A DNA stretch of 32,000 nt from Candidatus Saccharimonadota bacterium. Its GTDB lineage: Archaea > Micrarchaeota > Micrarchaeia > Micrarchaeales > Micrarchaeaceae. Of the stretch, positions 1-32,000 are shown one piece after another. The stretch covers positions 570,001 to 602,000 of the forward strand of contig OY970071.1 of the NCBI GenBank assembly GCA_963705375.1. The letters are read 5' to 3'. The position numbers were made by a program, and so were the translations under genes. Position 1 is the first letter of the stretch. Each line of letters starts with the position of its first letter. Under the pieces are notes generated by a model. The model saw only the letters and a list, made by a program, of their open reading frames with translations, was not told the DNA's origin and did not search any database.

Positions 1-714
1 GGCACCCACTTTTATCACATCGCCGCCAAGTGAATCCTTCAGCCTTTCTGCAGTGTCGAGCCTTATGATCTTTCCGTGATCTATTATGGCAATCCTGTTG
101 CAGATAGCATCAGCCTCTTCCATGTAATGTGTAGTCAGGAGTATGGTTACCTTCTCTTTTTTGTTCAGCTTGACTATGTAGTCCCATATTTTGCGCCTTG
201 TCTGAGGGTCCAACCCTATGGTGGGCTCATCAAGGAACAGCACGCGAGGGTTGTGCACAAAGCCCCTGGCTATCTCAAGCCGTCGCTTCATGCCGCCAGA
301 GTAAGTCTTGACCTGTTTGTTGGCCTTGCTCTCGAGCTCGACGAGCCTGAGCACTCGGTCTATCGAGTCCTTCTTCTCCTTGCCTTTTATGCCGTACAAT
401 CTTGCATGGAAGTCGAGATTTTCCCTTCCGGTGAGCTCGTCATCAAGGCTCGGCTCCTGAAAGACGATACCTATCAGCTTTCGCACAGCGTCCTTGTTCC
501 TGACAACGTCCTTGTCGTACAGACTCGCAGAGCCGGAGGTGAGCTTCATTATCGTGGACAATATGGATATCGTCGTGGTCTTGCCTGCGCCGTTGGGGCC
601 CAGCAAGCCGAATATTTCGCCTTCATTGACTTCGAAAGAGATGCCGTCTACTGCGGTAAAGTTCCCGAATTTCTTAACAAGGTTCCTTACAGAGATTGAT
701 ACTATACTCTTTTG
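1..714 (-). CDS. ABC transporter ATP-binding protein (ABC-2/DrrA-like), partial; the C-terminal end lies beyond position 1
   Basis: My minus-strand translation reads ...SISVRNLVKKFGNFTAVDGISFEVNEGEIFGLLGPNGAGKTTT (Walker A) ...YSGGMKRRLEIA (ABC signature) ...VLFLDEPTIGLD (Walker B) ...LLTTHYMEEA (H-loop). It is absent from the ORF track because it runs off the window. The GTG start at 714 is preceded by GGTGA 5 nt upstream. The listed + ORF 76..699 is its shadow. Confidence 0.9.
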
Positions 715-742
715 ACCGTTCACGCTTTCACCAGCATGCGCA

Positions 743-1432
743 TCATCTTTCCCTGAAGAAGGGGAATGGCTCGGCAAGGTTCATCACTCGCAAGTATATC
801 ATTGCCTTTTCGGTGGTGCTGCGGCAGAACTCCACAGAGTCGTTAAGGTAATTGTAGCGCAGATATCCGAACCGTTCTTTTGAATCAGAGGCAGTGTATG
901 CGAAGGTCCTGGTGGCCCCGTCCCTGAAAAGCGCGAATGTACCAATGATGTGCTTGTCCTTGTAGAAGAACGAGTACATCCGAATTGACTCGGTCCTTCC
1001 TGAAGTGTCGCTCACGATAGACTTAACAAGCGATGCAAGGTCCTTCACCTGGACAGTAGCTACTTCATCACCAAGCTTGTTTTTTATCGTGTACAGGCTG
1101 TGTGAGATCTCGACCACAGGTATCTTGTACTTCCTGTAGTCTTCAGGGGACAGCGGCACTGAATCCTTGAACGCACAATCCTCATCTTCTGCGCTCGGGT
1201 TGTACACTAGCATGTCACCCTTCGAATCTACATCGATACAGTATAGCAATCGTATGCCGTCGAGCTTTTCTCCCAGTGAGAATAGACGGTACTTGCTGCC
1301 CTGCTTTATAGCGTTTATATGGGAAGCGCCACCGCCAAGTGTGCACGTGCTCCTAGCCAGGTCGATGAGCGCGTTCAGCTGCACGTAATAGCCGTATGAA
1401 GGTTGGTGCTTTGCCTTGCGAGTCTTTGCCAT
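743..1432 (-). CDS. Hypothetical cytoplasmic protein, no recognisable motif
   Basis: 229-aa ORF with an ATG start, no signal peptide or TM segment, and a balanced composition. It is co-oriented with its neighbours and 17 to 28 nt from each. Confidence 0.6.
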   Translation of the reverse strand: MAKTRKAKHQPSYGYYVQLNALIDLARSTCTLGGGASHINAIKQGSKYRLFSLGEKLDGIRLLYCIDVDSKGDMLVYNPSAEDEDCAFKDSVPLSPEDYRKYKIPVVEISHSLYTIKNKLGDEVATVQVKDLASLVKSIVSDTSGRTESIRMYSFFYKDKHIIGTFALFRDGATRTFAYTASDSKERFGYLRYNYLNDSVEFCRSTTEKAMIYLRVMNLAEPFPFFRER

Positions 1433-1449
1433 GCGATCACAGGATAAAC

Positions 1450-2283
1450 TTATGCGGATTGAGCGTGCACGAGCAAACGTACCAGATACATGATGGCATA
1501 CGCAGGCTCATATATGATCGGGAACGCAAGCGCACCCTGGCCGAGTGCCTCATAATCGTTCATTATGCTTGCGCCTATCTTGAGAGATATGCCAGTTTCT
1601 TTGTATATGCGCGGGCTCGATATCGAGCTCACCCTGAGCTTCATATTGTAGACTCCAGGCTCATCCTCATATACGCCATACACGAACTGCTGCTTTGTGC
1701 TGTGCAGGGCTATGACGGTCTGCGTCGAGTTCAGGCCAGGAAGCCCGACAGAGGATATGATGAACGGGCTGTCCGATACGCCGGTGTTGTTTATCTGAAC
1801 ATACACGCTTGCGGATTCACCAGGACCCGCGCTCAACTCTGTAGGATGAACGTAGAGCACGAACACGTCAGGCGTAACGTTGACATACGCCTTAAACTTT
1901 AGGCTTCCTATCTTCGAGTAGTTGCCGATGTTTATCGCAGTCAGGTTGAACATGTAGGTGCCGTTGCTTGCGTCGGGTGCGACGGTTATCTTCGCCGAAA
2001 GTGTCGGGTTATAGAGTGAGGAGTTCTGCACGAGCCAGCCCGCTGGGACGTCGGTTGCGACAAACTTGTTCCAGCCAAGGTTCAGCATGCTGCCGGAGCT
2101 GCCGGTCGTTGATGCGGATATTGTTACGAAGAACGTCTGGCCCGGACCGACCTTTCCGAGATATATGCTGCCGTTGTTCTTTACTGTCGCATTGTACGGC
2201 TCCAGTATGTTAACGTAGGACGCGCTCGAGATGCACGCAAAGATGACGAATGCCATCATCAAGGCAGGAAGTATGAAGCGCAT
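1450..2283 (-). CDS. Secreted, C-terminally anchored surface protein with two CARDB/NEW3-like beta-sandwich segments (tentative)
   Basis: N-terminal signal peptide MRFILPALMMAFVIFACISSASY and a C-terminal hydrophobic segment. Nine N-x-S/T sequons. Strand-rich segments such as SASVYVQINNTGVSDSPF resemble CARDB-type domains. Confidence 0.7.
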   Translation of the reverse strand: MRFILPALMMAFVIFACISSASYVNILEPYNATVKNNGSIYLGKVGPGQTFFVTISASTTGSSGSMLNLGWNKFVATDVPAGWLVQNSSLYNPTLSAKITVAPDASNGTYMFNLTAINIGNYSKIGSLKFKAYVNVTPDVFVLYVHPTELSAGPGESASVYVQINNTGVSDSPFIISSVGLPGLNSTQTVIALHSTKQQFVYGVYEDEPGVYNMKLRVSSISSPRIYKETGISLKIGASIMNDYEALGQGALAFPIIYEPAYAIMYLVRLLVHAQSA

Positions 2284-2304
2284 AGAGGGTATTCTTTGGT
2301 TAGG

Positions 2305-2312
2305 TATTTATA
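2305..2312 (-). promoter_or_regulatory. TATA-like box (minus strand TATAAATA) centred about 25 nt upstream of the ATG at 2283
   Basis: The + strand reads tatttata at 2305-2312, overlapping the stop codon of the upstream kinase gene. The spacing fits a leaderless or very short-leader archaeal transcript. Confidence 0.35.
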
Positions 2313-2877
2313 CTCTTTTGAGTTTGCCGCTACGAAGCATTCGCAGCAGCTCGTTGAGGTTGGAGTGCAGCTGCGGGAAAGTGCCCGTGTTCACAAGCAC
2401 GTAATCTGCGGATTTTATCAGCTTCATGGTTCCAAGGGCCACATTCTTGCGGTCGCGCCACTCGAACTCCTGATAGCTGTTAGCTTTGATGCCGCCTTTC
2501 CTGTCAACGATCCTTTCGTATCTCAGCTTTTTGGGCGCAGATACTGCGACCACCACCACTTCCGGGTGAAACTTGCGGATGTATGCCAGCTCTGCAGGAT
2601 CCCTTGGGCCGGATATGACAACGTCGCCCTTGGAGCTGGCTATCTTCTTCGATGAGAGCTTCGCCACGACATCGCGGCCGAATGCCTTCTTGAGGTTGAC
2701 CACAAAAAGCTCTATGTTCTTTGCATTGATAGGCATGCCACCTATGCGCATGAGCTTCTTTATCTGCGAAGAGTGCTCCACCATGGTGAAGCCGTTTTCT
2801 TTGAGCATGCCACCGACCGTGCTCTTGCCGCTGCCGGGCATGCCTGTCAGGCATATCACAATATTTCCTTTGGCCAT
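2308..2877 (-). CDS. P-loop nucleotide kinase-like protein, UPF0200 / dephospho-CoA-kinase-like family (copy A)
   Basis: Walker A in IVICLTGMPGSGKST, plus the family-typical FEWRDRKNVALG and ADYVLVNTG motifs. The ATG at 2877 follows a GGAG motif. An alternative ATG at 2904 forms an ATGA overlap with the upstream stop. Confidence 0.8.
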   Translation of the reverse strand: MAKGNIVICLTGMPGSGKSTVGGMLKENGFTMVEHSSQIKKLMRIGGMPINAKNIELFVVNLKKAFGRDVVAKLSSKKIASSKGDVVISGPRDPAELAYIRKFHPEVVVVAVSAPKKLRYERIVDRKGGIKANSYQEFEWRDRKNVALGTMKLIKSADYVLVNTGTFPQLHSNLNELLRMLRSGKLKRV

Positions 2878-2900
2878 AATATCTCCATTGAGCGTTTTAA

Positions 2901-3461
2901 TCATTTGCCGCGTTTTCCGCGGCTTAGTTTGCCAAGAATTGCATCAAGGTCGGAGTGAAGCTGCGAAATCGTGCCGGTGTTTGCCAGATTGTAGTCTGCA
3001 GAGCGTATCACCTGCAGCATTCCAAGGGCCACGTTCCTTCTGTCGCGCCACTCGAACTCTTTGTAGTTGGCAGTCGGTATTCCGCCCTTTCTGTGCATGA
3101 TGCGATCGTATCGCACGCCCTTCGGCACCGAAAGAGTGATCATCGCAACGTTCGGATTGAGCGTGCGTATGTATGACAGTTCTGAGGTGTTGCGAACGCC
3201 TGAAATGACTACATTTCCTTTGGAACGGGCCACGGCTTCCGCAGAAAGCTTCGCGAGGATGTCTCGGCCGAATGCCTTCTTGAGCTTTACAGTGAACTTT
3301 TCCCTGCTGTGGATGTCGACTTGCGTGCCGCATATTTCCATGAGCCTCTTCAGCTCGCCGGAAAGTTCTACAAGGGTGAAGCCTCTGCTTTTCAGCATCT
3401 CCGCTACAGTGGTTTTGCCGCTGCCAGGCATGCCTGTCAGGCAGATTATTATTTTCCTCAT
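2901..3461 (-). CDS. P-loop nucleotide kinase-like protein, UPF0200 / dephospho-CoA-kinase-like family (copy B, tandem paralog)
   Basis: Contains IIICLTGMPGSGKTT, FEWRDRRNVALG and ADYNLANTG, and is collinear with copy A over its full length. The ATG at 3461 gives the same short N-terminus as copy A. The track's TTG start at 3500 would overlap the pilin gene's 3' end. Confidence 0.8.
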   Translation of the reverse strand: MRKIIICLTGMPGSGKTTVAEMLKSRGFTLVELSGELKRLMEICGTQVDIHSREKFTVKLKKAFGRDILAKLSAEAVARSKGNVVISGVRNTSELSYIRTLNPNVAMITLSVPKGVRYDRIMHRKGGIPTANYKEFEWRDRRNVALGMLQVIRSADYNLANTGTISQLHSDLDAILGKLSRGKRGK

Positions 3462-3471
3462 GATATCACAA

Positions 3472-4029
3472 TCAAGCGTACTTTGCTGTGAACGTTGCAA
3501 CCTGCACTATATTATTTTTGCTGTTCGGCAGGCTGGTTATTGTGAAGTTCAACCAGACTGCGCCGTTGAAGGAGTGGCCGGGCGAACTCCTTGCGACGCC
3601 GGAACCGCCGTAGCAGTAGATCTTCAGTATTGTTGTATTGCTGGAGTACAGCAGCACGCCGTTCGCTAGCGCACCGTTTGGATAATATTGCGAAGCTGTG
3701 ATGGCATTGTACCCGACATTTGTGTTGCCGAAAGCGGGCCCCGGCGCATTGCTTGTCGTGTTGGCCTGGCTCGAGCACGCTGCGCCTGTCACATTCATTG
3801 TCGCGCCTGTCGCCTGAGAAAGCACTATGGTAAGCACGCCGCTGTCAGCCTGCATCGATGCGCCAGTGCACGAGAAAGACGGTGCAGCATTACAGTACGA
3901 AGGGGCGAGGAAGTTGTTGAACACGCCGAGCTGCGCCACAGATAGCAGCACTATGGCTATGACGATCAACGCCATACCATAAGAAACCATGAAATCCAGC
4001 GCCGCTTGAGATCTGCGCTGCTTTTCCAC
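3472..4029 (-). CDS. Archaeal type IV pilin-like protein (class III signal peptide)
   Basis: The N-terminus MEKQRRSQAALDFMVSYGMALIVIAIVLLSV has a basic head, a Q-x-[SA]-x-[ED] motif and a roughly 20-aa hydrophobic helix. The mature part is S/T/N/G-rich with paired Cys residues. It is collinear with the first ~165 aa of the 9747..12329 protein. GTG start, 4 nt after the response-regulator stop. Confidence 0.75.
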   Translation of the reverse strand: MEKQRRSQAALDFMVSYGMALIVIAIVLLSVAQLGVFNNFLAPSYCNAAPSFSCTGASMQADSGVLTIVLSQATGATMNVTGAACSSQANTTSNAPGPAFGNTNVGYNAITASQYYPNGALANGVLLYSSNTTILKIYCYGGSGVARSSPGHSFNGAVWLNFTITSLPNSKNNIVQVATFTAKYA

Positions 4030-4033
4030 GTTA

Positions 4034-5230
4034 TCACTGTTGCTGTTCGTCTTCGGAATTTTGCTTGCCCACCTGGAGCTTCACGCCGCTAGAGTCCCTA
4101 GTTATCCGGACATCGAGACGCTCCCCGGCAAACAGCCTGCGCAGTTCGTCGTACGTGTAAGAGCCTATCTCCTTTGAGGGCTTGCTCCTGCTCTTGAGTA
4201 TCTCGTCCCTGCGCTGCTTTATTGCAGATATGCTTGATTCCTCATAAGCCAACGCAAGGCGCGGTATGTCATTGGCGTCGAACATGCCTTCAAGGTCAAG
4301 GTTTATGGCCTTGTAGCCTTCGTCCTGTAGCACGAACGGCATTATCGCGCTGAATTCCCTGCGCAGCTCTTCCATTGCCGCACCGACATCCTCACGCACA
4401 CCGGCCACAACAAAGGCGTCGCTGTTAAGGAACCCGATGAATATGCTCTTTTCCTTTATTATGTCCTGCATCAGCTGCGAGACCAGCCTTATTATGAACA
4501 TTGCGGAAGTGGGGCTTAGCCTTCTGGCATAGTCGTCAAGATGCTCTATGTGGAGCGTGCCCATCGTGTTGTGCGCGCTTGCATTCAACGAGCGCTCGAC
4601 CTCTTCGGATATGCGCGCCTCGGATGGCAGGTCGATCAACGGGTCGAAGCGCTTGCCCTTCTTTTTAAGGAATATAGTCACCAGGCTGCGCAGCTCCTGA
4701 GGATCGAAAGGCTTCTTTATGTAGTAATCCGCACCGTATTTGATGCCCTTGAACCTGTTGCTCGTAGGGTCCATGGCGCTTACAAGTATGACGACAGTCC
4801 TGGCAAGGGCGCTGTTGCTCTTTATCTCCTGACATATCTCGAGACCATCCTTGTTAGGGAGCATCAGATCGAGAACCACCAAGTCAGGCGCGTGCTTCTT
4901 TATCTCGATCATTGCCTCTGCGCCATCATACACCTGCTTTATCGCGAAGTCCTTGCCTATCGATAGGGCCATCAGCTTGTTTATGTTTTTGTCGTCTTCA
5001 ACTATGAGCACGTTTCTCGGAGATTCCTGCTGCAGCATGTAGTACATCATGATGCCTCCAGAGCTGCGTGATGCTATCAGCTTCCTGCTTTCAAGCGTCG
5101 ATAGCGCCTGGGCAAGCTCTTTGGTGTTCATCCCCATATTCTTCAAGGCATCATATAACTCGTCCTGCGAGGCCTGCTGTCTCTCGTTGATTACCGCGAG
5201 AATGCCGCCCAATTCATTCTCATCCTGCAT
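4034..5230 (-). CDS. Response regulator: N-terminal winged-HTH-like domain, REC receiver, C-terminal degenerate GGDEF/palm-like domain
   Basis: The REC signature is complete: VEDD acidic pocket, phospho-acceptor D in DLVVLDLMLP, ILVSA, and K in YIKKPF. The C-terminal part reads FDPLIDLPSEARISEEVERSL...GTLHIEHLDDYARRL...IFIGFLNSDAFVVAGV, which is collinear with the GGDEF consensus DPLTgLpNR...iDiDhFK...RyGGDEFavl but has LNSDAF in place of GGDEF. Confidence 0.85.
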   Translation of the reverse strand: MQDENELGGILAVINERQQASQDELYDALKNMGMNTKELAQALSTLESRKLIASRSSGGIMMYYMLQQESPRNVLIVEDDKNINKLMALSIGKDFAIKQVYDGAEAMIEIKKHAPDLVVLDLMLPNKDGLEICQEIKSNSALARTVVILVSAMDPTSNRFKGIKYGADYYIKKPFDPQELRSLVTIFLKKKGKRFDPLIDLPSEARISEEVERSLNASAHNTMGTLHIEHLDDYARRLSPTSAMFIIRLVSQLMQDIIKEKSIFIGFLNSDAFVVAGVREDVGAAMEELRREFSAIMPFVLQDEGYKAINLDLEGMFDANDIPRLALAYEESSISAIKQRRDEILKSRSKPSKEIGSYTYDELRRLFAGERLDVRITRDSSGVKLQVGKQNSEDEQQQ

Positions 5231-5259
5231 CTGGTCACCGGAAGAATATGAATGAAAAG

Positions 5260-5275
5260 GAATATTATATTATCT
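5260..5275 (-). promoter_or_regulatory. TATA-like box for the response-regulator-led gene string
   Basis: The minus strand reads gataatataatattcc about 38 nt upstream of the ATG at 5230. A GGTGA Shine-Dalgarno motif ends 5 nt before the ATG. Confidence 0.4.
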
Positions 5276-5290
5276 GTGTGCGCTGCGGCG

Positions 5291-5310
5291 ATACATTAAT
5301 CTTAATGTAT
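5291..5310. promoter_or_regulatory. Perfect 9-bp inverted repeat ATACATTAA-TC-TTAATGTAT (candidate operator/UAS, or terminator stem for the GNAT gene)
   Basis: Read directly from the sequence. It lies just upstream of the TATA-like box of the response-regulator gene string and 27 nt downstream of the GNAT stop. Confidence 0.4.
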
Positions 5311-5336
5311 AGCACTCCATCCGCCTTTTGTTGTGT

Positions 5337-5822
5337 CTATATGGGCAGGCGCATCTCATACCATTCAAACCCACCATGTTCTGATTTTGACCGGCCTAGC
5401 AGAACAAAACCATACCTTCGATAATATTCGACCATGTTTTCTTTGCAGATTAGCAGTATGTTCTTCTTTCCAAGTTTTTTTGAGATTTCAACGAATTTGC
5501 CCATCAACAGTGCAGAGATGCCCCTTCCCTGAAATTCTGGAAGAACTGCCAAGGAGAATATGACAATGTTCTTACCGGACGGGACGTGACCGATCATGTC
5601 TTTGAATCTTTCGTCGGCTATGTCTTCCTTGTCTGTCGAGGCACTGTTTATTATGCCCACAATCTGGATGCCGATTTCTGCAACAAGAAAGCCCTGAGGG
5701 AACGTTTCGATTCTCTTTTTTATTCGTTCCTTTATGGCACCTTCCGAAGTGTAACAATTAGATTCTATGTTAAAGCAACGATCTAGATCAGCGGGCATTA
5801 CCTGCCGGATTATTATTTTCAA
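5337..5822 (-). CDS. GNAT family N-acetyltransferase
   Basis: Acetyl-CoA binding motif LAVLPEFQGRGISALLM, followed by YYRRYGF. The start is ambiguous: TTG 5822 gives MKIIIRQV..., and GTG 5864 and ATG 5798 are also possible. Confidence 0.85.
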   Translation of the reverse strand: MKIIIRQVMPADLDRCFNIESNCYTSEGAIKERIKKRIETFPQGFLVAEIGIQIVGIINSASTDKEDIADERFKDMIGHVPSGKNIVIFSLAVLPEFQGRGISALLMGKFVEISKKLGKKNILLICKENMVEYYRRYGFVLLGRSKSEHGGFEWYEMRLPI

Positions 5823-5905
5823 GGGTATTCCCTTTTGGCGCTTGTAGAATAAGGATGAAAGCACTTATTAAAAAGCTTATTGACAATACAATACAGGTTG
5901 TGTTG

Positions 5906-6934
5906 ATGTTTCGCCAAAATAATTCAAACATGAAGGCACTGCAGGTCCCAGTTGCGAAAATCGCAATAGGGGGTATCGTCATTGTAGTTGCCGCACTTTC
6001 GTATATGATGCTCAACGGAAGCAGCATAAACACAATAAATTCTGCAACCACGCTCAGCATCACAAAGTCTGCAAGCGCATTCAGAATGGGCGATTACACA
6101 TACGGGATAGCGCTTGCTAAGGCAGTTCCGAGCAGCAACGTGGCATACATATATCTCAACAGGCTTCCGGCGTTCATGAACCCGCTGCTCAACGTGACAG
6201 TTTACACAGGGCAAGGAACAAGGATCAATGCAGGCACATCTTTTGCCAACATAGAGCTCCAGGCAGCATCTGTGGGCAGCAACTCTGTGGCACTTACAAT
6301 AACTCCGATAAGCACAAACCTGCAGATAGCGCCAGACAGCGCATACATCTCGACCGTGCGCACATCCTTGCAGAGCTTGCAGCAGAACGGCACAGCAAGC
6401 GGTTCGCCGACATCCAATACGGCTAACACTGCGGCCAACGCCATAACCACAACGTCTGTCCTGAGCACATCCACTACGACAGTGACAGCAGGCAACGTAA
6501 CCAGGTCAGAGATAATGGCAGCACTGCAGAAGAGCATATATTACCCATTGATGGTCAACTACAGCAGCATTTACGCGAACACTCTAGGCTGCACGCCGGT
6601 AATGTACAATGCGACATACACCATGATAAAGGGCAGCGCCCCTGCGGGATTCAACACATTCCAGAACGTCAGCCAGTACGTGCCGTATTCGCTGTACAGC
6701 AACATAACTAGCAACGGCGCTGGCGTATATTCTGTGATTTATCGCACCAGAACGATAAGCACGCAATACAACAATTCTGCCGCACTGACAATAAGGATAA
6801 ATGCAAGCGCAGGGATCATCGTAGGTAGCGGCGTGTTCAGTGGCGTGTTCATGGGCCTGAACCATACACAAGTGAGCAACGGATACACGAGCATAGCGGG
6901 CATAAAGAGCGCGTGCGCGGCCTACATGAGCTGA
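5906..6934 (+). CDS. Membrane-anchored or secreted S/T-rich protein, unknown family
   Basis: N-terminal hydrophobic anchor VAKIAIGGIVIVVAALSYMML, a central S/T/N-rich linker (SGSPTSNTANTAANAITTTSVLSTSTTTVT) and many N-x-S/T sequons. Alternative starts at 5855 and 5930. Confidence 0.65.
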   Translation: MFRQNNSNMKALQVPVAKIAIGGIVIVVAALSYMMLNGSSINTINSATTLSITKSASAFRMGDYTYGIALAKAVPSSNVAYIYLNRLPAFMNPLLNVTVYTGQGTRINAGTSFANIELQAASVGSNSVALTITPISTNLQIAPDSAYISTVRTSLQSLQQNGTASGSPTSNTANTAANAITTTSVLSTSTTTVTAGNVTRSEIMAALQKSIYYPLMVNYSSIYANTLGCTPVMYNATYTMIKGSAPAGFNTFQNVSQYVPYSLYSNITSNGAGVYSVIYRTRTISTQYNNSAALTIRINASAGIIVGSGVFSGVFMGLNHTQVSNGYTSIAGIKSACAAYMS

Positions 6935-9138
6935 TCCGCACTTCTTTTCTTCGACTTCGGCTTGATGGGCAGGCTGAACCAGAATGTGCTGCCCCTTCCT
7001 TGTTGCGAGGTGAAGCCTATTCTGCCTCCGTGCAGCTTGATGATCTCTTTTGTTATGGACAAGCCAAGACCTGTGCCCGCACCGACCTGCGTCACCAAGT
7101 CTTTCTTGGGCGCCTCGTAGAATTTCTTGAATATCTTGTGCTTGTCCTCGTCGCTTATGCCTATACCGGTATCGATCACGTCGACCTCAACCGTCCTTTT
7201 GCTCTTCTTGAAAACTTTCACCGTTATGCTACCGCGCTCTGTGAACTTCACAGAGTTGCCTATGAGGTTCACGAGCACCTGAATCAGCCTGTTCGGGTCA
7301 GCAGTGATCTTCGGCACATCGAAGCTGGTGTTCCATGAGAACTCGAGATGCTTATTTGTCGCTGCGTCGCGCAGAGCGGTTATGCTGTGGCTGTTCGCAA
7401 GCTCGTTCAGATCGACTTCTTTCAGCTCAAGCTTGACCTTGTTCGCTTCCAGCTTCGCAGCGTCGAGCACCTGCTGTATGATCAGCATCAGCCTGTCGGC
7501 CTCTTGTGTTATTGTAGAAACGTAGTTGCGTTGCTCTTCGTTGAGGGGGCCGAACTCACCACCGTATAGAAGAGAGGAGAAGCCCTTTATGTTCGTCAGC
7601 GGCGTCTTGAGCTCGTGGGATATGTTGTATATGAACTGGGACTTCAGGAAGTTGTTTGCCCTTAGCTTGTTGGCTTCGTTCGCAAGTTCCTTTATCTTGC
7701 CCCCCTGATCCTGAAGGAGCCTCTTGGTCTCAAGCTCTTTCGCGAAGATGACATAGCTTGCGTCCCCGTTCACATCCTTCACGAGCCGCATCGAGCATGA
7801 TGTCGAAATGCGGCTGCTGTTCTTGGCTATGAAATCGACATATGAGTTGTCCACTTTTGTGCCGTTTATAACGTACTTCACGTCGCGCTCGAATATTGTT
7901 GGTTCGGCATATATGCTCTTCACGTCCCTTCCTATCAGCTCGTTCCTGGAATACTGGAGCATCGCTTCGACAGGCATGTTGCACTCCTTTATGTAACCAA
8001 GAGTATCCATGACGATCACGAGCTCAGAGGTGTTGCTGATGAAATCCTCGAGGGCGGCATTCACTGCAGAGATGTAGCTCTCTGCCTGTGCGTTAGTGAA
8101 AATGAGCACATAGCCCAGAGAATAGTTTGCAAGGGCGTACCGCAGCTTGGTCGACGCAGTCTTGATTCCATTGACATCGAATGTCCCGTGAAGGGGCTTG
8201 CCGTTGCTCATCGCAACGTCACGTTTGAACGCATCGCGCTCGTTCTCTTGCAGCATGCTGACGAAGCTCTTGCCCTGGAGCATGTCGCCGTTATAGCCCG
8301 TTATGCTCGAGAATGCGTTTGTCGAAGTTACGATGCCAAGATCGCGGTCTAGGACAAGGACGCCTATCTGCCCGCTGCCCTGCATCGCAGACGCCGCTGC
8401 ACTCAGCGTTTCAAGATCGGTGATGTCCTGCATTGAGATGTGAAGCAGCTTGTCGCTTATCTTGCTCGTGCTTATGTTGTAGACGCGCTCTTTGCGCTGA
8501 ACCTTCATGCCCTTGCCTGTCAGTGATGCCAGCTGACCGAAGTCCAAGCCTATCTCACGTACAGTGGCATGCGCAGGCAAATCCAGCATCCGTATGGCCG
8601 CACTGTTAGACTTCACCACAGAACCGTCGGTAGAAACGATCATTTGCGGCAGGATAGAGTTGAATGCACCGTTGAAATAGTTCGCGATGCTGAGATTCCT
8701 GCTGTTCTCTCGCTTGTACATCAGGGCAAAACCGACAAGATACGCACCGAAAGATATGCTACCTGTGACCTCTTCCGTGAATTTGTTTTCAGACGTTGAA
8801 AGAAGCCTGAGCACCGCTATGAGTCTACCGTTAACTATGACCGGCACGATAGCGCAGCTCTTGTAGCCTTTGCTGCGGTAGTTGATCAACTCTGGGAATG
8901 ACGAGAACTCGCTCAATTGGTTGTCTATGTAGGGCTTGCGCGTGTTGAAAAGATAGCCTTCAAGCGTGCTGGACGGCACCCTTTCATCAGACATGCTATC
9001 CATGCTGACCTGTTCGATTCCGAACGTGTTCGCTATAACACTCGAGAAATGTTTTGAGAGCTCTTCATCATTGGTGGCGCTGCTAAGTACAGGAATCAAT
9101 TCGTTAAGAAGTTTTTTTACAGAGGCATCGTCCGCCAT
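6922..9138 (-). CDS. Soluble sensor histidine kinase (GAF-like N-terminus, about three PAS-like modules, HisKA, HATPase_c)
   Basis: H-box FIYNISHELKTPLTNIKGF, N-box LIQVLVNLIGNSVKFT, G1 DTGIGI and G2 GTGLGLSITKEIIKLHGG. There is no TM segment. Confidence 0.9.
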   Translation of the reverse strand: MADDASVKKLLNELIPVLSSATNDEELSKHFSSVIANTFGIEQVSMDSMSDERVPSSTLEGYLFNTRKPYIDNQLSEFSSFPELINYRSKGYKSCAIVPVIVNGRLIAVLRLLSTSENKFTEEVTGSISFGAYLVGFALMYKRENSRNLSIANYFNGAFNSILPQMIVSTDGSVVKSNSAAIRMLDLPAHATVREIGLDFGQLASLTGKGMKVQRKERVYNISTSKISDKLLHISMQDITDLETLSAAASAMQGSGQIGVLVLDRDLGIVTSTNAFSSITGYNGDMLQGKSFVSMLQENERDAFKRDVAMSNGKPLHGTFDVNGIKTASTKLRYALANYSLGYVLIFTNAQAESYISAVNAALEDFISNTSELVIVMDTLGYIKECNMPVEAMLQYSRNELIGRDVKSIYAEPTIFERDVKYVINGTKVDNSYVDFIAKNSSRISTSCSMRLVKDVNGDASYVIFAKELETKRLLQDQGGKIKELANEANKLRANNFLKSQFIYNISHELKTPLTNIKGFSSLLYGGEFGPLNEEQRNYVSTITQEADRLMLIIQQVLDAAKLEANKVKLELKEVDLNELANSHSITALRDAATNKHLEFSWNTSFDVPKITADPNRLIQVLVNLIGNSVKFTERGSITVKVFKKSKRTVEVDVIDTGIGISDEDKHKIFKKFYEAPKKDLVTQVGAGTGLGLSITKEIIKLHGGRIGFTSQQGRGSTFWFSLPIKPKSKKRSADQLM

Positions 9139-9204
9139 CGCCGTCGCCCAAAATTAACCAAAATACAATCTTGTTGATTGCATCTACCATCTTAAGCAGC
9201 CAAG

Positions 9205-9214
9205 ATATTTAAAA
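9205..9214 (+). promoter_or_regulatory. TATA-like box (atatttaaaa) in the divergent HK/HEPN intergenic region
   Basis: It sits 16 to 25 nt upstream of the ATG at 9230 and about 35 to 40 nt upstream of the ATG at 9248. Confidence 0.35.
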
Positions 9215-9229
9215 TGGCGCACGCATATT

Positions 9230-9604
9230 ATGACTGGTGGAGAGGGCATGGAACGCATCGAGGAAATGCTGGTGGGCGCCTCGAAGGACTTCGATCTTGC
9301 GAAGCGCTACAAACAGGCAGGGGAATTCACCATAGCCGTGCTGCTCTATACAGAAGCCACAGAAAAGGTCCTCAAAGTCCTTTTCATGCGCGAGAACAGA
9401 AAGGAACCGCCTATCGGAGCATCGATAGAGTATCTGGCGCTGAAGGCGAGAATGCCAAAGGAGCTGTTGGAGGACACCGCTCTGCAGTATGCGGACAGTG
9501 ACGACCAGGTCAACGCAGACAGCAGGGTAGAGGAACGCGCGCTCGATATGGAGATCGCGGTGAAGAGGCTTCTGGACTATAGCATGGCATACGTATTGGC
9601 CTGA
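9230..9604 (+). CDS. HEPN-domain-like small helical protein (no obvious Rx4-6H motif)
   Basis: ASKDFDLAKRYKQAGEFTIAVLLYTEATEKVLKVLFM...PPIGASIEYLALKA..PKELLE matches the HEPN (PF05168-type) helix pattern A..dl..A......g.y..a....qqA.EKalKall. The start may instead be the ATG at 9248. Confidence 0.5.
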   Translation: MTGGEGMERIEEMLVGASKDFDLAKRYKQAGEFTIAVLLYTEATEKVLKVLFMRENRKEPPIGASIEYLALKARMPKELLEDTALQYADSDDQVNADSRVEERALDMEIAVKRLLDYSMAYVLA

Positions 9605-9746
9605 ACCCGCACCTGGAACGCGTTTGGATAGATATTTTGCTCTAACATAGAGTACGAAAGTGCGCGCTCTATGCGTGTGCATAGTGAATTATCGAATCTT
9701 GCGGATTGCCGCTAGTTAGTGCAACTTTTGCACATACACACACCAA

Positions 9747-12329
9747 TCACGTAGGGAAATATTCCATCACTGTGTTGGAAGGACCGCAATTGACCCAGTA
9801 GACGTTGCCGCCGCTGACCACTATGCCAGAAGGGTTGTACTGACCTGCGGCAAGTGGAATGATTGTGCCTCCAGAGTATTCCATAATAGAACCACCGACG
9901 GGGGCAGTCCAGTAGACGTTGCCGCCACTTACGGCTATTCCCTCAGGAGAGAGTTGATTTGAAGCAAGAACGATAGGTGTGCCGCCGGAATACTCCATTA
10001 CATTCCCAGTATAACCAGAACCACGAGAGTTTGCCCAGTATACATTACCGCCGGTGTCGACAGCAATATCTATAGGACTTGCCTGCCCAGTAGCTATCGG
10101 CGCAACAGTGACGCCGTCGTACTTCATGATGTTGCCGCTCCAGGCATCTGCCCAATAGACGTTGCTGCCGCTGGCCATTATCCCATATGGGCCACTCTGG
10201 TCAAAGGCGATGGTGTTGGTTGTGACGCCGTTGTACTCCATAACACTGTTGCTGCCGAACAAGTTAGTCCAGTAGACGTTGCCTCCGCCGTCTACTGTCA
10301 CAAATTGAGGGAAGTTCTGACCTGTGGCGATGGTGTTGGTTGTTACGCCGTTGTACTCCACGATATTGCCAGGAGATATAGAAACATATGCATTGGCCCA
10401 GTAGACGTGGCCGTTGCTGTCGACAAATATGCCCTGTGGATCACCTTGCCCAGTAGCTATCGGCGCAACAGTGACGCCGTCGTACTTCATGACATTGCCA
10501 TTTGGGTAAGCGCTATCGGTCCAGTAGAGGTTACCGCTGGAGTCGGCAGCTATGAAGCAAGGATAGTTCTGATCTGATGCTATAGGACGTTTGAAGTGGG
10601 CCGTTTCGCTCACCGCACTCGAAGGCATAGTAAACAACCAGGGATCAGAGGTGCTTGGGTTAGAGGTGAATGAAGATGTGCCAACCCACGCAGAGAAGGT
10701 ATATCCTGAACTTGTATCTGCAGTAGCCGTAAGAATGATATCATTTCCAGAGACATAGTTTCCATCAGAGCAACCACCAGAATGGGTTGGAGAGGCATAG
10801 ACAGAAGTGCCTCCTATACTGTATGAGAGCGTGAGAGGATAGCAAGTTTGAGATCCGCCACCGCCGCCACCTCCGCCCCCGCCGCTGCCACCGGATCCTG
10901 TGCAAGTATAACCTGCCTGGCACTCCACCACAGCGCCAGAACCGCTGTCTGCCCAATAGACGTTGCCGCTGCTGTCGACGGCTATGCCCGCAGGCGCGCT
11001 CTGCCCAGTGGCTATCGAATTAACTGTGCCTCCAGAATATTTCATCACGTCGCCGGAGCCCATGTCAGTCCAGTAGACGTTGCCCCTGTTGTCCACAGCT
11101 ATGCCGAGAGCGCCAGTCTGTCCGGTCGCGAGGGGCCTTACTGTATTCGAGCTCGCAACATATTCCATCACGTCAGCAGATGAGCTTCCAACGTTATCTA
11201 AGCTGCTCAGGTGAGTGTTTATCCAATAGACGTTGCCGCTGCTGTCGACCGCAATCAAAAGCGGGCCATCCGCTGTCGCTATTGTTCGATCAGAGCTGCC
11301 AGAATGCTCCCGGATTTCACTTGAACCAAAGTCAGTCCAGTAGACGTTGCCGTTGCGTGCAGCTATGCCGAGAGGCTCGCCCGCTCCATGCACAAGAACA
11401 CTGGCCACACTACCAGGGTACACCATCACGTTGCCGTCTCCAGCGACAGTCCAGTAGACGTTGCCGTTGCCGAAAGTTATTCCAATAGGCGATGATAGTC
11501 CAGAAGCGATATTAGTCGTCCCACCAGAAGAATGCTTCGACACGTTACCAGAGTTCATATCGGTCCAGTAGACGTTGCCGCTGCCATCTACGGCTATAAA
11601 GGCCGGATTGTCACCATTGAGATCGGTAGCAAGCGGCGTCACAGTATTCGTGCTTTTGACATACTTCATAACATTAGCATTGTCTTGCGTGGACTCTGTC
11701 CAGTAGACGTTTTCACTGCTGTCGACGGCTACTCCGAATGCGCTGTTCTGCCCTGAAGCCAATATTATCAAATTTTCGGATTGAGAGCCGCCACCACCGC
11801 CTCCGATTGTTGTGGTGCCGCCACCGCCTCCGCCACTTCCAGAACCAAAGGCAGCGACCCTGGCATTCACCGACCCAATTTGCACCACAAGGCCTGTTTG
11901 ACCGTTCTGCGCGTACTTCATCCAAAGCGTTCCGGCAAAAGGAGTGCCAAGTGCGTTAGATGATAAAGGGCATGGGAAGTCGACAGTCTGCTGCGAGCCC
12001 GCACCTAGCGCAATCCCGTTTGCTATAGTAGTATAACTTGAACTTGGAGGGGCAGCAGAGCCGCTTGAACATGCGACACCGACAACATTTATTGGCTGTG
12101 AAGAGCCTATCGTTGTGGACAAAATACCGTTGGAAAGCAGGACAGGGTTTGTGCACAGGTAGCCGACCTGTGTTACACAAGAGGTGCTTGAGGCCGCGCC
12201 AGTGCGAAAGACGCCCAAGCTGAACAGTGCGGCAAGCACGACAGCAATGATGAGAATCGCCCAGCCGTACGTCATCAAGTATTCCATAGCGGACTGAACT
12301 CTTAGTTTACGCTTGGGAGCGTTAGACAT
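9747..12329 (-). CDS. Giant pilin-like adhesin: class III signal peptide plus pilin domain, poly-Gly linker, 7-blade YWTD/NHL-type beta-propeller, poly-Gly linker, InlB-B-repeat-like domain, second 7-blade propeller
   Basis: The N-terminus reads KRKLRVQSAMEYLMTYGWAILIIAVVLAALFSL. Fourteen repeats have the pattern P.GIAVDssGNVYWtD...g.vmkY.g. The linkers are GSGSGGGGGGTTTIGGGGGGS and GSGGSGGGGGGGGGGS. The middle segment is YPLTLSYSIGGTSVYASP...GNDIILTATADTSSGYTFSAWVG. The ATG at 12329 follows AGGGTGA; a GTG at 12335 is also possible. Confidence 0.85.
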   Translation of the reverse strand: MSNAPKRKLRVQSAMEYLMTYGWAILIIAVVLAALFSLGVFRTGAASSTSCVTQVGYLCTNPVLLSNGILSTTIGSSQPINVVGVACSSGSAAPPSSSYTTIANGIALGAGSQQTVDFPCPLSSNALGTPFAGTLWMKYAQNGQTGLVVQIGSVNARVAAFGSGSGGGGGGTTTIGGGGGGSQSENLIILASGQNSAFGVAVDSSENVYWTESTQDNANVMKYVKSTNTVTPLATDLNGDNPAFIAVDGSGNVYWTDMNSGNVSKHSSGGTTNIASGLSSPIGITFGNGNVYWTVAGDGNVMVYPGSVASVLVHGAGEPLGIAARNGNVYWTDFGSSEIREHSGSSDRTIATADGPLLIAVDSSGNVYWINTHLSSLDNVGSSSADVMEYVASSNTVRPLATGQTGALGIAVDNRGNVYWTDMGSGDVMKYSGGTVNSIATGQSAPAGIAVDSSGNVYWADSGSGAVVECQAGYTCTGSGGSGGGGGGGGGGSQTCYPLTLSYSIGGTSVYASPTHSGGCSDGNYVSGNDIILTATADTSSGYTFSAWVGTSSFTSNPSTSDPWLFTMPSSAVSETAHFKRPIASDQNYPCFIAADSSGNLYWTDSAYPNGNVMKYDGVTVAPIATGQGDPQGIFVDSNGHVYWANAYVSISPGNIVEYNGVTTNTIATGQNFPQFVTVDGGGNVYWTNLFGSNSVMEYNGVTTNTIAFDQSGPYGIMASGSNVYWADAWSGNIMKYDGVTVAPIATGQASPIDIAVDTGGNVYWANSRGSGYTGNVMEYSGGTPIVLASNQLSPEGIAVSGGNVYWTAPVGGSIMEYSGGTIIPLAAGQYNPSGIVVSGGNVYWVNCGPSNTVMEYFPT
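10084..10492. repeat. Intragenic near-identical DNA repeats within the second propeller
   Basis: An exact 46-mer, tgcccagtagctatcggcgcaacagtgacgccgtcgtacttcatga, occurs at 10084-10129 and 10447-10492, a 363-nt in-frame offset. A 35-mer with one mismatch occurs at 10206-10240 and 10326-10360, a 120-nt offset. Confidence 0.9.
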
Positions 12330-12418
12330 TTTCACACCCTTGATTTTAATAGTAAAGAATCAGCCTACTTAACCTTTTCCTCTGTGTTTTTATACAGTGA
12401 GCGCACAATTAATGTGAA

Positions 12419-13078
12419 ATGACCGTCAAACAGATATTCGAGGGAGTCTACTCAATAGACGGCAAGCTAGCCACATTGAACCTCACAAAAGGCAAAAAGG
12501 CGTACACTGAGGAGCTTGTGACGCTTGATGGCAAGGAGTACAGGCTCTGGAATCCATATAGGAGCAAACTTGCAGCTTCGATAATGATAGGATTGAAGCA
12601 TTTCGCATTCTCGAAGAGCAGCAAAGTGCTTTATCTCGGCGCAGCGACAGGCACAACGTCGAGCCATGTCAGCGACATAGTCAGCACAAATGGACGCGTG
12701 TATGCCGTAGAGATATCTGAAAGGTCTATGCGCACGCTCATCGAGGTGTGCGAAACCAGAGAGAACATGATACCCATACTTGCCGACGCACGAGAGACGG
12801 AAAGGTACGCAGACGTGGTGGACATGTGCGACATCATGTACCAGGACGTGTCAGCCAGGGACCAGGCAGATATCCTTTTGAAGAACAGCAGATTCCTCAA
12901 GAAGAACGGTTATGCGTATTTTGCGATAAAGTCGCAGAGCATAGACGTGTCAAAGGACCCAAAGGAGATATACAAGGGAGAGCTCGACAGGCTGAAAGGC
13001 ACGTTCGCCGTGCTGGAAACCATGAGCCTGGAACCCTACGACAGCATGCATCTCTTCGTCGTGCTGAAGAAATTGTGA
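12419..13078 (+). CDS. flpA: Fibrillarin-like rRNA/tRNA 2'-O-methyltransferase
   Basis: YRLWNPYRSKLAA, the SAM motif VLYLGAATGTTSSHVSDIV, VYAVEIS, ILADAR and MYQDVS are collinear with archaeal fibrillarin over the full 219 aa. Confidence 0.95.
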   Translation: MTVKQIFEGVYSIDGKLATLNLTKGKKAYTEELVTLDGKEYRLWNPYRSKLAASIMIGLKHFAFSKSSKVLYLGAATGTTSSHVSDIVSTNGRVYAVEISERSMRTLIEVCETRENMIPILADARETERYADVVDMCDIMYQDVSARDQADILLKNSRFLKKNGYAYFAIKSQSIDVSKDPKEIYKGELDRLKGTFAVLETMSLEPYDSMHLFVVLKKL

Positions 13079-13131
13079 AAGCGTTAAGTTTTGAACGCCA
13101 AAGCAAGCACGGTGCGCTTGTTATTTAAGAA

Positions 13132-13998
13132 TTGGCTTGCATTACAAGAAGATTGAGTGATGCCGTGAAACTCGACCAGTACATAAAATACCTGGCGGTT
13201 TTGTTCAAGGCTCATCGCAGGCTGATATGCATTTACTGCGGCACTAAGACCGCTGCGCTGAGCGAGCTGTGCATGTGCTCGAACTGCGAGAACATTGCAC
13301 GCAACGACAGCAGGACATTCTCGAGTAAGGATCCGATACTGGACGGCAGTCTGCACCTGATAGAAGAAGCGACAATAGAACAGAGGTATGACATCGCCAT
13401 AGAAGAATATGAAAAGCTCGAACAGTACAAAGATGATCCTGCGCTGCTCTATGCGAAGGCGCTCTTGTACATAAAATACTCGAACCACGAAAATGCCAAA
13501 ATAAGTTACGACAGGCCGGGATTCATGGAGGAGAATGTTGCTGTGGTCGAACGCTCGTTAAGCCTTGCGTCGACAGCGAAGGCGTTGCTCGCAAAAGCGA
13601 TAGCAGCATCAAGGTGGGAGGCCGCTCAAGGCAACAACTCGATAAGCAATCTATATACGCTTCTGCTCGCGCAGCTCAAATTTGGAGAGTTGAAAGGTGC
13701 GCGAGAAAGCCTGGATGAGATAGAAAAGCAGGGCAGCCCGCTCATATACAACTACGCCGCTATGATCTTTGAGTCGCACATGGACAACTACGTCAAAGTT
13801 ATGGAGCACACCGACGCGATAATAAGCAGCGAGGAGGTGCTTGTAAACGCGTTCTTCTATGCAGGCCTGGCCCTATTCAAGCTTGGCAGGCAGGACGACG
13901 CAACGAAGCTACTCACAGCAGTTAGTGGAATGTCTTCCAATAGAAGCGTACCTGCACTGGTTGCAGAAATAAGAGCGGCAGATCTTATTTGGATATGA
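13132..13998 (+). CDS. Hypothetical protein with an N-terminal CxxC...CxxC zinc-ribbon and a TPR-like helical body
   Basis: Zinc-ribbon candidate CIYCGTKTAALSELCMCSNC, followed by helical repeats (DPALLYAKALLYIKYSN, NAFFYAGLALFKLGRQDDA). There is no ATG before the ribbon; TTG 13132, TTG 13153 and GTG 13165 are possible starts. Confidence 0.6.
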   Translation: MACITRRLSDAVKLDQYIKYLAVLFKAHRRLICIYCGTKTAALSELCMCSNCENIARNDSRTFSSKDPILDGSLHLIEEATIEQRYDIAIEEYEKLEQYKDDPALLYAKALLYIKYSNHENAKISYDRPGFMEENVAVVERSLSLASTAKALLAKAIAASRWEAAQGNNSISNLYTLLLAQLKFGELKGARESLDEIEKQGSPLIYNYAAMIFESHMDNYVKVMEHTDAIISSEEVLVNAFFYAGLALFKLGRQDDATKLLTAVSGMSSNRSVPALVAEIRAADLIWI

Positions 13999-15706
13999 AT
14001 ATGAAGCGCATTTCCTTCTTGCTGTCCAGTATGCAGTAGCCGAACCTCTCGAATTGGACTATGTCGTGCTCTTTGAGCTCAGAAACGTAAGATTCTGCAT
14101 AGCCTTCCAGCACAGTAAGGCTGTCCTTGTTGTAATGCCCATCATCGTCAATGATTTCACCAGGAACCATGACAGTGCATTTTACTGCGTGTTCTTTCGA
14201 GACCCACTGTATCACTGCGCCTTCGTTGCCGCGCTCTAGCCTCGCTTTTGCAGGCGCAGACTTACTCTCTATGCTGATTTGAATGAAGTCCTTGAGGCGT
14301 ATGACTGAGCCTTCCTTCAAACCTTTGAAGTCGTCACCTGCGATGTAGAAATCGCTGCCGACTTCGTATTGCCGATAGCCAATGTCGTTTGACGGGTGCA
14401 GCCTTAGCTTCACTTGTGTCTTCTTGGCGTTGGCCACGCTGAGTTCTTTCGGGTCTGCGACAAAATAGAGATGCTTTGCCAGGGAATCTATTACCTTTCG
14501 GTTCTCCGCCATCAAAGCGGACATCTCCATGACGCTGTCGACAAGGCTCATCCCGAACCTGAGCACGAAGTTCTTGATAGCTAGTGGCTGTACGCCACGT
14601 CGCCTGAACGCCATCGCAGTCACAAGCCTCGGATCGTCCCAGCCGGTAACCATGCCTTCCGCTATAAGCTTGCGTATCTCACGCTTGTGCTGCGCTGTGC
14701 CCTTTATCTTCAGCATGCTCTCCAGGTGCAGCTTTGGCACGCGCATGCCAATATCCTCTAGTATTTTTGTGCACAGCTCGTTCCTGAGCTCGTATTCCTT
14801 GCCTCTTATTACGTCTGTAACGCCCATTATCGAATCTATCACAGGAGTGTTGATGTCATAGGTAGGCCATGTATGGTATTTGTTGCCCTGCCTGTAGTGT
14901 GTGATGTTCTTGACTCTCGCAAGAGTGGGGTCTCTTAGTGTGGTATTCAGCGAGCGCATGTCGCCCTTGTAGCGAAGCACAGCTTCGCCCTCTTCTTTCT
15001 TGCCCGCAAGCATCTGCTCGAACTCCTCGAGGTTCTGCGCCATGCCGTTCGACCTGTGTAGGCACTCGATGCCCTTGAACCGTTCGTCCTTGATTTTCTC
15101 TGATGTGCATCTGCACACGTAAGCCTTGCCCTTCTTTATCAGCTTGCGCGCGCAGTCGTAGACTTCTTCTATGTGGTCGCTTGCGTAATACTCCTTATCG
15201 AACTTGAGGCCGAGCCACGCAGTGTCTCTCTTTATGCCCTCCACATACTCCTGTTTGCATTTCTCTGCATTCGTGTCGTCAAAATACAGATAGAGCTTTC
15301 CCGCGTATATCCTTGCGAATTCAGACGATAGGAACGCCTGTTTTATGTTGCCCAGCTGGATATATCCTCCAGGTTCTGGCGGGAATCGCAGTATGACCTT
15401 GCCTTCCTCTGCGCCTTCGAGCACCATGCGCGGCTTTGAGGTTGTTGCAGTCTTGATCTCCGACTCCTTCTTGAATTCTTCTTCGTATTTTGCGTATTCG
15501 AGCATCAGCTCGTCTTTATCCATAAGATTTACTTGCTTTATGATGTTAGATACAATGTCGCGTATATGCACGAATTGATTTTTTTCAGGACGTAGTTCCG
15601 CTATCACTTTGCCGAAAACGCTATCGAACGCCGCCTTTCCATATTCCATAGCGTTCTTTATCGCGTATTTCCTGATTGTACTTTCTACATCATTGCTCGT
15701 GGACAC
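13985..15706 (-). CDS. gltX: Glutamyl-tRNA synthetase homolog (archaeal/eukaryal type) with non-canonical class I signature motifs
   Basis: RFPPEPGGYIQLGNIKQAFL..FARIYAGKLYLYFDDTNAEK, KKGKAYVC, WPTYD and GWDDPRL..AFRRRG are collinear with GluRS/GlnRS catalytic cores. The N-terminal IRKYAIKNAMEYGKA segment resembles the helical extension of archaeal GluRS. GTG start. Confidence 0.85.
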   Translation of the reverse strand: MSTSNDVESTIRKYAIKNAMEYGKAAFDSVFGKVIAELRPEKNQFVHIRDIVSNIIKQVNLMDKDELMLEYAKYEEEFKKESEIKTATTSKPRMVLEGAEEGKVILRFPPEPGGYIQLGNIKQAFLSSEFARIYAGKLYLYFDDTNAEKCKQEYVEGIKRDTAWLGLKFDKEYYASDHIEEVYDCARKLIKKGKAYVCRCTSEKIKDERFKGIECLHRSNGMAQNLEEFEQMLAGKKEEGEAVLRYKGDMRSLNTTLRDPTLARVKNITHYRQGNKYHTWPTYDINTPVIDSIMGVTDVIRGKEYELRNELCTKILEDIGMRVPKLHLESMLKIKGTAQHKREIRKLIAEGMVTGWDDPRLVTAMAFRRRGVQPLAIKNFVLRFGMSLVDSVMEMSALMAENRKVIDSLAKHLYFVADPKELSVANAKKTQVKLRLHPSNDIGYRQYEVGSDFYIAGDDFKGLKEGSVIRLKDFIQISIESKSAPAKARLERGNEGAVIQWVSKEHAVKCTVMVPGEIIDDDGHYNKDSLTVLEGYAESYVSELKEHDIVQFERFGYCILDSKKEMRFIFISK

Positions 15707-15710
15707 ATCA

Positions 15711-16301
15711 TCACGTGTAGTTTAGTCTTACCTGGTTGTTGTACACGCTGCCGTTCGCAGTGATGAGTGCAAACACAGAAACGTTTATGATCGAACCCAC
15801 AGACTTGAGCCGGGTAATGCTCGCAGAGTAGTTTCGCCTATTGAACATGATGTTCACAGGATAGCTGTTCACGTACAGTATCGCATTGGATGGCAGAAGG
15901 AGGTGCGCTGACGCAGTTATGTTCGAAAGTGCAAGCGCAGGAACAGCACGTATGTTCTGTTGCAATGCGTATGCATCTATGCCTGAGAGCGTGACCTGAT
16001 AGTTGTCCCCTATGCGGATATAGTTGCTTATGGAGCCGTTAGTTTCCATCACTGACAGGGTAGCATTCAGAAGCTCTATGGTGCTGTTGCTCTGGTTGTG
16101 CAGCGCTATGTAAGCGCCAGCACTGTATCCAGTTATTGTTGCCTTAGATGCGCCTATCGCAAGATAGGTAGCTGGTGCCTTTGTTGTGGTGGAGGTCGCA
16201 CCTGCAATATTTGATGATGATATGTATGAGGAAAGGAATATGAGCGCAACGAAGAGTGCACCCAGAAGCAGCATCAACTTTTGACCATTGCTTTTTTCCA
16301 T
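15711..16301 (-). CDS. Membrane-anchored or secreted sequon-rich hypothetical protein
   Basis: N-terminal hydrophobic segment KLMLLLGALFVALIFLSSYI, a T-rich stretch and multiple N-x-S/T sequons. Its stop lies 4 nt upstream of the GluRS start. ATG at 16301; the track's 16310 start is a GTG. Confidence 0.6.
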   Translation of the reverse strand: MEKSNGQKLMLLLGALFVALIFLSSYISSSNIAGATSTTTKAPATYLAIGASKATITGYSAGAYIALHNQSNSTIELLNATLSVMETNGSISNYIRIGDNYQVTLSGIDAYALQQNIRAVPALALSNITASAHLLLPSNAILYVNSYPVNIMFNRRNYSASITRLKSVGSIINVSVFALITANGSVYNNQVRLNYT

Positions 16302-16413
16302 AATATACACTGTAACAGGTTCGGAGTGCAGTTGTTATATTCAAACAGCCAACAGACACTTCCAAAGCCTTGCACATCAAGCACAATTCTTTTTACCGTT
16401 AATGGCTATATAC

Positions 16414-17619
16414 CTAGCGGCTAGAGCCCAATAATTTCGTGTTTCGGTCACTATTCGACAGGAACATGTCTGAAAAGACGGAGATCTCATCCTCTATGTC
16501 GCTTATGCGTGCATACTCATTTGGCTGGTGCGCAATGTCATCGCCAACACCCCAAACTGCAGCGTCGAGACCCTCGTTTCTGAGAAAAGCGCCGAATGTT
16601 CCGCCACCTATGCCGACCAGCCTTGAATTTGTGTTGAGCACTCTTTTGATTGAGCCCTGTAGAAGCCTCACAATTTCTGAGTTTGATGCTGTTGGCACAG
16701 ACTCCATCCTGTTCACCACCTCGAGGTCTATCTTCGCCTTGCACTTGTGCGCCATCCTGTTTACGTCAGCCAATACGCTTGAAAGCTTGTAGTCCGGCAT
16801 CACCCTGAAATCAAAGTAGAACACCTCCTTGCCAGGTATTATGTTGATGCTGTCCGTATTCTTCTCGTGTTTTGTCATCTCGAACGTGGATCCATTCGGA
16901 AATAGCTTGCTCCTTTTCGCATAATGCTTGTGAAGATACGCATCGACATCCAGTGCAAAATTTGCGGCTTCTTTGAATGCGTTCAGACCTTCCTCTGGAG
17001 TGCTCGCATGCACCTGCTTGCCTGTCACTGTCACCTTGAGCCACACCATGCTCTTTTCGGCTATCTCGACCTTTATGCCTCTTGGAGACTCTATGTCAGG
17101 GACTAGGAACATGTCGCCCTTCTTGAAGATGCGCTCCTTCAGCAGTTTCTGCACGCCGTACGCGCTCCCTAGTTCCTCGTCAGCAGCCAGAACAAGACCG
17201 TAGTTGTACTTCAAATCCTTGCCCATCAGCGACTTCAGCGCATACATGCTCGAAAGCACACCCTGACCGTTGTCCTGTGCACCCCTACAATAGATTTTCC
17301 CGTCCTTCACGACGGCCTTGAACGGATCCGTTTTCCATTCGTCAATGTCACCTTCGGACACGGTATCTATGTGTGCAAGGATCCACAGCGTTTTTTGCCT
17401 GTCACCATACTTGACCACCAGGTTCGACCTTGTCGCATCGCGTTTGTCGATATAATCATACCTTGTCGGTTTTAGCCCCCAGCTTCGCAGCACTCCCTCA
17501 AGATAGTCGGCTCTTTTTGCTTCGCCTGTGCCTCCGGACTCGGGAGATATCGATCTTATCGACAGCATTTCTTTCGCTGTTTCTATCAAATCATACCTGT
17601 ACGCAAAGCCAGCCATCAT
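16414..17619 (-). CDS. M20 family metallopeptidase (ArgE/DapE/LysK-like deacylase)
   Basis: LWILAHIDTV, WKTDPF, GKIYCRGAQDNGQG and VLAADEELGS are the metal-binding and catalytic motifs of M20. The start is placed at the ATG-ATG pair at 17619/17616. The longer track ORF to 17778 would overlap the divergent FKBP gene. Confidence 0.85.
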   Translation of the reverse strand: MMAGFAYRYDLIETAKEMLSIRSISPESGGTGEAKRADYLEGVLRSWGLKPTRYDYIDKRDATRSNLVVKYGDRQKTLWILAHIDTVSEGDIDEWKTDPFKAVVKDGKIYCRGAQDNGQGVLSSMYALKSLMGKDLKYNYGLVLAADEELGSAYGVQKLLKERIFKKGDMFLVPDIESPRGIKVEIAEKSMVWLKVTVTGKQVHASTPEEGLNAFKEAANFALDVDAYLHKHYAKRSKLFPNGSTFEMTKHEKNTDSINIIPGKEVFYFDFRVMPDYKLSSVLADVNRMAHKCKAKIDLEVVNRMESVPTASNSEIVRLLQGSIKRVLNTNSRLVGIGGGTFGAFLRNEGLDAAVWGVGDDIAHQPNEYARISDIEDEISVFSDMFLSNSDRNTKLLGSSR

Positions 17620-17668
17620 ATCACCAAAAGGCTTTTTATCGTTGCTTAATAAATCTATATCTGATTGC

Positions 17669-18379
17669 ATGAGTTTCAAAGACCAAGATTTTCTGGAAAT
17701 AGAGTATAGCGCGTGGAATGCCTCAGACAACAGGCTCGTCTCAACTACCGACGAGAAAAAGGCGAAGGCAGAGGACATTTACGACGGCAATGCCGTTTAC
17801 GGCCCTACACTGATCATTCTCGGCTCTGGAGGCACGATAAGCGGGCTTGACAAGGAACTTAGGGGCATGGGCCTCGGCGAGACGAAGAAGTTCACATTTG
17901 CACCTTCTGAAGCTTTTGGAGACAGGCATGAGGAGCTGGTGAAGGTGATGCCGCTGTCCGCGTTCAGGTCACGTGAGATGGAGCCTTATGCCGGAATGCG
18001 CGTGAACATCGACGGGACCAGTGTCATTGTGAAGAGCGTCAACTCGGGAAGGGTCGTCGTGGATGCAAACCATCCATATGCAGGAAAGAGCATCACGTAC
18101 GAGGTAAAGATAGTGAAGAACATAACAAGCGAGAGTGAAAAGATCGAGGCGCTTGGCAGATCTTACAGCCTGAAGCCCACGAACACGTCAGTCAAAGGGG
18201 ACACAGCAGAAGTGAGTTTTGGGGGCAGCGTGAACAAGGATTCTGATTACTTCATAAACAAGGCACGAATGCTCGCTTCGGTGTTCTCAAACCTGAAGAG
18301 CGTAGAAAGGGTGCTAGTCCACGAAGAGTACATAAGGCAGAAAGAGAAGGGCGACAGCAACAAAGACAATGCAGACTAG
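17669..18379 (+). CDS. Long-type archaeal FKBP peptidyl-prolyl cis-trans isomerase (FKBP with IF insert and C-terminal domain)
   Basis: GPTLIILGSGGTISGLDKELRGMGLGETKKF, FGDRHEELVKVMP and RVVVDANHPYAGKSITYEVKIV match the SlyD/archaeal FKBP pattern. ATG at 17669, downstream of an AT-rich ttaataaatctatat segment. Confidence 0.85.
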   Translation: MSFKDQDFLEIEYSAWNASDNRLVSTTDEKKAKAEDIYDGNAVYGPTLIILGSGGTISGLDKELRGMGLGETKKFTFAPSEAFGDRHEELVKVMPLSAFRSREMEPYAGMRVNIDGTSVIVKSVNSGRVVVDANHPYAGKSITYEVKIVKNITSESEKIEALGRSYSLKPTNTSVKGDTAEVSFGGSVNKDSDYFINKARMLASVFSNLKSVERVLVHEEYIRQKEKGDSNKDNAD

Positions 18380-18567
18380 CCCTTTATGTTGATTGCGTAG
18401 GTGCTTGCTAGCTTGGCGTTGAGCTTCTTCGCTATTGAAGACTTCTCAACGTTGAAGATTATCGCGTAGCTGCGCCATTTTGTCGTCAGCTCCTTTGAGC
18501 CGCACGAGGGGCACACGTCCCCATGAGTTATAAGCAACCTGCAGTTCTTGCACGCTTTTTCTTCCAT
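18376..18567 (-). CDS. spt4: Transcription elongation factor Spt4 (RpoE'')
   Basis: 63 aa with the zinc ribbon CKNCRLL...CPSCGS followed by W.SYAIIFNVEKSSIAKKLN. It lies immediately downstream of rpo7, 4 nt apart. Confidence 0.85.
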   Translation of the reverse strand: MEEKACKNCRLLITHGDVCPSCGSKELTTKWRSYAIIFNVEKSSIAKKLNAKLASTYAINIKG

Positions 18568-18571
18568 GATA

Positions 18572-19180
18572 TCACGCTTTCTTCTCTCTCTTCTCTGACC
18601 TTCTTCTCGGCTGCCCGCCGCCCTGCAACTTGGACCGCATCCTTTCGTTCTCGCGCTGCCACTCCTCCTTGCCCAGACCGTCCGGCCTCATCGTCAGGGC
18701 TATCTTAGAGTCCTTGACCGTGTTCTTCATGCTGACAGTAGAGATCTTTGCAAACACCACGTCGCCGCGCTTCAGGCTTCTGCCACTCTTTTTAGATACA
18801 AACGCTGGCGTCTTCTTGTCGAAAGACAGGAACTCGTTAGTCACCTGGGAAACGTGCACGAGGCCTTCCATAGGACCTATCCTTATGAACGCACCGAATT
18901 CGACGAGCTCTGTGACTTCGCCTGCAACTATCTCTTCAGGATATGGCATGAAAGCCAAAAGGTCGAATGAAACGTTGTGGTGCGTGGCAGGATCGCCAGC
19001 ATATATGGCGCCGTCACTTATTTTCCTTATGTTGTATACGGCAACAACCACGCCGAGCTGCTTGTCGATTGTGCCCTCATACTTTTTCTGCAGTATCGCT
19101 GCAGCTACCTCCTCTATGTTCTTGTTGAACTGCTCTGGAGGCAGCCTAAATGTGTCCTTTACTTCATATATCGCATACAA
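18572..19180 (-). CDS. rpoE: DNA-directed RNA polymerase subunit Rpo7 (E') with an S1 domain and a basic C-terminal tail
   Basis: MYAIYEVKDTFRLPPEQF...G.VVAV at the N-terminus, then the S1 fold GEVTELVEFGAFIRIGPMEGLVHVSQV. TTG start. Confidence 0.9.
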   Translation of the reverse strand: MYAIYEVKDTFRLPPEQFNKNIEEVAAAILQKKYEGTIDKQLGVVVAVYNIRKISDGAIYAGDPATHHNVSFDLLAFMPYPEEIVAGEVTELVEFGAFIRIGPMEGLVHVSQVTNEFLSFDKKTPAFVSKKSGRSLKRGDVVFAKISTVSMKNTVKDSKIALTMRPDGLGKEEWQRENERMRSKLQGGGQPRRRSEKREKKA

Positions 19181-19184
19181 ACAA

Positions 19185-19571
19185 TCACCGCAATATCTTC
19201 ATCAGCCGGCCACTTATCGAGAGCTTGAACACCTCGACACCCAGGCCATGGAGCCTCTTCACCAATGCGGTATCATTGGTTATCACGGTAGAGCCTTTGT
19301 GCCTGCCGGCAACGCGCATTATGTCGAGGTCTGCATCGCTGAGCCATTTATTAGAGCCTTTAATATTCTTATATCTTAGCTCCTGAAGCGCAATCCTTGC
19401 AGAAGCGCCAAGCCTGCCCCTGTTTTTCGAAATCTGGCGCAGCTCGTTAACCACAGCACCTGAAAGATAAAGGGAATGACCGTGCAGCACGTAGCGCACG
19501 ACATCGAAGGCGTTCCTCCTGTGGGAGAAGCCGAACAGGATTGAGCTCGTGTCTATTATCGCCAACTTCAC
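19185..19571 (-). CDS. PIN-domain protein (Fcf1/Utp24-like, COG1412-type)
   Basis: Acidic PIN residues in IIDTSS, VNEL, SDADLD and VITNDTAL. It sits directly upstream of rpo7-spt4. GTG start. Confidence 0.75.
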   Translation of the reverse strand: MKLAIIDTSSILFGFSHRRNAFDVVRYVLHGHSLYLSGAVVNELRQISKNRGRLGASARIALQELRYKNIKGSNKWLSDADLDIMRVAGRHKGSTVITNDTALVKRLHGLGVEVFKLSISGRLMKILR

Positions 19572-19605
19572 TTTGACACCGTTTTAAACACCGTTGAAGA
19601 TAGAA

Positions 19606-19965
19606 TCAAAGCCCGAATTTCTCCTTCATGTATTCTTTCAATACGACCGCATTGTTGTGCTGAGTTTCCTTGGAAGAATAAACAAGAGTCACCGTCGAGT
19701 TTAGCCGCAGCACCATGATGAGCTTACCAACCGCTTTCTCGTTCTGTTCTAACTCTTTCTTGTAGCGGGACTTGAAGGTCTCCCACTTGTCCGGCGAGTG
19801 AGAATACCATTTGCGCAGGTCATCGCTCGGCCCGATGTCCTTAAGCCATATCTCGACATTGGGTGAGCTGCGGCGCAGTCCTCTTGGCCACAGTCTGTCG
19901 ACCAGCACGCGGATTCCGTCGGTAACACTGTATGCCACGTACACCCGCAAAATCCTTACCATCAT
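19606..19965 (-). CDS. DUF488 (YeaO-like) protein
   Basis: RVY....DG.RVLVDRLWPRG......V.IWLKDIGPSDDLRKWY.H.PDKWETFKSRYKKEL...TLVYSSKETQHNNAVVLKEY is collinear with E. coli YeaO. Confidence 0.85.
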   Translation of the reverse strand: MMVRILRVYVAYSVTDGIRVLVDRLWPRGLRRSSPNVEIWLKDIGPSDDLRKWYSHSPDKWETFKSRYKKELEQNEKAVGKLIMVLRLNSTVTLVYSSKETQHNNAVVLKEYMKEKFGL

Positions 19966-20094
19966 CTCGCTATATCGTATTCAATACGACCATTTAAATC
20001 TGTTTGTGTGTCGAGGAGCACGCTTGCCGCGCAATCACAGAAAGCCTTAAAAATTCATTCGTCGTAGATAGGAACTAACGGCGACGGTGAAAAC

Positions 20095-20472
20095 ATGAGT
20101 ATTTTGAATAGACTTGGGAAAGGCTTGGGCCTCTCTACAAAAGAGCTTGATGTAGAGGAATACATGAATGCTGCGGAGATGGATGACGTTGACATAATGC
20201 ACGAGCCCGCAGAGCACTATGTGAAGCCTGTTGCGCTTGAGCAGCAGGGCGACGTCGAGCAGATAAAGAACGAGCTCGCACAGGGCAACATTGTTCTCAT
20301 GAACATCAAGGAGATGTCAAAGAGGCCGAACACCTTGAAGACCATTGTTGACGACCTGAAGGAGGACGTCGAGAAGATAAACGGCGACATCGCAAGGATC
20401 GACGATGAAAAGATACTCCTGACGCCTAAGAAGATAAAGATCATAAAGACTAAGAAGAAGGTTTCTGAGTAG
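20095..20472 (+). CDS. sepF: Cell division protein SepF homolog
   Basis: The C-terminal core YVKPVALEQQGDVEQIKNELAQGNIVLMNIKEM...LKTIVDDLKEDVEKINGDIARIDDEKILLTP fits the SepF/DUF552 pattern. A GGTGA Shine-Dalgarno motif lies 5 nt upstream of the ATG. Confidence 0.8.
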   Translation: MSILNRLGKGLGLSTKELDVEEYMNAAEMDDVDIMHEPAEHYVKPVALEQQGDVEQIKNELAQGNIVLMNIKEMSKRPNTLKTIVDDLKEDVEKINGDIARIDDEKILLTPKKIKIIKTKKKVSE

Positions 20473-21178
20473 TCCTGTCAGTCGCTGAATCCGAGAGCGC
20501 GACAGCAAGGGCATTGACTTCTTTCCTTGTTGGTGTTGCTCTCATCAGCACATGCCTGAACGCCATTGAAACCGTGGCCTTGTCCTTTATCTTTTCATCA
20601 TTGGCTATCATGCGCTCGAACAGATTCGTGATGCGTGACTGGTATTTCGAGTCGGCATAGAAGCCGTGCATGAAAGCATACTCTTCTTCCAGAGCAGGCT
20701 GTGAGAGCACGTACAGAATTATGGCTAGCGCATGTGATATGTTCAACACAGGATAACCCTTGTCGGTGCTTATGAACACTGTCGCATCGCAGCTTCTCAG
20801 CTCCTCTTTGCTAAGGCCAGTATCGTCCCGACCGAGCAGCAGCACTATGCGACGCCCAGCCTTCGAGTTCCTTTGCACGAATCTTGACGCGTCTTTCAGA
20901 GAATAGACATTGCGCAGCGATGAACTGCTCTTGCGCCACAGTCCGGTGGTGCCGATCACAAGCGCACCGGCACCTATCTGCTCTACGCTCTTGCAGACCT
21001 TCGCGTTTTCAAGCAGTTCATGCGCGTGCTTCGAATACTGTATTGCGCTCTTGCCCAGATGGTTGCACCGCGGATTTATGAGGTAGAGCCTGTTCAGTCC
21101 GAAATTCTTCATCACCCTGGCGATATAGCCAAGGTTTATCTGGTACAGCGGTTCCATCACAGCTACTTCAAGGCGCAC
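20450..21178 (-). CDS. SPOUT (SpoU/TrmH) RNA 2'-O-methyltransferase, TrmJ-like
   Basis: LEVAVMEPLYQINLGYIARVMKNFGL, VLLLGRDDTGLSKEEL and VLNISHALAIILY are SpoU motifs 1 to 3. GTG start at 21178; an alternative ATG lies at 21157. Confidence 0.8.
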   Translation of the reverse strand: MRLEVAVMEPLYQINLGYIARVMKNFGLNRLYLINPRCNHLGKSAIQYSKHAHELLENAKVCKSVEQIGAGALVIGTTGLWRKSSSSLRNVYSLKDASRFVQRNSKAGRRIVLLLGRDDTGLSKEELRSCDATVFISTDKGYPVLNISHALAIILYVLSQPALEEEYAFMHGFYADSKYQSRITNLFERMIANDEKIKDKATVSMAFRHVLMRATPTRKEVNALAVALSDSATDRTTQKPSS

Positions 21179-21319
21179 GAAACCAACTTGCTATAATTGC
21201 ACAGAATCAGTGCAGCTTAAGCAGACTTTTGCAAGCTGTGTTTGCAACGCATATATAGCTTGCGCTATGGGGACACGGCACAGACTAAATATCTTGCCAT
21301 TGATATTCGTCCCGATCGT

Positions 21320-21952
21320 ATGAAGTATACGGATTACTTGAGATTCTGGATCGATGTTCTCATGCACCCTGGAAAGGCCACTAAGCACGTGATGAGCATA
21401 AGCGAAGCGCTAAAACTCTACTACAGACTTTCGATAGTACCAATGGTGCTTGGACTAGTTGTCGTGTGCGTTGTCGGGGGCTTCAACCCGTTCGGCGCGT
21501 CATCGAGAGGAACGTTCAGAGCGATGTACCCTTCGTTGCTGTTTGGCGTGCGCAGCGTTAACAGCACATTAGCAGGCATCGCGTACTTGATGCTGCTGTT
21601 TCTGGCGCTAATTCCGATAGACATACTGATAAACAGTGCAGCATACCATCTGATCATAGGCAAGCTGTTCAGGATATACAATAAAAAATACAATAGCGTG
21701 GTAACGGCGGTGCTGTACGGAACGCTCCCGTCTTTGCTTGTGTACTGGCTCTATCCGGCAGGGTTCTTCGGGGTGATAGTAGTAGCAGTATTCGGACTGT
21801 GGGGACTAATCGTAGAGATAATATCTTTGTCGAGCCAATTGGGCATGAGCAGATTAAAGACGCTCGGTACGTTCGTACTCTACATCGTGATAGTCGCTGC
21901 GATCGCTTTTGTGTTCGGATTCGTGTTCGCAGTGGCAGCAGCAAAGCTCTAA
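21320..21952 (+). CDS. Polytopic membrane protein (about 5 TM), possibly Yip1-domain-like
   Basis: Five hydrophobic segments and an N-terminal WIDVLMHPGKATKHV segment. The ATG at 21320 is preferred over the TTG at 21242. Confidence 0.55.
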   Translation: MKYTDYLRFWIDVLMHPGKATKHVMSISEALKLYYRLSIVPMVLGLVVVCVVGGFNPFGASSRGTFRAMYPSLLFGVRSVNSTLAGIAYLMLLFLALIPIDILINSAAYHLIIGKLFRIYNKKYNSVVTAVLYGTLPSLLVYWLYPAGFFGVIVVAVFGLWGLIVEIISLSSQLGMSRLKTLGTFVLYIVIVAAIAFVFGFVFAVAAAKL

Positions 21953-22632
21953 AGGAACGGCAGGATCGTTATCAGGTTCACCAGCACATGCGCGAAGATG
22001 CTCGGATACAATGAGCCTGTCTTCTTGTAAGCATAGCCTGAAACTATGCCAAAAGCAAAAGCCGCGATGAGCTCGGAGATTGAAGAATATGAGAGCAGGT
22101 GCGGTATGGCGAACAGCACCGCACTTGCAAATATTCCAATCCTTGAAACCAGGAATCCGCGGAAGAGCACCTCCTCGTTGATCGGCGCTATCAGGAAAGA
22201 AAAGACAAGGAAGTACAAAGGCATTCCAGTAAGAAGCTCAGCCACATTGGTCGGCAATGGTATGCCGGTCATGTCCGAGACCCATTGAAGCAGAAGCCCA
22301 AGGAGCGGCACGAACACGAAGATGCACACACCTATCAGCACATTCTTTGTGCTCAGGAACTTTCCGGATAAGCCGAGCTCGTCAGCGATCTTGCCTAGCG
22401 TCCGGCCCTTGATGAGCAGGTATGAGAGCACTGCAAAAGAGAACACCAACGACAGCGCAATGGAAGCCAAGGCATTCAGCGTGTCGGAAGAGACTATGTT
22501 GTTGAGATAGAGCTCCGAAAGCACAGGCATGCTGACTATAAGAACAATCAGAACGGAATAGAACGCATACCTAATGGCCTTGGGCTCCCCTTTGGCCCTT
22601 CGCCGGGCACGCTTAGAAGTCAAAGTGTTCAC
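21949..22632 (-). CDS. CPBP family intramembrane glutamic endopeptidase (CAAX protease / Abi)
   Basis: Motifs PINEEVLFRGFL, FAIPHL and FAHVLVNL. A GTG at 22632 forms a GTGA overlap with the S27ae stop. The track's GTG at 22671 would lie 43 nt inside the S27ae gene. Confidence 0.8.
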   Translation of the reverse strand: MNTLTSKRARRRAKGEPKAIRYAFYSVLIVLIVSMPVLSELYLNNIVSSDTLNALASIALSLVFSFAVLSYLLIKGRTLGKIADELGLSGKFLSTKNVLIGVCIFVFVPLLGLLLQWVSDMTGIPLPTNVAELLTGMPLYFLVFSFLIAPINEEVLFRGFLVSRIGIFASAVLFAIPHLLSYSSISELIAAFAFGIVSGYAYKKTGSLYPSIFAHVLVNLITILPFL

Positions 22633-22793
22633 TTCTTCTGCTTGAACTCTGTGTATGAGCACTTGCCGCACGTGTACCGATTGGCATGTTCAGCCATGCG
22701 CGAGTTGCACTTCGGGCACATCTTTCTCGCCTTGTAGGTCTTTATGACCTTTTTCTTCTCCTTCTTCTCCGGTTTTGCTGCTGGTTCAGGCAT
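22629..22793 (-). CDS. rps27ae: 30S ribosomal protein S27ae (eS31)
   Basis: Not in the ORF track (54 aa). My translation is MPEPAAKPEKKEKKKVIKTYKARKMCPKCNSRMAEHANRYTCGKCSYTEFKQKK, with the C4 zinc ribbon CPKC...CGKC. It lies directly downstream of S24e, which is the conserved archaeal gene pair. Confidence 0.85.
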   Translation of the reverse strand: MPEPAAKPEKKEKKKVIKTYKARKMCPKCNSRMAEHANRYTCGKCSYTEFKQKK

Positions 22794-22827
22794 TCAAATC
22801 ACTAAATCTTTTCATCATAGTAATTAC

Positions 22828-23172
22828 TTACCCTCCTTCTTTCTTCGGGGCCTCAGCTTTCTTGCTGCCACCACTAGCGTGCTTGCGCTTCTGGCCAGTC
22901 ACCCTGTCCAAAAGGTAGCGCGGTTCGTAGCGCTCCATGAGTTCCTTAGTCTCATATGAGTGGGCGACAGCAGAGCTATCCTTTGAACCGAAGTGCTGGT
23001 CTATCTTTACAATGATAGTGCTCTCCGGCTTAAGGTTCAATGCCTTGCAAAGCTCGGCGTGCACCTCTACCCTTTTAGAAGTGCTTCCGCTCTGAGTTAT
23101 GCTGAACATTATGTCCCTTCTGCTGAACGTCTTGTTCTCAGTGTTCGATACTATCTTCAATTCCATTTTCAT
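22828..23172 (-). CDS. rps24e: 30S ribosomal protein S24e (eS24)
   Basis: N.TFSRRDIMFSI...GSTSKRVEVHAELCKAL......IVKIDQHFG...S.AVAHSYE......YEPRYLLDR fits the S24e pattern. Its ATG forms an ATGA overlap with the aIF-5A stop. Confidence 0.9.
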   Translation of the reverse strand: MKMELKIVSNTENKTFSRRDIMFSITQSGSTSKRVEVHAELCKALNLKPESTIIVKIDQHFGSKDSSAVAHSYETKELMERYEPRYLLDRVTGQKRKHASGGSKKAEAPKKEGG

Positions 23173-23576
23173 GCACCCCCTAATACTCTTGATATGGCAC
23201 GCTTGCCCATCGCTTCTATTGTCTCGACCTCATTGCCTGCGATGACTTTGCCAGTAAAGTCCTCTGGTATCGGAAGATCATATACCTCATAGGTATCCGA
23301 ATCCATGAGCTGCGCGTTGTTCCCGGTCACAGAAACGACCTGCGCCTTCTTCTTCTTAAGTATCGGCACCTCAACGTCGGCGTCGCTGGGCTTTATTATG
23401 ATCTTCTTGTGGCCATCAAATATTCCCATGCCTGTGATGCGCATCTTTGCAGAACCATGCTTTCCCGGGGCGCTAATCTCTATCTGGACGACCCTGCACG
23501 GCACTCCGTCTATGAGCACATACCTACCTTCTCTGAGTTCCTTCGCACTTAAGTGTTCCACTTCATCTTCTGGCAT
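23169..23576 (-). CDS. eif5a: Translation initiation factor 5A (aIF-5A)
   Basis: LREGRYVLIDGVPCRVVQIEISAPGKHGSAKMRITGMGIFDG contains the hypusine-site GKHG. The ATG at 23576 lies 30 to 45 nt downstream of a minus-strand tttttatatttt segment. Confidence 0.9.
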   Translation of the reverse strand: MPEDEVEHLSAKELREGRYVLIDGVPCRVVQIEISAPGKHGSAKMRITGMGIFDGHKKIIIKPSDADVEVPILKKKKAQVVSVTGNNAQLMDSDTYEVYDLPIPEDFTGKVIAGNEVETIEAMGKRAISRVLGGA

Positions 23577-23691
23577 TGAAATCACATATCGAATAAGCAT
23601 TACTGAGAAAATATAAAAATACGGGCTTTGCACCTGTCAGGCGCGCAGCCCTTCAAAGATTTACTGTTCAGAGAGCCCATGACTCGCTACA

Positions 23692-24705
23692 TCACATGCT
23701 TTCTATGCCTTTGATGAAGCTTGCGTCCATCGATCCCGAGCTCGCTATGTGCTTCGTGTTGAATTTCGGGGTGACGCCTGTGATCACAGACATGACGTTT
23801 ATCTGGTCTCCGAGCTCCGGCATCAGCCTTGCACCGAAGATCACGTTTGCCCTTGGGTCAAGACCCTCTGTAACACCAGCACCGACTCTTGTAGCGTCCT
23901 CTATTGTCAGCGATTCGCTGCCCGAAACGTGCACGAGCGCGCTCTTTGCACCTTCCCTGTCAACTTCCAGCAACGGGTGGGCAAGAGTGGACTTTATCGC
24001 TTTGTCGACCTTGTCCTGACCTGAACCATGCCCGAGGCTTATCGTTGCAGTACCGGCATCGCGCAGAACAGCGCGCACATCCGCGAAGTCCAGATTTATC
24101 AGGCTTGGGATCGTTATCGTGTCTGCAATTCCCTTAACTGCGTTTGCCGCAACGTTGTCAACGAGCTCGAACGCCTTCTCGACCTGCAGGTTTGGCGCAT
24201 AGCTGAGCAGCTTGTCGTTCTCTATCACGATTGTCGTGTCCGCATTCTTGCACAGTTGCTCAAGGCTCCAGTCTGCCTTTGCTTTCCTGCTGCGCTCCAA
24301 CGAGAAAGGATATGTAACGAACGCAACTACCAGAGAGCCCTGTTCCCTTGCAAGCCTGGCCACTATCGGTGCAGAGCCACCTCCGGTTCCACCTCCAAGA
24401 CCAGCAGCTAGGAATATCATATCATAGCCCTCTATCAGGCTCATTATCTCCCTGCTGCTTGCCTCTGCGGCCTTTGCTCCAAGCTCAGGATAGCCGCCGA
24501 CACCAAGACCCTGCGTCAGCTCCTTGCCTATGAGTATGCGTTTGTGAGCACGTATCATGTTAAGGTGGTTCGCGTCGGTATTCATTGCGATCGTTGTGGC
24601 GCTCTTTATTCCGCGAGTGTAGAGCCGGTTCACAAGATTGCTACCCATACCTCCGAGGCCCACGACAGCGAGCTTTGCGATAAACTCATTTTCTTCCATG
24701 TTCAT
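23692..24705 (-). CDS. ftsZ: Cell division GTPase FtsZ, downstream paralog
   Basis: VVGLGGMGSN, NTDANHL, GLGVGGYPELG, the tubulin signature GLGGGTGGGSAP, and the T7 loop NLDFADV. The ATG at 24705 is preceded by AGGTGGA (24711-24717). The track's upstream extension to 24864 overlaps the other ftsZ gene. Confidence 0.9.
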   Translation of the reverse strand: MNMEENEFIAKLAVVGLGGMGSNLVNRLYTRGIKSATTIAMNTDANHLNMIRAHKRILIGKELTQGLGVGGYPELGAKAAEASSREIMSLIEGYDMIFLAAGLGGGTGGGSAPIVARLAREQGSLVVAFVTYPFSLERSRKAKADWSLEQLCKNADTTIVIENDKLLSYAPNLQVEKAFELVDNVAANAVKGIADTITIPSLINLDFADVRAVLRDAGTATISLGHGSGQDKVDKAIKSTLAHPLLEVDREGAKSALVHVSGSESLTIEDATRVGAGVTEGLDPRANVIFGARLMPELGDQINVMSVITGVTPKFNTKHIASSGSMDASFIKGIESM

Positions 24706-24719
24706 AGATATCCACCTAT

Positions 24720-25805
24720 TTAACCAACAAGCTCCAGATCGGAGTAAGGCTGCTTGCGCGCCTTCTCTTCCAACCTTCCAGTCAGGCTTGAGCCCTTTGC
24801 GCCAGCGACGATGGCCACTATCTCTATCTGGTCGTCGTAGCCCGGTATGAGCCTTGCGCCCCACTTGATGTTGGCCTTCGGATCCATGCGCTCAGATATT
24901 ATTTCCCCGGCCTTTATCGCGTCTCCTATAGTCATGGAAGCGCCGCCTGATATGTGTATCAGTGCACCTGAGGCACCCTCAAAGTCGACATCAAGCAGCC
25001 TGTTCTTCAGGACAGAGTCGGATGCACTGTTAACTTTGTCAGTGCCACGTCCGCTGCCTACTGCTATGAAACCAACGTCGCCATGTCCCAGTATGCTCCT
25101 GACATCAGCAAAGTCTATGTTGATAAGGCTCGGCTGTGTTATCGTCCATACAAGTCCGCCTATCGCCTTTGAAACTACATCGTCAGCGAGTGCGAACGCT
25201 TCGTTCATGGGCAAGTTCGGAACAAGCTTGACCAGCCTGTTGTTGTCCAGTATGACCACGGTGTCGCAGAACTTCCTAAGTGCCTGTATGCCCTCTTCCG
25301 CCTTGACCTTCCTTACGCGCTCAAGGTCGAACGGGTATGTGACCATGGATATGACTATTGCGCCCTGCTCCTTGGCAATTTGGGCAGCAACCGGCATTGC
25401 GCCGCCTCCTGTTCCGCCACCCATACCTGCGCAAAGGAATACCAACTGTGCGCCGTTGAATGCCTGCTCAAGCAAAGGCCTGTCGACTTCGGCAGCTTTT
25501 GCACCTATCATCGGGTCGCCGCCTGCGCCAAGCCCTTTTGTCAGGCTCTTTCCGATTAGTATTTTCTTGATTCTCTCGTCGATTATCTTGAAGTGCTGTG
25601 CATCCGTGTTAACGGCCACGAATTCAGTGCCCTTCACACCGACCTTTATCAGCCGGTTGACGATGTTGCAGCCCGCGCCTCCCATGCCGACCGTAACAAT
25701 CTTTATCTGTGTAGAACCGAACGCCTGCTCGGTCTCCTTTGACTGGTCCAGAACATCGCTCACGAAGTCTCCCATCTGATCGCCTGTGCCGTATTCGTCT
25801 GACAA
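24720..25805 (-). CDS. ftsZ: Cell division GTPase FtsZ, upstream paralog
   Basis: VGMGGAGCN, NTDAQH, GLGAGGDPMIG, GMGGGTGGGAMP, and the T7 loop NIDFADV. The 25805 start is a TTG and the first ATG is at 25775. A TATA-like tattataaaaatt (minus strand) lies at about 25824-25836. Confidence 0.9.
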   Translation of the reverse strand: MSDEYGTGDQMGDFVSDVLDQSKETEQAFGSTQIKIVTVGMGGAGCNIVNRLIKVGVKGTEFVAVNTDAQHFKIIDERIKKILIGKSLTKGLGAGGDPMIGAKAAEVDRPLLEQAFNGAQLVFLCAGMGGGTGGGAMPVAAQIAKEQGAIVISMVTYPFDLERVRKVKAEEGIQALRKFCDTVVILDNNRLVKLVPNLPMNEAFALADDVVSKAIGGLVWTITQPSLINIDFADVRSILGHGDVGFIAVGSGRGTDKVNSASDSVLKNRLLDVDFEGASGALIHISGGASMTIGDAIKAGEIISERMDPKANIKWGARLIPGYDDQIEIVAIVAGAKGSSLTGRLEEKARKQPYSDLELVG

Positions 25806-25990
25806 GCCTTAAAAGCTTTTTGTTAATTTTTATAATAGAGGCATTCCCGAGAATACAAAAGTAGAAATGTTTCTTCAAATATGAATGCGTGTAGTCAGGT
25901 AAATTTGATTTCGTGCTGTAAATAAAAGATACTTGTAGAACAGCACAGCACCATATAGCATAGTCCAGCAGGAATTACGGCACTACACGC

Positions 25991-26635
25991 TCATTTTGGC
26001 GAAGGGCTCGCAAGCGTGTAGTTTGCGAGCATGCTGCCCGAAGAGCCCATGACGACATACTCAGAATAGTTCGCATCATTGGCGGTGTAGTTGATCAGCC
26101 AGACGCTGGTGAAGTTTTTGCCTGTCGGAGTTGCACCACTGCCAAGTGCAGAGAAGAACTTTGCCGCGACGCGCGTGTTATTGTAACCGAAGGCGTCAAC
26201 GTAAGACCTCACCCGCACTGGCGACTGGTTGTAGCTCATCGCGATTGCTATGTAAGGAGAGCTTATCACGTACGAAGGAGCTGTTGAAACGCCATATATC
26301 ACACAATGCGATGTGTAAAGGTTGTCTACGCTAGGAACAAGATTTGTGGCCGGATAATCAAAGGCTTCTATAAAAAGTGTTGGGCAGGGCCTGCTTGCAT
26401 TGTACACGACGCTCAGAACGATATCCCAGCTTCCGGACTTCAGTGTTGAAGATGAAACGTTGATGACCGTTATGTTTGCGCTTGGGTTGTTATCCCGCAT
26501 GTCGCGAAGCACATATTGCACGGCCTGCTGCGAAGTCAATGGGCCGGACATCACATGTTTGGAAAGGAGGAACACAGCAGCTGCCAGCACTATGACGATG
26601 CCCGCCACTATCGCCACCCTTCCGAGAAGTTCCAT
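25991..26635 (-). CDS. N-terminally anchored, sequon-rich extracellular hypothetical protein
   Basis: TM anchor RVAIVAGIVIVLAAAVFLL followed by an extracytoplasmic body with several N-x-S/T sequons (NIT, NVS, NAS, NQS, NNT, NFT, NYT...). Confidence 0.6.
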   Translation of the reverse strand: MELLGRVAIVAGIVIVLAAAVFLLSKHVMSGPLTSQQAVQYVLRDMRDNNPSANITVINVSSSTLKSGSWDIVLSVVYNASRPCPTLFIEAFDYPATNLVPSVDNLYTSHCVIYGVSTAPSYVISSPYIAIAMSYNQSPVRVRSYVDAFGYNNTRVAAKFFSALGSGATPTGKNFTSVWLINYTANDANYSEYVVMGSSGSMLANYTLASPSPK

Positions 26636-26726
26636 GTTGCCCTTTTCACTGGAAAATTATAATAATGGATACTTTCAGGCGTCCTGCACACTATAAATAG
26701 GTTTGCGCACAATTAGATGGGAGCAC

Positions 26727-27140
26727 ATGGCAGATGATGAATACTACGCATTGCTGGACAGGGCTCTATCTAAGCTTCCGGGCCTTACCAAGGAGCACTC
26801 GGATTTCGTAATTCCCAAGGCGGACCTGTTGGTGCAGGGCGCCAAGACCATGATCAGGAACCTTTCGGGCATAGCAGACATTGCCAGGAGAAAGCCCGAA
26901 GACATTTCGCGCTACATGAGCAAAGAGTTTTCAGTGCCTGTTAGCATCGAGGAGCAGAGGTTGATAATGAGCAGTAAGTTCTCCGGAGATGACGTCGACA
27001 AGCGCATCAAGAAGTACTTCGAGGTGTATGTCATATGCAAGGAGTGCCACAAGCCAGACACGCACCTTGAAGCTGCAGAGCGCGGAATGTATCTTGTGTG
27101 CGACGCATGCGGAGCAAGATATTGGGTCAAGAACTATTAA
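26727..27140 (+). CDS. eif2b: Translation initiation factor 2 subunit beta (aIF-2beta)
   Basis: YYALLDRALSKLP, TMIRNLSGIADIARRKPEDISRYMSKEF and the C-terminal zinc ribbon CKECHKPDT...CDACGA. The ATG at 26727 lies downstream of a ctataaatag box. Confidence 0.9.
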   Translation: MADDEYYALLDRALSKLPGLTKEHSDFVIPKADLLVQGAKTMIRNLSGIADIARRKPEDISRYMSKEFSVPVSIEEQRLIMSSKFSGDDVDKRIKKYFEVYVICKECHKPDTHLEAAERGMYLVCDACGARYWVKNY

Positions 27141-27172
27141 CTATTAAAAACAAAAACGCTAGAAGTGTTAAA

Positions 27173-27526
27173 ATGGCAGGATTTGGAAGAAGAAGTTTCA
27201 GAGGCGGAGCGCACAAGAACAGGAGGGGAAGAGCACGTGGAGAGGAGGTGGTCCAGGCACTCAAGATGCCTGCACAGGATGAGCGCATAGGCAAGGTTGT
27301 GAAAGTTGCAGGAACCACAAAGTTCCTTGTAAGGTGCAACGATGACAAGGAGAGGTTATGCACGATACCTGGAAGGCTCAGAAGACACTTCTGGATTAAG
27401 GAGAATGACATTGTTATAGTCAAGCCGTGGATAGTGCAGAGCGACGTGCGCGGCGACATAGTGTGGAGGTACAGTGTGCTCGACATGAACAGGCTGAAGG
27501 ATAGCGGCGCGCTGCAGAACCTATGA
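27173..27526 (+). CDS. eif1a: Translation initiation factor 1A (aIF-1A)
   Basis: The OB-fold core RIGKVVKVAGTTKFLVRCNDDKERLCTIPGRLRRHFWIKENDIVIVKPW..QSDVRGDIVWRY. Confidence 0.9.
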   Translation: MAGFGRRSFRGGAHKNRRGRARGEEVVQALKMPAQDERIGKVVKVAGTTKFLVRCNDDKERLCTIPGRLRRHFWIKENDIVIVKPWIVQSDVRGDIVWRYSVLDMNRLKDSGALQNL

Positions 27527-27623
27527 CTATGACAGCAAGAAGCCAAGTAGCATGATGTGGGGACAGCAATATTAAATAAAAGAAAAAGCACAGTAACATA
27601 CATAGCAACAGCCAGGGGGTAAG

Positions 27624-28838
27624 ATGCCACTTAACGAGTTTCTCATCGAGTCAAAGGTATTCGCAGACAGAGCCGTGCTCTCGATGCACTACATCCCGAA
27701 GAAGTTGGTTTTCAGGGAAAAGGAGATCAGCAACATAGAGAAGGCGCTCGCACCCGCTCTAAAGGGGGAGCGCGGCAGGAACCTTTTCATATACGGCAGG
27801 ACCGGCACAGGCAAGACATCCTGCACGCACTACGTCATAGACGAAGTGAAGAATCTCCCGAACACCAAGACCAAGATATCTTATGCTAACTGCAGGATAT
27901 ACAACTCAAGGTACAGAGTCTTGAACAAGATCGTCAGCGATCATCTTCCGACATACGCCAAGCGCGGCTACAGTGCTGTCGACCTGTATGAGAAGATAAC
28001 AAGCTGGATCGAAGAAGATAGCAAGACGCTCGTTGCCGTGCTGGACGAGATAGACATGGTAAGAGACCTGGACGACCTCGTGTACACGCTTACAAGGATA
28101 AACGCGGACATAAAGGCAGGAGGCGTCACGATAGTAGGCATATCAAACAAAGTCTCGTTCAAGGACGAACTGGATCCGAGGAGCCTGTCGACTTTGTACG
28201 AAACGGAGCTCGTCTTCCCATCATACTACGCGACAGAGCTTTATGCGATACTCAAGGAGAGGGTGGCCCAGGCGTTCAAGGATGGCGCAGTGAGCGATGA
28301 TGTTCTCCACTATATAGCATCAATGGCCTACAAGGAAGGCGGCGATGCGAGGCTGTCGTTGAAGATCCTCTCGGAGGCAGGAGAGCTTGCTGACGAGCAT
28401 GGAGCAGAGCATGTCACGATGAAAGAAGCGGAAGAAGCCGCAAAAGTTGCAGAAAGGGAGGTGGTCTACGACCTCATAGTCACTCTGCCTGAACACTACA
28501 AGCTTGTGCTGTACGCACTAACCAAACTCACGCTTAGCGGCGGATCCTACAAGAAGCTCACGGACGGCACAGACACGTACCTCTTTAGCGGGGAAGTGTA
28601 CAACAGGTACAGGAGCATAGCCGAAAGCCTGCACAAAGAGCCGAAGAGCGAGCGCTGGTACAGGAAATACCTGTCTGAGCTCAGCATGCAGGGACTCATA
28701 CTCTCGTTCGAGTCAGGAAAGGGCATACGCGGCCACACGAAGCTCATAAAGCTAGTGTCCCCTGTGCAGAAAACGCAGGAGGTTCTTGAGAAGGACCTTT
28801 TCGGCGCAGAGCAGAAAGCTCAGGAGAAGCAAAGCTAG
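27624..28838 (+). CDS. cdc6: Orc1/Cdc6 replication initiator
   Basis: YIPKKLVFREKEI, Walker A NLFIYGRTGTGKTS, Walker B LVAVLDEID and sensor TIVGISN, plus a C-terminal winged helix (GKGIRGHTKLIKL). Confidence 0.92.
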   Translation: MPLNEFLIESKVFADRAVLSMHYIPKKLVFREKEISNIEKALAPALKGERGRNLFIYGRTGTGKTSCTHYVIDEVKNLPNTKTKISYANCRIYNSRYRVLNKIVSDHLPTYAKRGYSAVDLYEKITSWIEEDSKTLVAVLDEIDMVRDLDDLVYTLTRINADIKAGGVTIVGISNKVSFKDELDPRSLSTLYETELVFPSYYATELYAILKERVAQAFKDGAVSDDVLHYIASMAYKEGGDARLSLKILSEAGELADEHGAEHVTMKEAEEAAKVAEREVVYDLIVTLPEHYKLVLYALTKLTLSGGSYKKLTDGTDTYLFSGEVYNRYRSIAESLHKEPKSERWYRKYLSELSMQGLILSFESGKGIRGHTKLIKLVSPVQKTQEVLEKDLFGAEQKAQEKQS

Positions 28839-28846
28839 GTGTTGCG

Positions 28847-29374
28847 TTGGCTTATTATGACATAGCCCTGCAGAGCTGCAGTCTGAACGCGGAACTCGAG
28901 TCCACTCTGGGATTCGAGCAGATATTCGTCGCAGGGAAAGACGTTGCGCTGATCGGCGCAGGCAAGAAAGGCAATTTCTCCGGCGCGATAGTTGCAGGAA
29001 CTAACAGCAATGTTCTCTTGGAAGCTTCACGCAGCGGTGCGCGAGCGCTGGTAATCGAAGACATGCACATAGATAGAAGCCTTATGGACACGATGGCAAA
29101 GAAGGGCACCGTCCTGTGCCTGTCCATAAGCAGGATAATATCGAAAGATGGCATGGAACGGTCTAAGGAGATATTCTTGATGCGAGGTTTGTTCAACTAT
29201 GCCAGAAGTAAAGGCATCCACGTGGCTTTCGTTAGCCTGGCAGCATCACATATTGGGATATGCTCTTGCATGCAGTTGATCGAGTTCGCGAAGATGATAG
29301 GCGCAGACGAACAGTATGCGCGGTACAGCATAAGCACCGTCAACAAGGCGATAGTAAATGGGAATGAAGATTAA
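28847..29374 (+). CDS. rnp3: RNase P protein component 3 (Rpp30-like), short form
   Basis: YDIAL at the N-terminus, then ...MAKKGTVLCLSISRII....R...I.......NYARSKGIHVAFVSLAAS and a helical end, collinear with the archaeal Rpp30 TIM-barrel. It is paired with pop5 downstream. TTG start, 8 nt after the cdc6 stop. Confidence 0.65.
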   Translation: MAYYDIALQSCSLNAELESTLGFEQIFVAGKDVALIGAGKKGNFSGAIVAGTNSNVLLEASRSGARALVIEDMHIDRSLMDTMAKKGTVLCLSISRIISKDGMERSKEIFLMRGLFNYARSKGIHVAFVSLAASHIGICSCMQLIEFAKMIGADEQYARYSISTVNKAIVNGNED

Positions 29375-29666
29375 GCGTAGATACCTGTTGGTGGAGTGCA
29401 CCACTGCTACGGACAGCAAGAGTAGACAACTTTTCGAACGTGCTCTTTACAATGCGCTTCTCGGGCAGATAGGCGCCCTGCACTACCACACCATCAATCC
29501 TAAGATAATGGGATTTGTGAATGACAGAAGGTTTGTCATTCGTGCAAGCCTTGAAGGGCACAAGGAACTGGCGCTGGCGCTCGCGATGATAAAGAGCTTG
29601 AACAGTACAGAAATCGCATTCTACACATTGAAGAGTTCAGGCACACTAAAAGCGCTGTTGAAATAG
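29358..29666 (+). CDS. rnp2: RNase P protein component 2 (Pop5-like)
   Basis: KRRYLLVEC near the N-terminus, LLGQIGAL, FVIRASLEGHKELALALAMIKSL and LKSSGTLKAL fit the Pop5/Rnp2 pattern. It overlaps the rpp30 3' end by 17 nt. Confidence 0.75.
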   Translation: MGMKIKRRYLLVECTTATDSKSRQLFERALYNALLGQIGALHYHTINPKIMGFVNDRRFVIRASLEGHKELALALAMIKSLNSTEIAFYTLKSSGTLKALLK

Positions 29667-29749
29667 GAATAGTGCGGCGTCGTTGATCAGCAGGGAATGA
29701 GTTACGGTAATCTGGTACTATTGACCATCAAGCAGAACGCTCATTTCTT

Positions 29750-32000
29750 TTAAGCCTTGTTTTTCTTGCCCAGGATTAATAGATAGTAGATCGCACCGGC
29801 CATTATCACTATGACTATTATTCCTCCAATAAGGGCCCACGTGAATGCACCGTACTTCTGGGCATAAGGCACAGTAGTGGTAGGCATGATTGAGGTGGTT
29901 GCAGGTATGGTTGTGCTGATGATCGTTGTAGTTGTTGGCGTGATGGTCGTTGTGGATATTGATGTGATTGTCGCGATGGGCACAGAGCAGATGTCGACCG
30001 TGACCGTGTGCAGTATAGGCAGGTAGCTTATGCTCTTGAGCATGGCTGTGAAGTTGAATGCGGAAGTGGTGCCTATTCTTGCCGGATTGTTGGGCATTAG
30101 CAAGTACGTGATGCCGTTTATTATCAGCGATGCAGAGCTAGACCCTATCGAACTCGCAGTAATTTCAAAAGATGTGCCGTTGAGCGAAACAGTCTTGGAA
30201 TTCGGCACGGACATGTTCGATATCTCATAGCATGATGACGTTATCTTGGTAACAACAGGGCCTATGGGTCCGCCTGCGCCACTGCCGCCACTTGAACTCC
30301 AGCCCGTGCTGCTGCCTCCTGATGAGGGCTGCACAGAGAATAGGCCAACAATAGGGTCACCGTTGAAGCTGAAAGAGACACTGCACGGAGCTGTGGTCGA
30401 AACACTTGTCGGAGTTATCGCAGACCATGTCGCACCGCCATCCTTTGATATGAACGGTGTCGGTGCAGAGGTTACGCTGCACGAGTAATAAAGCACCGCA
30501 TTCACGGTTATGTCGTTTGATGATGCAGGATTCACATACATAACCTCCACTGCAGAATGGCCAGGGTTGGAAGGGCTGCTCGATGTGATGTTCTGCACCA
30601 CCACGTTGACGCTTTCAACTGCGGTGTTTGTGGTAGTGAATGTGAAGGATTGACCCAATATGTTTGTGGTTACCGGAACGTTGTTTGTTACATTCACGCC
30701 TAATGAATTAGCAGGAGCGCCATTGAGGAGTATTGTGGTTTGTGATGTTTGCGGCACAAACACAACAATCTGAGCAGCTGTGACCTGGTTTGCGGAGACC
30801 GCTGTTGTGGCCGAGTCTTTGACACCTATGCAGTAGTATGTGCTGATTGTTGGAGAGACAACGAACGTCGTTGACTGTCCAGAGACTCCCGATGCCGTAT
30901 TTGCCACAGTAGTGTCAGATGAACATGTTGAGGATGAACCTGAGAACAGCGTTACTGCGAAGTTCGGTGCGCCGCCTGTCCAATTTGCGGTTATCGTATT
31001 GGACTGGCCATTGGCTATTGTTGCGCCAGTTGTTGTCAATGATGAGAGTGTGTTGTACATTGTCCACGATGTTGACGGTATTGAATTGAATGATGTGGAA
31101 ACTGAATCACTCATCACGAAGTTTCCGGTCTCTGTGCCTATCTCGTTAGAGGCAGTTGTCCATGTTGATGATAATGATGTGCCTGTCTGGTTAGGCATTG
31201 TAATTGTGTTTGTTATCGAACCTGTGTTCGTTATGATCGCGTTTCCTATGTAGCTCGGCGTCCCTCCTGTTATTGTTGCCGTGATGGTCTGAGTCTGGCC
31301 GACATCGACCTTCGCACTTGTCGGCGTTGGCTGTGATATCGATGGTGCGGCGTTGACCACAATCTGGACGGCAAAGAACTGGTTTGCTGACATAGCTGTG
31401 GTTGCGCTGTCCTTCATTCCGATGCAGTAGTATGTGCTACTGGTTGGAGAGGCGACGAATGTCGTTGAATGCCCCGAGATGCCTGATGCAGTATTAGCGA
31501 CAGTGGTGTCAGATGAACATGTCGAGGATGAACCTGAGAACAGCGTTACTGCGAAGTTCGGCGTGCCACCTGTCCAACTTACAGGTATTGTGTAGCTCTG
31601 GCCGTTGTCGATTGTTCCGCCGGACGTTGAGAGAGACGACATCAGCGAATTGACACCGAATGTGTTGGTCGTTGATGCAGAGCCACTTACGCCGTCTGTA
31701 ACTGTGAACTTGATCTGAGGCGCGCCTAGAGCGTTGTTCGTCTGAGGCACCCGGAATGTGAATGTCGCAGGCGAAGTCGTGATCATTAGTGAGTTCGCGA
31801 TCACGTTGCCATTGATCGTGTTGGTGATGTAGAAGTTCGCCGTGTATGGAGATGTGCCGCCTGTCCATGAACCCGTTATTGTCTCGTATTGCGACTGATC
31901 TGCGATGTTGTTCGATGACCAGGCGCTTGTGATTGATATTGCGGGGTTTACTACTATTTGAACTGCTGTGACCTGATTCGCAGTGTTGGCCACGGATGCG
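29750..32000 (-). CDS. Large repeat-containing cell-surface (S-layer-like) protein, 5'-partial; the N-terminus lies beyond the window
   Basis: The frame is open to the window edge. Ig-like modules contain W(T/S)GG(T/A)(S/P) motifs. The C-terminus has a Thr-rich stalk (TTTITPTTTTIISTTIPATTSIMPTTT), a TM helix (WALIGGIIVIVIMAGAIYYLLIL) and a KKNKA tail. Confidence 0.8.
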   Translation of the reverse strand, partial: ASVANTANQVTAVQIVVNPAISITSAWSSNNIADQSQYETITGSWTGGTSPYTANFYITNTINGNVIANSLMITTSPATFTFRVPQTNNALGAPQIKFTVTDGVSGSASTTNTFGVNSLMSSLSTSGGTIDNGQSYTIPVSWTGGTPNFAVTLFSGSSSTCSSDTTVANTASGISGHSTTFVASPTSSTYYCIGMKDSATTAMSANQFFAVQIVVNAAPSISQPTPTSAKVDVGQTQTITATITGGTPSYIGNAIITNTGSITNTITMPNQTGTSLSSTWTTASNEIGTETGNFVMSDSVSTSFNSIPSTSWTMYNTLSSLTTTGATIANGQSNTITANWTGGAPNFAVTLFSGSSSTCSSDTTVANTASGVSGQSTTFVVSPTISTYYCIGVKDSATTAVSANQVTAAQIVVFVPQTSQTTILLNGAPANSLGVNVTNNVPVTTNILGQSFTFTTTNTAVESVNVVVQNITSSSPSNPGHSAVEVMYVNPASSNDITVNAVLYYSCSVTSAPTPFISKDGGATWSAITPTSVSTTAPCSVSFSFNGDPIVGLFSVQPSSGGSSTGWSSSGGSGAGGPIGPVVTKITSSCYEISNMSVPNSKTVSLNGTSFEITASSIGSSSASLIINGITYLLMPNNPARIGTTSAFNFTAMLKSISYLPILHTVTVDICSVPIATITSISTTTITPTTTTIISTTIPATTSIMPTTTVPYAQKYGAFTWALIGGIIVIVIMAGAIYYLLILGKKNKA
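30761..31651. repeat. 594-nt (198-aa) period tandem duplication inside the surface-protein gene
   Basis: 31506-31576 and 30912-30982 are identical at 67 of 71 nt. At protein level, LSTSGGTIDNGQSYTIPVSWTGGTPNFAVTLFSGSSSTCSSDTTVANTASGISGHSTTFVASPTSSTYYCIGMKDSATTAMSANQ pairs with LTTTGATIANGQSNTITANWTGGAPNFAVTLFSGSSSTCSSDTTVANTASGVSGQSTTFVVSPTISTYYCIGVKDSATTAVSANQ. Confidence 0.9.

Follow-up and report, generated by a model that had tools for sequence, protein, structure and literature searches.

The window analyzed here, a stretch of 32,000 nucleotides from a Micrarchaeota (DPANN) genome, contains a series of closely spaced minus-strand genes that starts with a response regulator (RR, 4034-5230). 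The second gene encodes Pil185 (3472-4029), which resembles type IV pilins and carries a class III-type signal. This gene is followed by those of two UPF0200-type P-loop kinases, K2 (2901-3461) and K1 (2308-2904), the predicted secreted or anchored glycoprotein S277 (1450-2283), the cytoplasmic protein U229 (743-1432), and a DrrA-type ABC ATPase, whose N-terminal 238 aa (1-714) are encoded before the gene runs off the window. Upstream of RR lie the genes of a GNAT acetyltransferase (5337-5864, minus strand), the S/T-rich protein Sec359 (5855-6934, plus strand and thus divergent from RR), a soluble sensor histidine kinase (HK, 6922-9138, minus strand), and an 862-aa pilin-like protein (9747-12335, minus strand). 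All open reading frames and domain calls of an initial annotation of this DNA proved to be real and correctly placed. The gaps amount to 4 nt between RR and Pil185, 10 nt between Pil185 and K2, 24 nt between K1 and S277, 17 nt between S277 and U229, and 28 nt between U229 and the ABC ATPase, as originally annotated, but the 23 nt given for the K2/K1 junction only hold if K1 starts at an internal Met (MAKGNIV), since the longest open reading frame results in a 4-nt overlap.

Ahead of the RR operon, at 5235-5267 on the minus strand, lies a putative promoter and ribosome-binding region, which consists of a BRE/TATA-like element (AAAG..TAATATT) and a Shine-Dalgarno sequence. The TATA box (5261-5267) is positioned 37 nt and the Shine-Dalgarno sequence GGTGA (5235-5239) 9 nt ahead of the RR ATG. 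Both are conserved: a TATA-like box with up to two mismatches is present in 79/79 distinct regions upstream of RR, mostly 36-40 nt from the start, and GGTGA occurs in 78 of them, mostly at -9/-10.

The REC domain of RR (residues 73-189) is recognized by Pfam, and an AlphaFold2 model (pLDDT 81.8) together with Foldseek revealed an N-terminal winged helix (residues 1-66), a C-terminal GGDEF-like fold (about residues 204-350), and a C-terminal beta-hairpin. Profile matches of the winged helix are weak, and its assignment comes from the pattern alpha1-beta1-alpha2-alpha3-beta2-beta3. The best structural matches, WspR, PleD, and DgcR, extend across REC and the C-terminal domain, with E-values of 4e-12 to 1e-10 for the REC-GGDEF cyclases WspR and PleD and about 5e-9 for REC-only matches. 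The phospho-acceptor is D121, and E78, D79, D80, S151, and K173 are invariant as well. Unlike in WspR, PleD, and DgcR, the position of GG[DE]EF is taken by [LF]NSxxF, the middle residues of which vary (NSDAF in this RR, on the hairpin where GGDEF is usually found), so that the GGDEF-like domain is predicted to be catalytically dead. As, in addition, RR shows no RxxD I-site where the spacing would place one, and carries the extra N-terminal winged helix and C-terminal hairpin that these cyclases do not have, we do not regard it as a diguanylate cyclase. The family is represented by more than 100 full-length orthologs (52-93% identity), and it occurs at full length in more than 100 protein clusters and 240 genome matches. 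Nearly all records name Micrarchaeota, and we take the few labels Marsarchaeota, Acidoferrum/Acidoferrales, or Methanothrix as mislabels. HK comprises GAF, 2-3 PAS, HisKA, and HATPase_c domains (Pfam), with no predicted membrane segment. Catalytic and phospho-acceptor residues are intact.

Pil185 has a single TM helix, 4 invariant Cys, and no Pfam or PDB match. Its signal, [KR][SAG]/Q, is part of the conserved motif [KR]-x-Q-A-A-L-D-F-x-x-S-Y-G, in which Q at +1, D at +5, and Y are invariant, and which is followed by a hydrophobic helix. S277 combines an N-terminal signal/TM region with 9 sequons, and its alignment shows an invariant INNTGVSD motif, conserved sequons, and a conserved hydrophobic C-terminal tail. 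All of its 334 homologs are annotated as hypothetical and have no Pfam domain, matches to CARDB, Fn3, and PKD stay below threshold, and every homolog with a usable source name is from Micrarchaeota or is a likely mislabel. Sec359 has an N-terminal TM helix, a Thr-rich linker, 12 sequons, 23% Ser+Thr, and 2 invariant Cys; it has no Pfam or PDB match, and the 3' end of its gene overlaps the 3' end of the HK gene by 13 nt. U229, which is found in Micrarchaeota only, is modeled as a confident fold (pLDDT 89.2, pTM 0.86), yet it has no structural match in PDB or BFVD at E<=0.001 and no Pfam or NCBIfam match. As Pil185, S277, Sec359, and U229 are thus without recognizable family or structural relatives, the term surface module can only be derived from signal peptides, sequons, and Cys patterns, and the surface location of Pil185, S277, and Sec359 is a prediction.

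We compared 82 related loci anchored on RR and three further loci anchored on S277. In 74 loci, a Pil185 ortholog is encoded directly 3' of RR on the same strand. The two genes lie a median of 2.5 nt apart, and at most 60 nt in 73 of these loci; some pairs even overlap. S277 and U229 usually come next; in 51 loci U229 follows S277, and the gap between these two has a median of 13 nt. The order RR-Pil185-S277-U229 is found in 33 loci and a version with one kinase in 15. Sec359 and HK usually lie just upstream of RR: Sec359 orthologs, encoded on the opposite strand at about -1.2 kb, are present in 59 loci, and HK orthologs (median identity 45%) in 60 of about 78 loci, usually 3.5 kb upstream on the same strand. 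The RR, the pilin-like protein, and two unknown proteins share one predicted operon across about 80 Micrarchaeota species, and the conserved core consists of six genes, namely HK, the divergent Sec359, and RR, Pil185, S277, and U229 in operon order. This supports the proposed association of a two-component system with genes of pilin-like and surface proteins, which is both close and widespread, and we lean towards the view that the real unit is this Micrarchaeota-specific six-gene cluster, centered on the two-component system.

An alternative reading is that the cluster only reflects gene order inherited in a reduced genome whose backbone rearranges slowly, with a two-component system that is functionally unconnected to the neighboring pilin-like and surface genes. 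In most loci, the cluster is bordered by fibrillarin, a TPR protein, GluRS, FKBP, and RpoE in a constant order and with similar divergence, and since these housekeeping neighbors are likewise syntenic, most of the synteny signal is not specific to the cluster. No conserved operator-like element beyond the basal promoter was found in the 79 distinct RR upstream regions, which also agrees with a merely inherited gene order. However, the RR/Pil185 genes are nearly contiguous or overlapping in 74 loci, and in four loci (L066, L069, L076, and L077) order and strands of the cluster have changed while HK, RR, Pil185, and S277 stayed together within about 5-9 kb in all of them. Three of these clusters also retain U229, and two retain Sec359. 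In L066, L069, and L076, the housekeeping neighbors are lost as well, showing that the cluster outlasts inversion and translocation off the housekeeping flank, and in L066 and L069 Sec359 is placed within the RR operon. The downstream flank varies freely around a constant operon: the region 3' of U229 or S277 differs among L001, L084, L085, and L086, and in the reciprocal test all three S277-anchored loci had HK-(Sec359)-RR-pilin upstream but a different flank downstream in each. We therefore regard a purely inherited order as rather improbable.

The ABC ATPase, the GNAT, the propeller pilin, and the duplicated kinases are local additions. The initial annotation had combined about 12 kb, from the ABC ATPase to the large pilin, into one signal-controlled adhesin-display system. 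The genes are indeed contiguous here with short gaps, and the 862-aa protein is adhesin-like, with a class III-like N-terminus, Vgb_lyase, NHL, SBBP, and SGL propeller repeats in two regions, Gly-rich linkers, and an InlB B-repeat (Pfam). It is plausibly an adhesin, but with matches of at least 60% coverage in none of the loci (the N-terminal signal alone matches elsewhere) it is a variable, genome-specific gene outside the conserved module; in L003, fibrillarin is directly next to HEPN. The GNAT gene (identified by Pfam), located between the RR promoter and Sec359, lacks homologs in all 82 loci and, with a GC content of 0.428 compared to 0.50 for the window, is a genome-specific insertion outside the module. 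The ABC ATPase (TIGR01188, 334.6 bits at a cutoff of 312) has a full-length match in a single locus of the 82 (L003), where an opposite-strand 606-aa gene separates it from U229, and a partial 33% match in L024. A kinase between the pilin and S277 is present in about 20 of the 82 loci, about a quarter, and two copies were found, besides this window, only in the close relatives L003 and L004. K1 and K2 (58% identity; AAA_18 in Pfam for K2) are clear members of the UPF0200 family by sequence, K1 matching the adenylate-kinase-related Sulfolobus protein SSO1041 (PDB 3h0k and 3lw7) with an E-value of 3e-22, and these accessory tandem duplicates are optional inserts in the Micrarchaeota RR operon. 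The comparative data largely refute the 12-kb unit, which we consider very improbable.

The six-gene cluster shares features with known systems. In Pseudomonas, Myxococcus, and Geobacter, the PilS-PilR two-component system adjoins the major pilin gene pilA and controls its expression; PilS, a multi-pass membrane kinase, senses PilA, and PilR is an NtrC-type sigma-54 activator. Likewise, a histidine kinase and a predicted DNA-binding response regulator are encoded here beside a type IV pilin-like gene, whose expression they may control. However, unlike PilS, the Micrarchaeota HK is soluble (GAF-PAS), and unlike PilR, the RR has a winged helix-REC-dead GGDEF architecture and is predicted to be co-transcribed with the pilin from an archaeal TATA/BRE promoter. 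A class III-signal pilin-like subunit is also common to archaeal type IV filament loci (archaellum, Aap, Ups, and Epd-like; PMC4858521), which differ in that this locus has no FlaI/PilB ATPase, FlaJ/PilC platform, or peptidase. We confirmed that none of these is encoded in the 32-kb window, but, contrary to what had been suggested, their absence is not distinctive, because the Micrarchaeota genome Mia14 has genes for two type IV pilus systems and for one FlaK-like prepilin peptidase at other sites. The census of Makarova et al. (2016; PMC4858521) mentions neither two-component systems nor Micrarchaeota. The architecture of the RR (wHTH-REC-inactivated GGDEF) has been reported previously (Galperin et al., 2018; PMC5847659), with the RR of Ca. 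Micrarchaeum acidiphilum listed as 'WspR-like (REC + inactivated GGDEF)' and with the complete genome of Mia14 containing just one HK and one HTH-containing RR. That census covers the same HK and RR proteins as domain architectures only and reports no operon with a pilin-like protein, S277, U229, or Sec359. Our literature search found no publication on the RR–Pil185–S277–U229 neighborhood.

With regard to function, we favor a pathway in which the soluble GAF-PAS HK senses an intracellular cue and phosphorylates D121 of RR. Phosphorylation-driven dimerization is plausibly shared with WspR, PleD, and DgcR, and phosphorylated RR would, like WspR and PleD, dimerize through its REC and GGDEF-like domains, which in turn would help the N-terminal winged helix to bind DNA. 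Heading an operon with its own conserved promoter, followed by Pil185, the optional UPF0200 kinase, S277, and U229, RR may also control its own synthesis, with Sec359 as a predicted membrane-anchored glycoprotein transcribed divergently. The reverse direction is conceivable but unlikely: Pil185, Sec359, and S277 could serve as an extracellular contact or envelope sensor for the "blind" soluble HK, possibly with a relay via U229, by which the cell would sense host attachment. The lack of a membrane or extracellular domain in HK, the single TM helix and short cytoplasmic N-terminus of both Sec359 and Pil185, the persistence of the partners through rearrangements, and the host dependence of Micrarchaeota are all compatible with such an input. 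However, GAF and PAS domains suffice as cytoplasmic sensors and are typical for archaeal HKs (PMC5847659), and HK is unlinked in some loci, being gone from the neighborhood in several (e.g., L023 and L059).

If, as we favor, the envelope proteins are the output, Pil185 would be processed, and possibly also polymerized, by the prepilin peptidase and the type IV pilus machinery, whose genes lie elsewhere in the genome. We consider it quite doubtful that Pil185 is no filament subunit but a membrane or pseudopilin-type protein that carries a pilin signal, like the class III-signal substrate-binding proteins of Sulfolobus, and that forms a fixed envelope structure with S277. Its moderate conservation (42% median identity) with 4 invariant Cys, its apparently single-copy gene beside RR, and the constant pairing with the highly conserved S277 would suit such a role, but the residues at +1 and +5 and the hydrophobic helix are features of polymerizing pilins, even though sequence cannot tell the two types of protein apart. 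In their degree of conservation, the surface proteins of the core are on a par with housekeeping genes. For S277, the median identity in 62 loci is 56%, compared to 62% for fibrillarin, which appears unusually high for an exposed adhesin, and because of this similarity, a core envelope role seems to fit better than a fast-evolving adhesin; any contribution to host attachment would be an additional possibility. As RR heads an operon of envelope genes, the system would couple signaling to the production of a few conserved envelope proteins, by means of a lineage-specific and previously undescribed operon that links a two-component system to the Micrarchaeota envelope.

The minus-strand string begins with the response regulator RR (4034-5230), followed by the type IV pilin-like protein Pil185 (3472-4029), the UPF0200-type P-loop kinases K2 (2901-3461) and K1 (2308-2904), the orphan S277, a predicted exported glycoprotein (1450-2283), the cytoplasmic orphan U229 (743-1432), and an ABC ATPase (1-714) that extends beyond the window edge. 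Upstream of RR lie a GNAT gene (5337-5864, minus), the membrane-anchored orphan Sec359 (5855-6934, plus), the soluble histidine kinase HK (6922-9138, minus), a HEPN-like small ORF (9230-9604, plus), and an 862-aa propeller pilin (9747-12335, minus). All ORFs named in the initial annotation, which had proposed a surface/adhesion module of about 12 kb, were recovered where it had placed them, and its domain calls for the ABC ATPase, the kinases, GNAT, HK without a membrane segment, and the two propeller regions held. The gaps from RR to the ABC gene are 4, 10, -4, 24, 17, and 28 nt; the gap of 23 nt that had been listed in third place is obtained only if K1 uses an internal start, and the other five were as described.

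With the RR alignment, we scanned one genome per species, which gave 240 relatives; 80 loci were retained and, with two earlier ones, made up a set of 82. All window proteins were compared with these loci using tblastn, and identities are medians over matches covering at least 60% of the query. RR was found in 78 loci (57% identity), Pil185 in 71 (42%), S277 in 62 (56%), HK in 60 (45%), Sec359 in 59 (33%), and U229 in 52 (32%). For the neighboring housekeeping genes, the values were 48 loci for fibrillarin (62%), 40 for GluRS (50%), and 23 for RpoE (65%). The ABC ATPase, GNAT, and the propeller pilin each scored zero loci at this coverage, in the case of the ABC ATPase only because the query is cut by the window edge. 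RR homologs are full-length proteins of about 400 aa with 52-93% identity, nearly all labelled Micrarchaeota; the few labelled Marsarchaeota, Acidoferrum/Acidoferrales, or Methanothrix are taken to be mislabels.

The order RR-Pil185-S277-U229 occurred in 33 loci and RR-Pil185-kinase-S277-U229 in 15, and the remaining architectures were shorter versions, many of them in loci cut by a contig end. Between RR and Pil185, the gap had a median of 2.5 nt and was at most 60 nt in 73 of 74 cases, a spacing as if the two genes were translationally coupled; the median gap between S277 and U229 was 13 nt. As the housekeeping flank of the cluster is likewise syntenic, synteny by itself is weak evidence. 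Evidence beyond synteny alone comes from rearranged loci and from a reciprocal test. In L069, U229 and S277 diverge from RR, Pil185, and Sec359, on which HK converges, all within 6.7 kb and with no fibrillarin or GluRS nearby. L066 is arranged likewise, but stretches over about 8.6 kb and contains a 2-kb insert; L076 resembles both but lacks Sec359, and in L077 HK is convergent with S277, and neither U229 nor Sec359 was detected. In the reciprocal test, three loci anchored on S277 homologs on other contigs all showed HK-(Sec359)-RR-pilin-S277, and their downstream flanks were three unrelated gene sets. The rearranged loci and these unrelated flanks place the downstream boundary of the unit at U229, or at S277 where U229 is absent.

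The co-conservation expected from the initial annotation was thus confirmed for RR, Pil185, S277, and U229, was not found for the ABC ATPase, GNAT, and the propeller pilin, and was partial for the kinase, which is present in about 20 loci and in two copies only in L003 and L004, which are close relatives. K1 and K2 are tandem UPF0200/SSO1041-like copies with 58% identity, and the family assignment is based on matches to 3h0k and 3lw7 (E 3e-22 over residues 16-185) and a GMPGSGKST P-loop. The ABC ATPase is of the DrrA type, scoring 334.6 bits with TIGR01188 (cutoff 312.45); its ortholog in L003 is clear (84% identity), and L024 gives a 33% partial match. In L003, an ABC2_membrane permease gene comes after the ABC ATPase homolog, which is kept apart from U229 by an opposite-strand gene of 606 aa. 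The GNAT gene, with a GC content of 0.428 compared with about 0.50 for the window and its neighbors, lies in this genome only between the predicted RR promoter and Sec359, and tblastn found no counterpart in the 82 related loci. As it sits exactly within the divergent RR/Sec359 promoter region, it is apparently a recent insertion.

The 862-aa protein carries a pilin signal and an InlB B-repeat, and poly-Gly linkers lie between its two beta-propeller regions. Only in this genome does its gene stand between the HEPN-like ORF and fibrillarin, which directly follow one another in L003, and in other genomes it is unlinked to the module; it looks like a variable, strain-specific candidate adhesin. 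The module as first proposed is therefore over-extended, and the comparison corrects it even if the link between the remaining genes is positional only.

The HEPN-like ORF itself (Pfam E 0.0018, short of the cutoff) occupies the same position between HK and fibrillarin in about 19 related loci, and no nucleotidyltransferase partner was seen. The other genes of the window are archaeal housekeeping genes (fibrillarin, GluRS, RpoE, SepF, two FtsZ, Cdc6, and aIF5A), and tRNA and Rfam scans of the window gave no matches. SepF (20095-20472, plus), the tandem FtsZ paralogs (23692-25805, minus), and Cdc6/Orc1 (27624-28838, plus) lie within 8 kb and form a cell-division and replication-initiation neighborhood, possibly near an origin. 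Adjoining GluRS is a 199-aa orphan (15711-16310, minus) with an N-terminal TM helix, nine sequons, and 20% Ser+Thr, an uncharacterized envelope glycoprotein found at the same position in about 33 related loci. A 747-aa ORF (29750-31993, minus) had no Pfam match at E<=0.001.

The REC domain of RR was detected by PF00072 at 7e-24, and residues E78, D79, D80, D121, S151, and K173 are invariant in an alignment of 61 sequences, providing the acidic pocket, the phospho-acceptor Asp, and the conserved Ser/Thr and Lys of a receiver. In the AlphaFold2 model (pLDDT 81.8), a winged helix (alpha1-beta1-alpha2-alpha3-beta2-beta3), to which Pfam wHTH models matched weakly, is followed by REC, an alpha/beta domain, and a C-terminal hairpin. 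The top Foldseek matches were WspR (3bre, 3i5a), PleD, and DgcR with E values of 4e-12 to 1e-10 over 240-380 columns, and REC-only structures matched more weakly than these REC-GGDEF cyclases, at about 5e-9. The C-terminal domain thus has a GGDEF/nucleotidyl-cyclase-like fold, with WspR and PleD as the closest structural analogues of RR, and the Pfam GGDEF model did not match RR even at E<=10. Where cyclases carry GG[DE]EF, the beta2-hairpin-beta3 element of RR (residues 263-278) reads NSDAF in the window and [LF]NSxxF with variable middle residues throughout the family; the domain thus resembles GGDEF domains but is catalytically dead. Such an architecture had been described before: Galperin et al. 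2018 (PMC5847659) filed the RR of Ca. Micrarchaeum acidiphilum as 'WspR-like (REC + inactivated GGDEF)', in agreement with our assignment. The same survey lists one HK and one HTH-containing RR for Mia14, the only complete Micrarchaeota genome it covered.

HK has the domain order GAF-PAS-PAS-HisKA-HATPase_c and no membrane segment, with HisKA (PF00512) at 7e-20 and HATPase_c (PF02518) at 6.8e-28. Linkage of HK and RR in 60 of about 78 loci, together with the report of a single HK and a single RR in Mia14, supports a putative phosphotransfer from HK to RR. The convergent HK and Sec359 genes share 13 nt at their 3' ends (6922-6934), and an overlap or near-abutment also occurs in L003, L030, and L069. 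In L084 (763-2986), HK is called as two genes, of 566 aa with HisKA and 182 aa with HATPase_c; a split kinase would explain this, as would a frameshift or an assembly error.

Upstream of RR, an 'AAAG..TAATATT' BRE/TATA-like element is present in 79 of 79 distinct regions, mostly 36-40 nt before the start, and GGTGA in 78 of the 79, mostly at -9/-10. The window has its TATA box at 5261-5267 and its GGTGA Shine-Dalgarno sequence at 5235-5239. Beyond these basal BRE/TATA and SD elements and a T-rich stretch, no RR operator was seen in the RR-Sec359 intergenic region.

The Pil185 family starts with [KR][SAG]/QAALDF..SYG (the slash precedes position +1) and continues into a hydrophobic TM helix. 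Q8 (+1), D12 (+5), Y17, and four Cys are invariant in an alignment of 32 sequences, and the Kyte-Doolittle peak is 2.68 at residues 19-37. Judged from its sequence, the predicted signal is of class III and type IV pilin-like: the N-terminus is short and basic, position -1 is occupied by a small residue, and the hydrophobic helix that follows spans about 20 residues. Pil185 shares the acidic +5 residue with bacterial pilins. Pil185 of the window matched nothing in Pfam or NCBIfam, and DUF7287 weakly matched 5 of the 32 family members. The ORF in the Pil185 position of L018 (11142-12974) encodes 610 aa with a pilin-like N-terminus and a large C-terminal extension, indicating that the pilin module can gain additional domains.

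Pil185, S277, U229, and Sec359 had no usable family in Pfam and NCBIfam, including searches at E<=10, and profile searches against PDB sequences gave nothing significant. S277 combines a signal peptide with an invariant INNTGVSD motif and conserved sequons, and its hydrophobic C-terminal tail is conserved as well. Among its 334 homologs, those with usable source names are all Micrarchaeota or likely mislabels, and no homolog has a Pfam domain; S277 gave a sub-cutoff CARDB match (E 0.009), and one member each matched Fn3 or PKD, also below threshold. Since S277 is highly conserved, we argue for a core envelope role and not for a host-specific adhesin. Sec359, for which no relatives are known, is anchored by a TM segment at its N-terminus and contains a Thr-rich linker and two Cys that are invariant. 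That S277 or Sec359 is the Micrarchaeota S-layer protein was ruled out, as the published S-layer protein, Micr_00292, is a 101-kDa protein with an S-layer domain. U229 is cytoplasmic, and its AlphaFold2 model is confident (pLDDT 89.2, pTM 0.86). A repeated weak match (E 0.18) had hinted at a relative of the eRF1 C-domain and thus at a link to translation; we rejected this because the model found neither eRF1 nor any other structure in PDB and BFVD at E<=0.001 using Foldseek. U229 may represent a new, Micrarchaeota-restricted fold.

In the canonical archaeal type IV filament loci (archaellum, Aap, Ups, and Epd), a FlaI/PilB ATPase and a FlaJ/PilC platform are encoded with the pilins. Both are absent from the window, as is a prepilin peptidase, just as the initial annotation had stated, and neither ATPase nor platform was noticed beside the cluster in five fully read loci. 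The locus is thus not a canonical type IV filament locus. This absence had been regarded as distinctive, which does not hold: Mia14 encodes two type IV pilus systems and one FlaK-like peptidase elsewhere in its genome, so that the lack of PilB and PilC at the locus does not mark it as a novel type of system. Functionally, its closest analogue is the bacterial PilS-PilR/pilA arrangement. We rate the cluster as a two-component system with linked pilin and envelope genes, some of its parts being orphans specific to the lineage. It is not covered by a census of archaeal type IV pili (Makarova et al. 2016, PMC4858521), and the papers examined on cultivated Micrarchaeota do not mention it.

Taken together, a competent HK/RR pair, the pilin-like Pil185, the predicted exported glycoproteins S277 and Sec359, and the cytoplasmic orphan U229 make up a phylum-wide cluster. 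Across about 80 species-level genomes, this two-component system is conserved at housekeeping level and shares one predicted operon with pilin-like and other envelope proteins. Phosphorylated RR would dimerize and bind DNA via its winged helix, probably controlling at least its own operon, and the cell could thereby adjust a conserved part of its envelope. Pil185 would rely on a prepilin peptidase and type IV pilus machinery whose genes lie outside the locus.

To our knowledge, DPANN archaea have almost no signalling genes. The cluster would be of greater interest if the operon controlled host attachment, and it bears on DPANN host recognition, attachment, and the regulation of attachment. It is rather improbable that the two-component system and its set of pilin-like, glycoprotein, and orphan-fold partners form a hard-wired host-contact or attachment switch, whether the surface proteins would pass a contact signal to the soluble HK or HK would time the display of the apparatus. 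The cluster supplies three orphan families, one of which, U229, has a confident predicted fold without a structural relative, and its six genes, which the cultivated Ca. Micrarchaeum harzensis A_DKE also carries (NZ_CP060530.1, about 898,700-905,400), define a small testable candidate set. If such a switch existed, Micrarchaeota would control their symbiotic DPANN lifestyle at this operon.

Follow-up and report, generated by a model that had tools for sequence, protein, structure and literature searches.

A conserved GGDEF domain without its active site in the archaeal response regulator of Micrarchaeota

Introduction

What does a GGDEF domain do in an archaeal response regulator once its signature has been lost? 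The question is raised by a gene encoded in a 32,000-nucleotide stretch of DNA analysed here as a whole (the window), whose product carries a winged helix-turn-helix (wHTH) domain, a receiver (REC) domain, and a C-terminal region that a preliminary description took for a degenerate GGDEF domain of doubtful cyclase activity. Micrarchaeota, the lineage concerned, belong to the DPANN archaea, have genomes of about 1 Mb, and live attached to Thermoplasmatales hosts.

Such regulators have been noticed before. In their 2018 census, Galperin et al. (PMC5847659) reported, in one sentence and one table row, a "WspR-like (REC with inactivated GGDEF)" regulator in Ca. Micrarchaeum acidiphilum, the WspR-like entries being BK997_02000 / OJI07771 of ARMAN-1 and UNLARM2_0239 of ARMAN-2. 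The same census counted one histidine kinase and one response regulator each in four of six Micrarchaeota genomes (ARMAN-2 having two histidine kinases, and AZ1 none), and found only one other archaeal GGDEF domain besides the REC-GGDEF regulators, in Methanocella arvoryzae. Its authors doubted that the WspR-like proteins were truly archaeal, and left open the mis-assembly of bacterial-type regulators in unfinished archaeal genomes. By every sign, these proteins and the window regulator very probably belong to the same orthologous family: the ARMAN-1 and ARMAN-2 regulators come from the same lineage and share the architecture of REC plus inactivated GGDEF, and the ARMAN-1 numbering (BK997_01990 / BK997_02000) fits the same kinase, one gene, regulator layout.

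Our literature searches found this census alone for a GGDEF or response regulator of Micrarchaeota or Micrarchaeum, and only bacterial work for degenerate GGDEF regulators in archaea. The architecture, described earlier as unusual, is therefore real but not novel, since it was recorded in 2018 and some orthologs are automatically annotated as "GGDEF domain-containing protein" or "PleD family response regulator". The finding is solid but modestly new, as the census already had the inactivated GGDEF; what is added here is the loss of the active site at residue level, the phylum-wide conservation of the regulator, and its pilin-like operon.

Domain organisation of the regulator

The regulator starts with the ATG at 5230-5228, preceded by GGTGAC at 5234-5239, and ends with the TGA at 4034-4036 (Table 1). 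Full-length orthologs of 395-409 aa were found in 78 of 80 related loci. The region first singled out as GGDEF-like, 4196-4648, covers residues 195-345, and LNSDAF had been placed exactly: codons 4412-4429 translate as L268-N-S-D-A-F273.

Table 1. Coordinates of the regulator gene, its domains and motifs, and the neighbouring genes in the window.
Feature	Position	Strand	Details
Response regulator gene	4034..5230	(-)	398 aa; wHTH + REC + degenerate GGDEF
N-terminal winged helix-turn-helix domain (predicted)	5021..5230	(-)	residues 1-70; AF2 topology and weak profile matches
Receiver (REC) domain	4679..5011	(-)	residues 74-184; phospho-acceptor D121 = 4868-4870
Linker and domain-start motif K190-K-G-K-R-F-D-P-L-I-D-L-P202	4625..4663	(-)	at least 95% conserved, 79 orthologs
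Degenerate GGDEF (palm) domain	4061..4648	(-)	residues 195-~350, then C-terminal helix and beta-hairpin to ~390
beta1, former metal-/guanine-binding segment T225-R237 (TLHIEHLDDYARR)	4520..4558	(-)	alignment to PleD sites
Signature N269-S-D-A-F273 replacing G-G-[DE]-E-F	4412..4426	(-)	aligned to 6eib GGEEF and bacterial-clade GGDDF
Polar stripe R248, S251, Q252, Q255, D256 on helix alpha2	4463..4489	(-)	81/81 orthologs
TATA-like box TAATATT, regulator promoter	5261..5267	(-)	31-37 nt upstream of ATG
Pilin-like gene	3472..4029	(-)	185 aa; starts 4 nt past the regulator stop
Candidate cognate histidine kinase	6922..9138	(-)	GAF-PAS-PAS-HisKA-HATPase_c; Pfam domains
Divergently transcribed membrane-anchored protein	5930..6934	(+)	ORF from 5855; probable start is the second Met
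Conserved downstream gene, N-terminal signal and C-terminal hydrophobic segment	1450..2283	(-)	homolog in 63/80 loci (59 on the same strand)
Conserved downstream gene, 229 aa	743..1432	(-)	homolog in 52/80 loci (48 on the same strand)

The REC domain matches Pfam Response_reg (PF00072) with an E of 7.3e-24, and its best NCBIfam matches are OmpR/PhoB-family receivers. All orthologs whose sequence spans the sites in question carry E78, D79, D80, D121, S151, Y170, and K173; D121, S151, and K173, on which the receiver had been called fully phosphorylatable, were thus rightly identified and are invariant.

The profile evidence for the N-terminal wHTH is weak yet consistent. In the AF2 model, helices at residues 4-17, 22-32, and 36-48 and strands at 19-21, 52-57, and 60-65 follow one another as a1-b1-a2-a3-b2-b3, with medium confidence over residues 1-50 (pLDDT 66-81). 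Pfam Penicillinase_R is matched by 12 of 33 ortholog N-termini (best E 4e-7), others match MCM4_WHD, CodY, MarR, or HTH_20, and the N-terminal profile reaches MecI, BlaI, SmtB, and CodY in the PDB at E 0.04-0.07. The matches of the window protein's own wHTH all lie under the curated thresholds (Arg_repressor, E 0.00075-0.03), and the mean pairwise identity of this domain among orthologs is 46%. These sub-threshold profile matches, together with the predicted topology of a medium-confidence model, support a predicted winged helix, as the preliminary description had it.

The C-terminal domain is a homolog of GGDEF domains

A profile of the C-terminal domain retrieved 141 proteins at E <= 0.001 from a library of 1.84 billion proteins, where matches to GGDEF proteins reached an E of 7e-12; beneath the regulator family itself, 37 of 40 sampled matches carry Pfam GGDEF (PF00990). 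When 39 orthologs were aligned with 40 GGDEF-bearing proteins by hhalign, a probability of 99.3% was obtained, with an E of 4e-20 over 119 columns. This alignment pairs DPLIDLP with NPLTxLPGN (the DPLTGLPNR of GGDEF domains), k-i-x-n-L-g-x-Y-a with D-l-D-n-F-K-a-y-N, and FvGFLns~~F with FvGHIGGDDF. In the HMMER alignment with PDB 6eib_A, an active GGEEF cyclase, "FvGflnsdEFvi" stands over "FCGRVGGEEFII", and "tlkienl..ya.rfg" is paired with "SIDIDNFKLINDQFG". The three motif correspondences proposed initially were thus reproduced, in the same register, by independent alignments. The C-terminal domain is genuinely homologous to the diguanylate-cyclase GGDEF domain, with a similarity far beyond chance, and its nearest sequence relatives are found in a bacterial REC-GGDEF clade marked by NPLTxLPGN and GHIGGDDF.

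The GGDEF domain is recovered through the family profile and hhalign, but not from the window protein by itself, which gives no match to PF00990 at E <= 1, either at full length or with the C-terminal part only, and so falls below the Pfam GGDEF gathering score of 23.8 bits. PF00990 is matched directly by 25 of the 39 orthologs (best E 3e-7), and the missing match reflects the divergence of the window protein rather than an absence of homology. Single-sequence searches with the C-terminal 209 aa returned nothing from Pfam or the PDB sequences, and profiles alone worked. Profile matches of the domain in the PDB are marginal (E 0.02), and residues ~310-398 have no alignment to GGDEF at the sequence level in hhalign.

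The predicted structure agrees with this assignment. An AlphaFold model of the C-terminal part only, built on 19 sequences, has a pLDDT of 75.8 and a pTM of 0.74, with residues 306-320 as a low-confidence loop, and its secondary-structure order is that of the alpha0-beta1-alpha1-alpha2-beta2-beta3-alpha3-beta4-alpha4 palm fold. The top 17 Foldseek matches of this model in the PDB are all GGDEF domains (DgcB, DosC, SadC, 6eib, SiaD, and WspR among them), with E from 1.6e-4 and a target TM of 0.50-0.58 for stand-alone GGDEF-domain entries, and class III cyclases and Cas10 palms rank after them. The best structural matches of the full-length model are WspR, DgcR, and PleD. The GGDEF palm fold proposed for this region is thereby supported, with the moderate confidence that the model allows.

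Loss of the active site and retained conservation

Compared with PleD, the catalytic sites of the family are replaced one after another. The equivalent of the first metal-binding aspartate, D327, is H227 in the window protein, and 72 of the 81 orthologs have a basic residue there (46 with K, 23 with R, 3 with H); the equivalent of K332 is D232, with G, A, or S in most orthologs; N335 corresponds to A235 (A in 64 of 81), and D344 to position 244, where orthologs have M, I, or V. Across the 81 orthologs, the signature reads N-S-[DE]-x-F (NSDAF in the window protein), with N in 62, S in 57, D in 43 plus E in 23, a variable fourth position, and F in all 81. The RxxD I-site, expected five residues upstream of the signature, is absent in the 81 orthologs, whose positions read K-x-x-V: the first of them is K in 39 and otherwise variable, and the last is hydrophobic. 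From these alignments, the domain is shown to lack every residue needed for Mg2+ binding, guanine binding, or catalysis. Because the catalytic and guanine residues and the RxxD motif are gone in all 81 orthologs, both cyclase activity and canonical c-di-GMP binding are very unlikely, and the degeneracy first suspected in one protein extends to the whole family.

A rival reading is that the domain still makes a cyclic (di)nucleotide, with a non-canonical active site built on [DE]271 and further acidic residues. In its favour, D or E is found at position 271 in 66 of 81 orthologs and at position 229 in 50 of 81, divergent members carry G-[EDN]-G-E-F, nearer to GGDEF, and the palm fold is kept. 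However, the first metal-binding Asp has become basic in most of the family, the second acidic position of the signature is not conserved, the two hairpin-turn glycines of the catalytic site are now N and S, and the contacts to substrate base and phosphate are all lost. No active GGDEF enzyme of the kind of PleD and WspR is known to lack all these residues, and we regard a cyclase of this sort as highly improbable.

The domain has not decayed along with its active site. Its mean pairwise identity among orthologs is 56%, as against the 46% of the wHTH, and from residue 190 on, linker included, 34 positions are at least 95% conserved in 79 orthologs, with a near-invariant KKGKRFDPLIDLP linker in the family. 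The polar stripe of helix alpha2 is family-specific, as it is not conserved in the bacterial GGDEF relatives, and the i, i+3/4, i+7/8 spacing of its residues would place them on one helical face. As judged from this conservation, the pseudo-GGDEF domain is still under strong purifying selection, which makes it a clean case of a cyclase domain kept over tens of percent of sequence divergence after the full loss of its catalytic residues.

Distribution and archaeal origin

The regulator gene was found in at least 132 species genomes; 80 of these were examined, and nearly all belong to Candidatus Micrarchaeota. The doubts of 2018 make it necessary to consider that it could be bacterial DNA, mis-assembled or mis-binned into archaeal contigs. 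Its closest active relatives are indeed bacterial REC-GGDEF proteins, for example a Chloroflexota protein, and a few gene-bearing contigs are labelled Acidoferrum, Acidiferrales, or Methanothrix. Nevertheless, the Methanothrix- and Marsarchaeota-labelled contigs that were checked have the identical block, in which archaeal fibrillarin and GluRS genes lie within ~6 kb of the regulator gene, and the block recurs in the complete genome (closed chromosome) of Ca. Micrarchaeum sp. A_DKE; the window also encodes fibrillarin, Rpo7, Orc1/Cdc6, and two FtsZ genes, and an archaeal-type TATA box precedes the regulator. Distribution, synteny, and the closed chromosome effectively refute contamination, the chance of which is negligible. 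The bacterial-type REC-GGDEF regulators doubted in 2018 are genuine archaeal genes, and that doubt is settled; the archaeal attribution made in the preliminary description holds.

Gene neighbourhood and promoter

The regulator belongs to a conserved block formed by a histidine kinase, a divergent membrane protein, the regulator itself, a pilin-like gene, and two more genes. A kinase homolog lies upstream in 58 of 80 loci (same strand in 53). For the divergent membrane protein, which has an N-terminal hydrophobic segment, homologs were found in 57 loci, 55 of them with the gene on the opposite strand, and the median distance to the regulator start is 285 nt.

A pilin-like homolog lies directly downstream in 76 of 80 loci (same strand in 73), and in nearly all the loci listed it starts between -29 and +23 nt from the regulator stop. 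Its N-terminus follows the conserved pattern [KR][SA]Q[AS]A[LI]D[FL]xx[SA]YG, with a hydrophobic helix after it, and among the 73 pilin-like genes extracted, 40 of which were listed, a class III signal-peptide-like motif is seen, with the cleavage motif [KR][GAS]-Q. This N-terminus and the 76 loci support a pilin-like gene directly downstream, for which there is no curated model: no Pfam or NCBIfam family was matched, DUF7287 appearing only at E 0.49. Likewise, neither downstream gene matches Pfam, and NCBIfam holds no family for the divergent membrane protein, for either downstream gene, or for the N-terminus of an 862-aa adhesin-like protein. From this arrangement, the regulator is very probably co-transcribed with the pilin-like gene and further surface-type genes in most loci. 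The pilin link is not universal, since in a divergent archaeal member (P0030) the kinase is adjacent but a proteasome subunit lies downstream in place of the pilin.

Among 73 non-redundant upstream regions, TAATAT or ATAATA clusters between -40 and -31, and GGTGA does so near -10. K-mer enrichment in these regions returned just the TATA box, a BRE-like A-rich stretch, and the Shine-Dalgarno sequence, with no conserved operator, and the best inverted repeats were not clearly commoner than in shuffled sequence. A perfect 9-bp palindrome upstream of the window gene was not accepted as an operator, because it occurs in this genome only and directly follows an inserted GNAT gene.

Proposed function of the pseudo-GGDEF domain

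The mechanism that we favour, with a probability of about 0.6, is that of a transcription factor controlled by phosphorylation, in which the pseudo-cyclase domain provides a module for dimerisation or interaction. D121 would be phosphorylated by the cytoplasmic GAF-PAS-PAS kinase, whose gene lies two genes upstream, and the activated receiver would dimerise. The pseudo-cyclase domain would act as a non-enzymatic module for dimerisation or partner binding, a pairing role that may have been inherited from REC-GGDEF cyclases, which pair their GGDEF domains upon activation. The winged helix would then bind DNA and control the regulator's own operon, which would run into the pilin-like gene and two further genes, one with a signal peptide and a C-terminal anchor and the other apparently cytoplasmic.

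It is just as possible that the invariant polar stripe binds a small molecule. The pseudo-cyclase domain might then be a receptor for a nucleotide or second messenger, binding GTP, c-di-GMP, or another, possibly host-derived, nucleotide and gating the regulator allosterically. Degenerate GGDEF domains often become receptors, as in PopA and PelD, which bind at the I-site, and in the GTP-sensing GGDEF domain of Caulobacter PdeA. Strong conservation in spite of catalytic loss is in keeping with this role, and the stripe could form a ligand site with the basic KKGKR segment. However, both guanine contacts are now A and M/I, the lysine contacting the triphosphate is mostly G, A, or S, and, with the RxxD motif missing as well, the I-site and GTP-sensor versions were set aside for want of the residues that they require. 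Nor were EAL, HD-GYP, or PilZ domains found among the scanned large ORFs of the window, and no endogenous cyclase is known, since the census (PMC5847659) has one regulator per Micrarchaeota genome and the lone other GGDEF of Methanocella arvoryzae. A receptor role thus seems rather unlikely. Still more speculative is the proposal, which we hold to be a long shot, that the pseudo-GGDEF domain has acquired a new site for a ligand or partner, made up of the alpha2 stripe and the KKGKR linker. The sole two-component system of these episymbionts with reduced genomes would use it to sense a nucleotide or a cue from the host and to activate the pilus or surface genes needed for attachment; if true, archaea would have in this domain their first functional signalling module based on GGDEF.

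The regulator belongs to the only two-component system found in most Micrarchaeota genomes by the 2018 census (PMC5847659), and with one histidine kinase and one response regulator in most of them, it is probably the only phosphorelay output of Micrarchaeota. Being phylum-wide and, in most loci, very probably co-transcribed with a pilin-like gene, it is a concrete candidate for the switch of cell-surface structures and host contact. The finding does not bring c-di-GMP signalling into archaea.

Comparison with known systems

PleD from Caulobacter, WspR from Pseudomonas, and DgcR from Leptospira have, as the window regulator does, a receiver followed by a GGDEF-fold domain, with the DxLTxLP start motif and the beta2-beta3 hairpin in the same register. 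Contrary to the window regulator, these proteins are active and keep GG[DE]EF, the metal Asp, the N/D guanine contacts, and the RxxD I-site, and they have no N-terminal wHTH. WspR and DgcR also have a long helical stalk, whereas the linker between REC and GGDEF is short in the AF2 model of the window regulator.

The nearest relatives outside the family form the bacterial NPLTxLPGN...DLDNFKxYND...GHIGGDDF clade (Chloroflexota P0029 / NOZ06155.1), at E 7e-12 to 1e-3. Both share the LP..I..EIE helix alpha0, the FxG..(5)F hairpin, and the EF..v.P segment past alpha3, but the clade keeps all catalytic residues, lacks the wHTH, and is bacterial.

In PopA from Caulobacter, too, a receiver is joined to a GGDEF domain that has lost catalysis and been repurposed for regulation. 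PopA binds c-di-GMP via a conserved RxxD I-site, which is absent in the window regulator, and has no DNA-binding domain.

Domain architecture of the regulator

The regulator, a response regulator of 398 aa, contains a single domain recognized by Pfam, a receiver (residues 74-184; E 7.3e-24), and its NCBIfam matches likewise all fall within this part, the best being OmpR/PhoB-type receivers. Residues E78, D79, D80, D121, S151, Y170, and K173 are kept in every ortholog covering these positions; the three named in the preliminary description of a phosphorylatable receiver (D121, S151, and K173) were correctly identified. The N-terminal 70 aa, with the topology a1-b1-a2-a3-b2-b3 in the AlphaFold model, would form a wHTH, which is probable, though not proven. 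The weak matches of the N-termini all point toward winged-helix families, including Penicillinase_R in 12 of 33 orthologs (best E 4e-7), MCM4_WHD, CodY, MarR, HTH_20, and Arg_repressor, and the domain matched MecI, BlaI, SmtB, and CodY in the PDB at E 0.04-0.07. On these one-directional matches and the predicted topology, the N-terminal wHTH proposed earlier is accepted as probable.

Features of the regulator locus and the rest of the window, with homologs counted over 80 related loci
Feature	Position (nt)	Strand	Description	Loci with homolog	Same strand
Conserved gene	743..1432		further downstream of regulator	52/80	48
Conserved gene	1450..2283		further downstream of regulator	63/80	59
AAA_18 / nucleotide-kinase-like genes	2308-2904; 2901-3500	-; -	tandem paralogs, 198 and 199 aa	19/80	
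Pilin-like gene	3472..4029		directly downstream of regulator	76/80	73
Regulator	4034..5230	-	398 aa		
Regulator residues 195-345	4196-4648				
L-N-S-D-A-F codons	4412-4429		residues 268-273		
GGTGAC	5234-5239	-	promoter-like element of regulator; position conserved across orthologs		
TAATATT	5261-5267	-	promoter-like element of regulator; position conserved across orthologs		
Inverted repeat	5291-5310	-	perfect, 9 bp		
GNAT acetyltransferase gene	5337-5864	-	between regulator and membrane-protein gene	0/80	
Membrane-protein gene	5855/5930..6934	+	divergent, median 285 nt upstream of regulator	57/80	
GAF-PAS-PAS-HisKA-HATPase kinase gene	6922..9138		upstream of regulator	58/80	53
Putative adhesin gene	9747-12335	-	862 aa	5/80	
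FtsZ/tubulin genes	23692-24864; 24720-25805	-; -	tandem paralogs		
Orc1/Cdc6 gene	27624-28838	+			

Homology of the C-terminal domain

The C-terminal 200 aa gave no match to Pfam, even at E <= 1, and the C-terminal 209 aa alone found only 8 relatives in an index of 5.8 billion proteins and no match among PDB sequences. A profile built from seven C-termini, searched exhaustively against 1.84 billion representative proteins, gave 141 matches at E <= 0.001, about 22 of which are family members; the others cover profile positions ~8-120, with E from 7e-12 downward, and among 40 of these weaker matches sampled, Pfam GGDEF is present in 37 and a receiver domain in 20. When 39 orthologous C-termini were aligned by hhalign with these 40 proteins, the probability reached 99.3% (E 4e-20, 119 columns), in a register that recurs in HMMER alignments to the active GGEEF cyclase 6eib_A (PDB), and 25 of the 39 orthologs match PF00990 individually (best E 3e-7). 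Because four lines of sequence evidence agree, and the predicted structure concurs, this domain is almost certainly a GGDEF homolog.

The full-length AlphaFold model (pLDDT 65.7) has WspR, DgcR, and PleD as its best structural matches. The C-terminal-only model (pLDDT 75.8, pTM 0.74) follows the order a0-b1-a1-a2-b2-b3-a3-(loop)-b4-a4, then a helix and a beta-hairpin. Its first 17 Foldseek matches in the PDB are all GGDEF domains (E from 1.6e-4; target-normalised TM 0.50-0.58 for stand-alone GGDEF-domain entries), followed by class III adenylyl cyclases and Cas10 palms. The GGDEF/palm output domain of the preliminary description is thus borne out, and the check for absence of a palm fold returned GGDEF domains as top matches.

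Active site and conservation

Residue frequencies were taken from 80 orthologs from related genomic loci aligned with the window regulator (81 sequences), the canonical positions being mapped via the hhalign comparison of orthologs with GGDEF proteins and the HMMER alignments to 6eib_A. Translation of the ORF yields the L-N-S-D-A-F that had been read at the signature position.

Canonical GGDEF positions in the regulator and its family, numbered as in PleD
Canonical position	Window regulator	Family
First metal-binding Asp (PleD D327)	H227	K 46, R 23, H 3 of 81
Triphosphate Lys (PleD K332)	D232	mostly G, A or S
Guanine contact (PleD N335)	A235	A 64/81
Guanine contact (PleD D344)	M244	M, I or V
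GG[DE]EF signature	N269-S-D-A-F273	N-S-[DE]-x-F
RxxD I-site	none	R position ~half K; D position hydrophobic

With the canonical metal, guanine, phosphate, signature, and I-site residues replaced, cyclase activity and canonical binding of GTP or c-di-GMP appear very unlikely, and these substitutions make catalytic inactivity highly probable; the earlier doubt about cyclase activity thus holds across the 81 sequences. That the domain could still be an active, non-canonical cyclase is hardly credible, given that it has kept neither the metal, base, and phosphate contacts nor the glycines of the hairpin. A nucleotide receptor working through a new site is less far-fetched and still improbable, since none of the known contact residues is left and the organisms carrying the regulator have no known cyclase.

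In five divergent family members (P0012, P0015, P0017, P0168, and P0176), the signature position reads G-Y-[IL]-G-[EDN]-G-E-F, whose G-[EDN]-G-E-F resembles GGDEF more than the main family's NS[DE]xF does; these proteins look like an intermediate state, which suggests stepwise decay. The GGDEF-like domain is nevertheless conserved, not decaying: pairs among 79 full-length orthologs are on average 56% identical in this domain, compared with 46% in the N-terminal domain and 75% in the receiver, and 34 positions from residue 190 onward, linker included, are at least 95% conserved. Specific to the family are the linker K190-K-G-K-R-F-D-P-L-I-D-L-P202 and a stripe on helix alpha2 (R248, S251, Q252, Q255, and D256), whose spacing would place it on one helical face.

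Gene neighbourhood and promoter region

The regulator stop and the pilin-like start are separated by -29 to +23 nt in nearly all loci listed (4 nt in the window), a spacing that argues for their co-transcription. The N-terminus of the pilin-like protein is conserved ([KR][SA]Q[AS]A[LI]D[FL]xx[SA]YG, then a hydrophobic helix) and resembles a class III signal peptide of archaea; the gene has no match among the curated family models of Pfam and NCBIfam. This N-terminus and the recurrence of the gene at related loci support, as pilin-like, the gene previously placed beside the regulator as a pilin gene. In P0030, a divergent archaeal member, the kinase is still adjacent, but a proteasome beta subunit lies downstream instead of the pilin.

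The tandem AAA_18 genes separate the pilin-like gene from the conserved gene at 1450..2283, a position that homologs fill in only 19 of the 80 loci. The GNAT gene, absent from the related loci, looks like a lineage-specific insertion. With its listed start at 5855, the membrane-protein ORF runs into the 5' end of the GNAT gene; a second Met in the same frame, at 5930 (MKALQVPVAKIAIGG...), immediately precedes the hydrophobic segment and is the more likely start. The 862-aa protein begins with a sequence resembling a class III signal peptide (QSAMEYLMTYGWAILII) and contains linkers rich in Gly as well as numerous NHL / beta-propeller 'GNVYWT' repeats. Its Pfam matches are to Vgb_lyase, NHL, and SBBP, and it looks like a pilus-tip or surface adhesin.

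The inverted repeat ATACATTAA-GA-TTAATGTAT, 27 nt past the GNAT stop and 24 nt upstream of the TATA-like box of the regulator, is unique to the window genome; it could be what remains of a terminator that came with the insertion, or it could serve locally as an operator.

Organism and distribution

The window DNA is archaeal, with genes for fibrillarin, class I GluRS, Rpo7, Orc1/Cdc6, and two FtsZ proteins. The FtsZ ORFs as listed overlap by ~145 nt. The GC skew changes sign, being -0.13 at 24-26 kb and +0.11 at 26-28 kb, with the cumulative minimum at ~26 kb, and the Orc1/Cdc6 gene adjoins this switch; a replication origin is possible at ~26000-28838.

When each GTDB species was scanned through a single genome, at least 132 stretches proved to encode a relative of the regulator; the best 80 are nearly all from Candidatus Micrarchaeota, and the closest of them shares 88% identity. 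Six loci with the Micrarchaeota-type regulator (L010, L014, L023, L030, L051, and L057) were deposited in bins labelled Marsarchaeota, Acidoferrum, Methanothrix, or Acidiferrales. Those checked, from Methanothrix and Marsarchaeota, carry an identical block that starts with GluRS and fibrillarin, includes the kinase and the regulator, and extends to the pilin-side genes, so these oddly labelled contigs are probably mis-binned. Galperin et al. 2018 (PMC5847659) did not decide whether bacterial-type regulators of this sort stem from contamination. For this gene we regard contamination as practically negligible, in view of the phylum-wide conserved synteny with archaeal genes, which includes a closed chromosome, that of Ca. 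Micrarchaeum sp. A_DKE.

Proposed mechanism and relation to known systems

We propose a composite model, to which we assign a probability of about 0.6, of a phosphorylation-controlled regulator with the pseudo-cyclase as a dimerisation or partner module and the wHTH on DNA. It builds on the intact receiver, on a GGDEF homolog that is dead yet conserved, on the probable wHTH, on the kinase encoded nearby, and on the tight linkage of the pilin-like gene. The cytoplasmic kinase would phosphorylate D121, and the receiver would then dimerise. The pseudo-cyclase, presumably derived from cyclases in which two GGDEF domains come together upon activation in order to function, would serve as the dimerisation or partner-binding module, and the wHTH pair would bind DNA and regulate the operon. 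That the regulator acts as a transcription factor is, taken separately, an even bet; no conserved operator was found upstream of its orthologs, which is a gap in this favoured model. Overall, the observation behind the preliminary description is confirmed and its interpretation supported in every part.

Two apparent members, BK997_02000 and UNLARM2_0239, were already given as REC-GGDEF in the supplementary genome listing of Galperin et al. 2018 (PMC5847659), who described a 'WspR-like' regulator, a REC with an inactivated GGDEF, in Ca. Micrarchaeum acidiphilum and counted one HK and one RR in four of six Micrarchaeota genomes, with two HKs in ARMAN-2 and none in AZ1. Our literature search found no other paper mentioning the family. 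Automatic annotation already names some orthologs: JGI uses 'GGDEF domain-containing protein', and NCBI uses 'PleD family two-component system response regulator'. What is new here is the residue-level audit of the active site, the proof that the gene genuinely belongs to archaea and spans the phylum, the probable wHTH at the N-terminus, and the conserved kinase-regulator-pilin block. The family itself is already catalogued, and represents one more degenerate GGDEF domain on a response regulator.
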